Shown: positions 1-64,000, counted from the first letter of the stretch. The stretch is DNA of 64,000 nucleotides from Deltaproteobacteria bacterium (GCA_020059605.1 JAGVBT010000012.1:5431-69430), one strand, 5' to 3'. Notes: generated by a model not told the origin, from the letters alone. Translations and numbers: made by a program.

Positions 1-870
1 TGGGCCAAGGAGATTGAGAAGAGAACAGGCGGAAAGGTTCAGATCACGGTATTTCCGGGTGGGACCCTGACCCCTCCGGATAAGAACTATGACGGCGTCG
101 TTAAGGGGATTTCAGATATTGGTTTTTCAGTAATGGCCTATACCCGGGGAAAATTCCCTTTGACCGAGGTTTCTGACTTGCCCATGGGCATTAAATCCGG
201 TCTGGTTGCTACGAAAGTGATCAGTGACTATTACAAGAAATTTACCCCCAAGGAATTTGATGAAGTAAAAATCATGTACCTCCATGGCCATGGCCCCGGA
301 ATCCTTCACAGCAAAAAGGAGATCACAAAGCTTGAAGACCTTAAAGGGTTGAAGATCCGGTGCACGGGGATGGCCGCCAAAATAGTCGCGGCTCTCGGGG
401 CTACTCCTGTGGCCATGCCCATGGGCGAGACCTACGACGCCTTGAGCAGAGGCGTGGTTGATGCCTCCATGGCGCCCCAGGAAGCACTGCAAGGGTGGAA
501 ATGGGGAGAAGTGGTGAAGTTCACCATTGAGAACTTCACCACCTCCTACAGCACCGGCATGTTTGTCGTAATGAATAAGGCAAAGTGGAATTCCCTTCCC
601 CCCGACATTCAGAAGATCATCGAGCAGGTCAACGAGGAGTATATCGAAAAACAGGGGAAGGTGTGGGATGAGATCGATAAAGCGGGAAGGGATTATACGA
701 TAGGCCGGGGCAACAAAATCATCTCTCTTTCACAGGACGAAAGCCTGAGATGGGAAAAGACGGTCAAACCCCTTCTTGATGAATATAAGAAAAACATGAA
801 AGATAAAGGCCTGCCCGGAGAAGAGGTGCTCAGTTTCTATTTCCAGACGATCTACAAATACCAGAAGTAA
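1..870 (+). CDS. dctP: TRAP transporter substrate-binding protein (5'-partial, runs off window)
   Basis: Frame open from base 1 (WAKEIEKRTGGKVQITVFPGGTL...); DLKGLKIR and LGATPVAMPMGETYDALSRGVVD are DctP motifs; followed by DctQ/DctM. Confidence 0.93.
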   Translation, partial: WAKEIEKRTGGKVQITVFPGGTLTPPDKNYDGVVKGISDIGFSVMAYTRGKFPLTEVSDLPMGIKSGLVATKVISDYYKKFTPKEFDEVKIMYLHGHGPGILHSKKEITKLEDLKGLKIRCTGMAAKIVAALGATPVAMPMGETYDALSRGVVDASMAPQEALQGWKWGEVVKFTIENFTTSYSTGMFVVMNKAKWNSLPPDIQKIIEQVNEEYIEKQGKVWDEIDKAGRDYTIGRGNKIISLSQDESLRWEKTVKPLLDEYKKNMKDKGLPGEEVLSFYFQTIYKYQK

Positions 871-880
871 TTGAGACAAA

Positions 881-909
881 GGGGAAGGGCGGATATCCCT
901 CTCTTCCCC
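881..909 (+). terminator. Hairpin between dctP and dctQ (terminator or mRNA-stabilising stem)
   Basis: GGGGAAG...CTTCCCC inverted repeat followed by TTTAT. Confidence 0.45.
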
Positions 910-952
910 TTTATATCATCCTGCAGAACCAGCGAGAGAAAAGGAGTCGTTC

Positions 953-1435
953 ATGAGGGCTTTTTTAAACGGAACCAGAGCGTTAAGCCGTTTCCTAAAT
1001 ATCATCGCAGGGGTCAGCCTGACCTTCCTGATGTTGCTCACCGTGATGGACGTCATTTTAAGGGGATTGAGGATCCCGATTGTCGGGACCTATGAACTGG
1101 TGGCTTTTGCGGGGGCCGTTGTCATCGGATTCGCCATTCCCTATACCTCCTGGCTGAGGGCCCATATCTTCGTCGATTTTTTTATTTTGAAATTTTCGCA
1201 AAAGGTAAGAAATATATTCAATATTTCCACGCGGACGGTGGTGACCGTCTTATTCTTCCTGGTCGGTTGGAATATGATCAAATTCGGGATCGACCTGCAG
1301 CGGTCAGGAGAAGTCTCGCTCACCCTGCAGATGCCTTTCTACCCCGTTGCCTATGGCGTGGGGTTCTGTTGCTTTGTGCAATGTCTGGTGATGGTTTGCG
1401 ATATTGTCAAGATTGCCGGAGGAGAATATGAGTGA
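953..1435 (+). CDS. dctQ: TRAP transporter small permease
   Basis: 160 aa, four hydrophobic segments, GTYELV and AHIFVD motifs; AGGAG RBS. Confidence 0.9.
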   Translation: MRAFLNGTRALSRFLNIIAGVSLTFLMLLTVMDVILRGLRIPIVGTYELVAFAGAVVIGFAIPYTSWLRAHIFVDFFILKFSQKVRNIFNISTRTVVTVLFFLVGWNMIKFGIDLQRSGEVSLTLQMPFYPVAYGVGFCCFVQCLVMVCDIVKIAGGEYE

Positions 1436-2729
1436 AGTGACCATTGGAATTTTAGGCCTGGTGTTGGTGCTGGTCTTGTTTCTCACGGGCATCGAATTGG
1501 GTTTTGCCATGGCCTTAATCGGTTTCCTCGGGTTCAGTTATATTGTCTCTTTCCATGCCGGTTTGAACTTATTGGCCAAGGACTTCTTTGATGTTTTTGC
1601 GTCCTATGGGTTTACGGTCATTCCCCTCTTCGTGCTCATGGGCCAGATCGCCTTTAATGCGGGGATTGCCAAAAGGCTCTACGACGCCTCCTACAAATTC
1701 ATCGGCCACATTCCAGGAGGGCTGGCCATGGCGACCGTGGCGGGGGCCACAGCCTTCAAGGCGATCTGCGGGTCGTCGCCGGCCACGGCGGCCACGTTCG
1801 CCAGCGTGGCTGTTCCCGAGATGGACCGTTACAACTATGACAAGAAACTTTCCACGGGGATCGTTGCCACGGTGGGAACGCTCGGCATTCTCATCCCGCC
1901 CAGCGTGACGCTGATCGTTTTCGGGATTATTACGGAACAATCCATCGGCAAGCTATTTTTGGCCGGGATTATTCCCGGGCTGATCATTGCCTTCTTTTTC
2001 GTCGTCATCATCTATGCCTGGTGTAAGATCAATCCGAACCTGGGTCCCAAGGGCGGGAAATCGACCTGGAGGGCGAGAATCGCCTCCCTGCCGGAGGTGA
2101 TCTGGGTTGTGGTGATTTTCCTGCTCATCATCTTCGGATTGATGAAAGGATTTTTCACTCCCACCGAGGCGGGCAGCGTGGGGACCTTTGCCGTTCTCGT
2201 TCTCACCGTCCTCAAGAGGGATATGAATTTCAAGGGATATCTCAAATCGGTGTCAGAATCGCTGCGAACCGCGTGCATGGTCCTGATGCTCATCGCCGGG
2301 TCGACGGTCCTCGGACATTTTCTGGCCGTGACCAAGATCCCGATGATTGCCGCCGACTGGATTATTGAACTTCCTTTCCATAAACATACCATCATGGTCC
2401 TGATCGCGTTCATTTACCTTTTGGGCGGTTCCTTTATCGATGACCTGGCTTTCATGGTGTTAGCCACCCCCATCTTCTACCCAGTCATCATCAAGATGGG
2501 TTTTGATCCGATCTGGTTCGGAATGATCATCGGCGTCACGGTGATGATCGGGGTGGTCATTCCTCCCGTGGCCATCAATGTCTTCGTCGTGAAGAATATT
2601 ACCAAGGTGCCCTTTGGTGTGATCTACGCGGGAGTTCTGCCTTTTCTGATCAGCCTCGTCGTTGGCGGCGCCTTGTTGTTTCTATTTCCACAACTTGCCC
2701 TTTATCTTCCCTCGGTATTGATGAAATAG
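1428..2729 (+). CDS. dctM: TRAP transporter large permease
   Basis: IPLFVLMG, GSSPATAA, GILIPPS, FTPTEAG motifs; ATG at 1428 after GGAGGAG. Confidence 0.93.
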   Translation: MSEVTIGILGLVLVLVLFLTGIELGFAMALIGFLGFSYIVSFHAGLNLLAKDFFDVFASYGFTVIPLFVLMGQIAFNAGIAKRLYDASYKFIGHIPGGLAMATVAGATAFKAICGSSPATAATFASVAVPEMDRYNYDKKLSTGIVATVGTLGILIPPSVTLIVFGIITEQSIGKLFLAGIIPGLIIAFFFVVIIYAWCKINPNLGPKGGKSTWRARIASLPEVIWVVVIFLLIIFGLMKGFFTPTEAGSVGTFAVLVLTVLKRDMNFKGYLKSVSESLRTACMVLMLIAGSTVLGHFLAVTKIPMIAADWIIELPFHKHTIMVLIAFIYLLGGSFIDDLAFMVLATPIFYPVIIKMGFDPIWFGMIIGVTVMIGVVIPPVAINVFVVKNITKVPFGVIYAGVLPFLISLVVGGALLFLFPQLALYLPSVLMK

Positions 2730-2838
2730 AGAGACTGTAAGAGGAACGTTTTACTTGAGGATCGCTTCGCTTGAGGAGCGCTTCGTTTGAGGATGTAGGA
2801 TCGGTTTTGTTTAAGCGAAGGGGCCTTTGCCTCAAACC

Positions 2839-4116
2839 TCAAGTTCTCCGAAGGAGAACGCTCCTCCAACTTGATCTTCGTCGTCTTTTCTTCGGCCTTT
2901 GGGGCCACCAGGGCAATAAATCAGAGGGGACCGCGTTGCGAAGGAGACGGGGGACCTCCTCCCCTTTCGCCCGAGCTTTCAGGCCAAAGAGAAGAACCGC
3001 CTCCTCGAAATATTTCTTCGTTCTCATCCTCCTGGGAATGATTCCCCGATCGATCGCCTTCTTCAAATAAGGTTGGGCCAACAGAATTAATGAAGTCATC
3101 TCTTTTGTTCCTTTTGGGACAGAGAAAGGGGTGAGGATATCCCGAATGACGAGCCGCATGGTCTGGGCCCGGTAGAAGTGTTGCTCCTTTTCACCCAGAA
3201 AAGGGTGCTCAGGCGTTAAAACCTTCAAGGCGGGAGTCAGAAAAAGGGCAAAGAGAATATAATCCAAAACAGGCCTGCCTATTTTTACCAGCTCATCCAC
3301 GAGACCGAAAAGCGTCAGGAATACTTCCCGGTCGCGGTCTTTGTAGGGATTTCGATCTCCGAAAACCCTGTCAAGGCCGGGAAAGAGGGAGAGGAGAAGG
3401 TCCGTCCGGAGTATTAAACTCAGAGAGGGTTTTGCCGCCCCGTCCTTCAAATCCCGGAGGAATTCATCCCTCAGGCGGGAGGGGGAGCACTTTTTAATCT
3501 CTTCCCGGCGCCATAGAATTGCCTGATAGGTCCGGTCATCTATGGAGAATCCTGTACGGGTGGCATGACGGATGACCCGGATCATCCGGACCGGGTCCTG
3601 CTGAAATCTTTCATCCGGGTCGCCAATGGTGCGAATGATCTTCCGTTGGAGGTCGGCCATCCCGCCGACATAGTCGATAATTGAGAAATCCGCAATGTTG
3701 TAAAAGAGGCCGTTGATCGTAATGTCCCGGCGAAAGGCATCCTCCCTGGGCGTTCCAAAACTGTCTGCCCTTATGGTTTCACCCTCTTCGTTTTGTGTCT
3801 CCTCAAACTCGGACCGGCTTCGGAAAGTCGAAACCTCGATGATCTTCCGATCTTTAAAGAAGATATGGATGAGCCGAAACCTTCGTCCGATGGCGCGGCT
3901 GTTTTTAAAGAGGGCGCTGATTTCGTGGGGATGGGCGTTGGTGGCGATATCGAAGTCCTTGGGGACCTTTCCGAGAAGAAGGTCGCGAACGCTTCCTCCA
4001 ACGAGGTAAGAGGTAAACCCATGCCGGTGGAGGCGGTACAGAACCTTGAGCGCCTCCTCGTCGATCATCGATCTTGAAATCGGGTGTTCCGGTCTTGGAA
4101 TGACAAGCGGATTCAT
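2839..4116 (-). CDS. pcnB: Poly(A) polymerase I / CCA-adding family nucleotidyltransferase
   Basis: YLVGGSVRDLLLG, KDFDIAT, IGRRFRLIHI (PAP signature), RRDITING, basic C-terminal tail; ATG at 4116 overlaps upstream TGA. Confidence 0.88.
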   Translation of the reverse strand: MNPLVIPRPEHPISRSMIDEEALKVLYRLHRHGFTSYLVGGSVRDLLLGKVPKDFDIATNAHPHEISALFKNSRAIGRRFRLIHIFFKDRKIIEVSTFRSRSEFEETQNEEGETIRADSFGTPREDAFRRDITINGLFYNIADFSIIDYVGGMADLQRKIIRTIGDPDERFQQDPVRMIRVIRHATRTGFSIDDRTYQAILWRREEIKKCSPSRLRDEFLRDLKDGAAKPSLSLILRTDLLLSLFPGLDRVFGDRNPYKDRDREVFLTLFGLVDELVKIGRPVLDYILFALFLTPALKVLTPEHPFLGEKEQHFYRAQTMRLVIRDILTPFSVPKGTKEMTSLILLAQPYLKKAIDRGIIPRRMRTKKYFEEAVLLFGLKARAKGEEVPRLLRNAVPSDLLPWWPQRPKKRRRRSSWRSVLLRRT

Positions 4117-4481
4117 TTTGAGAGTGTGAGCGCCCCTGGAGTACAAACCTTGATACACTGAGGATTTCCCAGGCACAAATCACAATGGTAAGCGTTCCCG
4201 CCGAGAATCGTCAAGGCATCAAAAGGACATCTTTTTGCTCTTTTATAACTCCAAATAAATTTTTTCTTTTCCTGATGACGACCACCTTCCTCCCCATCGA
4301 GGCATTTCATTTCTCTACACTGACGGCAGAGAAGAGGCGTATTGAGGCTCGTATCGAGGTCGTCTTTTTTAATATGAATGGCTGATCTTCCTGAATTGAT
4401 GATCCCTAAATGAAAAAGGGAACAGACCATTTCACAGAGATGACAGCCGCTGCATTTTTCTTTGTTAACCTTAATTTTCAT
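4113..4481 (-). CDS. 4Fe-4S ferredoxin-type subunit of AOR
   Basis: CSGCHLCEMVC, CRQC, CDLC...CIKVCTP; translationally coupled to AOR. Confidence 0.85.
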   Translation of the reverse strand: MKIKVNKEKCSGCHLCEMVCSLFHLGIINSGRSAIHIKKDDLDTSLNTPLLCRQCREMKCLDGEEGGRHQEKKKFIWSYKRAKRCPFDALTILGGNAYHCDLCLGNPQCIKVCTPGALTLSK

Positions 4482-6337
4482 CCGGACAGCCCAAGTTTCT
4501 TCAAGCTCTCTCTTTTCGGAATTCCATTCTTATCCCAACCGTGAAGCCGATAATACTCATCGAGCATCCCGTCAAATCCTTCACTTGAGATGACTTCCCC
4601 CTTGGCAGGCCCTGCCGGGATGGGTGTTTCAAAGTACCGTTTGGGAAGGGTATCATCCTTACGGGAGATCCCATCCCTGACCAGCATCATTCTCTCCAGG
4701 GTATAGATCCTTTCCCCGATGATTTTCAATTCTCTTGGAGTCATTGCAAGCCCCGTGGAAAGTCCGATCAGTTTAGAAAATTGCTGATACTGGGGTGCAT
4801 GAGGGCTTGAAAAAACCGTGAGGAAACGGCAGAACCCCAGGGAATCGCATACGGCATTGAGAAGCTCATGCCACCAGACCATCCTCCCTTTGCCCGAATA
4901 GGATGAAAATTGGCTGCTCACAGGTCCGCCGTAAATCTTCTTCAGGACTTCCTCCGGAAGCCCAAGAACATCGAGAGAAGGGCGGCTTCTCATGTGGCAG
5001 GCGCCCCGCGTGGAGGTCGCCATCCCAAGAGCAAAACTTTTAGGGAGACGTTCATCGGTCATCTCGATCGGGAAATTTTTAATGTCGAGGAGATAGTCTC
5101 TTGAGAGTTCTTTGAAGATCTTCTTGGCGAAAGCGCCCTCCGCTAAAATACTCCCAAAACCTTTGCGATGGGCAATCCGGTGAATGAGTTGGAGGATGGC
5201 TTTCCCATCTCCCCAATGCAATGGAGTTTCTGTCATTCCCCGATCGATAATTCCCCTCTGGTAGAGTTCCATGGCCCAGGCGATGTAAGAGCCCGTGGAA
5301 ATGGTGTCCATGCCATAACGGTTGCAGAGTTCCGTGGCATAGATGATATTTTCCAAATCGAGGTTTCCTAACTTGGTTCCCAGCGAACCGATGGAGGCAT
5401 ATTCCGGCCCTTCGCCTTTTGTCCCCTTATATCTTCCTTCTGTTAGGGAATAGCGATGACGGCAATGGGCAGGACAACCGAAGCAAGAGAGCATTCCGGT
5501 AGAATAAGGTTCGAGCGCCTCGGCCTCCAGGGCATATCCCTGATCGCCGATGGAGGTGGATTGATTATTCCGGATGCTTAAAAAACCCATGGCGTTCGCA
5601 TACTGGAAGAGCAGGGGGGTTCCATATTTCCCGAGGGCCTGAACCCACTTCGTTTCCATCAGTTTCTTCAACTGCAGACGATAGGCCTTAAGACAGTTAT
5701 TGGGGTCGGAAATCGTGATGTCCAGAGTCCCCCTGACGGCGACGGCTTTCAGATTCTTGGAGCCCATGACAGCCCCCATCCCGGTCCTTCCCGCACTATT
5801 CTTCAAACCGGTACGAATGGCTGCATAACGCACCAGATTCTCTCCAGCCGGACCGATACAGGCGATTTGAATCTTTTCATCTCGGAGCGCTTGCCGGATC
5901 GCCCGCTGCGTTTCAACGGTGTCGAGTTCTTTCCATGTTCCGGCATCTCGAATCTCTATCTGTTTGTTCTTGACCATGAGATAGACGGGTCTCCGGCTTT
6001 TTCCCGTGATGACCAGGTGGCCAAAGCCGGCCTTGACCAGCTCGGCTCCGAAATCTCCACCCATGTTCGAATCACCCAGATGGCCTGATTCCGGCGATTT
6101 CGCTGTGATGTTGACCCTGGATCCAAACCCGATGGTTCCGGTAAGTAGACCGGCTCCGAAGATGAGAGGATTTTCCGGGGAGAAAGGATCCAATTCCTGA
6201 GAATAGACCTTTGAGAGAAGATGCATATTGATCCCTCTTCCCCCAAGGAATTTTCTGCGGAGGTCCGAGGGAACAGGGGAGATGCGGACGGAGGCGTCGC
6301 TGAGATTGATGTAAGCAATTTTTCTTGAGAGGACCAT
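4478..6337 (-). CDS. aor: Tungsten-dependent aldehyde:ferredoxin oxidoreductase family protein
   Basis: FLGGRG, AKSP, IGPAGENLV, GRTGMGAVMGSKNLKA, CFGCPAHC, GPEY, GMDTIS, RGACH, YYRLHGWD; start set at 6337 (GGAG RBS). Confidence 0.92.
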   Translation of the reverse strand: MVLSRKIAYINLSDASVRISPVPSDLRRKFLGGRGINMHLLSKVYSQELDPFSPENPLIFGAGLLTGTIGFGSRVNITAKSPESGHLGDSNMGGDFGAELVKAGFGHLVITGKSRRPVYLMVKNKQIEIRDAGTWKELDTVETQRAIRQALRDEKIQIACIGPAGENLVRYAAIRTGLKNSAGRTGMGAVMGSKNLKAVAVRGTLDITISDPNNCLKAYRLQLKKLMETKWVQALGKYGTPLLFQYANAMGFLSIRNNQSTSIGDQGYALEAEALEPYSTGMLSCFGCPAHCRHRYSLTEGRYKGTKGEGPEYASIGSLGTKLGNLDLENIIYATELCNRYGMDTISTGSYIAWAMELYQRGIIDRGMTETPLHWGDGKAILQLIHRIAHRKGFGSILAEGAFAKKIFKELSRDYLLDIKNFPIEMTDERLPKSFALGMATSTRGACHMRSRPSLDVLGLPEEVLKKIYGGPVSSQFSSYSGKGRMVWWHELLNAVCDSLGFCRFLTVFSSPHAPQYQQFSKLIGLSTGLAMTPRELKIIGERIYTLERMMLVRDGISRKDDTLPKRYFETPIPAGPAKGEVISSEGFDGMLDEYYRLHGWDKNGIPKRESLKKLGLSG

Positions 6338-6388
6338 TTTGATCTCCATTATAACAGAATCGTATTCAAAAGGCCTCCTCTCCCCCAT

Positions 6389-6519
6389 GAGACTGTGTCA
6401 TAATGCCGTTCATGCTTCGAGAACCTCACCACGAAGGGATAACGGCATGTTAAAATCAATCACTTAGCCGTTCGTCCTGAGCGTGTCGAAGGGCGAATGG
6501 CTCATTACGACACAGTCTC
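6389..6519. mobile_element. 131-bp MITE-like element, copy 1
   Basis: Terminal inverted repeats GAGACTGTGTCATAA / TTACGACACAGTCTC, flanked by direct repeat CAT; sits in the loop of a CTCCCC..GGGGAG hairpin. Confidence 0.8.
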
Positions 6520-6629
6520 CATGGGGAGAAGATGAAGGCGAGGGGATGGGGCTTAAATTGTTCTTGACAATCAAACAGAATCGTCAAAGAATGTTATTAA
6601 GAGATTGGTTTCATTTCAAGGAGCTTAAA

Positions 6630-6824
6630 ATGAAGATGCAGGAGGTTAGAGAAAAGGCAAAAGTCTTAGGATTGAAAAATACATTTGGGTTATCCAAATC
6701 GGAATTGATCCGGAGAGTCCAGAAAGCCGAGGGAAATTTCGATTGTTTTGGAACCGCAAAGGATTACTGTGATCAATTCCAATGCTGTTTCCGTGACGAT
6801 TGCTTTCGCTTCGTAAAAGATTGA
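6630..6824 (+). CDS. Small SAP/Rho-N-like protein with Cys-rich tail
   Basis: MKMQEVREKAK...KSELIRRVQKAEGNFDCFGTA..CDQ..CCFRDDC; AAGGAG RBS. Confidence 0.8.
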   Translation: MKMQEVREKAKVLGLKNTFGLSKSELIRRVQKAEGNFDCFGTAKDYCDQFQCCFRDDCFRFVKD

Positions 6825-6955
6825 TTCTCAAGGTTGTGTCCGAATGTTAATGCAATCCCCGAATTCATTCCTTTTTCCTCGGTGGGAAGGCGGCTGCAGA
6901 CGGCCTACTTCCGGGGTGAAATCAGTTTTTTAACCATGTGAAAAGGAGTCTTTCA

Positions 6956-8980
6956 ATGAGTTATTCATCCTATTTAAAACCACGGCATGAGGTCATTTCT
7001 GAAGAAGGGGTTGAGGGAATCGTTGACCTGGCAAACCTTAAGGATGATTCGAAAACTAAACTTGAGGCCCGGCCAAGAGATTTTTTAACTCTTACCTATC
7101 CCACAAACGATCTCATCAAGGCGCTGGAACAGATCAATCTGAGATTTTCTTCCGATAAGGAAGAGCATAAAAAGCGGTTCCAGGATACCTATCCCTTTTC
7201 TCCCTCCCTCATGGATATCATCCTCAAAAAGATTCCCGCCCAAGGTGGTTTTCAGAACGTCCGTGGAGCTTTATCCTTTCTCGGAAACATGGTCCGGCTG
7301 ACGCATACTGCAAGTGATATCATTACCCCTGCTGATGCCTCTCTCAAAGACAAGGCTACTACAATAATGCTCAAGGACCTGGACCCAAGTGGAGACTTAA
7401 TCAATCGGGCCAGTGAGAATATGGATGAATTGATTCCGAAGGCACCCCTATCCATTCAATTTGCATCCGCTGTCCTTCTTTATACCCTGACCGGCAGGGG
7501 AAGCGATATCGGCGCTTCACGAGAATAATTGATTATGGACATCCTTTCACCATCTCTCGATATCAATGCTTTCGAACAGACATTGATGGGCTTCCAGAAG
7601 TATGCTTCCTACTTCTATCACCAGGAAAATCGGTATTATTTTGATTTAGAAGAGAATTCAGAGGCCAAGGTGGAATTTAAGTCCCTTCAATATTCAGACG
7701 ACCAGGCCAGGGAAAAACTCTTCGAAATTCTGAAGACTGAAATTTTCAAAGAATCCGGGAACACCACGGTCTTCGTTTCGATCCAGCAGGTTCAGGAATC
7801 ACTGAAGCAATTTGATAAAACCCGTCCCCGCTATGTCCTCACCGGAAGAAGATTAACACAGGAGGAACGACACCTTATCTATCATGGGATGGACTATCGC
7901 AATCTTATTCTTCTGCTTGAGCCCAAAGATGACGCATTTCAACTTTCGACCGATAAAGATCTTCTTAAATGGGCAAAGAGAATTCTTGCGGCGAAAGATC
8001 TTGCAGGAAGCACCAAAAAGACCGCACGTCAGGCTGATTATGAGCGTATTGCAAAGGGGGATCAAAACAATGTCATAGACAGGATAAAGAAGGCAGGAAT
8101 TGTTTTTGCAAGCTGGCAGAAGTATGGTTCCTCCCCCACTGAAGACCAAATAGAGCTGGAACCCCTCCCAGTGGATTTTTCGAAAGATAAGGTTCTTGAA
8201 AAGCTGAATCAGGAATATTTTCCACCTCTCACGTTTAAAGAGCATATGGAAAAAAGGCTTGAAGAAATAATAGAACGCCTTGTCAAAGAGATTGATGCTG
8301 AGTATAGAGCTACCCTCGGTTTTCCTGTCCCTGTATCTTTAACAGCAGTTTCAAGGGGCATCCAGGAGCTTTGCAATGAAGGGCTTATCGGCATTCAGCA
8401 CAGCGCTGGAAATTTCTGCCATGTCAAACCCAATCTTACAGAAACTGAAATATCTAATGCCCAAATAACGCCTCCTTTTGAAAAACCCCCCACTAAAGAA
8501 GCCTGCCCAAAATGTGGAAAGAAACCATGCGTGTGTCCTCCGGTATCACCGGAGACCTGTCCGGTTTGTGGTCAGCTTCCCTGTCAATGTGTCCCAACAC
8601 CGGAGGTTGTTTGCCCAAAGTGTGGGAAAAAACCTTGCATCTGTTCAAAAAGAGAAAATATTTCTCTGGCAATAACGCCCCAGACAAGCATTGGTAGTCT
8701 TCGGCAGGAAACAGCCCATCGCCTTCAGCAACGTGAAGGGGCAGTGATAACCAAGGTGAGCTATAAGATCTTCTTTCAGAAGAACAACATCGGCGATCTG
8801 AGCACATTGCCCCCAGTGCTGAGGGGATCCCTGAGTGGTCAAGGTGATTTGACGGCTGAGATTACCATTTCAAAAAGTGGAAGATTTCCCAAATCTCAGG
8901 TCGAAACGCAGATTGAAAGCCTGCCTGCTCTTGCCGGAGCCGAGTACTCAGCCGATCTGGAAATTGAAGTTTTGTTGTAA
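6956..8980 (+). pseudogene. DUF499-family ATPase, disrupted (P-loop region missing, in-frame TAA at 7526-7528)
   Basis: N-terminus LKPRHEV...DFLTLTYPT joins directly to DTYPFSP...GFQNVRGAL with no Walker A/B; ORFs 6938-7528 and 7529-8980 are in the same frame separated by one stop. Confidence 0.72.
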
Positions 8981-8992
8981 TTCATTATTATA

Positions 8993-9032
8993 ACCCCCTC
9001 TCCCTTTGATGGGAGAGGGAGGGGTGAGGGTG
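8993..9032. repeat. CCCTCTCCC...GGGAGAGGG REP-like palindrome
   Basis: ccctctccc-tttgat-gggagaggg followed by ggggtgaggg; related copies near 6375/6525, 11240/11385, 12550, 27750 and 62310. Confidence 0.75.
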
Positions 9033-9049
9033 GAAAAGGAACTTAAGAG

Positions 9050-10021
9050 ATGAACCAAACCCTTTTCAACAAATTAATCGAACCTGGGCCGCGTCTTCCC
9101 TGGATCAAAGATTGGCTGCTAAATGAAGTGTGGAGCTGCGATCGCTATTCAAATAGCAGCAGGATTGACTTTCTTCACAAAGGCGAAGAAGAGATTAACC
9201 GTTTCGAGTCATTAATCTCCTCTGCTGCGGGTAGAATTTATGACGAGCTTTTTTCAACAACAGACCCGACGAAGAGGCTTCTCAACGCCCTTTCTGACTC
9301 GGGGACAGCCGTTGTAGTTTTCGATGGTCTGTCTATAAGAGAAATCCCGATCATTTTAACTCTCGCAGGAAAATCTGGACTAAAAGTCTCCAATGTCGAT
9401 TCTTCACTGGCTGCCTTGCCCTCAGAGACTGTTGATTTCATCGAGCGTGAATTGCCATGCGGTCGTATTGGACCTTCACAGTTGCAGGGAAGGAAAGAGT
9501 TGAAGGGGAAAGGGATTTCAGCCATATACCACCAGAACTATGGCCTGGCGCTTTCAGGGGAATATGAGGGATCTCCACTGCTTGTCTGGTCCTCTTTCCC
9601 GGATTTGACATACAGGGACAGCGGAGCAAAGTTTGAAAACCATTTTGAAAATATCCACGTCCTTTTTGAGACCGCCTGGGTAAACACCGTCCAACAGATT
9701 AAAGGGAAAAAAAGAATTATTGTAACCAGTGACCATGGATACATCTTTTTCGGCTCAGGAATGGATTTTCCAAGGACCTCTTCCTCCGAACAGAAGGAGT
9801 TGAATGATTATTTCGGAAACGACCGGAATGTCTCCTTGAGTGAAAAACCGCATCCGCCCAAAAGCGACGATGTTTTTATAGATACTGTTCACAATGTGGC
9901 CATGATTAAAGGCCGGGTCAAGACAAAATCAACCGGAGATGCCGCCTCCAGACTTTACAAGCACGGCGGTCTTTCTTTAATGGAAATGGTAACTCCCTGG
10001 ATTGAAATTCAATGTGTCTAA
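9050..10021 (+). CDS. Stand-alone PglZ-like alkaline-phosphatase-superfamily protein
   Basis: VVVFDGLS, LAALPSET, IVTSDHGY, YKHGGLSLMEMVTP match the PglZ catalytic motifs in order. Confidence 0.8.
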   Translation: MNQTLFNKLIEPGPRLPWIKDWLLNEVWSCDRYSNSSRIDFLHKGEEEINRFESLISSAAGRIYDELFSTTDPTKRLLNALSDSGTAVVVFDGLSIREIPIILTLAGKSGLKVSNVDSSLAALPSETVDFIERELPCGRIGPSQLQGRKELKGKGISAIYHQNYGLALSGEYEGSPLLVWSSFPDLTYRDSGAKFENHFENIHVLFETAWVNTVQQIKGKKRIIVTSDHGYIFFGSGMDFPRTSSSEQKELNDYFGNDRNVSLSEKPHPPKSDDVFIDTVHNVAMIKGRVKTKSTGDAASRLYKHGGLSLMEMVTPWIEIQCV

Positions 10022-10124
10022 GGCTTTATTTATGCTCCCATTAAATCATCTTACCTCAATGGGAGAAGGACACGTGGAGGTGATTGATTCAGCCAAAAAG
10101 GAAGGATAAGAAAAGGATAAAAAA

Positions 10125-11189
10125 ATGATGACCCTTCGCCAGTTTTCCCTTAAACCAGAATCCATCCCAGCATCTACTTCTTGGTATTTAGCTGACTTAG
10201 GTGAAGCCCGCGGCAAACAGGATCTCTTCACAAAACAGTCTCCTCAGAAACTTAAAGTCTTGCGTGAGAACGCAATGATTGAAAGTGCGGTCTCTTCAAA
10301 TCGGATTGAAGGAGTTACTGTTGATCAAACCCGCGTTCGTACCCTCGTCTTCGGGAAACCTGTGTTGCGTGACAGGGATGAAGAAGAAGTGCGGGGTTAC
10401 CGGGACGCACTCAAACTTATTCACGAACAAGGTAAGAGTCTACCTGTGTCAGAGGAAACTATTTTGAATTTCCATCGGTTGTGTCGTGGTGATATATGGG
10501 ATGCGGGGAAATACAAAGAAAGAGATGGCGATATTATCGAAAGGTATGCCAATGGTCGGGAGCGGATAAGGTTCAAGCCTGTTGAGGCGACCCCAACCCC
10601 CCCCTTTATGCACGACTTGATCAAAATGTGGGACCACTGTATTTTTGAAAGATGGGTGCATCCTCTTATCGCTATGGCAGCCTTTAACCTTGATTTTCTT
10701 TGCATCCATCCATTTAGGGATGGAAATGGACGGGTATCGCGACTTCTGCTTTTGCTCCAATGTTATCATCTTGGATTAGAGGTAGGGCGCTATATCAGCA
10801 TTGAGCGTTTAATCGAGCAGAATAAGGAACGATACTACGAGACATTAGAACAAAGTTCCCATGGTTGGCATGAAGGCAAACATGACCCCTGGCCTTATGT
10901 AAATTATCTTCTTTATACTCTTAAAACTGCTTATCGAGAGTTTGAAGAAAGGGTTGGGCAGATTACTTCTCCCAAAGGCGCAAAAGCGGAAATGGTCTTA
11001 AATGCAATCCGATCTCAAAGGGGAGAGTTCCGTTTAGTCGATATTGAACGTGGCTGCCCTGGAGTGGGAAGGGAATGGATCCGGGCATTGTTGGCCGGTT
11101 TGAAGAAGTCTGGTGAAGTTAAATGTCATGGTAAAGGGCCCGCTGCAAGATGGGCCTACCAAGGGGAAAAGGGTAGTACCCTTAAGTGA
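10125..11189 (+). CDS. Fic-family protein (class II, internal inhibitory helix) with probable C-terminal HTH
   Basis: HPFRDGNGRVSR Fic motif; N-terminal SSNRIEG inhibitory motif. Confidence 0.92.
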   Translation: MMTLRQFSLKPESIPASTSWYLADLGEARGKQDLFTKQSPQKLKVLRENAMIESAVSSNRIEGVTVDQTRVRTLVFGKPVLRDRDEEEVRGYRDALKLIHEQGKSLPVSEETILNFHRLCRGDIWDAGKYKERDGDIIERYANGRERIRFKPVEATPTPPFMHDLIKMWDHCIFERWVHPLIAMAAFNLDFLCIHPFRDGNGRVSRLLLLLQCYHLGLEVGRYISIERLIEQNKERYYETLEQSSHGWHEGKHDPWPYVNYLLYTLKTAYREFEERVGQITSPKGAKAEMVLNAIRSQRGEFRLVDIERGCPGVGREWIRALLAGLKKSGEVKCHGKGPAARWAYQGEKGSTLK

Positions 11190-11245
11190 GGGTATTGGTA
11201 AGGGTATAATCCCTTTTGTTACCTTCTCTATAACCGTCTCCCCTG

Positions 11246-11377
11246 GCGGCTGTGTCGTAATTACTGTTTTGTCACCATGAACTTGGTTCAGGGTCTCGTA
11301 ACTATTTGATTCTATTAGATGCCGAAACAAGTTCGGCATGACATTTTTTACGGTTTCCCCTATTACGACACAGTCTC
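11246..11377. mobile_element. 132-bp MITE-like element, copy 2 (different internal palindromes)
   Basis: GCGGCTGTGTCGTAA ... TTACGACACAGTCTC ends; left end diverged, no clean target duplication. Confidence 0.65.
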
Positions 11378-11417
11378 CCCGGGGGAGAGGATGAAGGTGA
11401 GGGGGACATTTCTTATC

Positions 11418-14400
11418 ATGAAAAATTCAAAAAGAGCAATTGAAGAGAGTTTTCCCATTGTTGAGATTAACCGCCTTGCCGTTCCCGAGAGGAATGCGTT
11501 CAAACCTATCTACCAGATGCACACATGTTTTGCCCGAAGAGCTTCCTGTGTCTTCAGGGCTATCCTCCTCGGAGCCATGAAGCCTGCCGGGACCGATATC
11601 ATGAACGAGTTTTATAAAGACCACACCCATGATCCCGACACCAATGGGGTTAGAATCCTTGATCCTTTTATGGGAGGAGGCACGACAGTAGTTGAAGCGC
11701 TTCGCCTGGGTTGCCACGTCACCGGTATCGATCTCAATCCGGTGGCCTGGTTCATTGTAAAAACCGAAGTTGAACCTGTAAATATTGAAGATTTGAAAGC
11801 GGCCTTTAAGAGATTGGAAGAAAGACCTACCTCAAGCGGGAAAACATTAAAGGAAGAACTCCTGAGTCATTACAAAACCGAGTGCCCCTGCTGTGGGGCA
11901 GGAAGAGAAGAAGCCGATATCATCTATAACTTCTGGGTCAAATCAGCCATCTGCACAAATCCCACCTGCCGGAAACCAGTCCCATTATTTTCGGATTACA
12001 TCATTGCCATGAAATCACCCACTGTTCGTTACCTTTCGGATTACAAATGTAATTTCTGCAGCAAGGAATTCGACCTCGATATAGGGAGAGCATCACTCAT
12101 CTCTGAAGAAAACCTGATGGCCAACAACCCGAGGGATGCGTCCGGAGACAGAAGAAGCAATAAACGCTGGGCTCCTTATAATCCGATTGAGAAAAATGTA
12201 AAGTGCCCATGGTGTTCTGAGACAATCATGGTGGGACCGGTCAATACGGTTAAAAAGGAAAAGAAGAAAGTACCATTGGCAGTCCTTTTCTGTCCACATT
12301 GCAGCTCCGTATGGCAATACCGGGGAACACTTCCGGATGAAGCCACCTGCCCGGTATGCTCAAAAAGTTATTCACCGCATAAAGGAAACATTTCAGAAAA
12401 AGGAAGCTTTATCTGCCCTTCTTGCGGGATTAAGGATAAAGTCATAAATTCCATTAGGAAACTTCCTGAAGACCAACTTCTTCCAACCACGCCCTATGCC
12501 ATTGAGGGTTACTGCCCTGAATGTGCGGGAGATGGAGACGCTCAATCTCCCCTCCCCTGGCGCCTGCCCGCCGAACAGGTTCTTTGGCAGGCGGGGGAGG
12601 GGATGAAGGGGAGGGGGAAAAAAGAAGTCTCTCACCTGTGCAACATAAGAGACAATAATGGGAAGTTTTTCAAGAAGATTACTCCTTCTGACTTGAAGAG
12701 GTATCAGGATGCTGAAAAGAGATGGGAAAAAGATAAAGGAGTTCTAAAATATCCAACGTCAAAAGTACCGGAAGGGGACAAGACAAAAACTGACCTGATC
12801 GGCCATCACTATGTTTATTGGCATCAATTGTTTAACTCACGTCAGATTTTACTACTTTCAACTTTGATAGAAGCCATAGATGCAGAGAATAATGGTATTC
12901 TCAAGGAGATGTTGTTGAGTGCATTCTTCCAGGCACTAAGAAATCAATGCATGTTGTGCTTTTATAACGTTACTGCTGGCAAACTAGAGCCCGCTATGTC
13001 TGGTCATGATTTTCGGGACCCAAATACTATCTGTGAAAACTCTGTATGGGGTACCAACTATGGTAGAGGAACATTTTTAAGTATTATCGAGAAGATATTA
13101 GAAGGTAAATTATTTAATCTCGAACCTTTCGATACTGTCTATGAAGAGGACTTAAAAAATGGTTCTAAAAAAACGAAAAAATTCCCAAGCCAGGAGAAAA
13201 TCGAAGGCAACCAAAATTGTTTTTTGTCTTCTTCAGATTCAAAGCAAATAGCTGATTATTTAAAAGGACAACAATTTGATCTGCTCATTACTGATCCTCC
13301 TTACGCAGGAAATGTTAACTATTCGGAGTTGTCAGACTTCTTTTATGTTTGGTTGAGATTGGCATTAGTCAATAAATATAAATGGTTTGCCCCGGAATAC
13401 ACACCTAAATTAGAGGAGGTCATTCTTAACAAAACCAGGGGGCATGATTTGTCAAAATTTCAGGAAGGGTTATCAAAAGTATTTGCCGAGAGTTGTCACT
13501 TACTGAAGGACGAAGGTTTATTAGTCTTCACTTTTCATCATGAGGCTAACGAAGCTTGGGTGGCTGTTTTACAGTCCATTTTTGATGCGGGTTTCTACCT
13601 TATTGCAGTATACCCCTACGAATCTGATGCCCGAAAAGGGGGGTCTTTAGGAGCCCAAAAGATTGCTTATGATACCATACATGTCTGTGGGAAAAGGACT
13701 CAAACAGGAGAGATAAAACAGCGATCTTGGGCAGGGGTGCGTCAGGAGATACGCCAAAAAGCCCGGGAAGAGATTAAGGTGATAGAATCTGGACGATATG
13801 GAAAGGAAAAATTATCCCCGGAAGACGTAAATATCATCTTAATAGGGAAATGCCTTGAGTTATACAGCAGGCATTATGGCCAGATTGTTGATTATAAGGG
13901 AGAAGTGGTTCCTCTTCAGGAAGCCCTGACTGCCATCCGTATGATGGTGGAGCAGATTGTATCTGCCCAGCGTCCACTCCCATCGGAATTAGAGCACATT
14001 GACCCAATCAGCTACGTCTACCTCACCTGTCTATGTGACCGAAAAGAAATCCAGAGTGATGAAGTGCACAAGACGACAAGAGGCATCATGGAGCCGGAGG
14101 TGCTAATTAAGGCAGGCGTGATTAGGAAAGGCCGAGCCAAGCGCGGGAGAACTTATGAGGTAAAGCTTCCCGACGAAAGATACAAGGAACTTCAGAAACT
14201 CTTTCTTAGCACAAGAAAGACCATTGACCAGAAGTTTCTCTTTCCGGAGATGGAAGAGGCCAAATTCGATAGAATACCGTTGGTCGATGCGCTTCATTAT
14301 CTAATGGGCCTTGCCGGGGCCTCGGAGAATATCGTCCCGTGGTTGAATGAGTTCCGCCCAATCGTTCCGCAGATTCGGGTTTCACTCGAATACATGAGAG

Positions 14401-14459
14401 AGAAAAACCCCACCTTTCGGGAACCGATCAACAGAGTGCTCAGTTTAATCGAGGTGTGA
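11418..14459 (+). CDS. DUF1156-type N6-adenine DNA methyltransferase with Zn-ribbon insert
   Basis: AIEESFP..EIN..A..E, H..FARR, ILDPFMGGGTT (motif I), multiple CxxC, TDPPY (motif IV), YSELSDFFYVWLR; start moved to 11418 because the upstream part is repeat-derived. Confidence 0.88.
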   Translation: MKNSKRAIEESFPIVEINRLAVPERNAFKPIYQMHTCFARRASCVFRAILLGAMKPAGTDIMNEFYKDHTHDPDTNGVRILDPFMGGGTTVVEALRLGCHVTGIDLNPVAWFIVKTEVEPVNIEDLKAAFKRLEERPTSSGKTLKEELLSHYKTECPCCGAGREEADIIYNFWVKSAICTNPTCRKPVPLFSDYIIAMKSPTVRYLSDYKCNFCSKEFDLDIGRASLISEENLMANNPRDASGDRRSNKRWAPYNPIEKNVKCPWCSETIMVGPVNTVKKEKKKVPLAVLFCPHCSSVWQYRGTLPDEATCPVCSKSYSPHKGNISEKGSFICPSCGIKDKVINSIRKLPEDQLLPTTPYAIEGYCPECAGDGDAQSPLPWRLPAEQVLWQAGEGMKGRGKKEVSHLCNIRDNNGKFFKKITPSDLKRYQDAEKRWEKDKGVLKYPTSKVPEGDKTKTDLIGHHYVYWHQLFNSRQILLLSTLIEAIDAENNGILKEMLLSAFFQALRNQCMLCFYNVTAGKLEPAMSGHDFRDPNTICENSVWGTNYGRGTFLSIIEKILEGKLFNLEPFDTVYEEDLKNGSKKTKKFPSQEKIEGNQNCFLSSSDSKQIADYLKGQQFDLLITDPPYAGNVNYSELSDFFYVWLRLALVNKYKWFAPEYTPKLEEVILNKTRGHDLSKFQEGLSKVFAESCHLLKDEGLLVFTFHHEANEAWVAVLQSIFDAGFYLIAVYPYESDARKGGSLGAQKIAYDTIHVCGKRTQTGEIKQRSWAGVRQEIRQKAREEIKVIESGRYGKEKLSPEDVNIILIGKCLELYSRHYGQIVDYKGEVVPLQEALTAIRMMVEQIVSAQRPLPSELEHIDPISYVYLTCLCDRKEIQSDEVHKTTRGIMEPEVLIKAGVIRKGRAKRGRTYEVKLPDERYKELQKLFLSTRKTIDQKFLFPEMEEAKFDRIPLVDALHYLMGLAGASENIVPWLNEFRPIVPQIRVSLEYMREKNPTFREPINRVLSLIEV

Positions 14460-14460
14460 G

Positions 14461-14883
14461 ATGCCTGGCTATAAGATGTTTGAAGAGCGTTATCTAAATA
14501 TTTACAAGGAGGACGGCATTGCTCCCAACGAAATCAAAATCGGTCTTCTCGACTTTCTCCGTGAGTTAAGAGGTGGAGCCGAAGGAATACCAAGATTATC
14601 TTCCTTTATGGTTATCGGTATTGATGAGGTCTTGTATCTGGCAGAAGATCGGGAGAAGATCTCGCTTTCCATCCACAAAATCCTCCAATCAGCAGCAGCG
14701 ACCCTTGAGCGAAAGATGGTCGAGGTGCAGATTTCCTGTAAAGGGAAACTTTTTAAGGCTGATTCTTTCTGGTTAGAATACCGGATGGGAAAATACCCCA
14801 TGGATATTATTTTTGGCACTCCAACCAGACTTGAAATCCGGGGACTCCCTGTCTTCGCCACAGGCTTCAATTTATCAAGTTAA
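14461..14883 (+). CDS. Hypothetical 140-aa protein, possibly degenerate P-loop (BrxB/BrxF-like) accessory subunit
   Basis: Starts 2 nt after the methylase stop with GAGGTG RBS; FMVIGIDE resembles a Walker B strand with no Walker A. Confidence 0.55.
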   Translation: MPGYKMFEERYLNIYKEDGIAPNEIKIGLLDFLRELRGGAEGIPRLSSFMVIGIDEVLYLAEDREKISLSIHKILQSAAATLERKMVEVQISCKGKLFKADSFWLEYRMGKYPMDIIFGTPTRLEIRGLPVFATGFNLSS

Positions 14884-14885
14884 TA

Positions 14886-15036
14886 GTAGCACAGGCTTCC
14901 AGCCTGTGAACAGGTAGCACAGGCCTCTGGCCTGTGAATAAAAATGGTAGCCCAGGCCTCCGGCCTGTGAATAAAAAGCATAAGAGTCAAACCCATGTCG
15001 ATAACAAAATCAGGTGGCACAGGCTTTCAGCCTGTG
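14886..15036 (+). repeat. Four GTAG-type REP palindromes at the 5' side of the RAYT
   Basis: GT(A/G)GC(A/C)CAGGC-n5-GCCTGTG units at 14886, 14914, 14947 and 15014. Confidence 0.88.
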
Positions 15037-15576
15037 TCCTCTTTTAAGATTACCAGAAGAAACTTGCCTCACTGGCAAGAACCTGAAAGGATATACTTCA
15101 TTACCTGGCGTTGTGCAAAAGAACAGGGTCTCTCTCCAGAAGAACGCACAACAGTGTTGGAAGCAGTTCGATACTGGGATAATCGTAAATGGACAGTCTA
15201 TGCCGCCGTCGTCATGCCCGACCACGTACATGCGTTGGTTCAACCCCTTATTCAGAGTAAAGGAGGAACTTTCGATTTGGCTGAGATCTTACATAGCGTT
15301 AAAAGTTTTAGCGCTCACCAAATAAACCGGCAGAGAGAAAGACATGGGTCTATTTGGCAGGATGAACGGTTTGATCGCATTGTGCGTGACGAGATGGAAT
15401 TTAAGGAAAAATGGGAATATATCAGAAATAATCCGGTGAAAAATGCCTTATGCGAAAGTCCGGAAAAGTATCCTTGGCTTTATGAGAGAGCCTGGTGGCA
15501 CAGGCCAGAGGCCTGTGCCACCAGAAAAGTGTCTTTTGGTTTTATTTTTAATAGAGGCCTTAATCTTTCAAGTTGA
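14995..15576 (+). mobile_element. REP-associated tyrosine transposase (RAYT, HUH Y1)
   Basis: RRNLPHW..IYFITW, VMPDHVH (HUH), KSFSAH, IWQ...FDRIVRD, YIRNNPVK; flanked by REPs. Confidence 0.92.
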
Positions 15577-15641
15577 TTTAAAGGTGATAGCGCGGGCCTC
15601 TGGCCTGTGAATAGATTGGTAGCACGGGCCTCTGGCCTGTG
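15493..15641 (+). repeat. Three REP palindromes at the 3' side of the RAYT
   Basis: TGGTGGCACAGGCC-aga-GGCCTGTGCCACCA at 15493-15523; further units at 15587 and 15619. Confidence 0.85.
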
Positions 15642-15663
15642 TCATTTGAATTTTGGTAACTAA

Positions 15664-18453
15664 ATGGAACTTAAGGAGTATACAAAAGTTAAGGTCATCT
15701 ATCGGCCGGAACTTGGATCAGGAGAGGTGCTCCGGGTAGAGGAGCGACATGGGGAATACCTGGTCGATGTCGTCTTTGAGAAAGACGGTAAGAGATTCCT
15801 TGAGACTTTCCCCCAACATCTCCTGGAACCTGTACCGAACCTCTTACAGCGATTCCAGAAAGGTGAGTCTGACGATCCTTTAGATTTTTTTTTAAAAAAG
15901 TTAGCCTACCAGTTTCCCCTCGAAAATTCCGGCGGCAAACTCTCTAACAGCAGGACGGACCTTCTTCCCCATCAAATCCTATTAACGCATCAGGTTGTAA
16001 ATGCGACGAGACGAAAATTTCTGGTTGCGGATGAAGTTGGTCTTGGAAAGACCATTGAAGTGGGGATGATCATAAGGGAACTTTTATCACGAGGAGACGC
16101 AAGGCGGATATTAATCGTTTGCCCTGCAGGTCTGATCGAAAACTGGCGAAATGAGATGAGAGACTGCTTCCGCATCTATTTTGACATCTTCGGCCAGGAT
16201 TTCACCGATGCAAACCCTCTTGCCTGGGAACGGCATAACCTGGCGATTATTTCAATTGATACGATCAAAAAACTCCAGAGATTGGAAAAAATGGCCCCAG
16301 GGCCGGATTGGGATCTCATTGTTTTCGATGAGGCCCATCATCTCACACGAAAAAAATATGGGAAAAAGATCGATATCACTCAGAATTATCGGTTGGCGGA
16401 GAGGTTAAAGGGAAAGACGAGAGATCTGCTATTTCTTACCGCTACACCTCATCAAGGGAATGCCTATCAGTTCTGGTCATTGATTCAACTCTTAGATGAT
16501 CAACTCTTTGAAGCGCCTGAAGCCATGCAAGAGAATAGAGGCCTTTTAGGTCGGGTAATGTTCCGGAGAACCAAAAGAGAGGTAACGGATGCCCAGGGAA
16601 ACCCAATCTTTATGCGTAGGCAGGTCACCACACAGAAATTCCAGCTTTCTATTCGGGAACAGAGATTTTACGATAAACTGACCGATTACCTCAAAGAAGG
16701 ATACGATGCCGCAGGTTTCGGACAGGATAAGACCACCAAGCAGCAACGGGCCGTTGGGTTTGTCATGGCTACTTTCCAGAAGATCATGTCATCCAGCCCG
16801 AGGGCTATCAAACAGGCGCTCCGACGGCGTTTGATTGCGCTTTATGCCAGAAAACAGATGGCCCTGGAAAGCGGATTCCATGGAGGACTGACGAAGGCAG
16901 AGATATCTTCAAAAATCGTCCAATATCAAGAATTAATGCGGAGCGTGGTTGCCGATCTGCTTTCATTCACCAGGGGCAGGATAGATTACATTGAGGCTGA
17001 TGCCTACATTACAAGCTTGAAACAGCGACTTAAGAAAAGGCCGAAATTTGAAGAAGAAGTGACCCATTGGGCGCTGGATGCTACAGAAAAAGAAGACGAG
17101 GTCATCGAAGCTAAAGCCAATATCCCAAATGAGGGAGAAAAGGTAAAGGAGCTAATCGACCTGGTAGACGACCGTGCAGATAGAAAATATGATACCTTAA
17201 TCCGTGCCATCGAACAGTTCCGACGGGAAAACCGGGACGAAAAGATGCTCATATTTACCCAATATCTTGAGACCCTGTATTTTCTCCAGAAGGAACTGGG
17301 GAAATATTACCCCCCTGAAAAAATAGCCATTCTCAAGGGAGGCCCTTTGGAGGATAAGATCGCATCCTGTGAATCCTTCTGGGATGAAAACGGCGCTCAA
17401 TTTCTTCTATCGACCACAGCCGGAGGAGAGGGGATCAACCTCCAGGTCTGCCGCATTTTATTCAACTACGATTTGCCCTGGAATCCCATGGCAGTGGAAC
17501 AGCGTATCGGCCGAATCCATCGATATGGCCAGACCGAGACAGCTCAGGTTTATAGCCTCGTAGCTGAAGGGACCATTGAAGAGAAGGTCTATGCGATTCT
17601 TGAAGAGAAACTTCTTGAAATCGCCCAAACCATTGGCAAGGTCGACTCTGTAACAGGTGAAGTAACTGAAGATTTTAGATCAGAGATCCTCGGATTTCTC
17701 GGCTCGTCAGCAAATTATCAAGACCTCTATAAGGAGGCGCTCGTCAATCGAGACTATAAACGAACCGAAAAAGAGATTTCTGAAGCGATCCTCAAGGCGA
17801 AGGAAGCAAGCGAGGCGTTGCGGCAACTCACCCAGGATCTCCTAACTTTTAATCTGGAACAATACAAAGAGCTTGAGGGGAAATTTACCCTCGATGATTT
17901 AAGGTGTTTTACGGAAAAGGCGATTTTAAGATTGGGGGGTAGTTTTATCCCTTCAGGAGATATTGTCCAGATCACCACTCCTCCAGCACTAAAAAAGTAT
18001 TCAAATGTAGCCTCCCGATATGAAAATGTGACTTTTTCGCGGAAGATAGCAACCAGAAAGAAAAATGTTGACTTGCTTGGGATAGGTCATCCCCTTATGG
18101 ATGCTTTGATTGATTATTTGAAAGGGGAAGGGATATCTGGAGAGGTATTGATCGCAAAATATGATGCAGTCCCATCAAACCGTTCGGTACGATATCTATT
18201 TATGATAGATTTTGAAAATGGAACCAAAAGAGAACTCTATAAGAAATTTCTGCTCGATGGAGCCGAACTCCCAGAGGACCTGGTTTTTCTGCAAGACAGC
18301 ATGTGTAAGGGTGAAACCCCTATTAACATCCTTTCGGATCTTGAAAGTAAAGTAGAGATGCTAATCAGAAATGAAGAAGCCAAAATCCGGTCCACTTATG
18401 ATGGGGTTATCAACATCAGGAATAAATGTGTGGGAATACAACTGATAAATTGA
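15664..18453 (+). CDS. SNF2/RapA-like helicase (BrxHII/DrmD-like)
   Basis: LLPHQ, VADEVGLGKT, DEAHH, LTATPHQG, LIFTQY, GGEGINLQ, NYDLPWNP..EQRIGRIHRYGQ. Confidence 0.92.
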   Translation: MELKEYTKVKVIYRPELGSGEVLRVEERHGEYLVDVVFEKDGKRFLETFPQHLLEPVPNLLQRFQKGESDDPLDFFLKKLAYQFPLENSGGKLSNSRTDLLPHQILLTHQVVNATRRKFLVADEVGLGKTIEVGMIIRELLSRGDARRILIVCPAGLIENWRNEMRDCFRIYFDIFGQDFTDANPLAWERHNLAIISIDTIKKLQRLEKMAPGPDWDLIVFDEAHHLTRKKYGKKIDITQNYRLAERLKGKTRDLLFLTATPHQGNAYQFWSLIQLLDDQLFEAPEAMQENRGLLGRVMFRRTKREVTDAQGNPIFMRRQVTTQKFQLSIREQRFYDKLTDYLKEGYDAAGFGQDKTTKQQRAVGFVMATFQKIMSSSPRAIKQALRRRLIALYARKQMALESGFHGGLTKAEISSKIVQYQELMRSVVADLLSFTRGRIDYIEADAYITSLKQRLKKRPKFEEEVTHWALDATEKEDEVIEAKANIPNEGEKVKELIDLVDDRADRKYDTLIRAIEQFRRENRDEKMLIFTQYLETLYFLQKELGKYYPPEKIAILKGGPLEDKIASCESFWDENGAQFLLSTTAGGEGINLQVCRILFNYDLPWNPMAVEQRIGRIHRYGQTETAQVYSLVAEGTIEEKVYAILEEKLLEIAQTIGKVDSVTGEVTEDFRSEILGFLGSSANYQDLYKEALVNRDYKRTEKEISEAILKAKEASEALRQLTQDLLTFNLEQYKELEGKFTLDDLRCFTEKAILRLGGSFIPSGDIVQITTPPALKKYSNVASRYENVTFSRKIATRKKNVDLLGIGHPLMDALIDYLKGEGISGEVLIAKYDAVPSNRSVRYLFMIDFENGTKRELYKKFLLDGAELPEDLVFLQDSMCKGETPINILSDLESKVEMLIRNEEAKIRSTYDGVINIRNKCVGIQLIN

Positions 18454-18840
18454 TTGATGGGGTTATATTTGTGAACAATAAAGTCTGTGGGGTCGGACCA
18501 AACCAAGTCTTTGAAATTAGCGAGAAATCTATAAAAATACGCCTGGGAAAAGGGGTTAGAAGGGCATTTTTGGCCCTGAAAAGGGCTAAATAAGGAGAGG
18601 CAAATGGGGTCAAAGCTAAACTATACACTTTACAATAAAGACGAATTAGACGTTTAATTTGGAAGGGGTTCCTATTTTAAGCAGATTTACATAAAAGAAG
18701 AATAGATGACGGGGATAGTGAAACATATCGATTCATGGATGCGCCATATTTGGCTGAAGGTTGTCAAAAAAGAATACGACAGCAGTAGGATTTTTGAGGA
18801 ATTCAAAACGCAAGTGTGATGAGACTATTCTGATGGGCGT

Positions 18841-19506
18841 ATGAAAGTATACAAGAAGAAAATTGCTGATCGCTATGATGTGTCTGAATTGGTGGATGCC
18901 CAATTTGAATCAGGTTCCCGTCGCCGAGTCTTAAAGAATTTGCTTGGAATTAGGCGTAAGCGTGAAATGGATCGTCTGGAGGGAATAGAACAACTCCGTG
19001 CTCTTCGTGAATTGATAAAGATCTATGGGAAAAATCACCGATTCACCGCTGCTGATATATGCCGAATTCATAAAATATGGTTAGGGAACATATACCCTTG
19101 GTCAGGAAAATACCGGCGGGTCAACCTCACCAAGAACAACTTTACATTCGCCGCCGCAAGCCAGGTAGGACGGCTGATGGAAGAACTTGAAAAGGGGCCT
19201 CTTCGTGAGTTCACCCCTTGCAGGTTCGATACGATTGAAAAGACAGTCAAAGCCCTGGCCGTGGTTCACACCGAACTGGTGTTGATTCATCCATTTCGCG
19301 ATGGAAATGGGCGTGTTGCCCGGTTAATGACTACGCTGATGGCATTACAGGCAGGGTTACCGCCCTTGGATTTCAGTGGCCTGAAGGGGGATAAAAGAAA
19401 GGCGTACTACGCGGCGATACGAGCAGGTCTGGATCGGGACTACAAACCGATGGAGGATGTCTTCAGCGGCGTGATCCGGGAGACTTTGCGGAAACGTAGG
19501 ACCTAA
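18841..19506 (+). CDS. Fic-family toxin (class I, FicT/VbhT-like)
   Basis: VLKNLLGI, IHKIWLGNIYPWSGKYR, HPFRDGNGRVAR; no internal SxxxEG motif. Confidence 0.9.
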   Translation: MKVYKKKIADRYDVSELVDAQFESGSRRRVLKNLLGIRRKREMDRLEGIEQLRALRELIKIYGKNHRFTAADICRIHKIWLGNIYPWSGKYRRVNLTKNNFTFAAASQVGRLMEELEKGPLREFTPCRFDTIEKTVKALAVVHTELVLIHPFRDGNGRVARLMTTLMALQAGLPPLDFSGLKGDKRKAYYAAIRAGLDRDYKPMEDVFSGVIRETLRKRRT

Positions 19507-19681
19507 TGTGTTTCTCAGAGGTAGAAAGTGATTTCCCCAGCTCCTCCCAATCTAAATGGACGCCTTCGATTGCTGTTGAAGAGACGACTGTTTTGGCAAG
19601 TAGCGCTTCTCGCCGTTTTGAATCTCTGAGATAAGAATTCGTATTAATCAGGGAGTCTTTACGCACACTTTTTATTAACAC
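19463..19681 (-). CDS. Putative Fic antitoxin (VbhA/FicA-like), convergent with the toxin
   Basis: 72-aa ORF containing SSTAIEG, the (S/T)xxxE(G/N) inhibitory motif; start codon uncertain. Confidence 0.65.
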   Translation of the reverse strand: MLIKSVRKDSLINTNSYLRDSKRREALLAKTVVSSTAIEGVHLDWEELGKSLSTSEKHIRSYVSAKSPGSRR

Positions 19682-19747
19682 ATTTTTCGCTTTCAGTCTA
19701 TGGTGAACTGCGAAAGAAGCGGTATTGGCTTAAATAAATAAGCATCT

Positions 19748-19909
19748 ATGGTGTTATACGACGAACTTCGCTATATTCTCGACCCGAAGGATGTATATGG
19801 CCCCGATTTCCCCGGCGAAACCTTCCGTGTCCTCAAAGAAAAGGAGGAAAAGCAATACGGCGGATACCGCACCCGCCGTTTGGTTTTGGAAGCATGGGAT
19901 AATTATTAG
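19748..19909 (+). pseudogene. C-terminal remnant of an Eco57I/DrmMI-type restriction-modification methylase
   Basis: Translates DELRYILDPKDVYGPDFPGETFRVLKEKEEKQYGGYRTRRLVLEAWD*; not in the ORF track. Confidence 0.7.
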
Positions 19910-20135
19910 GGCAATGCATAAATCTGACGGTGTTCGATAGAACTGCTGTGAAAGCAGTCACTCTAAAAGAAAAGCATGGGGATAGAGATAGATGCCTGAA
20001 TAGAAAGGGGTAAGATATTAATTATGTTGATAAATACGTAGGAATTCTGTAAACTGCAAAAAGGGACAGATTGTGGTACTTTTTGCAACTGGAAGATTCA
20101 ATAGCTTTGAGCCTGTTGATTTAAAGGTGATGGGT

Positions 20136-20213
20136 ATGAGGTACAATATACTGGCCGATTTTGTTGCAGATTTACAGAGCAAGGGGCGATATACATTTAG
20201 TCATTACCATTAG
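20136..20213 (+). pseudogene. N-terminal remnant of an AbiEi-type type IV antitoxin
   Basis: MRYNILADFVADLQSKGRYTFS after AAGGTGAT RBS, then stops at the island edge. Confidence 0.5.
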
Positions 20214-20761
20214 AACGATAAAGCTGAAGTGACGGCGTGGCAACGGCAGGCCGTGCTGATCAGAATGAGGCGGTCGGAAGAGCCTGCCTTTTTTATTTCC
20301 CTCACTTTTTTCAATAAATCTTCAGATAAATATCCTCCTATTCCTAATCTCAGCTGCTTGCTCCGGATGACCTTCGATTCAAAAGGACCGCGTAAATCTT
20401 CGAGGATCTTATAAAGAGATTTCCCCCGCTTCCCTCTTGTAACAGTGCAATATCGAGCGGGTTCCGGGCAATCCTCCGGGCAGAGGAAATCGGCAATACT
20501 TGCGTAGAGGTCTCCTCCTTTGCCTCTCATGGGGTTAGGTAATCCTGTGAAGTCAGGGACCTTCTCCCTTTTTCCACCCAATGGTTTTAATTGAGAGAGA
20601 ATAAATTGGAAAGCGAAATGGAAAGGCACTGCAGGAATGATATAGTCAAATAGAGGTCTTTTTGATAAAGATCGGTTTAAAAATAACCGCCCATCACAGA
20701 GGGCAGTTTCTACTGGAAGATGAGAGAATATTTGAAGGAGTCCTTTTTTCTTAGCGACCAT
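20210..20761 (-). pseudogene. 5'-truncated paralogue of the Cys-rich NAD-binding protein at 21650
   Basis: Shares IPAVPFH, DFLCPEDC.EP..C.VT and STACRCH but lacks the N-terminal GCGRFG Rossmann motif. Confidence 0.6.
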
Positions 20762-20832
20762 TGCGATCGATTCCAATGCTGCTTCAGAGAGGATTGTCTC
20801 AGGTTCATTAGAAAATGATTCCTCGAAGAGGC

Positions 20833-21597
20833 TCAACGAAGAGAAAAACGCCAGGCACAGTGCCAACCGGGCTGGGGAGGATCGGGAGGACATCCTATAC
20901 ATTCGGTCTGAATGCGTGAATCGACGGTCTCCGCAAACGTGCGATATTCAATAATACTGCCAGACTTGCATGGATAGTTTTCCAATCCTTTAAGCTGTCG
21001 GGAGGTCTGGACGCGGCACTCGATCATTCGAAAAACAAAAGAACCTGTTTTTTCTTCCACGATATCCTGTTTGTTGATGCGTGCATATAAACGGAATTGA
21101 AGCGCCGTTTTGAGAGCCTCCAATCCTCCTTGCTCCGGCAGGCCCAATAGAGTTTTGATGCGGTAGGCTTCATAGGGTGAAAACCGGGTCCAGCAGGTAT
21201 CATTGCATCGTTTCGCATCAAACATACCAAATTTATTTTCAATAGCCTGAAACCAGACGCCATCATTGGCCAACCAATTGAGGCAGAGGGCGTCCAGGAG
21301 TTCCTCCAGTTGTTTTTCCTCCATCCGGTAGAGAACCGCCGGCAGTCCATCCTGCAATTCAATGTTGAGGATTTTTGCAAATCGCTTTGCCTGGATTGCA
21401 AAGCTCGTTTCTGCCACCTCTTTTTCTATCTCGAGGGCAGCCTTCATTCCGAACTGGTGTTCCACCTCCTTGAGCCAATAGCCATAATGGACCATGGTCC
21501 GGCGGAGCGCATCTGCCATCCAACGGATTAAAAACTCTTTATTCGGTTTCGGCGAATTTCCCTCGGGCCGATCGAGTTCATTTTTTTCACCTTTCAT
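20833..21597 (-). CDS. DUF6125-family protein
   Basis: WLANDGVWFQAIE, AKRCND.CW, CRVQ, YPCKS, CIGCPPD, CAW.F. Confidence 0.75.
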   Translation of the reverse strand: MKGEKNELDRPEGNSPKPNKEFLIRWMADALRRTMVHYGYWLKEVEHQFGMKAALEIEKEVAETSFAIQAKRFAKILNIELQDGLPAVLYRMEEKQLEELLDALCLNWLANDGVWFQAIENKFGMFDAKRCNDTCWTRFSPYEAYRIKTLLGLPEQGGLEALKTALQFRLYARINKQDIVEEKTGSFVFRMIECRVQTSRQLKGLENYPCKSGSIIEYRTFAETVDSRIQTECIGCPPDPPQPGWHCAWRFSLR

Positions 21598-21649
21598 ATC
21601 TCTTGACTCCTCCCGTCTGAAATTTGCTCATCGGAATAGATTCCTCCGG

Positions 21650-22297
21650 CTAAAACGATAAGGCCGAGGTGACCCCGTGGCAGCGGCAGGCCGTGCTGAC
21701 CAGAATGAGGCGGTCGCTATTTTTTTTCTTCTTCAATTCCTTCGTCAGGTTGATCAACCTCTCAAAGCGGAATCCTCCCACCCCCTGTCCCAATTGAAGG
21801 CTGCGGATCACTTTTGATTCAAATGGACCCTCCAGGTTCATCAACACCCTGAAGAGAGGTTCGGAACGGTGCTCGCCGGTCACGGAACAATGAAGGGGCT
21901 CGGAACAGTCTTCGGGACAAAGGAAATCGGCGAAACTCGTATAGAGGTCGCCCGTTCGGCCCACCGAGGGATTGGGCAACCCATGGAGAGGGGGAATCTC
22001 GCCCCTTGTCGCTCCCAGGGGTTTGAGCTGTGAAAGAATAAATTCAAAGGCCAGGTGAAACGGGACCGCGGGAATGACCTGATCGACCCCTTGATCCTCG
22101 GATAAAATGTGACGCAGGTAGGCAATGCCATCGCATGCCTTGGTCAAGACCGGAAGGTGAGCCACCCTCCGGAGCGCCCTCTTGCTTTGATCGACGACGA
22201 TGATCTTCGAATGCGGATTCTTTTGGAAGAGTGTTGCCGCCGCCCGGCTCCCGAAACGGCCGCATCCGGTCACAAGGTAGGTCAGGGTCGGCTTCAA
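21650..22297 (-). CDS. Hypothetical protein: TrkA-N-like NAD-binding start plus Cys-rich C-terminal domain
   Basis: YLVTGCGRFG..IIVVD; CPEDC.EP..C and TACRCHG. Confidence 0.65.
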   Translation of the reverse strand: MKPTLTYLVTGCGRFGSRAAATLFQKNPHSKIIVVDQSKRALRRVAHLPVLTKACDGIAYLRHILSEDQGVDQVIPAVPFHLAFEFILSQLKPLGATRGEIPPLHGLPNPSVGRTGDLYTSFADFLCPEDCSEPLHCSVTGEHRSEPLFRVLMNLEGPFESKVIRSLQLGQGVGGFRFERLINLTKELKKKKNSDRLILVSTACRCHGVTSALSF

Positions 22298-23373
22298 CTC
22301 GATCTCCTTCCTTTATCAAGTAACAAACGTTTCAGAATATTCGCCGCGATTCGATAGGTCCGGTCTATTCCATCTCCAGGCAAGGCCTGTCCTGCTTTCC
22401 GTGGATTCATCTCCGACAGGTCCATGCCGGCCAAACGGATGCCGCGTGAGAGGATGCCTCTCAGGGCCTCCACCCATTGATAGATCTGCGCCTCGTTGAG
22501 TCCCTGGCGTTCAAGAAACCTGACGCCTTCCACGGCATTGCGGGCCCCGATGTCCATATCGATAGAAATGTAGACATAAGGGGTTTTGATTCCGCCCAGC
22601 GCATGTTTGGCCTTTGAGGGCGAGATCACCAGATCCTGCTTGGTCAAAAGGGTCACGCCTTTTTTCTTTAATTCGGAAAAGACGCGGACATGGCTCTCGA
22701 CCCTCGGATCCTTGCTCCGGAAGGCGCTTTTGGGGGGATAATCGCCGACGCCGAGGATATAGAGATGATGCGGGTGGATGATTCCCCTGGCCAGAAGCTC
22801 CTGCAGAAAGGAAGAGGCATTGTAAGAGTCGGGCCGATCATAGAGAAACGGGTCGTTCCGGTCATAAAGGGTATCGGGGTTGGAATCGATATCGTAATGG
22901 ATGATGCCGGACAAGACCGACATCGGCAATGCATCGGTATGGCTGTCGAGAACGATCAGAGAAATCGTTTCGGGCTTGTAGAGTTCCGTTAGTTTTTTAA
23001 AGGCCCCGCCGGTGAGGGAGTGATCCACCGAAAGCATGCAGGGGATGTCGGGAAAGATGCGATCGGCGATCCAATCTCCCACCCTCTGGGCATAGGATTC
23101 AAACCCTCCACGGTCGACAAAATCGACGAAGGCCTCCGTATGAATCCTTCCTGCATCGGCCAGGGGGGGGATCGGGCGAAGCCAGGAGGGAAGTTCCATG
23201 GACCCGAGTTCGGCCCAGCCTTCGGGGTCCGTCTCCCGGCGGAGGATCTCCATCACCCCCTCATAAGGATCCTCCGGCCCTTCATGAGATCCCATCCTCC
23301 AGCGTTTTTCTTCGATCGATTCATGCCGCTCATCCGCATCGAGGGAGCAACCGAAGAAGATGATCTTTTTCAT
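22294..23373 (-). CDS. Arginase/ureohydrolase-superfamily protein
   Basis: VDHS, LDSHTD, ISIDMD and DLSEMNP metal-site motifs. Confidence 0.78.
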   Translation of the reverse strand: MKKIIFFGCSLDADERHESIEEKRWRMGSHEGPEDPYEGVMEILRRETDPEGWAELGSMELPSWLRPIPPLADAGRIHTEAFVDFVDRGGFESYAQRVGDWIADRIFPDIPCMLSVDHSLTGGAFKKLTELYKPETISLIVLDSHTDALPMSVLSGIIHYDIDSNPDTLYDRNDPFLYDRPDSYNASSFLQELLARGIIHPHHLYILGVGDYPPKSAFRSKDPRVESHVRVFSELKKKGVTLLTKQDLVISPSKAKHALGGIKTPYVYISIDMDIGARNAVEGVRFLERQGLNEAQIYQWVEALRGILSRGIRLAGMDLSEMNPRKAGQALPGDGIDRTYRIAANILKRLLLDKGRRSS

Positions 23374-24392
23374 TGAAAAAAATCGTCTCTTGCTTTTTTA
23401 AGCTGCAGGATGTTCTCAAGAGGGGAGCGGGGGGCGATCCCGCAACCGGGGCAGAGAAAGTCTGTCCCGTTTTCGAGGGACTTGATCGCCTCCTGATAGA
23501 CCTCTTCGGGCGTGCCGCTGAACAGGGTGGTGGCCGTTGCCACATTTCCGAACACCTTCACCCCCTTCGCATGGGCAATTTCAACCGCCCGCTTGAGATC
23601 CGCTTTTTCTTCAATACTGATTCCCGCAACGCCGGTTTCGCACATCATCTCGATAATCGAATCGGTGTTCGCGCAGATATGGAGGACGACCGGCCCCCTC
23701 ACCTTGTCGACGATCTCCTTTTCATGGGGCAATACAAATTTTTCATAGAGCCTCGGACTCAATAAGGCAGGCCCGGAGGTCGGTTCGGCGTAAACATAAT
23801 AGTCCGCCCCATGATCAAAGGCGAAGTTGGCTGCCGCAATCGCTGCCTCCTTGGTCACTTCCAACACCTTCAAAACAGCGTCTGGTTTTTTCATACACCA
23901 TTTCATAAACTGTTCCGTTCCAACCAGGTTGGCCGCACAGGTAAAGGCCCCTTCGGATTCTCCGAACATCACGAGCTCTTCCCCCACCTTTTGCTTGAGA
24001 AGTCTTAAGTTCTCTTTGTAGACGGGGAATCTGCCCCTTTCGAGGAAGTTGGAAGGGAAGGCGAGCTGATCCACTCCCTCTGCATAGGGATGACCTTTCA
24101 CCGAGTACTGCAGATCGATTTTTGGAGTTCCCAATTCACATCCAAAGGCTTCGCTCAGGGGCAAGATGTCCCATCCCATGGCCTTCACCCATTCGAATCC
24201 GCCGTATTGATACCCTGCGTAGGCAAGCCCGGTCATGGCGACGGGGTCCGTATCGGCAAGAGGCCTTTCATAACCACATTTTGTCATGAAATCCACCACC
24301 CCATAAGTGGTGGTACAACCCACAGGAGTTCGATCCACTTCTTTTCCCGTCAGTCGATTCATAAATCTCTCTTTGAGTGTCATCGCCGCCAT
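23370..24392 (-). CDS. MtaA/CmuA-family (UroD-fold) corrinoid methyltransferase
   Basis: EAFGC, AEPTSGP.LLSP, LHIC...PGCG Zn ligands. Confidence 0.88.
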   Translation of the reverse strand: MAAMTLKERFMNRLTGKEVDRTPVGCTTTYGVVDFMTKCGYERPLADTDPVAMTGLAYAGYQYGGFEWVKAMGWDILPLSEAFGCELGTPKIDLQYSVKGHPYAEGVDQLAFPSNFLERGRFPVYKENLRLLKQKVGEELVMFGESEGAFTCAANLVGTEQFMKWCMKKPDAVLKVLEVTKEAAIAAANFAFDHGADYYVYAEPTSGPALLSPRLYEKFVLPHEKEIVDKVRGPVVLHICANTDSIIEMMCETGVAGISIEEKADLKRAVEIAHAKGVKVFGNVATATTLFSGTPEEVYQEAIKSLENGTDFLCPGCGIAPRSPLENILQLKKARDDFFQ

Positions 24393-24478
24393 CTTTTTCC
24401 TCCTTTGATCTCAAGGATTTTCCATTTCCATTCCTTCATATCACAAAAACGATGAAGGGTGCAAGGAGATATCGACCT

Positions 24479-24886
24479 TCAACGAAATGGATTTTCAACC
24501 CAATTGCCTTTAAATGTTTGGATATGCTTTAATGCATCCTCTTTCTTAGCAAAGACATGAATCCGATTCTTCACATGGGGAACGGTGACCACCTCACTTT
24601 CTACAAAAAATGCCCCTAAGGCATTGATTTTGTTTCCGGATGGTTCATCGACCACCCTCACCTCCCTAATTTGTTTCTTGAGTGCTGAAAAACTCATAGA
24701 GGCGCATACGAGGGAACAGTATTTCTTCTCTGAGCCATCTTGAAGAGAAAAATAGACGGCATACAGCGGCTGGACGTGGAATCCATCATAGTCACAACGA
24801 TCCTCAGACGTTCTGTTTTTACAGCCAGCGATTAGGATGGGGATGAGGGCGATGATCAAGAGGATCCATTCTCTTTTTTGTTTCAT
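24479..24886 (-). CDS. NosL-family lipoprotein
   Basis: IAGC lipobox; CDYDG, YCSLVC, AFFVES, IHVFAKKEDA..G. Confidence 0.7.
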   Translation of the reverse strand: MKQKREWILLIIALIPILIAGCKNRTSEDRCDYDGFHVQPLYAVYFSLQDGSEKKYCSLVCASMSFSALKKQIREVRVVDEPSGNKINALGAFFVESEVVTVPHVKNRIHVFAKKEDALKHIQTFKGNWVENPFR

Positions 24887-24887
24887 C

Positions 24888-25889
24888 CTAACTCACCAGC
24901 CCATGGATGAGAAGCATCATCAACGAAGCCGATAAAAAGAAAAGAGCAAATAAATAAATCTTTTTCAAAAAGACGGGTAATAAATGGATGCCTTCTCCCT
25001 GCCTCCCGAAGAGATCTGTTGTGAATCCCCATCCCACGGAGAATGTCCCCAGAATAAAAAGCAAGTACAGGACGATGCTTACCGGCACATATTGCCAGAG
25101 ACAATAGAGGCAGTGGTGAAAGGGAAGACGCATCATGGCCGGGGCAAAGACCTCTATTTGAGATAAAATGAAGAGGACGGCATTCAGGATTGAAAGGAGA
25201 AAGAGGAAGCCCAAGATCGGCCGGCGAAATATTTTAAACTTCAGGTTTGCGCCGATGAACCCGATCAGGGCAAGGTGGGAGATGAAAAAGAGGATCCGGA
25301 GCGATTGAGCATAATCCGGGCCGAAGACGGATTCCGGGGTTGTCCGGGTCGGCCGGCTGGAGATATCCGTGACCGTAGTGCAACAGGATACGAGCGAGTC
25401 CGGCACAATCCCGATCATCAGGAGGATATCTCCCATGGAATCGATTAACACCAAGAGCGAGATGAAGGATAGTAGCAGTAATTTCCTCTTCATCAAAGGG
25501 GAGGTCTTGGTCGCCCTATCGAGGACGTGAAGAATAAACCATCCTCCGATGAGGAAGAAGTTGATCGGCTTAAGGAACTCTAAAAAACGGGTAAGACCCA
25601 CCTTTACCTGGGTCACACCGAAGATGCACATCGCCCCTTCAATGTCCGGGATGAAACTCTGAAGGGTAACGTAGAAAAGGGGCCAGTTGATCAGCCTGAT
25701 GATCAGCACAATGGCCATTATTAAAAGAACCAAATAGGAATGATCTTCTAAGGAAGTCTTCTCTTCAGGCTTGAAAGGCCTTCCCCACTTTTTGTATAGG
25801 ATAAAAGATGAAATTCCTCCCCATAGGGCCAAGAGGGCTGAAAGAAAACCGATAAAGATCAGGGTGATGCTAAGGGCATTTAAAATCAT
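24888..25889 (-). CDS. Cys-motif integral membrane protein
   Basis: About 8 TM segments with GAMCIFG, VSCCT and HHCLYC motifs. Confidence 0.7.
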   Translation of the reverse strand: MILNALSITLIFIGFLSALLALWGGISSFILYKKWGRPFKPEEKTSLEDHSYLVLLIMAIVLIIRLINWPLFYVTLQSFIPDIEGAMCIFGVTQVKVGLTRFLEFLKPINFFLIGGWFILHVLDRATKTSPLMKRKLLLLSFISLLVLIDSMGDILLMIGIVPDSLVSCCTTVTDISSRPTRTTPESVFGPDYAQSLRILFFISHLALIGFIGANLKFKIFRRPILGFLFLLSILNAVLFILSQIEVFAPAMMRLPFHHCLYCLWQYVPVSIVLYLLFILGTFSVGWGFTTDLFGRQGEGIHLLPVFLKKIYLFALFFLSASLMMLLIHGLVS

Positions 25890-26574
25890 TTGGATTCTCT
25901 ATATCGATCAGCTTCCCATCCTTTAAGAGGAACATGGTTTCGCTATAATCGAGGAAGACGGGATCGTGACTGGAGACGATGATCGTCTTTCCCTTCCCCT
26001 TAAGATCCATGAGAATGCCCAGGAGGGTTTTTATCGATTTGGCATCGATGTTGGAGGTGGGTTCATCGGCCATCACAATGTCCGGATCATTGATTAAAGC
26101 CCTGGCAATGGCGACCCTCTGCTGTTCCCCTCCGCTCATCTGTTCCGGAGGATGATCGATTCTCTTCTCCAATCTCAATTGGGTGAGCATCTCCACTGAT
26201 CGTCGGCGTCTTTCCTTTTCCATCACCCCCAAGGGAATCAAGGGGAAAGAAACATTTTCCCAGGCGGGCAGGCGGGGTAAAAGGTTAAAATTCTGGAAAA
26301 TCAAGCCGATCCTCTTTTGCCGGAGCCGGGAGAGCCCGACATCGGAATATTTCGAAACGTCTTCTCCGAAGAGAAAGATAAAGCCCTCTGTCGGACGATC
26401 GATTGTGCTGATCACATTGAGCAGGGTGGTTTTCCCTGAACCGGAGGGGCCTCGCAAAAGGACAAATCGGTTCTTGAAGATTTCGAGGTCGATCTGATGT
26501 AAGGCCCGAACTTCTTCGGGTTTTCCCCGGTAATATACTTTATCCACTTTCTCTGTTCGGATGATGGTTTCCAT
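25870..26574 (-). CDS. ABC ATP-binding protein (LolD/MacB type)
   Basis: GPSGSGKTT, MSGGEQQRVAIARAL, ADEPT; start 26574 coupled to the permease stop. Confidence 0.92.
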   Translation of the reverse strand: METIIRTEKVDKVYYRGKPEEVRALHQIDLEIFKNRFVLLRGPSGSGKTTLLNVISTIDRPTEGFIFLFGEDVSKYSDVGLSRLRQKRIGLIFQNFNLLPRLPAWENVSFPLIPLGVMEKERRRRSVEMLTQLRLEKRIDHPPEQMSGGEQQRVAIARALINDPDIVMADEPTSNIDAKSIKTLLGILMDLKGKGKTIIVSSHDPVFLDYSETMFLLKDGKLIDIENPNDFKCP

Positions 26575-27722
26575 CAGCGCATCGCCTCCGCAGGGGGCAC
26601 GGCCGCCGTTCTCCACGTCGAGTAAAGGCTTCCCACCATCGTTAGAATCACCGCAAAAAGGAAGGCCAAAATGGATGGAAGAGGGAGAAAGCGCGATGGG
26701 ATCGGGAATGGCGCCATCAAGCCGATCTCTGCAATAAAAAACTGAGCGATCCATGCCCCATTCAACCATTTCAACCAGACCATTGACATGAGGATAGCCA
26801 GCGGAGCGCTTGTGAGGCTAATGACAAGATTTTCTATCGCCACCATCTCCATGACCTCTTGAGTTTGCCAGCCTGTTGCTTTGAGGACACCGATCTCTTT
26901 CTTCCTCTCGGTCTGCCCGAACCCGGAGATGACCAGAAGGGCAGGGATGGCGAGGGCAAAGGCAACCGTGTAGAGGGCGGTAAATACGCCGGCCTTATAA
27001 TTGAAGCCCCTTTGAAAATATCTCTTGACCAGTGCTTTATCCTGGACCCTCAAGGGAGGGTCCCATCCCGCCTCCTGGATCTCTTTCGCCAGGACAGATC
27101 CATATCCCGGTCTTGTATAGACCAGAATGTCCGTTGCCTTTCCTTTCATTTTGAAGAATTCGCCGGCATCGTCGAAAGCCATCAAGATCAGATTGGAGCT
27201 CCATATCGTTGCATCCGCATCAAAAATGCCCATCACCTTCAATAGCTTGGATGGATTGATCGAAAGGGAGAAGCGAACTCCGGGCTGCAGGCCGAATTCC
27301 TGCGCCAAACCTTTCCCAACCATGACTTCCCCTTTCTCAAGAAACGTTCTTCCCCGGGCAAGATGAATTGATTTGGGCAGATTTTCAGGGAGAATTCCGA
27401 CGATCGTTGCCAACCGGTTGACAAAATAAGCCCTGCCAACAATGCGGGGAAAAACGCTTACCACCCCTTCCATTTTTCTAAAACGATCGAGGTAGTCAAG
27501 GGGAATAGGTCCGTTGCTTCCAAAGTAGTCCGAGGTGACATAGATATCGGCCCCTTCCTCCACGGAGAGAAGGGACTGGAATTTAATCCCTTCAGAGATT
27601 GAAATGGCTGTAATCCAGGGGAAGAGGACGGCCATCAGGCAGAGGATGAGCAAGATAGTCCGGACCTTATTTCGAAGGATATTCGCCGTTGCCGTAAAAA
27701 GAAGATTAAGGTGTCGACTCAT
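26574..27722 (-). CDS. FtsX/LolC-type ABC permease
   Basis: TM1, periplasmic domain, ERKKEIGVLKATGW, C-terminal PAEAMR. Confidence 0.9.
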   Translation of the reverse strand: MSRHLNLLFTATANILRNKVRTILLILCLMAVLFPWITAISISEGIKFQSLLSVEEGADIYVTSDYFGSNGPIPLDYLDRFRKMEGVVSVFPRIVGRAYFVNRLATIVGILPENLPKSIHLARGRTFLEKGEVMVGKGLAQEFGLQPGVRFSLSINPSKLLKVMGIFDADATIWSSNLILMAFDDAGEFFKMKGKATDILVYTRPGYGSVLAKEIQEAGWDPPLRVQDKALVKRYFQRGFNYKAGVFTALYTVAFALAIPALLVISGFGQTERKKEIGVLKATGWQTQEVMEMVAIENLVISLTSAPLAILMSMVWLKWLNGAWIAQFFIAEIGLMAPFPIPSRFLPLPSILAFLFAVILTMVGSLYSTWRTAAVPPAEAMR

Positions 27723-27723
27723 A

Positions 27724-28125
27724 TCACCTGTTTGATTTCCCTTCATTTTTCTCCTCTCCCCTCGGTTGCGAGTCGTACCGACTGGGGGGAGAGGGTTGGG
27801 GTGAGGGGGAAATAAATAATTGATTTACCGGGATCTCCTCAAAGTAGGAAACGGTTGCCGTCCGGTCCGGGCTGTAAGAATAGCCCCCTGGAATAGGCCA
27901 TAGCGTGGAATCATCAACCGATTGGATACGAGGATCAAAATTGATAAAGTTCCAGATGGGAGAACTGATGGCTCCCATTCCCAGCCCTCCGACCATTTTT
28001 TGGAAGGCGACCATTTGGTCCGAACGGATCCCCTTCCACGAATACTGATCCCATGCCATGGCCAGGATGGTTAAGCAGACCAGAACTATTAGAAAAAGCA
28101 AGTAGAATCGGATTTTTTTGCCCAT
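27724..28125 (-). CDS. Hypothetical membrane-anchored protein
   Basis: N-terminal TM; FQKMVGGLGMGA..P.W.F..FDPR core; C-terminal tail encoded by a REP-like repeat. Confidence 0.6.
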   Translation of the reverse strand: MGKKIRFYLLFLIVLVCLTILAMAWDQYSWKGIRSDQMVAFQKMVGGLGMGAISSPIWNFINFDPRIQSVDDSTLWPIPGGYSYSPDRTATVSYFEEIPVNQLFISPSPQPSPPSRYDSQPRGEEKNEGKSNR

Positions 28126-28132
28126 CTTTTTT

Positions 28133-28246
28133 TAATGACCAAATTTCAAGCACCAATAACCAAATAAATTCCAATGACCAATACCCAATTTTAAAATTGA
28201 TTTATTGGTTATTATTTGTCCCGCCTTGGCGGGATTGGGATTTGAC
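28133..28246. repeat. Short-period (ACCAAT-like) repeat with inverted partner and embedded CCCGCC/GGCGGG palindrome
   Basis: aatgaccaa..caccaataaccaa..ccaatgaccaatacccaa mirrored by ttggttatt..ttgggatttg. Confidence 0.55.
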
Positions 28247-28678
28247 TTATTTCATCTGCTCTTTCCAGATTTCCAAGGCCTCTTGATAGGTGACCACTTT
28301 TCCACCGAAGCCCTTCTGGAATTTTTCGGCATTGGTCCTTGTCACAAAGGAGATGAACCCCGGAGCCATGTCCGTGATGGCCGTGCTCTTATAGACATAG
28401 AACCCCTTTTGCGCATCGAAAGAGCGGTTGCTCAGGAGATCCGAGGCGGTCGCAGATTTGAATTTATTTTTCAGGCGCAAGTGGAGGGTGAGGCCGCATT
28501 GAACGCCGCAGGTGACAAATTCCTCGCCCTCGGTTGTCGCCACGACGTATCTCGTATGGGGATATTTTGACACATCCATTCCGCAAACAATGCACCGCTT
28601 GATCTCTCCGCTTGATGGGGATACGAATGCGAGGACACATATCAGATAAAAGATCGATCTATAAATTTTTTTTCTCAT
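28247..28678 (-). CDS. NosL-family protein
   Basis: Signal peptide; CIVCGM, TCGVQC, AEKFQKGFGG. Confidence 0.8.
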   Translation of the reverse strand: MRKKIYRSIFYLICVLAFVSPSSGEIKRCIVCGMDVSKYPHTRYVVATTEGEEFVTCGVQCGLTLHLRLKNKFKSATASDLLSNRSFDAQKGFYVYKSTAITDMAPGFISFVTRTNAEKFQKGFGGKVVTYQEALEIWKEQMK

Positions 28679-28794
28679 TTTAGCCCTCCCCTGATTAATA
28701 CGAACGTAATAAATATTTTGTAGTGCAGGGGCTTGTCCCCCTTTATTGGCGCCCATAAAGGGCTACACTACGTAAAAAATTTAATACGTTTGTG

Positions 28795-29541
28795 TCATTT
28801 CATCGGCCTCAGGCTCCAGATATAGAGGGTGATAGAATGAAGGTCCTTTTCATCGATTTTTCCTTCATACCCGTGCATGTTCGGGACTCCCTTTGTAATC
28901 GCCTCTTTGATTTTGACCCGGTTGTCCATCCGTTTGATAAATCCCGGGGAATCCCATCCTGACGCGGACCTGCCTTTTCCTTCTTCTCCATGGCATTGAT
29001 AACACCCATGTTTTCCTGCCAAATCCTTACCCATTTTAACCCTTTCAGCCACCCTGGCCATGATCATCTTTCTATCCGATCCCATATCAGAGAGGGTTCG
29101 GTTTAAGGCATCGTCGAAGTTGCCGATCGTTCCCCCATGTTTCTTTTGATATCTCTGCACATCTTCTCTTGACAAAAAGGCAATCTTGCCGATGGCCGTC
29201 ATCACCCCTGGAATGTCGCTTCCAATGAGCCAGTGGGCCTTTCTGGCATCGATCCATCCTTTCGTTTCGTAATCCACGACCTCCCATCGATCGATCTCTG
29301 CGGGTCTCTTCTCATAGAATTGAGCGGCGCAAAAGATGCTGCATGTCTGGTCTTTCTTGCCATCAGAATAAGTGAGACGGTTACTCGTCTGATGATACAT
29401 TTTGAGATTCATCCCGCACAGGGGACACCATTGGGGTTCCTCCTTGGCTTCGATATTGAAGGAGACGACATGAAAGATGAGGATTCCAATGATCATGAAA
29501 CCTGAAACGTTTGGCCAGCAGAGTTTCCTTTTTTTTCTCAT
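28795..29541 (-). CDS. NosL domain fused to monohaem cytochrome c
   Basis: CPLCGM, CSIFC, GSDIPGVM (NosL) then CYQCH...MHGY (cytochrome c). Confidence 0.8.
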   Translation of the reverse strand: MRKKRKLCWPNVSGFMIIGILIFHVVSFNIEAKEEPQWCPLCGMNLKMYHQTSNRLTYSDGKKDQTCSIFCAAQFYEKRPAEIDRWEVVDYETKGWIDARKAHWLIGSDIPGVMTAIGKIAFLSREDVQRYQKKHGGTIGNFDDALNRTLSDMGSDRKMIMARVAERVKMGKDLAGKHGCYQCHGEEGKGRSASGWDSPGFIKRMDNRVKIKEAITKGVPNMHGYEGKIDEKDLHSITLYIWSLRPMK

Positions 29542-29558
29542 TTTTGTTCCCCCCTTCG

Positions 29559-30086
29559 TTAAAATTTAAAATAATCCTTGAGCAAATCCCGCAACACGGT
29601 TTCTTCCCTGAAGACTTCCCCGATCAAGATTTCACGAATGAGGCCTTGCCGGTCGATGAGAAAATTGGTGGGAATGGCGTACACCCCGTATCTTCGAGCG
29701 AGTTTGCCGTCCGGATCTAATGGGACGGGAAAGGTGACGTCGAGCTGCGCGATAAAGGCCAGAGCCACCTGGGCACTCTGTTTGACATTGACGGCCAAAA
29801 CTAAAAAACCTTCTTTCTTCAATTTCCGATAATACTTATCAATGATAGGCATCTCATAACGACAGTAGGGACACCAATCCGCCCAAAACCTGAGCAGCAA
29901 AACTTTCCCTTTGGTGTCTTCCAATGTCCATGTGCGCCCTTCCAGGTCCCGGCAGTTGAAATCGAGAGCCACCGTTCCCAATGCTGGGAGAGAAGTCCCA
30001 ACCGTTTTTTCCTTACAGGCGAAGACCGATAAGAGGATAAAGAGGAAAACGCTTAAGAACTTTAAAAACTTGGGTTTTTCTTGCAT
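29559..30086 (-). CDS. TlpA/ResA-family thiol-disulfide oxidoreductase lipoprotein
   Basis: VFAC lipobox; FWADWCPYCRYEMP; IPTNFLID. Confidence 0.9.
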   Translation of the reverse strand: MQEKPKFLKFLSVFLFILLSVFACKEKTVGTSLPALGTVALDFNCRDLEGRTWTLEDTKGKVLLLRFWADWCPYCRYEMPIIDKYYRKLKKEGFLVLAVNVKQSAQVALAFIAQLDVTFPVPLDPDGKLARRYGVYAIPTNFLIDRQGLIREILIGEVFREETVLRDLLKDYFKF

Positions 30087-30107
30087 TTCTTTCTATGGCG
30101 CCTGCCT

Positions 30108-30203
30108 TTATCCCTTCCTTAACCCCCCTTCATCCCCCCTTATTTAAGGGGGGGAATAGGGGAGGTTGCATCCCCCTTAGTGAAGGGGGGAATATAGGGG
30201 GGT
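30108..30203. repeat. CCCCCTT..AAGGGGG palindromic repeat pair
   Basis: Two hairpins; a similar pair lies at 40980-41056. Confidence 0.7.
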
Positions 30204-31012
30204 TACCATTTTGGTTTAATGCTCTTCGGGTCGGGAGGAACCCAGTCCTCGGGAATGCAGCATCCTAAGGGCTTAAGAAGTTCTTCATATAAGACTTTCT
30301 TTCCGGTTTGCGTATCGATAAACACAGCCCAACCGCCAACGACGGAGGCTGGATGAAGAGCTTCTTCGGGGAAAAAATTAAAGGCATAAACTCGATAGTA
30401 GTCAATCGAGTTTTTCTTTTTAACCGGATAGATGAGGACACTTTCGGCCAGCAGTATGCATTTCAGTTTTTTAAAGTCTTTAATTTGTCTCTGGCCAATT
30501 TTCAGCGCTTCCTCATGGCTTACCTTAGAGGTCACTGGCGCTTGAACATGGGGGTAGAGTAAAGCCCCCATAGATTTTATTCGTCCACGGGAATCTATGG
30601 CATATCCAAGAGAGGACTCATAAATGATCACACCCTGAAAGGTCTGCCAGTAACTCACATACCAGGTATCTGATATTTTTTCGGCTCCTTTCAATCTCAA
30701 TTGGTCAGGCTCAATTTGAAGTAGAGATTTATACTTGTTGACCATCAGAGGCCCTGTATGAGTAATCTTATCTCTGGACAATTTCGAAAAATTTTTAATT
30801 TCTAAGAGATTTGACTCTATTCCCCGGATGATCACGGGAGCTTGAGTAAAAGAATCCCTTAGGACAGATAACTTTTGGCCTTTGTAGTTGACTGTTTCGT
30901 AATCCGGTCTTCCACTCCCCAAAACTGGATCTGAAAGGAGGGGCAGAAAGAGGAGAGTTGATAGGATGGCTGTAACAATCTGAGGTTTTTTGGAAATCAT
31001 TAAAACCAACAA
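30203..31012 (-). CDS. Secreted hypothetical protein resembling an FTP/PepSY peptidase propeptide
   Basis: Signal peptide; VSYWQTFQGVIIY (FTP-like), VSHEEALKI and WAVFIDTQTG (PepSY-like); no HExxH. Confidence 0.5.
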   Translation of the reverse strand: MLVLMISKKPQIVTAILSTLLFLPLLSDPVLGSGRPDYETVNYKGQKLSVLRDSFTQAPVIIRGIESNLLEIKNFSKLSRDKITHTGPLMVNKYKSLLQIEPDQLRLKGAEKISDTWYVSYWQTFQGVIIYESSLGYAIDSRGRIKSMGALLYPHVQAPVTSKVSHEEALKIGQRQIKDFKKLKCILLAESVLIYPVKKKNSIDYYRVYAFNFFPEEALHPASVVGGWAVFIDTQTGKKVLYEELLKPLGCCIPEDWVPPDPKSIKPKW

Positions 31013-31014
31013 AT

Positions 31015-31716
31015 TTAAACCTTAACACTTAAATAACGCTCCTGAATGTCCATTGCGCCTTCCAGCTCCGAAGGCGTTCCCTCGTAGACAATGGCCCCCT
31101 TTTCCATGATATAAACGCCCTCGCAAATATTCTTGATGGTCTTCAGATTTTGTTCGACCAGCAGGATGGTCGTCCCTTTTTGATTGATGATTTTCACGGT
31201 ATCCGCGATCAATTTAACCAACAACGGCATTAAGCCTTCCATGGGTTCATCCATCAGGATCAATTTGGGGTTGATGATTAAGGCTCTTCCCACCGCAAGC
31301 ATCTGCTGTTCCCCGCCCGAAAGGGTTCCGGCCTTCTGGTTTAATCGTTCTTTCAACCTTGGAAAGTATTGAAAGATTTCCTCAAGAAGGCGCTTGTCCA
31401 AGGGCCCCTCCACGATCGGGATTCTCAAGTTTTCCATGACGGTCAACTTGGGAAAGAGATGCCGCCCCTGGGGCATATAGGAGATCCCCATGCGGGGGAT
31501 TTGGTAAGGAGGCAAGTCAGAAAGGTTCGTCTCATAAAAATGGACCGATCCCTTTTTGCGAGGAACCATCCCCATGATCGATTTTAAGGTGGTGGTTTTC
31601 CCGACGCCATTTCTCCCGATCAGGCCAATCAGTTTTCCCTCGCCAACTTCCAGAGACGTATCGTAGAGAACCTGGCACTCGCCGTAACTGCAATTTAAAT
31701 TTTTCATTTTAAGCAT
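31015..31716 (-). CDS. livF: Branched-chain amino acid-type ABC ATPase
   Basis: GRNGVGKTT, AGTLSGGEQQML. Confidence 0.9.
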   Translation of the reverse strand: MLKMKNLNCSYGECQVLYDTSLEVGEGKLIGLIGRNGVGKTTTLKSIMGMVPRKKGSVHFYETNLSDLPPYQIPRMGISYMPQGRHLFPKLTVMENLRIPIVEGPLDKRLLEEIFQYFPRLKERLNQKAGTLSGGEQQMLAVGRALIINPKLILMDEPMEGLMPLLVKLIADTVKIINQKGTTILLVEQNLKTIKNICEGVYIMEKGAIVYEGTPSELEGAMDIQERYLSVKV

Positions 31717-32467
31717 CTTCGGTCCCCAGATAAACCTTCTTCACTTCTTCATTCTCCTTGATCTTGGCGGGAGGTCCCTCCGCAATAATGGACCCGTAGT
31801 GAAGCACGGAAATGGTGTCGGCAAGTTCCATCACCACTCCCATGTCATGCTCCACCAGGATAATCGTCTGCCCTGAAAGCATGGTTCTCATCTTCTTGAC
31901 CAGAGCCATGGACTCCTGGCTGTTGAGCCCCGCGGTGGGTTCGTCCAATAGAAGGAGCTTGGGCTCCGTGCTTAATGCGATCCCCATCTCGAGGATGCGT
32001 TGATCCCCGTAGGACAGTTCGGAGCAAATCAAAGAGGCTTTCTCCTTCAGCCCTGTCAGCTCCAGCATGGCTTCGGTTTTTTCCTGCACATCTCGCCATC
32101 TTCTTGCGGGGAGAAAGGGATTGAAGAATTTCTTTCGCGACTGCGCCGCTGTCCAGACATTCTCATGGACGGTCAAGCCCGGAAAGAGGCTGGTAATCTG
32201 GAGCGTCCTGGCAATTCCGATGTGAGAGATGCGATGGGGACTCAGATTGGTGATCTCCTGGCCGTTAAAAAGGATGTTTCCGCCGGATACATGAAGGATG
32301 CCGTTAATCAGGTTCAGGAGGGTGGTTTTCCCTGCTCCATTGGGTCCGATCAATGCGTGGAGTTCCCCTTTTTTCACCGAAAGGTTGACATGATTGACGG
32401 CTAATAATCCACCGAAGGATTTATTCACATTTTTAATTTCAAGGATGCCGCTGTTGGTTTCAGGCAC
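31709..32467 (-). CDS. livG: Branched-chain amino acid-type ABC ATPase
   Basis: KSFGGLLAV, GPNGAGKTT, LSYGDQR, VEHDM, VYLG. Confidence 0.9.
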   Translation of the reverse strand: MPETNSGILEIKNVNKSFGGLLAVNHVNLSVKKGELHALIGPNGAGKTTLLNLINGILHVSGGNILFNGQEITNLSPHRISHIGIARTLQITSLFPGLTVHENVWTAAQSRKKFFNPFLPARRWRDVQEKTEAMLELTGLKEKASLICSELSYGDQRILEMGIALSTEPKLLLLDEPTAGLNSQESMALVKKMRTMLSGQTIILVEHDMGVVMELADTISVLHYGSIIAEGPPAKIKENEEVKKVYLGTEDA

Positions 32468-33428
32468 TTGCTTTCCCTTTCTTCCGTCTGGATTGAATCA
32501 GCCCCACAATTCCCTTGGGAGCCAGCAAGACCATGACGACCAGGACAATTCCCACCACCAGATCCGTGGCCTGAAGAAAATTGACCAGATAATGTTCCAG
32601 GGACAGGATGATCCCCGTTCCCACGACAGGGCCGATCAATGTTCCCATGCCTCCCACAATGGTGTAAACGACCGCATGCCCTGAAACCGACCAGTGGAGA
32701 TAACCGGCCCCCGCATATTTGAGCGTGAGGCTGTAAAGACCTCCGGCCAACCCGCTTAACCCCCCGGCAATGATAAAGGCGATGAGTTTATACCGCTGGA
32801 CATGATAACCGATCAGCCGGGCCCGCTCTTCATTTTCTCTGATCGAGACGAATATTTTACCCAACGGGGACTGGACGATTCTCCTTAAGATGAGATAACA
32901 AAGGGCGACAACAGCCAGGACGAAGTAATAGTTTCCCTTGATATCCATCAGATTGATTTGAAAGAACCCCAGCCGGAATGGGCGAGGCGAAAAGGTGAGG
33001 CCATCCTTCCCGCCCGTTAAGGAGGTCCACGTGTCTCCTATGATATTTGCAATGATGGCAAAAATGATCGTAATGATCACAAAATGGATACCGGTCAGCT
33101 TGACCGAGAAGTATCCTACAAACCATGCAAAGACCATCGGGATCAGGATGCATAAAAGAAGCCCGGGTTCCGTCCCCAGGCCATATTTCCGCGTCAAGAT
33201 GGTGATGGTATATCCGCCTATGCCGAAAAAAAGCGCCTGTCCAAAGCTCAAGAGGCCCGTGTAGCCAAAAATCAAGTCAAAGGATATGGCGAACAATATC
33301 CAGACGAAGAGCTCTGTCAGAAAGGTTTGATAGTAAAGTTCGGTAAAAAAGGGCAAGATGACCAAGCCAAGGATGACGAGCCCGAAGATCAAGGTAAATC
33401 CAAACGGTTTCTCTTTCCAAGAAGACAC
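32460..33428 (-). CDS. livM: Branched-chain amino acid-type ABC permease
   Basis: GYTGLLSFGQ, IRENEERA, GGMGTLIGP. Confidence 0.9.
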   Translation of the reverse strand: MSSWKEKPFGFTLIFGLVILGLVILPFFTELYYQTFLTELFVWILFAISFDLIFGYTGLLSFGQALFFGIGGYTITILTRKYGLGTEPGLLLCILIPMVFAWFVGYFSVKLTGIHFVIITIIFAIIANIIGDTWTSLTGGKDGLTFSPRPFRLGFFQINLMDIKGNYYFVLAVVALCYLILRRIVQSPLGKIFVSIRENEERARLIGYHVQRYKLIAFIIAGGLSGLAGGLYSLTLKYAGAGYLHWSVSGHAVVYTIVGGMGTLIGPVVGTGIILSLEHYLVNFLQATDLVVGIVLVVMVLLAPKGIVGLIQSRRKKGKASA

Positions 33429-33438
33429 GATTTTACTC

Positions 33439-34290
33439 CTATTCCCCGAAGAGTCCTTGCGGTCGAACCAGCAACACGATGATCAGGATGGCCAGGGAAA
33501 ACACCATGGCCATCGAGGGGGATACAAAGATGGATCCCACTCCCTGGATGAGGGAGATCAGAACAGCGGCGACCACCGAACCTGCCAGATTTCCCATTCC
33601 GCCAACGATGACAATGATGAAGGCCATAATGAGAACCTCGCGGCCCATCATAAATTCAACTGAAACGATGGGGGCGGCCAGCACTCCGGAAAAGGCGGCC
33701 AAAGCCGACCCTACGGCAAAGGTCCACATGTAGACCTTGGTGACCGGAATTCCCAAACCCACTGCCATCTCGCGGTCCTGGACCACGGCTCTCATCCAGA
33801 GCCCATACTTTGTCTTTTTTAAGAAGATCCAGAGGCCGCTCATCAGGATAATCGAGATGAAAGCGATCATGATCCGCATCGCCGGGTATTGCAACTCGAA
33901 GATCGGGAACCGCTGGGTAATCGGCGAATCGATCCGTCTGGGAGCGCCTCCGAAGATCATGAGCACCAGCTCCTGAATAACCAGCATAATGCCGAAGGTG
34001 CAGATGATGGTGATGATCGGTTTATCCTCGATTGTCCGGATTAAGCCCCTCTCAATCATAATGCCAACGATGCCGACGAAAAGGGGAGCGATGATCAAGG
34101 CGATCCAAAAACTACCTGTGAGTTCGATAAGGTACCATGCCGCCACTGCCCCTAACATGTAGAGGGCCCCGTGGGCCATATTGATCACGTGAAGAAGGCC
34201 GAAGATCAGGTTCAGACCAAGAGCGATCAGGGCCATGATCAATCCCCAGACAATCCCATTCATCAAGGCTATAGAGATATTGGAAATCAC
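33439..34290 (-). CDS. livH: Branched-chain amino acid-type ABC permease
   Basis: ALGLNLIFG..VINMAHG, RPQGLFG. Confidence 0.9.
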   Translation of the reverse strand: MISNISIALMNGIVWGLIMALIALGLNLIFGLLHVINMAHGALYMLGAVAAWYLIELTGSFWIALIIAPLFVGIVGIMIERGLIRTIEDKPIITIICTFGIMLVIQELVLMIFGGAPRRIDSPITQRFPIFELQYPAMRIMIAFISIILMSGLWIFLKKTKYGLWMRAVVQDREMAVGLGIPVTKVYMWTFAVGSALAAFSGVLAAPIVSVEFMMGREVLIMAFIIVIVGGMGNLAGSVVAAVLISLIQGVGSIFVSPSMAMVFSLAILIIVLLVRPQGLFGE

Positions 34291-34381
34291 TGGTTCTGTC
34301 CTTTTATGAATTTAAGCCCCTCCCTCATTCTTCCATTGGAGAGAAAAGAGGGAGGGGTTTCTACACAAGAACAGCCTTCTC

Positions 34382-35698
34382 TTAAATCTTCTTTGTTAAA
34401 TCTGTTTCCGGTGGGTACATCACCTTCTCTTTGGGAACACGCTCAATGACCTTGAGCTTGAGATCGGGTTCCACCTTCGAGATATAAAAATCACTAAAAC
34501 CCTGATGATCCTGCTCCCTCATCACCAGGTCACCGATCGGACACCATGGGCCGGCTTTCAGCTTCTGGCTGCGGATGGCCCGGATCATATCCGCATTATT
34601 ATTCCTGTTTTTCCAGCCGGTCTGTTCGATGGCCAGTTTGATCTGGTAAGGATAGATCCACATGGAATACATATGAGATCCCGCAATGGTCACCTTCGGA
34701 TTTCCAATCTCCTTTCCATTCTCATCCACCCCGCAGGCTTTGCGATAGGCCATTTCGTAAGGATGAAGTTCTTTGGGGACCTGATCCAGGTGCCGGGGAT
34801 GGTATTCGATATAATAGGCTCCGATCGATTCCTTTCCCACAACCTCCTGGCCGATGCCTTCCGTGCAGCAAATGACGGTATATCTCTGAAGTCGTTTGTG
34901 AAGGCCTATTTCGACGGTCTGCCTCAGGACGCCAAGTGCGGCGGTCCCTAAGAAGGCGGTAAACAGGACTTCTGTGTCAGGATCCACTTTCTGTAAGTAG
35001 GGAATGAAATCAGCCGTGGCCGGCGGAGCGAAGATGTCCTGTGTTTTGCCGCCTGCCGCCTTGATGAGCGTTCCAAACTCCCGGGCCAGGGAATGCCCCC
35101 ATGCATAATCGGCATTCAGAAACGTCCATTTTTTCCCCAGATTGTCAAAGGCCCATTTCCAGCCGGCGAGAGCTTGAGACCTTGCATGAGAATGGTTCCG
35201 GATATAGTAGGGGATGGCATCCTTTCCGGTGAACTCATAGGTCATGGCGCCGCCGCTAAATAATGGGACTTTATACTCCTCGGCAAGAGGAAAACAGGCC
35301 TTCTGGACTCCGGAGTGAATCGACCCCATGACCATGTCGACTTTATCCTCCAGGACCATTTTCCGGAACATGCTGGCAGCCCATTTCGGGTCACACTTGG
35401 TATCATAGTCGAAAAGTTCAATTTTACGTCCCGCGATTCCTCCCTCGGCATTCATCTTGGCAACAGCCGTCTTCGCGACCTTTCCCATCCAGTATCCGTA
35501 TTCGGTTGCAAACACGCTATACTCATTGAACATTCCGATTCGAATGGGCGGTTCTGCTCCATAGGTAAAGGGAACGGTCAGCCATGAGCCAATCCCCAAT
35601 CCCGCTGCTCCCATGGCGGTGGTTTTAATAAAATCACGGCGTGAGATCTCCTTTTTCAATATTCCTTTCTCTGTTGATTTCGTTCTTTTTAGTTCCAT
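34382..35698 (-). CDS. ABC substrate-binding protein (LivK family), Tat signal
   Basis: SRRDFIK twin-arginine; NAEGGIAGRKIE, ADYAWG. Confidence 0.88.
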   Translation of the reverse strand: MELKRTKSTEKGILKKEISRRDFIKTTAMGAAGLGIGSWLTVPFTYGAEPPIRIGMFNEYSVFATEYGYWMGKVAKTAVAKMNAEGGIAGRKIELFDYDTKCDPKWAASMFRKMVLEDKVDMVMGSIHSGVQKACFPLAEEYKVPLFSGGAMTYEFTGKDAIPYYIRNHSHARSQALAGWKWAFDNLGKKWTFLNADYAWGHSLAREFGTLIKAAGGKTQDIFAPPATADFIPYLQKVDPDTEVLFTAFLGTAALGVLRQTVEIGLHKRLQRYTVICCTEGIGQEVVGKESIGAYYIEYHPRHLDQVPKELHPYEMAYRKACGVDENGKEIGNPKVTIAGSHMYSMWIYPYQIKLAIEQTGWKNRNNNADMIRAIRSQKLKAGPWCPIGDLVMREQDHQGFSDFYISKVEPDLKLKVIERVPKEKVMYPPETDLTKKI

Positions 35699-35810
35699 AA
35701 TCCCCTCCCGATTGGTTAAATGTTATAAGGTTATCATCTCCCACCTCCCAAAAACATTTCCACCCCCTTTCTCCCGTCGATCATCAGTGTGGTGTTAATG
35801 AGCTTTGTCC

Positions 35811-35877
35811 TGTCATTCCCGAGAAAGCGGGAATCCAGATTGAAAACACTGGATTCCGGATCGAGTCCGGAATGACA
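35811..35877. repeat. TGTCATTCC-type REP doublet
   Basis: TGTCATTCCCG..CGGGAATCCAG...CTGGATTCCGG..CCGGAATGACA nested palindromes. Confidence 0.75.
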
Positions 35878-35896
35878 ACAGTATGATCTCCCTTCT

Positions 35897-37210
35897 TTAA
35901 GCGATCGCCTTATCGATCAGCTCCGTGAGGTCAAAGAGTTTCATCTTACTTCCGATTCCCTGAGCCCCCTGGTTGAGGTTATAATGGCAGAAGGGGCAGA
36001 TGGAGACCATGTGGTCTGCGCCGGTTTCCATGCCCTCCTGGATTCGGAGGCCTGCATTTCTCTGGGCCCAATCGTTATACCCGGTCATGACGCCGCCGCC
36101 CCCGCCGCAGCAATAGGAATTGGACCTGATCCTCCTCATTTCCCTCAGATCGATCCCGGGGATGGCCTTCAGAAGTTCTCTCGGGATATCATAGAGGCAA
36201 TCTTTTTCATCCAAGTTGACATAGGCGCCTGCCCAGAGCTGGGTCCCTTCTTTGTCGATGATGTACTTTGTGAGATGGCGACCCGCATGGCACGGATCAT
36301 GATAGGTCACTTTCCATGGCAACGATTCAGAAAATTTCAACTGTCCCATCTGGAAGAGATCGTGTAAGAATTGGGTGATGTGGGTGACCCGAATTCCTTC
36401 CATCATCCTTCCATACTCGTCGGCCATGGGGTAATCTTTCATGAAAGCCCTGTAACAGCCGGCGCAGGATGTGACAATGGTCTTTACCCCTTTTTCCTCA
36501 TGTAGCTTTCGGAACATTTCCAGATTCGATTCGGCGATTCTCTGAAAAGCCTCCGCATCCCCCAGTCTCATCGCGGTCGATCCGCAACAGACTTCCTGTT
36601 CTCCAAGGATGCCAAAATCAAGGCCCAGTTTGTGGAAGATGGATGCTGTCGCCTGGGGAACGGTTCTGACCGGAATGTTGTAGCCTCCTGTGCACCCGAC
36701 ATAATATAAAATCGGGGCCGGCTCTTCGAGGATATTCTTGATGGGTTTGCCTTCTTTCTTGAAGGGCCGGGTCCAGTCCAATCTCACCCGGCGTGGACCC
36801 TGATAGGGATTGTCATAGCTGCTCAAGGATTGGGCAATGACTTTTTGCTTGGGCATGGGACCCACGCCGTCGGTTACGGCCTTGCGTCTCATTGCCTCGA
36901 TGATCTCCGGAATAAATGGCTTGTGATCGAGTTGGCATTGACTCTGGCATCCGCCGCATATATTGCACCGATAAATGGCATCGACCAGCGCATCATTCCA
37001 TTGCAGCTCTCCGCTCAGGATTCCCCTGGCATAGGCGATTTTGCCTTTGGAGGATAAAAATCCTTCAAACCCAAACTCCTCTCCGGCAGGGCAGATCGGA
37101 GCGCTGAAAGGAGGAGGGCCATAGTCGTAGGCCTCTTTGCAGGTTCCGCAGGCGGTGCATCTCCAGAGGATATCTTCTAATTCTTCCAGACTGGGAATGT
37201 TCCATTTCAT
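35897..37210 (-). CDS. GlcF/HdrD-like Fe-S protein (two ferredoxin-type motifs plus two CCG domains)
   Basis: CTACGTC..CP, CNICGGCQSQC, VCCG, TSCAGC, YHDPCH, YCCGGGGG, CPFC. Confidence 0.88.
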   Translation of the reverse strand: MKWNIPSLEELEDILWRCTACGTCKEAYDYGPPPFSAPICPAGEEFGFEGFLSSKGKIAYARGILSGELQWNDALVDAIYRCNICGGCQSQCQLDHKPFIPEIIEAMRRKAVTDGVGPMPKQKVIAQSLSSYDNPYQGPRRVRLDWTRPFKKEGKPIKNILEEPAPILYYVGCTGGYNIPVRTVPQATASIFHKLGLDFGILGEQEVCCGSTAMRLGDAEAFQRIAESNLEMFRKLHEEKGVKTIVTSCAGCYRAFMKDYPMADEYGRMMEGIRVTHITQFLHDLFQMGQLKFSESLPWKVTYHDPCHAGRHLTKYIIDKEGTQLWAGAYVNLDEKDCLYDIPRELLKAIPGIDLREMRRIRSNSYCCGGGGGVMTGYNDWAQRNAGLRIQEGMETGADHMVSICPFCHYNLNQGAQGIGSKMKLFDLTELIDKAIA

Positions 37211-37255
37211 GACAACCTCCTATTTTGTAAATCCGGAGCACAAAATCCAAAATTG

Positions 37256-37308
37256 TGTAACTCAAGGCTTCAGCCTTGACCAAGTCAACCCTGAAGGGTT
37301 GAGTTACA
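37256..37308. repeat. TGTAA-type REP doublet
   Basis: TGTAACTCAAGGCTTCAGCCTTGA...AACCCTGAAGGGTTGAGTTACA; relative at 62808-62859. Confidence 0.75.
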
Positions 37309-37337
37309 GCATTTCGTGCTTAAGATTTTATTTTTAA

Positions 37338-38822
37338 TCAGATACCCAGCTTCCCGGGGTTCATAATATCATTCGGATCTAAAAATTTCTTCAATCGCTT
37401 CATCAGCATGAGGTAACCAGGATGCGCCCGTTTGTTAATCTCCGCGGCGAAGTCAACAGGAGGCTTATAAGGCATGCCGCCATTGTCCAAATCCACCTTT
37501 AAGCACTCAACGATGGCTTGTCTCGCATTCTCGGTTTCTTTCGGGTTCTTTTTATTAAAAGGGGTCATCGCCCTGAGCATCCCATAATGGACACCCCGGT
37601 ACATGCTCATCCGGATGGAAGGAGAAAGATTCCGACCAATCATGATCTTCTTCCATTCCTTATAAATGGGGGCCCACCGGTTTGCAGGAGTGAAGGTGCC
37701 CGGCCAGGAGATGCCCGCTCCGCCCATCTTGCAGTAATTCTTCGTGGAGCCCACGATCTGGCTGGGCAACTGGGTCCTGGCTTTTAACGCTTCTTCCGGG
37801 TAATGGGTGACCTGGATGCTCGTTCCCTTGTTTTTCTCCTCGTTGACGACCTTTTCCCAGATCTCGGTTCGAGCTTCTTTCTCTTTTTCCGTGAAGGAAA
37901 AGGTGGTGGCATAGCTAAACCATTCCGGGGCATCCTCCGGCTTGGGTTTATACGGGTAGGGAATCGGAACCTGGGATAACCACCAGGAGACGGCTGTGAG
38001 GTCGTCACAGATTTCATAATTGCTCAGGTTGAGCATGTAGGAATACATGTCGTCCACATGGTCGCAGGAAACGGTAAAGATCTTTAAAAGGGGAGGGATG
38101 TGATGGATGGCGATTCCAAGCTTGGTCACAATACCCGTGGAGCCGAGCCATCCCTTAAACAGCCCGTCCATTTGCGGCATTGGCAAACAACTGTGCCAGG
38201 CATCCGAATTGATGGCGCAGGACCCCACCCTGACCAGTTCACCGGTCGGAAGAACCACCTCCATGCTTGTAATCTCCTGGCTGTTCAATCCATACCTTGC
38301 ATTCATGTGGCCAATTCCATGGCTGATCGCACAGGAGGAGACGGAAGAGGAAGGGGGACCCACAGGCCAACCGAACCGGAGATTGTATTTATATAAGGCG
38401 TTGGCAAGCTGACCATGGGAGACGCCGGGTTCGATCACGGCATAGAGGGCCTCGGGGTCAAGCTTTACAATTTTATTCATTTTCTTTAAATCCAGGATGA
38501 TCCCGCCACGTTCAGGAATACAGAGTCCCCCGATATTGGTCCCTGATGTATAAGGCACCACTGGAATTTTTTCCTTATTAGAAAATTTCATCAACTTTTG
38601 TATCTCTTCGACGGTGTGGGCCATGACCACATAATCAGGCAGTTTGGGTGTGACAAAAGACATATCGTAAGAATAGGCGTAAAGAATATGTTCTTCCGCT
38701 GTGGCATTTTTTTCCCCGACAATCGTTTTTAATTCCTTCAGGATTCTTTCTTTCTTGTCGGTCCTCAATGCCTTTACGACCTTTCCCCCTTTACCTTTTT
38801 TATCTTCCTTTTTAGCTGTCAA
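37338..38822 (-). CDS. FAD-linked oxidoreductase (GlcD/VAO family)
   Basis: YSYD..P.YVV, GTNIGG, LDLKKMNKI, EPGV, EVVLPTGE, GIVTK, DPNDIMNPGK. Confidence 0.88.
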   Translation of the reverse strand: MTAKKEDKKGKGGKVVKALRTDKKERILKELKTIVGEKNATAEEHILYAYSYDMSFVTPKLPDYVVMAHTVEEIQKLMKFSNKEKIPVVPYTSGTNIGGLCIPERGGIILDLKKMNKIVKLDPEALYAVIEPGVSHGQLANALYKYNLRFGWPVGPPSSSVSSCAISHGIGHMNARYGLNSQEITSMEVVLPTGELVRVGSCAINSDAWHSCLPMPQMDGLFKGWLGSTGIVTKLGIAIHHIPPLLKIFTVSCDHVDDMYSYMLNLSNYEICDDLTAVSWWLSQVPIPYPYKPKPEDAPEWFSYATTFSFTEKEKEARTEIWEKVVNEEKNKGTSIQVTHYPEEALKARTQLPSQIVGSTKNYCKMGGAGISWPGTFTPANRWAPIYKEWKKIMIGRNLSPSIRMSMYRGVHYGMLRAMTPFNKKNPKETENARQAIVECLKVDLDNGGMPYKPPVDFAAEINKRAHPGYLMLMKRLKKFLDPNDIMNPGKLGI

Positions 38823-38905
38823 TGGAGCACCTCCTTTGAGACTCCGATGAGAATCGATGGAATCTCTTCGTTAATCAAGAATGACATCCTATCAAAATCA
38901 TGGCC

Positions 38906-38935
38906 ATGATAAATATCCCTGTCCGGGAAGTCAAG
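38906..38935 (-). promoter_or_regulatory. Sigma70-like promoter for the FAD oxidoreductase operon
   Basis: Minus strand TTGACT-N17-TATCAT. Confidence 0.55.
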
Positions 38936-38950
38936 GTTTTTCGTTAGGAA

Positions 38951-39988
38951 TTAATTGAGTTTGCCGTATTTCCTGGCCGCCGCCATCAATGTTTCCATGT
39001 TTTCCTTCGGCACCATGGGCCAGATATCGCAGCCGGGCCAGATGGCGTTGACCCCTCTCTCCACGGCTTCCTTAACCGCCTGATCCACATCACCGGGTTT
39101 CCCCTGGGAAAGGACCCCGTAAGCGTCCAATTCTCCGAAGATCAAGGCCTCCGGGCCCAGTTTCTTCCTGGTTTCGGTCACGTTATTCTTTTTTTCCACA
39201 CTGAGGGCATCCGCCCCGCAGAGGGCCATCTGGTCAATAATCGCATTCGTATCCCCGCAGATATGAAGCACCTTGGGCGATTCAATCCCGTCGAATACCC
39301 GCCTCAAGGGAGGTCGTATCAGGGATTCAAACATGCGCGGACTTAATATGTCCGGACCTGCGCCCATCTCGCGGACGGTAATATAATCGGCCCCGGCCTC
39401 CCGATAGATCTTGATCAGTTGGATGAGCACCCCGGCCAACTGGTCAAGCAACTTCCCCACCAAATCTTTCTTCTTAAAGGCGGCCTTGGCAAGCTGTGAG
39501 AGGTCGAGCAGCTGTCCGGCCAAGGTGTAGGGACCCAGAACCCATGAACCGATGGCGATCTGGTCGCCCACTTCCTGTTTCAAAATCCGGAGGGCCTCCG
39601 TGACCAGAGGGATCCTTCCGGCCCGGGCCAGATCGGAGGGAACTTGCAGATTCAAATCTTCCACCTTTTCCGCAGGGTGCTGGCTGATCGTAGGATAAAG
39701 GATGTCCGTGGCGTGAGTGTAATAATTCACTTTGCTGCCCAGCGCTTCCGCTTCGACTCCCATATCGAAGGGAACCACCGCGGACTCGAAGCCGAACAGT
39801 CGGAAAGTGGAGGCGGCCATATCCGCCATTTTTCGCGCATCGGTGTGAATCTCAGGAAATTTCCAGCCGTATTTCTCCAGGCCGTGAACGGTAATGTTCC
39901 CATAACCGCTGAAGAGAGGGATATAATCTAAAGGTTCCCTGCGAAAGAGCTTGAGCACTCGCTCCCTTGAGTTTTGACTTGTTGCCAT
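38951..39988 (-). CDS. MtaA/CmuA-family corrinoid methyltransferase
   Basis: VPFDMGVEAEALG, GRIPLV, GPYTLAG, LHICGD...PGCD. Confidence 0.9.
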   Translation of the reverse strand: MATSQNSRERVLKLFRREPLDYIPLFSGYGNITVHGLEKYGWKFPEIHTDARKMADMAASTFRLFGFESAVVPFDMGVEAEALGSKVNYYTHATDILYPTISQHPAEKVEDLNLQVPSDLARAGRIPLVTEALRILKQEVGDQIAIGSWVLGPYTLAGQLLDLSQLAKAAFKKKDLVGKLLDQLAGVLIQLIKIYREAGADYITVREMGAGPDILSPRMFESLIRPPLRRVFDGIESPKVLHICGDTNAIIDQMALCGADALSVEKKNNVTETRKKLGPEALIFGELDAYGVLSQGKPGDVDQAVKEAVERGVNAIWPGCDIWPMVPKENMETLMAAARKYGKLN

Positions 39989-39992
39989 ATTC

Positions 39993-40937
39993 TTATTCTC
40001 CTTTTTCTTGTTTAAATTGCTTGACGACATCGGGGAAGAGAAGGTTCAAAGGATGATTCCCCGCGGGCAAGAAGGAGCTTTCTACATAGGCCAGAGCGGC
40101 CGTCATGCTCGCAGCTGAAGCAACGGCCGGGAAGACTCTGTTAATTCCTGTCAATGGCCCGAAAAAGAGAAAATCGCTCATTAGGGCAGAGATGGCGTGG
40201 ACCCCTGCATCGATGGCCGGGAACTTATTCCTGTCTTTCTCGCTTGCCGCCTTTCTCCACATATAGGTCCCATTCGACGGGGCAAATCCCACGGGTAAGC
40301 CGAATTCTTTTTTAATCAGATGGTTGGCGAGCAGGGAAAACGTTGTGGTTGGAAGGTTCATCACCGCCGTGTCAATGAGGATGCTCTCAAAATTGCCCTT
40401 TTCCACCAGGGGCAGCAATGACTTAAGCGATTTCACCCTGCCGGTGGGCCTCTTATCCTCCATGTCGAAAACCTGAATCACCACATGTTTGATGCCCATC
40501 TCCTTCAATTCCGATACCTGGGCAGGAATGTCTTCGTCCCAGGGTGTGATGCTGTTATAGAGGACGCGGTTCTGGAGGCCCCGCCCTGCGACGTAGCGAG
40601 CCGCCTCCAGCCGGATTTTCTGTTGCCAGATGTCAATGGCAAAGGGCATCTCCGTGAAAGCGGTGAAGAAATCGATGTAAGTTTTCATCTCCTCCGCCGA
40701 GTTGGCCACCATGGCGATCATTGCGGGCACACCGGTTTCCCTGGACGTCTGCTCCAGCTCCCGGATTTTCTCTTCGGCCACTTCCCGGTTAAATTTTCCC
40801 TCTTTCCTGCTCTCCAGAATCAAATCGCCTTTTTGAAACATATTGCCGATGAGCAGGGGAGGGTTCTCTCCTAACGGACCGCCGACCTTGATGCCACCGA
40901 TGTCACAAACCCTCTGGTCCAATGGATACCTGAACAT
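39993..40937 (-). CDS. MtrH-family methylcorrinoid:tetrahydrofolate/H4MPT methyltransferase (CmuB/MtgA-like)
   Basis: MFRY...Q.V.DIGGIKVGG..GENP..LIG.MF, YNSI, LIDTAV, GLPVG.APSN, DFLFFGP. Confidence 0.88.
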   Translation of the reverse strand: MFRYPLDQRVCDIGGIKVGGPLGENPPLLIGNMFQKGDLILESRKEGKFNREVAEEKIRELEQTSRETGVPAMIAMVANSAEEMKTYIDFFTAFTEMPFAIDIWQQKIRLEAARYVAGRGLQNRVLYNSITPWDEDIPAQVSELKEMGIKHVVIQVFDMEDKRPTGRVKSLKSLLPLVEKGNFESILIDTAVMNLPTTTFSLLANHLIKKEFGLPVGFAPSNGTYMWRKAASEKDRNKFPAIDAGVHAISALMSDFLFFGPLTGINRVFPAVASAASMTAALAYVESSFLPAGNHPLNLLFPDVVKQFKQEKGE

Positions 40938-41060
40938 TCTTATGCCCCCTTAAAAAAGATCATTTCAAATTTGTCCATTAACCCCACCAAACCTCCCCTT
41001 ATTTTAAGGGGAGGGATATACCCCCTCTTAAATTAAGAGGGGGTAAGGAGGAGTTACCAT

Positions 41061-44000
41061 TCATTTCTTCTCCGGAAGGAGATGGGCCAGATGGGGAAAC
41101 TTGTCCTTCATATGGGGAATCCACATCGCCTCAGCAAAGATTTTGTCAAAGCCCGGTTCCAACGTCAGTTCCAAATAGTTGACGCGCCGCGCCCATGTGT
41201 CAGCCTCTTTCCTCTTCTCGACATTCAGAAGGGCCATGCGGGCCCCGTCTCCGGCGGCATTGCCCACCGAGTAGATGTTCTCAAGATCGCAATCCGGAAA
41301 AAGTCCGAGCACTGCGGCCGATACTTTGTCGATATAACTTCCAAAGGCGCCCGCTAAAATGACCTTATCCACCTTCTCCACGCCAAAGTGGCGCATCATA
41401 ATCTTCGAGCCGGCATACATTGCGCCTTTGGCGAGCTGGATTGCCCTCACATCGCTCTGGCAGACGACAATATCCTGGCCGATCGATGTCTCTTTCGCCC
41501 AGGCGATGACGAATTCGGGCTCGCCGTTATTTTCACGGGAACGGGGGGTCTTTAAATCTTTTTTGAAGCGTCCGGTCCGGTCGATGATCCCTGCCAGGAA
41601 TAACTGCGGAACCACATCGATGATCCCTGAGCCGCAGATGCCCTTGGCTCCCACTTCCTCCATCTCCGTGTTCCATCCCTCCCTGTCAATCACTTTGTAA
41701 CGCACGTCTTTGGTCTCAGGATCGATGACGATCTTTTCAATGGCGCCTGGAGCGGCGCGCATCCCGTATCGGATCTCCGCCCCCTCAAAGGCAGGGCCCG
41801 TGGCGCAGGAGGAAGAGATGAGCTTCTGCCGATTTCCCAGGATCAGCTCGCCATTTGTGCCGATATCGATAATCAGTTCGATGCTATCCTGAAAGTAAGG
41901 GGTCTCCGCGATCAGGACGCCCACATTGTCCGCGCCGACGAAGCCGGCTTCAATAGGAAGGACATGGACGTAAGCACCCGGGGCGATCTTGATCCCGATA
42001 TCCCGGGACACACCGGTTTCGGCAGCTCCTTTTTCGGCGTAAATGCCGCAGTTAAGACAGCGTTTCGATTCCTCAATCGCGGTCTCCAGTTGAGCTGCAA
42101 AGCCCGGATCCACTTCGGTAAACCCGGTCCTTTTCTCAGGCTCAAGAAGGGGCAACTCTTTTCTTGGTTCTTTGTCCACCCCTTCGATTGGAATCTCTTC
42201 CACTTTCTTGAGCTTGGCGGGCCTTCCTTTGATTAAATCAATGTTTTCCAGGTAGAGTTCAATGGAGGTGGCCGCTTCCTGGCCGGCCCCGATTGCGGAA
42301 ATCATATCCGAGGCGCCTAAGACAACATCTCCACCGGCGAAAACCCCTTCCATGCTTGTTTTTAAAGTCACCGGGTCCACGGTGAGGGTTCCGGGATTGG
42401 AATATCCAAGTTCTTCAAGGATCCCTTTCCCATTGACTTTCTGCCCAATCGCAACGATGAGGTGATCCGTTTCCATTTCAAATTCCGATCCCTTGACAGG
42501 GAAGGGCGCTCTGCGGCCGTCTTCTCCGGGCTCGCCCAGTTCCATTCGTATGCACCGGAGTCCGGCGATTCGACCCTGTAGGTTCAGGAGTTCAACCGGT
42601 GCCGCCAGAAAATTGAAATGTACCCCTTCTTTCATCGCTTCGTCCACTTCGGTTTTGATGGCCGGCATTTCATCGCGGGAGCGGCGGTAAACAACCAGGA
42701 CCTCTTCGGCGCCAAGACGTTTCATGACGCGGGCGGCATCCACGGCCGCATTCCCTCCACCCACGACGACCACGCGGTTTCCTGCTTCTACCTTTTCTCC
42801 GGAATTGACTTTTCTTAAGAGATCAAGGGCATGGGAAACTCCCTTCGCATCCTCGTGGGGGAGGTCCAGTGTCTCACTCACCCAGGCCCCCGTCGCGAGG
42901 AAGATGGCCTGGTATCCCTGCCCCCAAATGCCCTGAAGGCTATTTACCGGATGATCGGTTTTAATCTCCACGCCCAATTCTTCAATGTAGCGGATCTCGT
43001 CGTCCAGCACTTCTTTGGGCAGCCGATAATCCGGGATCCCGTAACGGAGCATCCCGCCTGCCTTTGGGGCCGATTCAAAGACCGTCACCGGGTAGCCCCG
43101 CCTCACCAGTTCATAGGAGCAGGCAAGGCCTGCCGGTCCAGAGCCGATGATCGCCACCTTCTTTTCCTTCGTTTTCTCTACCGGGGTAGTCTTTGGCCTG
43201 CCTTTTTTCAACTCGTGGTCGGCCACAAAGCGATGAAGAGCCCGGATGGACAGGGGGGCATCCACCCTGCTCCTTTCGCATTCGGGCTCACAGGGATGGG
43301 TGCATACACGGCCGCAGACTCCTGCAAAGGGCATCGCTCTCCTGACCTCTTCGAGAGCCTCGTCAAACTTGCCCTGCGCAATAAAGTATAGAAAATCCTG
43401 ACCGCTGATGCCGGCCGGGCAGGCAACCTGGCACGGAGGATAGCCGCCGATCTCAACGGTTTCTGCTTCAGGAGCGATCTTGAGTCCCCAGTCGCGTGCT
43501 TTAATGTCCATGGAATGGTGAAGCGCCGGAGGGAAGGGGGCCCGTCCGATATTCCGGGGGTCGATGTTCAGGAAAAGATGGTGCATGCAGGTATTTCCGA
43601 CAATCGTCATATCCAGGATGTCTGTGCGTTTAATTCCTGCGATGGCGGAGGCTTCTTCCACAATGCCATTGAGACCATCAATGATGGCCTTGTTCATGTA
43701 TTCGAGGCCTTCCGGGTTGGTCATGGTGTAACTGATCCGGGACATGACATCCTCCCCGTAAATCACCTGGGGGTTCATCATGGAGGCCGTGGCGACCAAT
43801 TTGCCGTCGGTCAGGTCACAGAGATAGCCCGCCACCGTGGTCGACCCGACATCGACCGCCAGGCCGTAAGCCTTTTTCACGAGCCCCGGTTCCACTTTGA
43901 TCACCTCTTTGTCATGCCATACGGAAACCGTGACCTTCCAATCCCCTTCACGCACCGCTTCTTGCAAACTCATGAGCGTCTGGTAGTCCATCGTAAGATT

Positions 44001-44513
44001 TTTGAGCCCATGAGATTTTTCGAGCCCCATTTCGAGGCGTTCCCAGTCTCCAAGGGTGTCCTCTAATGTGGCTTTCGGAATTTCCACATAGTACTTTTTG
44101 ACCGCCGGTTTCAACTCGATCTGTATTTCTTTAGCGGCCTTCCGGACGACCTGCTTTCCCATCCGGCTCTCTTCGGGGACGAAGACAATGACATCCCCCA
44201 GCACCTTTGCCTGGCAGGCCAAACGATAACCGCCGCGTTCCTGTTGCAAGCTGAAAAATTTTCTCTCGGTGGGCCCCATGGAAGAGAGGTGTTCCCGGCT
44301 CGATTCGATGCCGTATTTTTCAAAGAACCCCTGGTCAATTCTTACCTTGCATTTTCCGCAGATGGCTTTCTCGCCGCAGATCCCCTCGATATCCACTCCG
44401 AGCGCGACCGAAGCTTCCTTAAGCGTTTTTCCTTTCTCAACAAAACCCCTCCGACCCGAGGGTTGGAAAATAACCATGCACTGGTCGGCTTTTTCTTTCT
44501 TTCCCTGCATCAT
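41061..44513 (-). CDS. ATP-dependent corrinoid activator (RACo/ASKHA) with inserted GltD-like FAD/NADPH domain
   Basis: N-terminal [2Fe-2S] (CGEKAICGKC..RLAC), AVDVGSTT, NPQ..YGEDVMSRI, GFVGAD, DIGTNGE, GPAFEG, GICGSG, IQLAKGA, AGAFG, GNAA; residues ~349-845 are GltD-like. Confidence 0.9.
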   Translation of the reverse strand: MMQGKKEKADQCMVIFQPSGRRGFVEKGKTLKEASVALGVDIEGICGEKAICGKCKVRIDQGFFEKYGIESSREHLSSMGPTERKFFSLQQERGGYRLACQAKVLGDVIVFVPEESRMGKQVVRKAAKEIQIELKPAVKKYYVEIPKATLEDTLGDWERLEMGLEKSHGLKNLTMDYQTLMSLQEAVREGDWKVTVSVWHDKEVIKVEPGLVKKAYGLAVDVGSTTVAGYLCDLTDGKLVATASMMNPQVIYGEDVMSRISYTMTNPEGLEYMNKAIIDGLNGIVEEASAIAGIKRTDILDMTIVGNTCMHHLFLNIDPRNIGRAPFPPALHHSMDIKARDWGLKIAPEAETVEIGGYPPCQVACPAGISGQDFLYFIAQGKFDEALEEVRRAMPFAGVCGRVCTHPCEPECERSRVDAPLSIRALHRFVADHELKKGRPKTTPVEKTKEKKVAIIGSGPAGLACSYELVRRGYPVTVFESAPKAGGMLRYGIPDYRLPKEVLDDEIRYIEELGVEIKTDHPVNSLQGIWGQGYQAIFLATGAWVSETLDLPHEDAKGVSHALDLLRKVNSGEKVEAGNRVVVVGGGNAAVDAARVMKRLGAEEVLVVYRRSRDEMPAIKTEVDEAMKEGVHFNFLAAPVELLNLQGRIAGLRCIRMELGEPGEDGRRAPFPVKGSEFEMETDHLIVAIGQKVNGKGILEELGYSNPGTLTVDPVTLKTSMEGVFAGGDVVLGASDMISAIGAGQEAATSIELYLENIDLIKGRPAKLKKVEEIPIEGVDKEPRKELPLLEPEKRTGFTEVDPGFAAQLETAIEESKRCLNCGIYAEKGAAETGVSRDIGIKIAPGAYVHVLPIEAGFVGADNVGVLIAETPYFQDSIELIIDIGTNGELILGNRQKLISSSCATGPAFEGAEIRYGMRAAPGAIEKIVIDPETKDVRYKVIDREGWNTEMEEVGAKGICGSGIIDVVPQLFLAGIIDRTGRFKKDLKTPRSRENNGEPEFVIAWAKETSIGQDIVVCQSDVRAIQLAKGAMYAGSKIMMRHFGVEKVDKVILAGAFGSYIDKVSAAVLGLFPDCDLENIYSVGNAAGDGARMALLNVEKRKEADTWARRVNYLELTLEPGFDKIFAEAMWIPHMKDKFPHLAHLLPEKK

Positions 44514-44546
44514 TTATTCCCCATTTAATCTCTCACATTTAAATTA

Positions 44547-44660
44547 GAAATCCGAATATCGAAATCCGAAACCCAAGTTCAATATCAAAATTCTAAACTT
44601 TTTTTAGGACATTTGGATTTTGAACATTCGTGCTTGTTTCGAATTTCGTATTTCGGATTT
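44547..44660. repeat. 7-bp-period inverted repeat (AAATCCG / CGGATTT type)
   Basis: aaatccg-aatatcg-aaatccg...tttcgaa-tttcgta-tttcgga; relative at 62777-62913. Confidence 0.7.
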
Positions 44661-45342
44661 ATTTTTTAGAAAGCTCCTCTTCCTTCAGCATCTTGAGAAG
44701 TTTGATCGCTTCATCGACAGCGGTCCCGGCATCTTTGGCGTAGCCGTCCGCCCCGTATTTTTCAGCCACTTCCGGATTTACCGGAGCGCCGCCGATCATG
44801 ATCCGGACTTTAGGGTTCTTGGCCCGCAACCTTTTAATCACCTCGGGCATATTGAGCATGCTCGTCGTCATCAACGCCGAGATCCCGACGACATTCGACT
44901 CTGTCCTGATCTGCTCTTCAACAAACTTGTCGAGAGGGACATCTTTTCCCAGGTCGTAAACCGTCCAGCCGGCCACCTCAAACATCAGCTTGACCAGGTT
45001 TTTCCCGATGTCGTGAACATCGCCCTCCACAACGCCCAGGACGATCGATCCTTTCACCTCTGATTTTCGGCCCGAGGCTTCAATGGCTGGTTTTAAAAGG
45101 TCCAGGCCGGCATAGAGCGCGTCCGCACACATGAGCAGTTCGGGGACAAAGTATTCCTTTTTATTGTATTTATCTCCGGCCTCCATCATCCCCTCAGCCA
45201 GCCCCTCCATGGTGGCGATAAAGGGATCGACCCCTTCCTCCAAGGCAATCTTCGACCATTTTGCCGCCTCTTCCTCTTCAAATTGAGCGACGGCTTCGTG
45301 AAGCCCTTTCAAAATTTCTTTCGTCCTCTCCTCTGTCGCCAT
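44659..45342 (-). CDS. Corrinoid-binding protein (MtaC/MttC family)
   Basis: EYFVPELL, VEGDVHDIGKNLV (DxHxxG), SALMTTSM, IGGAP. Confidence 0.93.
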   Translation of the reverse strand: MATEERTKEILKGLHEAVAQFEEEEAAKWSKIALEEGVDPFIATMEGLAEGMMEAGDKYNKKEYFVPELLMCADALYAGLDLLKPAIEASGRKSEVKGSIVLGVVEGDVHDIGKNLVKLMFEVAGWTVYDLGKDVPLDKFVEEQIRTESNVVGISALMTTSMLNMPEVIKRLRAKNPKVRIMIGGAPVNPEVAEKYGADGYAKDAGTAVDEAIKLLKMLKEEELSKK

Positions 45343-45373
45343 AAATGGTTCCTCCTGAACTTAAAAAAAATTG

Positions 45374-46297
45374 TCATGGTTGATCGGACGGATTACCCAA
45401 GGCCATAAAAAAAAGTTCCCCGGTTCCCATCCTTCGAAAAATGACTCCTCGTTGATTCAGCCTGTCGGTCAATTCCTGGCCAAGAACTTCGGATAAATCT
45501 TTCGGCATGAACACGTCATGGGGGGATTGATCTAAAGGGATGGGCGTCTGTTGAGGGCGGAGGGGATGGTCGTCACTCAGAAGCAACGTTGGATCAAAGG
45601 GTTGGGTTCCATTGAGCCTGGCCATATGGTTCCCCACGATCAGCAGGTCATCAATGATCTCTCTCCTCGCCCCCACTCCGTCTCTTTGTTTTAAGCATTC
45701 GAGGATGGCCCGATGGGATTTGGTCACTTTATGATAGAATTCGGGTCCGAGGTTCAGGTTAAACTTAATATCATTCAGAATATTATCGATAAAATCCATC
45801 ACCAGTATCAGGATGGGGTTTTCGGTCATCCTGGCCAGGTAACGATGGAATCCTATCTCTCTGGCAACAATGGTATGAGGGGTGGCCGGAATTTCCGTGA
45901 TCATGCTCTCCAACTTAACAATGTCCTCCGGCAGGATGCGCGAGGCTGCAATCTGGGCAACAGGCGGCTCGAGCAAATAGCGGATCATGGTAATATCTCT
46001 GACGGAGATGGTCTTGAAGTGGAGAAAGTTGATGATGCTGTGGATCGTCGTCTTCATATCCACTTCTGCAATAAAGACGCCGCCGGTGATTCCCTTTCGA
46101 ATCTGCACTAACCCCATGCCTTCGAGTACCCTTAAAGATTCCCGCAGGGTGGCTTTACTGACGCCAAACTGCGACATGAGTTCCTTTTCAGAGGCCACTT
46201 TATCCCCCGGTTTAAACTGGCCCGACAGGATGGCATTTCTTATCTGCTCGATAATCTGGTCGGAAATCTTTAGCGTTTTGTTGGCAGTCTGAAACAA
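45374..46297 (-). CDS. GntR/FadR-family transcriptional regulator
   Basis: I.EQIRNAILSGQFKPGD..SEKEL..FGVS..TLRE HTH; FCD domain FHRYLA..N. Confidence 0.9.
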   Translation of the reverse strand: MFQTANKTLKISDQIIEQIRNAILSGQFKPGDKVASEKELMSQFGVSKATLRESLRVLEGMGLVQIRKGITGGVFIAEVDMKTTIHSIINFLHFKTISVRDITMIRYLLEPPVAQIAASRILPEDIVKLESMITEIPATPHTIVAREIGFHRYLARMTENPILILVMDFIDNILNDIKFNLNLGPEFYHKVTKSHRAILECLKQRDGVGARREIIDDLLIVGNHMARLNGTQPFDPTLLLSDDHPLRPQQTPIPLDQSPHDVFMPKDLSEVLGQELTDRLNQRGVIFRRMGTGELFFMALGNPSDQP

Positions 46298-46337
46298 AGG
46301 CCTATCTCGCTTGTGTTGAATGATGAAGTGTGGAGCT

Positions 46338-46393
46338 ATCTTACACAGAACTAAATAGAAATGTCAAGAAAAAATGTTATAAATATTATAATA
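46338..46393 (-). promoter_or_regulatory. Sigma70 promoter with upstream 17-bp motif
   Basis: TTGACA-N18-TAAGAT on minus strand; TTATAAATATTATAATA at 46377-46393 also present at 61834-61850. Confidence 0.6.
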
Positions 46394-46411
46394 AATTAAT
46401 TATTAATATAA

Positions 46412-47437
46412 TCATGGCGTTATATCAGCATTCCCTTGAATGGATATACTTTTTGAGGGTTGGTAAACAATTCCAGTGATCTTATCTTCTTGAAAATCAA
46501 AAAGTTTCCTGTTTTCTCGCCCATCTTTTATGGTGACGGTGGGTCCATCAATGACCTTGCCAATCATGGAGGCCTTAATCTCCCTCCCCTGGAAGAGGTC
46601 AATGACCCGCTGGGACCGATCCGGGGCAACAGAGAGAACAAACCCGAAGCTCTGAAAGCAAACGAGCCAGTCCGAAAGTTCAATGTCAGGCGGTTTCGGG
46701 ATGGAAGGCAGGTCGATGATAGCGCCCTTGCCGGAGTTTTCCATCATAATCGAAACCGTTCCCAGAATTCCTGCATTGCTCACATCCTTTGCGGCTTGAG
46801 CCCATTTTTTTTCAGCGAGGATGGGCAGGGCTTCCAGACGATACAGCAACTCTTCCGTTGTCTTTCCGGAGTTGGCATCCCAGCTCACCACGGAGTGGCA
46901 CCCCTTATCGCCTTTGAGGTCTATGGCAAGAATGAGATCGTCTCCTACGTTTGCCAGATGACCCCTGAGCAGCTTATTGGCATGACCTAAAATAGCGACA
47001 GCCAATGAAGGAGAAGTGGCGGGTGCATCCGGGTGTAAGTGACCCCCCACCATGGGGACCCCCAGTTTGTTACAACCCTTCCTGATTCCTTCCACGACTT
47101 TTGATCGCTGCTCTTCCTCTCCGCTGGCGAGGACATTGACCATGGCCAGGGGTCTGCCACCCATGGAATAAATATCGTTGACCGTGACCATCACCGATGC
47201 TTTCCCGGCCGCATAGGGTTCGTTCACCAGCAACCTGGTCATGATGCCATCAGCGGCAAGAAGCAAGAAGCCATCTTTCCAGGGAATGATGGCCGCGTCG
47301 TCCCCAAAATTGGGCAACTGCGGTCCCGGCTGTCCTTGTAAAACCAGTTTATCGAAAACATCTTTAATGGGTTGTTTGCGCAATAACCCTTCGTAATTTC
47401 GAACTCTTTCAACAATCTGAGATAAGTTGATACTCAC
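46412..47437 (-). CDS. AIR-synthase-related (PurM/SelD fold) protein, sll0787 / methanogenesis marker 2-like
   Basis: GDDAAII, LLLAADG, VNDIYSMGGRP, VGGHLHPD, AKDVSNAGILGT, DWL..F..FGFVL. Confidence 0.85.
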   Translation of the reverse strand: MSINLSQIVERVRNYEGLLRKQPIKDVFDKLVLQGQPGPQLPNFGDDAAIIPWKDGFLLLAADGIMTRLLVNEPYAAGKASVMVTVNDIYSMGGRPLAMVNVLASGEEEQRSKVVEGIRKGCNKLGVPMVGGHLHPDAPATSPSLAVAILGHANKLLRGHLANVGDDLILAIDLKGDKGCHSVVSWDANSGKTTEELLYRLEALPILAEKKWAQAAKDVSNAGILGTVSIMMENSGKGAIIDLPSIPKPPDIELSDWLVCFQSFGFVLSVAPDRSQRVIDLFQGREIKASMIGKVIDGPTVTIKDGRENRKLFDFQEDKITGIVYQPSKSISIQGNADITP

Positions 47438-47530
47438 AAAGGCCTCTTCAATTTAATGTGCGCTTCCGAATGGCATAGAGGCTTGCGTCAAATTCTTTAC
47501 GCCTAACGCTTTGCGCTATGCGCTTTGCCC

Positions 47531-49042
47531 TTAGTCGTCCAGGTTGGCTTCCATAAGCTGGTGGGGCTTACCAAAATATTCTTTCACAGCCTCAATTGTT
47601 TTCCAACCAAGTTGAGAAAAAAAGGGAACATTTTCAACCTGGATGTGGGCCGTAAATTTAGTGCAGCTCTGGCTCTTAACGCAGCGCATCGCTTCCCGAA
47701 CCAATAATTCGCCCGCGCCCGTATTTCTGAACCCTTTTCTCACGGCTAACCTTCCTCCGATCCAGTGGCCATTTGCCTTGACAGGAAAGAGCCGGACCGT
47801 TCCAACGACCTGATGATCCAGTTCCGCTATCAAATGGATGCTCTTGGCATCATCCTCGTCGCAGTCCGAATCTGGAAAGAGATTTTGCTCCTGGACAAAG
47901 ACCTCCCTTCGAATTTCGAAGGCCTTCTGCTGTTCCGCACCGGTTCTGACAGGATGACAGATTAGGGGATCTCTTTCTTGCTCATAGGCATGAAGGGCCG
48001 AACAGGCGCCGCAACGGACACAGCCGGCATGCGACCGACGGGCGGAAAGCCCCTTGCTCTTCAATATCAAGGAAACGGTCTCATAGAGGAACTTCATCGT
48101 TTCCGGATCAGGGGGCAGGGCATCTTCCATGAGAGAACCGGGGATGGGTCTCAATGGAATGATGAAAGGATAGACACCGAGATCGGCTAAAAATTCGCTC
48201 CCCCGGATGACCGATTCTTTCTTTTCTCCGAGTCCTCCGATCAGGAAGCTGCTGACCTGATTGGGACCGAACACCTCCACCGCGATCTTCCATGCTTCCT
48301 CATATTTTTTAAGACCCATGGCGGCTTTCGCCGGGGCCACCCGGGATAAGGTTTCAAGATCAAAGCTTTCAATATGAATTCCCACCGTATCCACTCCGGC
48401 GTCTTTCAACTCAACGTACATCTCAGGATCGGGGGAAGGGGTGAATTGGGCATGGATGGGCAAACCGGCGGCTTTTTTAATGGCTGCCGCACAACGCGCC
48501 AGATGGGAGATCTCCCGGTTGATGGGTCGAACGGTTCCGGTCGTTAAAACGATGTGCTGAATCGAATCGAGTTTTTTTGCTTTGGCCGCCACTTCGGCGA
48601 TCTGTTCAGGGGTTTTGATCCTGATGGTTTGTCCGCTTTCATAGGACAGGTTGATTCCACAAAATAGGCACTGTTTGTCCGTATGCCAGTGGGCACAGGT
48701 TTGGACGACCGTCGTGGCAAGACAGTCTTTCCCATGAAGAAGAGCAATTTGGGGATAGGAGATCCCATCCTCCGTCGAATCACTATAAAACGCCGGCCGC
48801 TCGACAAATTTCACGGAACGGAGCAATTTTCCATCCTTGAAAATGTGATATCTCCCGTCTTCTTCTTTTAAGAGGTAAGGGGATTCCAGAACATATCGGC
48901 TGCTCATCGGGAGAGAGACAGGAATCCCCTCGATGAGCAGGGTTCCGCCTTCGGCCGGGCCTGCCCCGCCTTTCCGGTTTAAGAGCTGTCTCTCAAAACG
49001 CAGGCCAAAGCTCTGAAGTTCTGTAATCAGATGGGGAATCAT
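47531..49042 (-). CDS. MSMEG_0568/sll0785-family radical SAM fused to MSMEG_0567/sll0786-type GNAT
   Basis: RKGGAGP, IALLHGKDCLATTVVQTC-x8-CLFC, GCVRCGACS; C-terminal IRREVFVQEQ..GTVR..WIGGRLAV..AHIQVENV.FF..LGW. Confidence 0.88.
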   Translation of the reverse strand: MIPHLITELQSFGLRFERQLLNRKGGAGPAEGGTLLIEGIPVSLPMSSRYVLESPYLLKEEDGRYHIFKDGKLLRSVKFVERPAFYSDSTEDGISYPQIALLHGKDCLATTVVQTCAHWHTDKQCLFCGINLSYESGQTIRIKTPEQIAEVAAKAKKLDSIQHIVLTTGTVRPINREISHLARCAAAIKKAAGLPIHAQFTPSPDPEMYVELKDAGVDTVGIHIESFDLETLSRVAPAKAAMGLKKYEEAWKIAVEVFGPNQVSSFLIGGLGEKKESVIRGSEFLADLGVYPFIIPLRPIPGSLMEDALPPDPETMKFLYETVSLILKSKGLSARRSHAGCVRCGACSALHAYEQERDPLICHPVRTGAEQQKAFEIRREVFVQEQNLFPDSDCDEDDAKSIHLIAELDHQVVGTVRLFPVKANGHWIGGRLAVRKGFRNTGAGELLVREAMRCVKSQSCTKFTAHIQVENVPFFSQLGWKTIEAVKEYFGKPHQLMEANLDD

Positions 49043-49638
49043 GATCCGTGCATTCTTGCGGCGACTTCCGACACTCGCTTACCAAGGTTTCGCGCTGTTT
49101 CCAAACCCAAGCTGTCCTTTTCTATTCCATCCGGATGGCCGCTCCACAGGGCGGCCCCATAGTGTGAGGTTGGTTGGCCTTCGCTGACGACCACCATATC
49201 CTGGACTAACATCGCCGCCTGCACCGCCCGGATGGCGAGTTCCTGTCCCCCGTTTCGAACTCCGCCTACTGCGATGACACCGCCCACTTTATTGCGCAAA
49301 AGGAATCCATTTCTCCTGAACATGACGCAACGGTCAAGAAAAGCCTTGCACTGTGAGGTCATGGAGCCGAAATAAACAGGGGTCGCTACCACCAACCCCG
49401 CCAATTTTGGATCCGAAAGGATAGGAATCATCTTTAGGAAATCATCCTTTTGACTGCATTCTAAAACCTTTAAGCATTTCCCACAGGCAATGCACCCATT
49501 GATCTTCATTTCCGAAAGATCGATCAGAGTCGTTTCGACTTCAGGGGCAGCCACTTTTACCGCCTGGAGACAAGTTTCCAATGCATAAAAGGTGGATTTC
49601 CCTTTACGGGGACTGCAGGCGATTCCAATGATCCTCAT
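49039..49638 (-). CDS. Iron-sulfur flavoprotein / multimeric flavodoxin (Isf-like)
   Basis: CSPRKG, CIACGKC..C..KDD, ATPVYFG, RNGGQE. Confidence 0.88.
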   Translation of the reverse strand: MRIIGIACSPRKGKSTFYALETCLQAVKVAAPEVETTLIDLSEMKINGCIACGKCLKVLECSQKDDFLKMIPILSDPKLAGLVVATPVYFGSMTSQCKAFLDRCVMFRRNGFLLRNKVGGVIAVGGVRNGGQELAIRAVQAAMLVQDMVVVSEGQPTSHYGAALWSGHPDGIEKDSLGLETARNLGKRVSEVAARMHGS

Positions 49639-50407
49639 CTCGAACCTCCTCCCTTTTCATCTCCTCTTCTAAAATTTTTAAAATATCTCTTCTGATATGG
49701 TTGCATACTTCGCCGGTGCGGTCCCTGGGCCTTGGAAACGCCACCTCAATCCGTTCAAGCATCCTGGCAGGCCTTCTGGAAAGGACGACAATCTCATCGC
49801 TCAGGAAAACGGCTTCTTCGACATTGTGCGTGACAAAGATGATGGTGTCGCCTCTTTTCAACCAGATCTTGAGGAGAAATTCCTGCATGGCATTGCGGGT
49901 CTGGCTATCGAGGGAACCGAACGGTTCGTCCATTAAAACGACACGGGGGTTCATGACCAGGGTTCTTGCAATGGCCACCCTCTGCTTCATCCCGCCCGAA
50001 AGTTCCCGGGGATAGCGATGTTCAAATCCGTTTAAGTCAAAGGTCTTAATGTATTCCATGGCGATTGAACGCCTCCTGACCTTATCCATTCCCCGGATCT
50101 CAAGTCCCATCTCAATGTTCTGGAGAGTCGTCCTCCAGGGAAAGAGCGCATATTCCTGAAAGACCATCCCCACATCTTCCGATCCCCGGACCATCTCCTT
50201 CCCGTCCAGAAGAACTTTTCCGACCGAGGCTTTTTCGAGTCCGGCAATGATCCTGAGAAGCGTCGTCTTTCCGCACCCGCTTGGCCCGATGAGGGAGACA
50301 AATCTTCCATTGTCAATCCGGTGCTGGAGCTGATCCAGGACGTGGACGCTCTCCCCCCGGCTCCCGCCTGAAAAGGTCTTGCTGAGGCCAAGAATTTCTA
50401 AACCCAA
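49604..50407 (-). CDS. Nitrate/sulfonate-type ABC ATPase (TauB/SsuB-like)
   Basis: GPSGCGKTT, FQEYALFPW, LSGGMKQR, DEPFGSLD. Confidence 0.9.
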   Translation of the reverse strand: MGLEILGLSKTFSGGSRGESVHVLDQLQHRIDNGRFVSLIGPSGCGKTTLLRIIAGLEKASVGKVLLDGKEMVRGSEDVGMVFQEYALFPWRTTLQNIEMGLEIRGMDKVRRRSIAMEYIKTFDLNGFEHRYPRELSGGMKQRVAIARTLVMNPRVVLMDEPFGSLDSQTRNAMQEFLLKIWLKRGDTIIFVTHNVEEAVFLSDEIVVLSRRPARMLERIEVAFPRPRDRTGEVCNHIRRDILKILEEEMKREEVRDEDHWNRLQSP

Positions 50408-50428
50408 AGGACCACTCCTTTATCCCGT

Positions 50429-51187
50429 TTAACCCCTCCACCGGAGGACCCTTGACTCAAATGTCCTTAAGCCCGCATTGATCAAGAGGCCGATCAATCC
50501 GATGACCAGCATGCCCGCTAAGATTTGATCCGGCCTCTGGATGTCCCGGGCCGTCATGATCATGTAGCCCACGCCGTACCCTTCCTTCACCCCCGTGAAT
50601 TCAGCTGCCACCAGCGTCATCCAGCCAATGCCGATTCCAATCCGCATTCCTACAAAAATCGATGGGATGGATCCGGGGAGCAGCACCTTGAGAAAGATTT
50701 TCTTCTCTGTGGCATGCAGGGTTCTTGCGGCCTCAACCAGAATGGGGTTGATCGAGAGGACCCCGGCGATCGTATTCAAAAGAATCGGGAAGAAGGCGCC
50801 CAGAAAGATGATAAAGGCCGCTGATTGGATGCCTATCCCAAACCATACGATGGCAATGGGAATCCAGGCCAGGGGAGGAATGGGTCTGACAAGTTCGATG
50901 AGAGGGTTTATCATCCTCCGGATGCGTGGGGACCATCCCATCAACAATCCCAGGGGGATGGCCAGCAAAGCTGCTACCCCATAGCCTAATCCAACGCGAT
51001 AAAGGCTGTAGAGCACATGTTTATGGAGAAGGTTTCCGGGAGGCATTCCAATCCACAGGAGATCTTTCAGCCCCAGAAGAATTGCAATCGGCGAAGGAAG
51101 CTTATAATCGGGTATCCAGTATAGAGATGACAACCCCTGCCAGATCAAAATCAGTAACAGCGGCAGGAGGTAACTCTCCTTTTTCAT
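50429..51187 (-). CDS. Nitrate/sulfonate-type ABC permease
   Basis: SLYRV..G, RPIPPLAWIP, LVAAE. Confidence 0.9.
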   Translation of the reverse strand: MKKESYLLPLLLILIWQGLSSLYWIPDYKLPSPIAILLGLKDLLWIGMPPGNLLHKHVLYSLYRVGLGYGVAALLAIPLGLLMGWSPRIRRMINPLIELVRPIPPLAWIPIAIVWFGIGIQSAAFIIFLGAFFPILLNTIAGVLSINPILVEAARTLHATEKKIFLKVLLPGSIPSIFVGMRIGIGIGWMTLVAAEFTGVKEGYGVGYMIMTARDIQRPDQILAGMLVIGLIGLLINAGLRTFESRVLRWRG

Positions 51188-52134
51188 CTCTTGATAACCT
51201 CTTTCAGGATCTCGGTCCTTATCAGCCGGTCAAGAAAATCTGGAGTATCCTCCACCCTGATATATTTGAGTCTGGTAAGAAATTCAATGTATTCCCTGAT
51301 TTCACCCACGCTTGGAACGTAGGTAAAATGAACGTTCTCCATGGCTAACCGGATGGTCCCGTCATCCATCCCCGTGTATTTGATGGCAATCTGGATGGCC
51401 TCCTCCCGGTGACGTTGGATAAAATCGGTCGCCGCCACATGACCGCGGACGACGGCCTTCACCTTCTGAGGATGGGTTTCGAGAAATCCACTATCCGCTA
51501 CCAGGCCACAACAGGGATGGGCCTTCCAGATGTCCCGGGAGTGGGCCAACACTCTTCCGACTCCTATGGTTTGGGCTTTGGCAGGGTGGGGCTCCCAGGC
51601 GATGAAGGCATCAATCTGACCGGTTCTCAATGCCCCTATCATCTCCGGAGGTTTTAGGACGATCGTCTTGACCTGATCCGCCTGAATATTGTGTTTGATG
51701 AAGGCCTTCCGCAGGAGAAAATCCTGAACCGTGGCATGTCCCGGGATGGCCACCCCTTTGCCAACCAGGTCCGGAAGGGTATGGAGCTTTCCGTCTTTTC
51801 TCACCACAATGGCCGACCCCTCGGTGTTCACCTGGGCCAAAATCGCCACCCTAACCGTCCGGTTGGCCAGGGCTGTGATCGTTGGGGCATTTCCAACAAA
51901 ACCCATGTCAAGGGATCCGGCGGTAAAAGCGCTCATCATCTCCGGGCCCGCCTTGAAAATACCGGCCACCTCAACACGAACCCCCTCTTTTTCAAAGAGC
52001 CCTTTCTCCATTGCCACCCAGAGAGGGAGATGATGGATATCGCTCTGAAGATAGGCGATCCGAACTGGCTGGGAAAGGGCGTCTCCGGTAAACAAGAAAA
52101 AAAAGGATAGGAGCAGAAAAACGATTTTTTTCAT
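51184..52134 (-). CDS. Nitrate/sulfonate-type ABC substrate-binding protein
   Basis: Signal peptide; HHLPLWVAMEKGLF, IDAFIAWEP, HPCC. Confidence 0.88.
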   Translation of the reverse strand: MKKIVFLLLSFFFLFTGDALSQPVRIAYLQSDIHHLPLWVAMEKGLFEKEGVRVEVAGIFKAGPEMMSAFTAGSLDMGFVGNAPTITALANRTVRVAILAQVNTEGSAIVVRKDGKLHTLPDLVGKGVAIPGHATVQDFLLRKAFIKHNIQADQVKTIVLKPPEMIGALRTGQIDAFIAWEPHPAKAQTIGVGRVLAHSRDIWKAHPCCGLVADSGFLETHPQKVKAVVRGHVAATDFIQRHREEAIQIAIKYTGMDDGTIRLAMENVHFTYVPSVGEIREYIEFLTRLKYIRVEDTPDFLDRLIRTEILKEVIKR

Positions 52135-52190
52135 CGGATGGACTCCTTATCGGATGGTCTTAAAACCAGATCTTTTTCGCAGAACAGGTC

Positions 52191-54005
52191 TCAATTCTCT
52201 TTTGTCTCTTCGTCTTTGACCATTCTTGCGGAGGGCAGACCCATTGCCAGGGCGACCAGCTCAACGAGATCTCTCATCCGGATGGGAGAACCCATGGACA
52301 TGATTTCTTTCTGCAGTCCCTGGTAACAGAAAGGGCAAGCGCTGACCAGGTCGGTGGCACCGGTAAGTTCGGCATCTCTTACTCGCTCCCTTGTCATCTT
52401 TTGCTGGATTTCCGGAAACCCTGCCTTCAGTCCCCCTCCAGCGCCACAACACCTGGAGTTTTCCCTGATTCTTTCCATTTCAATGAATTCAACCCCTGCT
52501 TCCGAAAGGGCGGTGAGAACTTTTCTCGGGATATCATATTCACCGCTTGCCCTTCCCAGATGGCATGGATCATGGTAGGTTACCTTGATGTTCAATTTTT
52601 TCCGAAAGGTTATCTTCCCCGCTTCGATGAGTCTCAAGAGCAGAGTGGCAAAGGGGATGACTTCGAAATTTAATGCTTCGACCTTGGGGTAGTCCTGCTT
52701 GATGGTTTTAAAGCACCCTGCGCAGGAAGTGACCAGGGTCTTGATCCCGTATTGATGGAAGAGCCGGATATTCTCCGAGGCGATTCTTTCAAATTCCTTA
52801 TCCCCCATCCTCAAGAGAACACTCCCGCAACATTTCTCCTGGTTTGCCAGAAAACCCCAATCCAATTCGAGGGTGTTCAGGATGTTCGTCGTATTGATGG
52901 CGATTTCCCTCAAATTTGCATCGAACGAAGCGGTGCAGCCCACAAAGTAAAGAATTTCTGTTCCTTCCTTGATCTCCCTGGGGGGCGCGATCAGGGTCTT
53001 CTCTTTTTTGCCCGCTCTCGCCCAGTGAGCCCGGCTTGACCTGGGTTGACCCCAGGGATTGTCATAAGCCTTCGTGTTTTTGACCAGAAGGGCCTGGTTT
53101 TCCAGGGGGCCGAAACCGAGATCAACGATGCAGCGCCGGATGCCCTCCCACATTTCAACGGTGTCGATTCTCGATGGACAGACGAAGTGGCATTGACCGC
53201 AGGTGCTGCACTCATAAAGACTCTTGGTAAACTCTTTCAGCGCCTCAGGGTCCACAGGATTGCAATCAAAGAAAACAGCGTTGGGACCGTGCTGGGCCTC
53301 GACCATCTTTTTGAAATCAGCGATTTTTTTCCGGGGAGTGATGGCCTCCCGCTCATCTTGAAGATAGACCGGACACCACGTGACACACTCTCCGCAACTC
53401 GTGCACGCATCCAGTTCCATCAACCGGAGTTGATCCAGGTCCTGGATGGGGATCTTGGGCAAATCCACTGAATCAAGAATCTTTTTCCTGGCTTGAATGC
53501 TCCACACCACCAATCCTAAAAAGATCCAGAAACCCCCGAGGAAGAGAAGGCGGAGGATCGTATAACGAACGGGACGGGTATCCGGGAGTGTGGCCACATA
53601 ATCCAGGACCCGATCGACCTGGGCCTCCGACAATTTCTCCTTGAACGCGGGCTGGGAAAGGGTCGAATCCGTCCCCTCCACTTTGGACCCCTTCAGGACC
53701 AATTCCTTGATGATCTTTCGGTTCCAGGCCTCACCGAAGGTATCGGTGGTTATTGCGAGTTTGATGGAACCCGTATTGAGAGAAGGGATCGTTCGGCTTG
53801 CAGGGTTCTTGGCGCCGAAATTTCCCTGTCCCCCTATGCCCAACTCCCCGTGACACCGGAGGCAATGTTCCCGGTAAAGCTTTTCGCCGGGAGGCATTTC
53901 AGGCTTCTCCGTGGCGGAACTGCCTTCGGCAAAGAGCATGGGAGCAAGAAGGATGCCCAAGAAGAGAACGATCCAAAGAGATGGATTGTAGCGGAACGTT
54001 TTCAT
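52191..54005 (-). CDS. Fusion: periplasmic cytochrome c - TM helix - cytoplasmic HdrD-like Fe-S/CCG domain
   Basis: Start MKTFRY at 54005 (AGGAG RBS); signal/anchor, CLRCH, TM, LDACTSCGECVTWCP, CSTCGQCHFVCP, KCCG, YHDPCH, RCCGAGGG. Confidence 0.85.
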   Translation of the reverse strand: MKTFRYNPSLWIVLFLGILLAPMLFAEGSSATEKPEMPPGEKLYREHCLRCHGELGIGGQGNFGAKNPASRTIPSLNTGSIKLAITTDTFGEAWNRKIIKELVLKGSKVEGTDSTLSQPAFKEKLSEAQVDRVLDYVATLPDTRPVRYTILRLLFLGGFWIFLGLVVWSIQARKKILDSVDLPKIPIQDLDQLRLMELDACTSCGECVTWCPVYLQDEREAITPRKKIADFKKMVEAQHGPNAVFFDCNPVDPEALKEFTKSLYECSTCGQCHFVCPSRIDTVEMWEGIRRCIVDLGFGPLENQALLVKNTKAYDNPWGQPRSSRAHWARAGKKEKTLIAPPREIKEGTEILYFVGCTASFDANLREIAINTTNILNTLELDWGFLANQEKCCGSVLLRMGDKEFERIASENIRLFHQYGIKTLVTSCAGCFKTIKQDYPKVEALNFEVIPFATLLLRLIEAGKITFRKKLNIKVTYHDPCHLGRASGEYDIPRKVLTALSEAGVEFIEMERIRENSRCCGAGGGLKAGFPEIQQKMTRERVRDAELTGATDLVSACPFCYQGLQKEIMSMGSPIRMRDLVELVALAMGLPSARMVKDEETKEN

Positions 54006-54010
54006 AGCAG

Positions 54011-54397
54011 TTACTCTCCTAAGACGGCCCAGAAGCTCAAAATAAAAAGAAGAAGAAGGGCCACCACGCCAATCCAGATCAGCCGGCGATGATCCCGGAA
54101 ACTGCGGATCTCTTTTGTGTCCACAAAGGGTAAAAGGATTAAGGCTCCGGCGATGAGGAAGGGAACCAGCACCCCGATCGCCGGGGGGACCAGTTTCATC
54201 ACCTGAAAGAGCCAGAGAAAATACCATTCCGGATTGATCGTGGAGGGAGTAACCAGGGGGTTCGCCATCTCTTCGTAACCGATGGGGAGCACGACCGCAA
54301 GGGTGACCACCACTCCGATGATGAATACAAAGAGGATGAGCTCCTTGAAAAATTGGTCCGGATAGAAGGTGAGTTTTCTTTTTTTCCTTTCCTCCAT
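54011..54397 (-). CDS. petD: Cytochrome b6-type subunit IV
   Basis: FYPD, ANPLVTP.TINPEWYFL, LPFVD. Confidence 0.88.
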   Translation of the reverse strand: MEERKKRKLTFYPDQFFKELILFVFIIGVVVTLAVVLPIGYEEMANPLVTPSTINPEWYFLWLFQVMKLVPPAIGVLVPFLIAGALILLPFVDTKEIRSFRDHRRLIWIGVVALLLLFILSFWAVLGE

Positions 54398-54407
54398 GCG
54401 CCGCTCC

Positions 54408-55070
54408 TTAAAAAGGCTCCTTGACGCCCTGACGCCGGATCATGAAAAAATGGGCGATGAGCAAACCAATGAGCAAGATGGGGAGAACGATCACATGGGA
54501 AACATAAAAACGGATGATCGTCGGCTGTTTGACTCCGTACCCCCCCTGAAGAAAAATCATGAGGTATTCGCCGATCAAGGGAATCTCGCTGGCCATTCCC
54601 GTTCCGATCCGGGTCGCCCAGTACCCCCTCTGGTCCCAGGTCAATAAATATCCTGTAAAGGAGAAGGCAAAACATAGCAGGAGGAGAAAGACTCCGCTGA
54701 CCCAGGTCATCTCCCGGGGGGGTTTGTAAGCGCCGCGAAAGAAGACGATCAACGTGTGGACCGCGACGGTGACGATGATCAGATAGCTGGCATAATGGTG
54801 GATCCCCCGGATCAACCAACCCAGGTGAACCTGATCCGTAATGAAGACAATGCTCTGGAATGCGCCTTTTACGCTGGGCTGGTAGTAGTAGGCGAGAAAG
54901 ATCCCTGTGGCCAGTTCGATCACGATGAGCGCAAAGGTCATGCCTCCCCAGCAGAATCTGACCTTCTGTTTATAGTCCGTCACCTCGGTATCCAGAATGG
55001 GGGTTAAGACTTCCTTTAGATCCCATCTCTTTTCAGCCCACCGGGATAGTTTCGATGTCCAACTCGCCAT
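54408..55070 (-). CDS. petB: Cytochrome b6-type N-terminal subunit
   Basis: FCWGG (haem ci Cys), IRGIHH..VH, GAYKPPREMTW, TGYLL.WDQ.GYWA, RFYVSH-x14-H. Confidence 0.92.
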   Translation of the reverse strand: MASWTSKLSRWAEKRWDLKEVLTPILDTEVTDYKQKVRFCWGGMTFALIVIELATGIFLAYYYQPSVKGAFQSIVFITDQVHLGWLIRGIHHYASYLIIVTVAVHTLIVFFRGAYKPPREMTWVSGVFLLLLCFAFSFTGYLLTWDQRGYWATRIGTGMASEIPLIGEYLMIFLQGGYGVKQPTIIRFYVSHVIVLPILLIGLLIAHFFMIRRQGVKEPF

Positions 55071-55072
55071 GT

Positions 55073-55597
55073 CTATACTCCACTGATCATTGTAATCCGG
55101 AACCAGGAAGGGTATCCATGGAGCTTCTCTTCCGGAAGTCTCACTGAAATCATTTCCCCTTCCACCTTGAGATCGAAGGGGAGAAGAGCGTCTTTCAGGG
55201 GTCCTTTGACCACTTTCCCACTCTTATCGAAAATCGCATCATGACAGGGACAGAGGAAGGTTTTCTTCTTCTCGTCCCATTGGATAATACAACCGAGATG
55301 CGGACAGACCGCGGAGAAGACGCGGAGTCCGAGCTCTTCCTTCATCAACAGGATGGGAAGGCCAAAATAGACTTTCGAGAGGCTCAGGGCCTCCTTAAAC
55401 TCAGAGAGGTTTCCCACCACCTGCCAACCCCCCACCTTCTTCAATGCGCTGCGGGGAGGGGTCAGGAAGGCGATGGTGGATGAAAAGACTGCCCCCAATC
55501 CAAAGAGGCCAAGAAAGGCCGTGATGAACTTCAGGAGCTTTCTGCGAGAAAACGAGGAGGTTGGATTTTCTTTGTCGATCGCCTTCTTTTCATCCAT
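55073..55597 (-). CDS. Rieske [2Fe-2S] protein with Tat anchor
   Basis: SRRKLLK plus TM; CPHLGC and CPCH boxes; GP. Confidence 0.9.
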   Translation of the reverse strand: MDEKKAIDKENPTSSFSRRKLLKFITAFLGLFGLGAVFSSTIAFLTPPRSALKKVGGWQVVGNLSEFKEALSLSKVYFGLPILLMKEELGLRVFSAVCPHLGCIIQWDEKKKTFLCPCHDAIFDKSGKVVKGPLKDALLPFDLKVEGEMISVRLPEEKLHGYPSWFRITMISGV

Positions 55598-55614
55598 GGA
55601 TGCTTCTCCCTTTC

Positions 55615-56505
55615 CTATCTTCTCGAAACCGTTGCGGTTACAGGGCAAGTGACAATATGGACGAATTTGCTATACGGGACATAAGCGATGAAAGCAAATG
55701 CGAGGAGAAAGTGAAAATTCCACATGTAAAAATGAAAGGTGGTCCAATTCAGGGGCAATTCGCGAAATAACAGGGCCAGAGTAAATCCAACGAAAGAAGC
55801 GCTGTGCTTCATGGAAAAAGGAAGCACCGCGATCCTGAAGGCCTCCAACAAGAAACCGGTGACCACAATCAAAAAGATGAAGAGCAAGGCGACATGATCC
55901 TTGATCTCCGTCTTCAGTTGAGGGAGCTTGAACACATATCTCCTCAACGCGGAAAGGACGACGCCCGCAAGAATGCTCAATCCCAAGAAGTCCATCAGGA
56001 AATCCAGAGCCCTTCCTCCAAGGGATGGGATCCCAAAGGTCCTTACATCGAAGAGGATGGCGATTCCATAAACAAATAACATCAGTATCAACAAAGCGGT
56101 AAACCCCATCGAAAGCATCATGTAATTTGCCCACCGAAGAAGATTCAACCGGAGAATGCCTCTTTGCAACAGGGCATCTGCAAACAGAAACCGAAAGATG
56201 TTCTTCTTCTTTGTCGGCCAATTTTTTTTCCCTTTCCTCCAGATCCATACCTTCGTCGCCATGCCGTAAGAAAAAATCACCATGGAGACTCCGAAGGCTC
56301 CCCACATGAAAACCCATTTGTACACACTTTCCGCTTCATAGAAGCTTTTGCCGGGGTAGGCATGATCCATATGACAGTGAATACATAAGACTCGGGGTTC
56401 CTTCTTAAATTCTTTCATATAGTCGACGGTTGCGTCAACAGATAATCCGAGCGGCGTCAGGATGAGCATCGCGGTGAATACGACCCACACGGCGTTTCGA
56501 AACAT
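55615..56505 (-). CDS. NarI/HdrE-like membrane subunit with N-terminal CxxCH
   Basis: Signal peptide, CIHCH, about 6 TM, RRY...D...TGFLLE, WNFHF..YVPYSKFVH. Confidence 0.78.
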   Translation of the reverse strand: MFRNAVWVVFTAMLILTPLGLSVDATVDYMKEFKKEPRVLCIHCHMDHAYPGKSFYEAESVYKWVFMWGAFGVSMVIFSYGMATKVWIWRKGKKNWPTKKKNIFRFLFADALLQRGILRLNLLRWANYMMLSMGFTALLILMLFVYGIAILFDVRTFGIPSLGGRALDFLMDFLGLSILAGVVLSALRRYVFKLPQLKTEIKDHVALLFIFLIVVTGFLLEAFRIAVLPFSMKHSASFVGFTLALLFRELPLNWTTFHFYMWNFHFLLAFAFIAYVPYSKFVHIVTCPVTATVSRR

Positions 56506-56536
56506 GAGAATGCTCCTCGGAGAGATGTTCCAAAGT

Positions 56537-57760
56537 TCAGGCTTGCGCCCTGACCGTTTCCGTCCTCTTGGCTCTAAAATAAATCGTTAAGAAATCAGAG
56601 GCGACCTTCTTTAAAAGTAAAAAAAGATCTTCGGCCAATCCATTTGTGCTTTGAGCCCGATCATGCTCTTTTTTCATCGTCCTCAGGAGACCGGTCGTTT
56701 CCTTGAGACGGTTTATCATCCCCTTTTGATCTTCAGGGGTAACGTCCACTCCTTCTCCTGATTCCAAATAGTTCAATCGCCTCCATAGAGCCTCTAAAAA
56801 CACTCGAATTTTTTCCGGCTCATACCATTTATTGCCGATCATCCACCGAATAGGCAGCATTTCCAGTCCGAAGGCCACCATCCGTGAATGGCTCAGTTCT
56901 CTTCTCCATTCTTCAAAAAAAGACTGCCCGGTCTTTGAGGAAGGTGGTTCCGGTCGAAAAGAACGCGTTGCCCTGTTCTTTCCCTCCCTGAGAATGATCC
57001 GGGCAAGGATGCCGTTGGCCTCGGGATAGTTGGGATGTTCAAAGTGAGGCCCGAAGATATAGAGATAACCCTTTCCCATCCGTTTTCGTGACGCGGCAAT
57101 GTTTCCATGTAGGGTCTTCTCCGCCAGGTCTTCCCGGACAAGGAATTTTGTCTTTTCCGTAAAACCCCGGTAGGTGGCAATGGCCTGCATATCCTCCGAG
57201 GGCAACATCGATGGGCCCCCATAAAGAGGGGCGATCACCTTTTTGCTGCCATTGGCTTGATGCCCTCCCTCCATCTCCAGAAGAACGTCCTCCCTCGCCA
57301 CATGATAAACAAACTCACAACCGTAGGGGGTGCAGGCGTGTTCCTGGAAGAGCCCACGTTCGGATTCTGAAAGCCTTCGTGAAATATTGGAGATTTTTAC
57401 ATTAATCCAATTGAATTGATTCAGGAATGCCATGGAGGACCTCAGCGGAAGATAAGCTCCGGCACAGGTGCCGATATACAGCCCTCCCTCTTCGATGAAA
57501 TGTTTCAACCTCCTCGACCCCTCGGCGCCAAGACTGCGTGCCATCGCAAAGGTGTCTCCCCCGGACATCATTAAGGAATCCACGCCCTCCAGAGCGCCGA
57601 TGAGGATCTCTTTTTCATTGATAAAACGGACATCGTTCAACCCCCACTGATCCAGGAGGTCAACGAACCAGAGCCAGGAATGAGAAGCGCCTGCCCCCAC
57701 AAAGATTCCTATCTTAGGAGGAGATAAAGGTGGATTCGGGGATGAAGGGAATTCCTTCAT
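56537..57760 (-). CDS. BPL-N / class I glutamine amidotransferase-like protein
   Basis: SGGD, GGLYIGTCAGAY (nucleophile Cys), YGGP, GPHFE (His-x-Glu). Confidence 0.75.
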   Translation of the reverse strand: MKEFPSSPNPPLSPPKIGIFVGAGASHSWLWFVDLLDQWGLNDVRFINEKEILIGALEGVDSLMMSGGDTFAMARSLGAEGSRRLKHFIEEGGLYIGTCAGAYLPLRSSMAFLNQFNWINVKISNISRRLSESERGLFQEHACTPYGCEFVYHVAREDVLLEMEGGHQANGSKKVIAPLYGGPSMLPSEDMQAIATYRGFTEKTKFLVREDLAEKTLHGNIAASRKRMGKGYLYIFGPHFEHPNYPEANGILARIILREGKNRATRSFRPEPPSSKTGQSFFEEWRRELSHSRMVAFGLEMLPIRWMIGNKWYEPEKIRVFLEALWRRLNYLESGEGVDVTPEDQKGMINRLKETTGLLRTMKKEHDRAQSTNGLAEDLFLLLKKVASDFLTIYFRAKRTETVRAQA

Positions 57761-59076
57761 TTTAAAATATCTCCCACCACCTGTTCGAGGGTTTCTGGAG
57801 TGAACTCTAATCCCGTCCCCATCGTTGCAAGCTCCAATAGTTTTTCCTCGGTTAATTCAGGGGACATCAGGGCAAAGATCGGATGGATGCCAAAAATGTA
57901 AGCCATGGCTTGCCTTCTTTTCCACCAATCGGCAGTTTGACTGCCGTCCGGGGAGAGAGCAAAATCGGCAAACATCGGCGCTGGGGGCGCCCAGGGACTA
58001 AAAGGTTCTTTTGATAAATGTTCCAGGGGACCCTTCACATCGCCGAAGGACCGCTTGATTTCTTCCAATTGCGTCATACCGGCCTTTTGGTTCAACTCGG
58101 CAACGGCGACCGCGTCAATCCCCGCTCTTGCACATTCCCTCAGCAACGCAGAGGAGTCTTGGGCCGACAAACCCATTTTGTTAAAACCCAATAGGCCATA
58201 AACATCCGTGATCAAAAAACCAGGCTCATTCTTCTCGCTCTCCTTCAGATGTTTTGGATCCTCATCAAGAAAGACAAACGTGTTGGTAGGGAAGGGGGTG
58301 TTGAAACAGGACAGATGCCTGTGGATGATCGGCTCCAGCCATTTTCGTATGTCCTCTCCCATCTCAGCGGAGAGCTCCGCAATCCCTTGCTTTCCTGCAA
58401 ACGGTCCATTCTTGACGGCCAGAAGCAGTTCCTTGCATGCCTGGACAAATCCCTCGGGATCGGCGATTTCCAGAAGACTCATTCCTCTTAAAGCAACCGA
58501 TTTCAGTTTCTTCCGGCCGAAGAGTTTGCCAAACCCCCATCGATCGCCACTTGCCCAATAGTTGATGCAGACCTGACCAAAATCGGAACCCGATTCCCCT
58601 GCCTTTCCTATTCCTAATACCTGAATCAAGGCATCCCCCATCGAATCTCTTATCGAATCGGTTGCGTCCCAGACATTTTTACCCCAGATCTCTTTGGCAT
58701 CATGGATATCGGCAATCCCATCATGAACCCAAAGATACATGGGTTTGGGAGCTTTTCCTTTAATGACGATGTAATCAAAACCAGAATATTTCATCTCCAT
58801 CCCCGCATAGAGGGTCAATGGAGCATGACATACCTTTCCGGTCGAAGGATTCTTGGCAGTGATCATGCTTAGGGCCGATGCGGGAACGAGGGTTCCGGTG
58901 AATAACCCCGTTCCAAGGATGATGGGATCTTCCTCCTTATATTTTTCATAGAGTTCACAGGTCACTCCAGCGCCCCCGATCTTTTCTCTCACAAGAGCTT
59001 CATCCAGTTTTTCATGGACGATCTTGGAGGTCCCCAGATCGACGATCGCTACCTTATTCGACGTCAGATATTCCAT
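57757..59076 (-). CDS. Degenerate AOR-family protein (439 aa)
   Basis: IGGAG, AKNP.TG, SGFDYIVIKGKA.KP.YL, IWGK, IGKAGE, KKLKSVA.RG; Fe-S cysteines and the C-terminal domain are reduced. Confidence 0.75.
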   Translation of the reverse strand: MEYLTSNKVAIVDLGTSKIVHEKLDEALVREKIGGAGVTCELYEKYKEEDPIILGTGLFTGTLVPASALSMITAKNPSTGKVCHAPLTLYAGMEMKYSGFDYIVIKGKAPKPMYLWVHDGIADIHDAKEIWGKNVWDATDSIRDSMGDALIQVLGIGKAGESGSDFGQVCINYWASGDRWGFGKLFGRKKLKSVALRGMSLLEIADPEGFVQACKELLLAVKNGPFAGKQGIAELSAEMGEDIRKWLEPIIHRHLSCFNTPFPTNTFVFLDEDPKHLKESEKNEPGFLITDVYGLLGFNKMGLSAQDSSALLRECARAGIDAVAVAELNQKAGMTQLEEIKRSFGDVKGPLEHLSKEPFSPWAPPAPMFADFALSPDGSQTADWWKRRQAMAYIFGIHPIFALMSPELTEEKLLELATMGTGLEFTPETLEQVVGDILK

Positions 59077-59089
59077 ATCCTCCTCCCCT

Positions 59090-59452
59090 CTATCCTAAAG
59101 AGATTGCATTCACGGGACAGAATTGAAGGCATAGAGGCCCGTCCTTCCGGTCACTACACAGGTCGCAGGGTTCTCTTAACAACAGGGGCTTGGCGGAGGC
59201 GTCCTCTCTGCCTTTGTCCTGGTCGGACTTCCCTGTTGAACCGAGCTTTCTTACCTCCACTCCTTCGGGCCGGGCGATGACCAGGTTTTCTTCCTCCTTC
59301 AGGACCACGGCGGAATAATCCTTCTTCTCCCTTCCCCGGGTCACCATAATACAGGACGAAAGCAAGGCAAAACCCTCATCCCGATGATATCCGCAAGCCA
59401 TTTCACAAGCCATACATGAAACGCATTTTTTTAGATCGATCTGAATTCCCAT
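59090..59452 (-). CDS. Ferredoxin partner of the AOR-like protein
   Basis: CVSCMACEMAC; CDLC...CLQFCP. Confidence 0.8.
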   Translation of the reverse strand: MGIQIDLKKCVSCMACEMACGYHRDEGFALLSSCIMVTRGREKKDYSAVVLKEEENLVIARPEGVEVRKLGSTGKSDQDKGREDASAKPLLLREPCDLCSDRKDGPLCLQFCPVNAISLG

Positions 59453-59494
59453 GTCCAGACTCCTTTAAAATTCCCTGTGCTTCCCCTCCGCATG

Positions 59495-59626
59495 GAGACT
59501 GTGTCATAAGTTCGTTCATGGTTCGACGGGCTCACCACGAACGGACAGGAGCACTTTCAATATCAATAAATTAACCGTTCACCCCGAGCTTTTCGAAGGG
59601 CGAATGGCTAATTGTGACACAGTCTC
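59495..59626. mobile_element. 132-bp MITE-like element, copy 3
   Basis: GAGACTGTGTCATAA ... TTGTGACACAGTCTC flanked by direct repeat ATG; interior similar to copy 1. Confidence 0.8.
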
Positions 59627-59713
59627 ATGGGGAAGTGAGAGGTCATTTTTGCTTCCTGAGAAATTATGTCCAACCCGGTCTCGAGTCGCAAGAGGTGAAA
59701 TTTCTAACGGGGT

Positions 59714-60157
59714 TTACCTCTCAAGAAGAGACTTCAACTTGCTTAAGCGTTCGCTTCTTTTTTTAGCCACCATTGTAAAAGATCTCGGAACATCTGCCAT
59801 CAGATGCTTTGATTGTTCGGCTGCCGTCTGGCAGAATCTCAACATGGTCTCTTCCATATTTAATGCCTCGGCGACGGCATCGGGGTAGCTGATATCTTTT
59901 GGCAGCGCATTTTTAAATTGATAATCCTCTGGATTGAGATCAAAGGCGAAACAACCCTCAAGGGCATCGGTGATCACGCCATAGTAAGCCCGCTCAATCT
60001 GTTTAATATATTTTTCATTCTCTTTTGCAAAAGCAAGAAAGAGTTCCTGATCCTTTTCGAACCTCTTTGATAACTCCTGATAGAACTTGGCAGATTCATT
60101 CTCCAGTTCTCTTGACAGGCTGATTGCCCCCGAACATGTATTAATTTCCATTGGCAT
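59714..60157 (-). CDS. Ferritin/rubrerythrin-like four-helix protein
   Basis: ELENESAKFY..F..FAKE and A..MEE..F helical pattern; ExxH ligands incomplete. Confidence 0.6.
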   Translation of the reverse strand: MPMEINTCSGAISLSRELENESAKFYQELSKRFEKDQELFLAFAKENEKYIKQIERAYYGVITDALEGCFAFDLNPEDYQFKNALPKDISYPDAVAEALNMEETMLRFCQTAAEQSKHLMADVPRSFTMVAKKRSERLSKLKSLLER

Positions 60158-60171
60158 TTACCTCCTCTATA

Positions 60172-61662
60172 CTAAAACCATCTTTGGATAACCACTTTGC
60201 TTTCTGTGAAGAACCGAACTGCCTCCTTGCCCTGGGTGTGTAAGACGCCGTAAAAAGAATCTTTCATCCCGCTGAACGGGAAGAAGGCCACAGGAGCCAC
60301 AACTCCGATATTGATGCCGACATTGCCACTTTCCACATTGTATTGAAAATATCGGGCATCTCGACCACTTTGAGTAAAGATAGCATCCCCATTACCAAAA
60401 GGATTCGCGTTACAAATTTCGATTGCTTGGTCCAAATTCTTGGCACGCATCACACTCATGACCGGACCAAAGATCTCCTCACTCCCTATCTTCATATTGG
60501 GTGACACGTTTTCAAAAATCGTTGGATTCAAGAAGCATGTGTCAGGGTAGTCACCCACAATCTTTAGTTTTCTTCCATCCAGGATGAGTTTAGCCCCTTC
60601 TTTAATGCCGCTTTCGATATATCGTAGAATATTCGCCTTTTTATCCTTGTCGCGCACTGGTCCCATCTGAATCGCTTCGTCAAGCCCATAACCCACCTTA
60701 ATTTTAGAGGTCATGTCGCAGACCTGATCCAGAAAATTCTTGTAGAACTTATCGTCATCTCCAACGACAAGAAGATTGGCACCCGACAAGCATCGTTGAC
60801 CCGCATTACCGAAGAAGGAAGTCATCATGGCGGCAATGGTAGCTGGAACATTGCAGTCCGGCATGATCACGATGAAGTTCTTTGCACCGCACTGGGCGAT
60901 CACTCTCTTTCCCGTCTCACCGCATCTTTTATAGATCACATCTTTTCCTGTGGGGGTGGAGCCCACAAAGGTGATGCCCACGATATCTTTATGCTCCAGC
61001 ATGCCATCCACTACGGTTCTCCCGCCATTGACGACATTCCAGACTCCCGGAGGAAAACCGGCTTCCTCGGCCAATTCGACAAGCTTCATCTGGCTAAAAG
61101 GCACCTCGCTTGAGGGCTTGATGACAATGGTGTTCCCGGTCGCCACCGCGTAGGGAGCCGACCAGAGAGGAATCATAAAGGGAAAATTGAATGGACCGAT
61201 GATTCCGAAAACCCCCATGGGAGTGGGAATCACCCACTCATCGATACCGCTCGCGATATCTTCCGAATAATAACCTTGCATCAGCGTGGGAATGCCGCAG
61301 GCGACTTCAACGTTTTCGATTCCCCGTCTTGTTTCCCCCCTGGATTCATCGATACACTTCCCATGCTCCATGGTCTGGATTCTGCTGACCTCTTCAAAAT
61401 TTTCTTCGAGCAACTCTTTCAATCTGAAGAGGCATCTTGACCTGGCAAGAGGGGTGGTCCTTCTCCAGTCCGGAAAGGCCTCTTTCGCTGCCTCCACGGC
61501 AGCATGGATCTCCTCTTTGGTCGAGATGGGGCATTTTCCCATCACCTTTCCCGTGGCGGGATTGACCACATCCACAATCTTTCCCTTCGAATCCACCCAT
61601 TCTCCGTTGATGAAATTTTTCACTTCCTTCACGCCTTTAATCGGTTCTTCTAAAATCGCCAT
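60172..61662 (-). CDS. mmsA: CoA-acylating (methyl)malonate-semialdehyde dehydrogenase
   Basis: RGIENVEVACGIP.L.QG, PFNFP.MIP, GAKN (Ala in place of the ALDH Glu), AGQRC, EEIFGP, FPFSG.K.SF.G. Confidence 0.92.
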   Translation of the reverse strand: MAILEEPIKGVKEVKNFINGEWVDSKGKIVDVVNPATGKVMGKCPISTKEEIHAAVEAAKEAFPDWRRTTPLARSRCLFRLKELLEENFEEVSRIQTMEHGKCIDESRGETRRGIENVEVACGIPTLMQGYYSEDIASGIDEWVIPTPMGVFGIIGPFNFPFMIPLWSAPYAVATGNTIVIKPSSEVPFSQMKLVELAEEAGFPPGVWNVVNGGRTVVDGMLEHKDIVGITFVGSTPTGKDVIYKRCGETGKRVIAQCGAKNFIVIMPDCNVPATIAAMMTSFFGNAGQRCLSGANLLVVGDDDKFYKNFLDQVCDMTSKIKVGYGLDEAIQMGPVRDKDKKANILRYIESGIKEGAKLILDGRKLKIVGDYPDTCFLNPTIFENVSPNMKIGSEEIFGPVMSVMRAKNLDQAIEICNANPFGNGDAIFTQSGRDARYFQYNVESGNVGINIGVVAPVAFFPFSGMKDSFYGVLHTQGKEAVRFFTESKVVIQRWF

Positions 61663-61796
61663 GTTTATACCTCCTCCTTTTTGGAAATGATTTGCATAGC
61701 CGCTGTCTTTAGTGCGGATTAATTTCCGGCATCGGGTTCTTTGATTTGGGTTATATGGCCGTGTCTTCTGATATCGAGTTGGACTAAGTTGGTATA

Positions 61797-61850
61797 GGTA
61801 TATAAGAAGGGCGTCCCTTTGTCAAGGAATATTTTATAAATATTATAATA
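61797..61850 (-). promoter_or_regulatory. Sigma70-like promoter with upstream 17-bp motif
   Basis: TTGACA at 61825-61820, weak -10 TATACC; same TTATAAATATTATAATA motif as at 46377. Confidence 0.55.
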
Positions 61851-61882
61851 TTTAACCTATTAGTTTAAATTTATTAATGAAT

Positions 61883-62293
61883 TCAATGGGTTTTTTCAAA
61901 CTCGCAGAGTTCAATCAGGACACCGCTTGAGGATTTGGGGTGGACGAAGGCGACTTTTGTATTGTGGGCGCCTGGCCGGGGCTTCTGGTCGATCAGGGTG
62001 GCCCCTTTTTCAAGGTAAGACTTTATCTCCGCCTCCACGTCCTCCACCTCGAAACAGATGTGATGGATTCCCTGACCTTTGGTCTCCAGGAATTTCACCA
62101 GCGGGGAATCCGGCTCGGCAGGCTGGACCAGTTCGATATTCGATTCACCGATCTTAAAAAATCCCACTTTGGTTTTCTGGGCTGAAACCACTTCAACGCC
62201 TGATAGGGTGAGGCCCATCACCTCCTGGTAAAATTTGGCAGCCTCTTCAAGGTTGTTTACGGCAATGGCAATGTGATTGATTTTCTTTATCAT
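61883..62293 (-). CDS. mce: Methylmalonyl-CoA epimerase
   Basis: INHIAIAV, IELVQP, GIHHICFEV, FVHPKSSSGVLIEL. Confidence 0.93.
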   Translation of the reverse strand: MIKKINHIAIAVNNLEEAAKFYQEVMGLTLSGVEVVSAQKTKVGFFKIGESNIELVQPAEPDSPLVKFLETKGQGIHHICFEVEDVEAEIKSYLEKGATLIDQKPRPGAHNTKVAFVHPKSSSGVLIELCEFEKTH

Positions 62294-62320
62294 CGCTAAC
62301 TCCTTTTCCCCCTCACCCAA

Positions 62321-62335
62321 TTACGACACAGTCTC
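62321..62335. mobile_element. Solo right end of the MITE family
   Basis: TTACGACACAGTCTC inside a CCCTCACCC..GGGGAGAGGG repeat, no left end. Confidence 0.6.
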
Positions 62336-62361
62336 CAGGGGAGAGGGGAGTGGGGGGGGAT

Positions 62362-62760
62362 TTATTCCAATTGGATATTCTCTTTTATATATTTAATGAT
62401 GTCTTCGGTGGAGGCGCCGGGTTGAAAGATCTCCCGGATGCCTGCTTTTTTTAGCTCCGGGATATCATCGACCGGAATGATTCCCCCTCCAAAAACAAGA
62501 ATATCATCCGCTTTCTTCTCTTTAAGGATATGGACCACTTTTGGAAAGAGGCCATTATGGGCGCCGGACAGACTTGAGAGACCCACGATATTGACACTCT
62601 CCTGAATCGCGGCATTGGCGATCTGATCAGGGGTCTGCCGGATACCCGTATAGATGACTTCCATCCCGGCATCCCTCAAGGCACGGGCAATGACCTTCGC
62701 GCCCCTATCGTGACCATCCAGCCCTGGTTTTGCGATCAACACTCGAATCTTGCGAGACAT
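62362..62760 (-). CDS. Methylmalonyl-CoA mutase B12-binding small subunit
   Basis: [27 protein letters not shown]. Confidence 0.93.
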
Positions 62761-62776
62761 GTCTCTCCTCCCTGAC

Positions 62777-62913
62777 GATTTCGGATTGCGGAATTCGGAT
62801 TTCGGAGTGTAATTCAGGGCTTTAGCCCTGATGAATCAGCCCTAAAGGGCTGAGTTACATTCCGCAATCTGCAATCCCTGCCTGCCGGCAGGCAGGCGCA
62901 ATCCGCATTTGGA
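62777..62913. repeat. Composite repeat: 7-bp-period arms with a nested REP doublet and a CCTGCC/GGCAGG palindrome
   Basis: atttcgg-attgcgg-aattcgg [tgtaattcagggc..gagttaca] ccgcaat-ctgcaat [cctgcctgccggcaggcagg] ccgcatt. Confidence 0.7.
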
Positions 62914-64000
62914 TTATCTTTCCCGATATTCCCCAAACACTTCCCTTAGGGTGTCTGAAATTTCTCCCAGGGTGGCATAAACCTTCGCCGCCTCTAAAAT
63001 GGGTGGAACCACGTTGTCCGTCCCCTGGGCGGCTTTTTTTAGAACAGCCAGGGTATCCTTCACTTTCGTATTATCTCTTTCTTTCTTAACCCTTGCCAGT
63101 TTTTCCTTCTGGTATTGTTCTACCTCGGGTTTGATACGAAGGATATCTTTCAGAGGTTGCTCCTGGAATTGAAATTGATTCAATCCGACGATGATCCTCT
63201 TCTTGGTTTCAATTTCCTTCTGATATTGATAGGCGCTTTCCCCGATCTCCCCCTGGATATAACCGGATTCGATGGCCTTGATGGCCCCACCCATGGCTTC
63301 GATCTTTCCGATATATTCCATCGATTTTTTTTCGATGTCATCGGTCAGAGCCTCGACGGCATACGAGCCCCCAAGAGGATCGATCATATCGGCGACCCCG
63401 CTCTCATAGGCAATGAGCTGCTGGGTTCTCAATGCGAGCCTGACGGAATCTTCCGTAGGCAGGGCATAGGCTTCGTCCCTGGAGTTGGTGTGGAGAGATT
63501 GCGTCCCGCCCAATACGGCCGCCAGGGCCTGAAAGGCAACCCTCACGACATTGTTGTCGGGTTGCTGGGCGGTGAGCGAACAGCCGGCGGTCTGGGTATG
63601 GAACCGCAACATGCACGACTCGTCCCTTTTCGCTTTAAACCTTTCCTTCATGATTTTTGCCCACAGTCTTCTGGCTGCCCTGAATTTGGCAACCTCTTCG
63701 ATGAAGGTGTTATGACAGCAGAAAAAGAAAGCAAGCCTCGAAGCAAAGGAGTCGACATCCAGTCCCGCCCGAATGGCCGCCTCGACATAGGCAATGCCAT
63801 CCGCAAGAGTGAAGGCAACTTCCTGGACTGCGGTGCAACCTGCTTCACGCATGTGGTAACCGCTGATGCTGATGGTGTTCCACCGGGGGACGCGATCCTT
63901 GCAAAAGGCAAAGATATCAGTGACGATTCGCATCGATTCAAGAGGCGGATAAATATAGGTTCCCCTCGCCGCATATTCCTTCAAAATGTCGTTCTGGATC
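62914..64000 (-). CDS. Methylmalonyl-CoA mutase large subunit (5'-partial)
   Basis: [59 protein letters not shown]. Confidence 0.95.

Follow-up and report, generated by a model that had tools for sequence, protein, structure and literature searches.

A RACE-type corrinoid activase with a permuted NAD(P)H/FAD/iron-sulphur module inserted in its ATPase fold: a putative built-in electron input

The activase gene and its operon

The window, a 64,000-nucleotide stretch of DNA from a Deltaproteobacteria bacterium, encodes on its minus strand, to which all features below belong, a 1150-aa protein (41061..44513) that is by ORF translation and Pfam matches a RACE-type corrinoid reductive activase carrying an inserted NAD(P)H/FAD/Fe-S module. 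This confirmed the sequence-only reading of the gene as an activase interrupted by 497 aa. The protein starts with a plant-type [2Fe-2S] ferredoxin domain (Fer2, residues 25-104, 44202..44441; Cys46, Cys52, Cys55 and Cys100), followed by the RACo linker domain (PF17650, residues 128-212, 43878..44132) and the first ASKHA subdomain with its AVDVGSTT motif (Raco_middle, PF17651, residues 216-338, 43500..43868). The Raco_middle match, ranging over residues 216-352, covers profile positions 1-137 of 163 before the insert and has a second stretch beyond it. Sequence and alignments then place a first repeat copy, ARDWGLKIAP (residues 339-348, 43470..43499), the inserted module including the short linker at either end (residues 349-835, 42009..43469), which is missing from unfused relatives, and a second repeat copy, SRDIGIKIAP (residues 836-845, 41979..42008). 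The remaining ASKHA ATPase (residues 846-1150, 41064..41978) contains GFVGAD, DIGTNGE, SCATGPAFEG and AGAFGS, and matches RACo_C_ter over residues 878-1142. All Pfam matches exceed their curated cut-offs; scores for RACo_linker, Raco_middle and RACo_C_ter were 94.8, 179.8 and 316.1 bits, respectively, compared to cut-offs of about 26-27. Subtraction of the 497 aa leaves, as had been pointed out, an activator of normal size: 653 aa, compared to 652 aa in a natural unfused relative (L025).

Within the insert, an Fe-S helical domain (Fer4_20 profile positions 29-111; residues 358-437, 43203..43442; 69.8 bits, cut-off 25.8) provides C361, C365, C404, C408 and C412, with His427 at the position of a non-Cys ligand. 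It is followed by FAD and NAD(P)H Rossmann domains (Pyr_redox_2, residues 451-735, 42309..43163; 101.2 bits, cut-off 26.1), recognizable from alignments with NfnB, StnC and NfnA by IIGSGPAG, GGGNAA...VVYRRSR and FAGGD. A last segment (residues 791-826, 42036..42143), detected as Fer4_20 profile positions 13-28, by pairwise alignment and by a tail-profile search, ends in E815-x2-R818-C819-x2-C822. The motifs listed in the sequence-only reading (PCQVACP, CGRVCTHPCEPEC, IIGSGPAG, GGGNAA, YRRS and FAGGD) are all present; the additional cysteine pair RCLNCG (residues 818-823), with which the insert ends C-terminally, had been overlooked.

The activase part was compared in a family alignment of 71 fused and 45 unfused RACo proteins. 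All 71 fused and all 45 unfused members have the four [2Fe-2S] cysteines, and D221, G223, D883, G885, T886, N887, E889, G1055 and G1058, positions of the nucleotide-binding motifs of the ASKHA fold, are identical in all 116. Alignment to the RACo structure 3zyy_X covers residues 13-345 and 840-1135. The equivalog cut-offs in NCBIfam were missed both for AcsV (NF040756; 446.4 bits, cut-off 800) and for RamA (TIGR04270; 111.9 bits, cut-off 500). By these profile scores, the protein is of the RACE type, yet an orthologue of neither AcsV nor RamA. It shares with RACo (AcsV of Carboxydothermus hydrogenoformans, PDB 3ZYY, 4C1N) and with AE, the activating enzymes of bacterial O-demethylases, a four-part scaffold ([2Fe-2S] Fer2 domain, linker and two ASKHA subdomains), the motif positions, and a gene that shares its operon with those for a corrinoid protein and methyltransferases. 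It differs from both by the 497-aa NAD(P)H/FAD/2x[4Fe-4S] module and the 10-aa duplication within the ASKHA fold. RamA of methanogens is a more distant relative than RACo and AE.

The gene directly upstream (44659..45342) encodes a corrinoid protein with B12-binding_2 and B12-binding domains (Pfam, NCBIfam) and a DVHDIG motif, the presumed client of the activase. Downstream are located an MtrH-family methylcorrinoid:pterin methyltransferase (39993..40937; match to 6sj8, E = 6e-40) and an MtaA/CmuA-family methyltransferase of the URO-D fold (38951..40030; match to 4ay7, E = 2.5e-55), while profile matches identify a GntR/FCD regulator at the operon head (45374..46297) that is also found in L003, L013 and L016. 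Of 33 related loci, 29 contain a corrinoid-protein homologue, in most cases immediately upstream of the activase gene, and MtrH-like and/or URO-D methyltransferases lie downstream in related loci. No HdrA/MvhD-type partner gene is conserved beside the fused gene in the 33 loci, and Rfam returned nothing at the gathering threshold within 35000-50000. The activase gene is part of a conserved corrinoid methyltransferase operon.

Distribution of the fusion and the site of insertion

That a GltD-like gene was joined to a RACo gene by misassembly or as a sequencing artefact has already been refuted by cluster, locus and contig evidence. The architecture is the same in 120/120 clusters among the matches listed, which come from many sources, and the fused form was found in 27/33 species-level MAG loci. 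A contig from the source sample (X1 record 2) matches 41119-44655 throughout, without a single difference, and contigs from two independent studies span junction 1 (X2 record 14, X3 record 21) as well as junction 2 (X2 record 11, X3 record 19). The reading frame is uninterrupted, and the insert shows conservation as well as the signature of selection. Among the contigs compared, no joint omitting the 1491-nt insert was detected; each of the joints listed has a short side of 18-28 letters at 90% likeness, and we regard them as noise stemming from repeats or from other organisms. We found no observation in support of a chimera.

The duplication noted at the borders of the insert is real, with 7/10 residues identical between ARDWGLKIAP and SRDIGIKIAP. 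The corresponding segment, KARD-LGIKI-xPGAY, is single-copy in the 24 unfused RACo rows viewed of the 45 aligned. In the unfused close relatives L025, L029, L030 and L031, the two HSPs of the query share 30-36 nt of subject sequence. Both repeat copies are recognizable in 71/71 fused proteins, and the position of the insert within the ATPase fold is constant, with linkers of 12-13 residues. At the DNA level, the in-register identical run between the repeats is 10 nt in the window gene and 2-10 nt across 24 fused genes, in which 14-28 of 42 nt are identical. The repeat is conserved as protein rather than as DNA, and excision by nucleotide microhomology is therefore at most a possibility.

Unfused genes nest within the fused clade of the tree, and one of them retains both repeats as a scar, indicating that in these genes the insert has been lost secondarily. 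Two such genes, L025 and L035, are 89-93% and 73-83% identical to the flanks, respectively, and reside in the same operon. The linker of L035 showed no similarity to the ends of the insert, which is not in itself proof of deletion; for L035 the loss is shown by the tree, not by the linker. The insert is hence dispensable, and external donors evidently suffice for the unfused relatives.

RACo proteins are also fused to other domains: a URO-D-like domain is found at the C-terminus of P0131, P0143, P0151, P0185, P0204 and P0212, and a cNMP-binding domain is fused to RACo in P0123. As here, the scaffold tolerates functional partners, but those partners are terminal and methyltransferase-like or regulatory, whereas the redox module is internal. 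None of the best 150 representatives outside the insert-bearing family carries a redox-input module, and our literature searches found no description of a fusion of RACo with an NADPH module.

A circularly permuted module of the Stn/NfnABC type

The insert had been called GltD-like. It does belong to the GltD/NfnB type of modules, but the label is imprecise, as the insert is nearer to Bfu-type NfnA and to NfnB than to GltD, and is circularly permuted. The best match was Bfu-type NfnA (9bov_A, E = 2e-122), followed at a distance by NfnB (4ylf_B, E = 4e-81) and GltD (E = 4e-60); Stn/NfnABC-type modules as a group gave E = 1e-104 to 2e-122. Over about 467 residues, the insert is 47-55% identical to Csac NfnA (9bov_A), archaeal NfnA (9n5u_A) and StnC (8oh5_C), the closest solved structures, whose modules have been shown to oxidise NADPH. 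With NfnB/NfnL (4YLF, 5JCA) and GltD (6S6S, 2VDC) it has in common the Fer4_20 and Pyr_redox_2 domains, FAD, NADPH and two [4Fe-4S] motifs; of these, NfnB is a bifurcating enzyme, and GltD works for the large subunit GltB.

The segment comprising residues 791-826 is homologous to the N-terminus of NfnB and GltD: the tail profile matched residues 16-53 of these chains, while in the window protein the segment is placed after the flavin domains. The canonical order of NfnB and GltD, with the RCxxC segment N-terminal, is absent from the window protein. Its order (CxxxCP first, RCLxCG last) is that of the non-bifurcating NADPH-input cassette of StnC and Bfu-type NfnA, and these homologies indicate that the insert is circularly permuted relative to NfnB and GltD. 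This conclusion relies on the tail-profile search. It replaces a pairwise test of the insert tail against the N-termini of P0257, P0238 and P0229, in which 76, 200 and 501 of 1000 shuffles, respectively, scored as high; that test was set aside because the comparators were wrong, having either the CxxCxxCxxxCP motif of an ordinary ferredoxin or the segments in permuted order.

Resemblance to StnC (Sporomusa ovata, 8OH5) and Bfu-type NfnA (Caldicellulosiruptor, 9BOV/9BP5; archaeal, 9N5U) extends beyond the permuted order and YRR, since there, too, the cassette is inserted in a host protein beside an N-terminal [2Fe-2S] domain. In StnC, according to the Stn report (PMC10482914), residues 102-565 are located between the [2Fe-2S] domain and the remaining NuoG-like part. 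They bind FAD and NADPH and hand on electrons one by one along an Fe-S chain to which the N-terminal [2Fe-2S] cluster belongs, the flavin being described as non-bifurcating. The host is an ASKHA ATPase in the window protein and NuoG/FdhF-like in Stn and NfnA, which also have a HydBC-like bifurcating partner that is lacking here. By homology, the module is of a kind that works like the Stn/NfnA cassette, yet the protein is not an Stn or Nfn. Outside RACo, the nearest carriers of the module have a multi-domain architecture that includes HdrA-like, FlpD/MvhD, CCG or DHODH-like domains.

C361, C365, C404, C408, C412, C819 and C822 are invariant in 71/71 fused proteins, as are E815/R818, both GxGxx[GA] motifs and GGD, while C400 is variable (present in 49/71). 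The seven cysteines and one non-Cys residue presumably ligate two [4Fe-4S] clusters, an assignment made by homology, in part to DPD and NfnB. The non-Cys position of the FAD-proximal cluster is His (His427) in 71/71 fused proteins and Lys in 19/20 other carriers; it is Glu in the aligned NfnB chains and aligns with StnC K170, which the Stn report (PMC10482914) calls strictly conserved in StnC. His427 thus replaces the StnC ligand Lys. The window protein contains the NADPH-type GGGNAA and VVYRRSR motifs, and its VVYRRSRDEMPA stretch is the same as in NADPH-using relatives. YRR is found in 40/71 fused members, including the window protein, while 31/71 carry a [C/S]LE variant with Glu. Glu at this position of the second Rossmann domain usually marks NADH use.

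Rough dN/dS values, with dS of 1.5-4 near saturation, were 0.049 and 0.065 for the insert and 0.018-0.031 for the flanks (compared to L016 and L004). These values indicate purifying selection on the insert, which evolves at about twice the rate of the flanks (amino-acid identity to L016 of 0.82 compared to 0.91-0.93).

Proposed electron path and its significance

[quoted passage not shown] In the inserted module, the FAD would accept a hydride from NADPH, and from this FAD single electrons would pass to the FAD-proximal [4Fe-4S] cluster (C365, C404, C408 and His427), to the distal [4Fe-4S] cluster (C361, C412, C819 and C822), then to the activator's own N-terminal [2Fe-2S] domain and finally to Co(II). 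Since both ends of the module would provide ligands to the distal, exit cluster, such a cassette could be inserted in a surface loop, the way it is employed in StnC and Bfu-type NfnA. The potential of NADPH is near -320 mV. The ASKHA domain would spend ATP and thereby make the reduction of Co(II) to Co(I) feasible: according to PMC6739815, the [2Fe-2S] cluster of AE is at -330 mV, and AE together with ATP raises the Co(II)/Co(I) potential from -530 to -250 mV.

The idea of a self-reducing activator agrees with all sequence-level tests run, but its NADPH donor does not extend to the whole family, because 31/71 members are without YRR. The altered dinucleotide site also bears on an unlikely alternative, in which the module would be a redox sensor or the docking and entry point for another carrier (ferredoxin or an HdrA/MvhD-type partner), with NAD(P)H not the physiological source and the pyridine-nucleotide site secondary, regulatory or reversed (NADP+ reduction). 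The closest non-RACo carriers indeed place the module inside larger electron-transfer assemblies, and unfused relatives work with external donors. Against this, neither the two Rossmann motifs nor the FAD-site residues vary among the 71 fused proteins, the altered site retains GxGxxA and gains Glu, so that it resembles a specificity switch rather than decay, and a conserved HdrA/MvhD-type neighbour was not found in the 33 loci. For the known RACE members, the donors named are external, and the physiological donor is given no more closely than as "e.g., ferredoxin or flavodoxin" (PMC6739815).

Homology to bifurcating NfnB, together with R497, which aligns with NfnB R201 and StnC R239 and is at least 90% conserved, could point to a flavin that bifurcates as in NfnB, sending one electron uphill via the two [4Fe-4S] clusters to Co(II), to supplement or replace ATP, and the second electron from NADPH via the [2Fe-2S] domain to an acceptor of higher potential. 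We regard this as very improbable: the Stn/NfnABC type, with its reportedly non-bifurcating FAD, is the closer match to the module, the Glu ligand of NfnB is replaced, a second acceptor site is not evident, and the ATPase motif positions are fully conserved.

For the step from the exit cluster to the [2Fe-2S] domain, retention of that domain in 71/71 fused proteins is as expected if the module feeds rather than replaces it. When the [2Fe-2S] domain was docked on the module, the ipSAE was 0.50 (0.48-0.51 in three runs; best control 0.11), with contacts agreeing to at least 82% and partner pLDDT of at least 81. In calibration, the mark used was reached by 58/80 solved complexes and 2/110 mismatched pairs, and passes at 0.60 or below comprised just 7 of the 80 solved complexes plus both mismatches. 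Docking therefore lends weak support to the predicted contact, and the pass may reflect likeness to the solved StnC/NfnA chains, in which a [2Fe-2S] domain precedes the module.

As the link between exit cluster and [2Fe-2S] domain is addressed directly just by this weak score, and as the insert changes about twice as fast as its flanks, the module might instead do a job unrelated to Co(II) reduction, such as NAD(P)H-dependent scavenging of oxidants to protect Co(I) or reducing a substrate-derived compound, with the activator as no more than its carrier. This appears quite unlikely, given the single fixed site in the ATPase fold with its short linkers, the conservation of both repeat copies in 71/71, the position of the fusion-specific His427 change on the electron path, and the use of the same cassette as electron input in Stn and NfnABC.

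The proposed NADPH-fed activator had been likened to methionine synthase reductase. This comparison stands as a functional analogy, which also applies to flavodoxin/flavodoxin reductase for MetH, in that NADPH-derived electrons re-reduce a Co(II) corrinoid; there is no homology, and ATP would take the place of SAM. The methionine synthase reductase and MetH flavodoxin systems use diflavin or flavodoxin chemistry, and SAM methylation drives the uphill step.

RACE-type activators sustain the corrinoid methyltransferases of anaerobic C1 metabolism in acetogenesis, methylotrophy, O-demethylation and methionine synthesis. In assays of these activators, Ti(III) citrate or Eu(II)-DTPA serves as the electron source, and NADPH is not yet established as a donor for them; the natural fusion to a putatively NADPH-oxidising module is a Rosetta-stone hint to the donor. 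If the flavin did bifurcate, flavin-based electron bifurcation and ATP-driven electron transfer would be combined in one polypeptide. If the preferred reading of an NADPH-fed activator is true, NAD(P)H would be established as a physiological reductant for RACE-type activators. The protein offers a single-protein system for direct tests of NAD(P)H- and ATP-dependent Co(I) formation, with natural controls in the relatives that lost the insert, the scar form with both repeats and the sub-family with the altered dinucleotide site. The fusion also shows the permuted GltD/NfnB cassette of the Stn/NfnABC transhydrogenases to be a portable electron-input unit that fits into unrelated scaffolds.

A corrinoid activator split by a redox module

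The fused activator (minus strand, 41061-44513) is a single open frame of 1150 codons. Its Pfam domains, all far above cut-off, are a plant-type [2Fe-2S] domain (residues 25-104), RACo_linker (128-212), Raco_middle (216-352, covering 1-137 of the 163 profile positions and matching again beyond the gap), Fer4_20 (358-437), Pyr_redox_2 (451-735) and RACo_C_ter (878-1142). A check of the frame and its residues found the coordinates, motifs and arithmetic (1150 - 497 = 653) of the sequence-only reading to be correct throughout. The diverged 10-aa duplication that it had placed around the insert, ARDWGLKIAP (residues 339-348; 43470-43499) and SRDIGIKIAP (residues 836-845; 41979-42008), is real. Alignment A2 comprised 71 fused and 45 unfused proteins together with 20 that have the module only. 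The segment 'KARD-LGIKI-xPGAY' is single in the 24 of these unfused rows that were inspected and stands on both sides of the insert in fused rows, with both copies recognisable in 71/71 fused proteins. When the query was run in tblastn against close relatives lacking the insert, the two HSPs overlapped there by 36 nt (L025, L029, L030) or 30 nt (L031). The two copies are identical at 14-28 of 42 nt in the 24 genes compared, and this divergence at the DNA level argues that the duplication is old and maintained at the protein level.

Of 8000 proteins scored in a word-indexed search, 7877 reached E <= 0.001. Each of the 120 matches listed (62-100% identity, 1013-1188 aa) has the Pfam set of RACo, Fer4_20 and Pyr_redox_2 domains; the names given by their sources are unspecific ('DUF4445 ... 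/ NADPH-dependent glutamate synthase', 'ASKHA domain-containing', 'FAD-dependent oxidoreductase'). Among the best 150 of a library of 50%-identity representatives, P0010 alone matched end to end, the others matching the two RACo halves or residues about 345-827 only, so that the fused family forms one tight cluster. The ESM Atlas holds one cluster of 201 members, with 1150-aa proteins and an uninformative automatic name. Related loci from species-level genomes, all of them MAGs (Syntrophales/Syntrophaceae/Syntrophorhabdus, Desulfobacterales, Dehalococcoidia/Chloroflexi and 'Pseudomonadota'), numbered 33: the insert is present in 27 and absent from 5, and 1 locus is too short for a decision; of 55 genomes in the organism's own order, 9 carry the fused gene and 2 a close unfused version. 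The communities carrying the gene are from groundwater or soil. Both junctions of the insert are spanned by contigs of two other studies (X2 records 11 and 14; X3 records 19 and 21), and contigs of the likely source sample cover the whole gene with zero differences. Taken with the listed matches and the MAG loci, this shows the fusion to be no artefact. One fused orthologue (G022:C91:7423-10869) has an in-frame TAA and is possibly a pseudogene or a sequencing error. Other fusions of the activator scaffold were also seen, with a URO-D-like domain at the C-terminus (proteins of about 850-910 aa; P0131, P0143, P0151, P0185, P0204, P0212) or a cyclic-nucleotide-binding domain (P0123, 784 aa).

Type, segment order and cofactor sites of the cassette

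Among solved structures, the insert matches NfnA of Caldicellulosiruptor NfnABC (9bov_A, residues 101-568; E = 2e-122), archaeal Nfn-Bfu NfnA (9n5u_A; 2e-116), StnC (8oh5_C, residues 101-567; 1e-103), NfnB (4ylf_B; 4e-81), the NfnI large subunit (5jca_L; 1e-72) and GltD (6s6s_G and 2vdc_G; about 4e-60), while DPD matches the whole 1150-aa protein at 2e-31. By these E-values the earlier label 'GltD-like' holds at the superfamily level but not for the type, the module grouping with NfnB/Stn. According to the Stn paper, the GltD-like domain of StnC (102-565) follows an N-terminal [2Fe-2S] domain and precedes the remainder of a NuoG-like protein, binds FAD and NADPH and houses two [4Fe-4S] clusters; its FAD is non-bifurcating, and it passes electrons singly along the cluster chain (PMC10482914). 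The FAD domain of NfnA in NfnABC is given the same role in PMC11829005. Partners in other carriers of the cassette are DHODH-like, HdrA-like, FlpD/MvhD, CCG or Fer4. The same cassette occurs in three more frames of this genome (G000:C145:9157-10599, C49:6235-7641 and C136:33100-34317; 1492, 638 and 473 aa; 40-47% identity), and a cassette-carrying form of ~1490 aa recurs in most genomes of the order.

The Fer4_20 match of the insert begins at profile position 29 (Pfam), and residues 808-823 give a weak match (E = 0.035) to positions 13-28 of the profile. Pairwise against NfnB, residues 791-823 align with NfnB 12-43 and residues 360-755 with NfnB 46-459. A permutation test with other comparator proteins, which preceded the profile search, gave no support. 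A tail-only profile (A3; residues 778-832 of 24 fused genes) searched against the PDB matched the N-terminus of canonical enzymes (4ylf_B 16-42, E = 2.6e-6; 5vj7_A 17-47, 5.6e-5; 5jca_L 21-47, 6.3e-5; 6s6s_G 22-53, 2.1e-4; 2vdc_G 2-27, 0.062) and, in Bfu-type chains, a segment behind the flavin domains (9n5u_A 551-594, 5.6e-8; 9bov_A 526-567, 1.6e-4; 8oh5_C 533-566, 9.1e-4). Since the tail lands at canonical N-termini but after the Bfu-type flavin domains, the cassette is permuted relative to NfnB/GltD, in which the tail segment is N-terminal, whereas its order is that of Stn/NfnABC. In the other carriers the module also starts at about profile position 23-31, and the ending E-x2-RC-x2-C is present in 18 of 20 aligned.

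Following the DPD/NfnB scheme, we take the ligands of the distal cluster to be the first and last cysteine pairs (C361, C819, C822) and C412, and those of the FAD-proximal cluster to be C365, C404, C408 and one non-Cys residue. With this homology-based assignment, the exit cluster would bring together both ends of the cassette, each 12-13 residues away from the adjacent repeat. These cysteines are invariant in the 71 fused proteins, as are the [2Fe-2S] and ASKHA positions, E815, R818 and both GxGxx[G/A] motifs; GGD comes close, with D729 in 70/71. C400 is a cysteine in only 49/71, fitting a non-ligand role. At the position equivalent to StnC K170 (numbering verified against C114 of the Stn paper), all 71 fused proteins have His427, while other carriers have Lys (19/20) or Glu (1/20) and the aligned NfnB chains have Glu. 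K170 is reported as a strictly conserved ligand of cluster C7 in StnC (PMC10482914). His427 is a change tied to the fusion, and it lies on the proposed electron path. R497 aligns with NfnB R201 and StnC R239 and is at least 90% conserved.

The second dinucleotide site takes two forms, YRR[S/T/G] with GGGN[A/S/G]A in 40/71 fused proteins, the query included, and [C/S]LE[S/T/P] in 31/71, of which 30 have a five-residue insertion. Proteins with the second form carry GGGSVA in place of GGGNAA (alignment A1, columns for residues 578-620) and make up a Desulfobacteraceae-type clade with 100% support, P0121 being an exception inside it. In Rossmann folds, NADH use usually goes with an acidic residue where strand 2 ends. 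The Glu at this place suggests that the [C/S]LE form may be a natural NADPH-to-NADH specificity switch of one clade rather than decay. Values of dN/dS for N-flank, insert and C-flank were 0.031, 0.049 and 0.018 against locus L016 and 0.021, 0.065 and 0.021 against L004, with dS (1.5-4) near saturation.

Gain and loss of the insert

The 640 alignment columns used for the trees came from RACo alone, without insert and repeats. With FastTree (80 rows; 53 fused, 27 unfused), all fused rows fell within one tight group. The IQ-TREE set comprised 40 rows (31 fused, 9 unfused); omitted were L001, 22 fused rows that nearly duplicate others and 17 unfused rows that are distant. Here the 31 fused rows grouped with unfused L025, L030, L031 and L035 at 99% SH-aLRT, L030 being basal, and L025 and L035 lay inside a 99% subclade that also holds eight fused rows. 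Between fused and unfused, the well-supported branches require no fewer than 2 changes, and the tree needs 4; an AU test rejected the 31 fused rows as one group, named after the tree had been seen (lnL difference 81.7, p = 0.0007). L025 (652 aa) has flanks 89-93% identical to the query and one copy of the repeat segment. L035 (674 aa; 8001-10004, also G025:C8), nested in the fused clade, keeps both repeat copies, joined by a 10-residue linker (KARDFGFK-PSLKEGEGKP-AHDTGIRIAS). This double repeat looks like a scar of insert loss; that it is instead a pre-insertion hairpin is less likely. The simplest history is one insertion with duplication, after which the insert was lost precisely and in frame at least once or twice; it accordingly brings an advantage but is dispensable.

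Genomic surroundings and proposed electron route

The gene lies in an operon that runs from a GntR/FCD regulator through a corrinoid protein (44659-45342, minus strand), the fused activator, an MtrH-family methyltransferase (closest solved structure MtrH 8z9u_B, E = 3.6e-42; next the Desulfitobacterium methylcorrinoid:tetrahydrofolate methyltransferase 6sj8, 6e-40) and an MtaA/CmuA-family methyltransferase (4ay7, 2.5e-55) to a GlcD-like flavoprotein, an HdrD/CCG protein and a Liv-type ABC importer. A corrinoid-protein homologue is present in 29/33 related loci, the remaining four being truncated by contig ends, a URO-D homologue (at least 59% identity) in 24/33 and an MtrH-like gene in 19/33. 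One further RACo gene, of the ordinary kind, occurs in the genome (667-aa frame, 33-37% identical). The GlcD-like FAD oxidase and HdrD/CCG Fe-S protein (35897-38822), whose conservation is confined to the closest relatives (L003, L016, L024), might oxidise the demethylated product. The importer, directly downstream on the same strand (31015-35698; Peripla_BP_6 binding protein, two permeases, two ATPases), is likely the uptake system for the pathway's methyl donor, and the regulator resembles sensors of small hydroxy-acids.

Other features were noted nearby. The spacer between corrinoid-protein and activator genes (44514-44658) contains an imperfect inverted repeat built of TTCGAAAT-like units, without a match in Rfam; contig depth there was 195-327 summed (X1-X3) and 18 (X4), versus about 2-40 nearby, with many loose contig ends, as for a multi-copy element, and one 3-mismatch copy lies at 62780-62802. 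The region directly upstream of the regulator (46412-49042) encodes an AIR-synthase-like protein of the sll0787 family and a radical SAM protein of the MSMEG_0568 type with a fused MSMEG_0567-type GNAT domain; both belong to a little-understood 'nitrogen starvation' gene set. At 20833-24392, a second URO-D-family methyltransferase (23370-24392) adjoins an arginase-family protein and a DUF6125 protein.

NADPH has a potential of about -320 mV. For the activator AE, PMC6739815 gives -330 mV for the [2Fe-2S] cluster by titration and, with AE and ATP, a rise of the Co(II)/Co(I) potential from -530 mV to -250 mV, and names the electron donor just as 'e.g., ferredoxin or flavodoxin'. By these potentials NADPH is thermodynamically adequate as donor once ATP is spent. 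We propose that NADPH would reduce the FAD of the module, from which electrons would pass to the proximal cluster (3 Cys and His427), the distal cluster, the mobile [2Fe-2S] domain and finally Co(II). Reviewed RACE-type ATPases have [2Fe-2S] donors flexibly tethered to the ASKHA core (PMC7317905). The [2Fe-2S] domain is kept in 71/71 fused proteins, which fits a feeder role of the module. Docking of the module (349-835) with residues 1-125, clusters included, scored 0.50 versus 0.11 for the best control (contacts agreeing in at least 82%, pLDDT of the partner 81 or more); in calibration, only 7 of 80 solved complexes passed with scores no higher than 0.60, as did both mismatches that passed. 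The docking thus lends weak support to a contact between [2Fe-2S] domain and module, and its pass may echo the solved StnC/NfnA chains.

A full-text literature search found no description of a RACo, AE or RamA protein with a pyridine-nucleotide module; the DUF4445 literature found concerns only ordinary RamA-like proteins reactivating MetH (PMC5764234), and the 1150-aa protein passed no NCBIfam model. Together, these data describe a widespread and hitherto uncharacterised corrinoid activator with a built-in, permuted cassette, which with a probability of about 0.65 serves for NADPH input.
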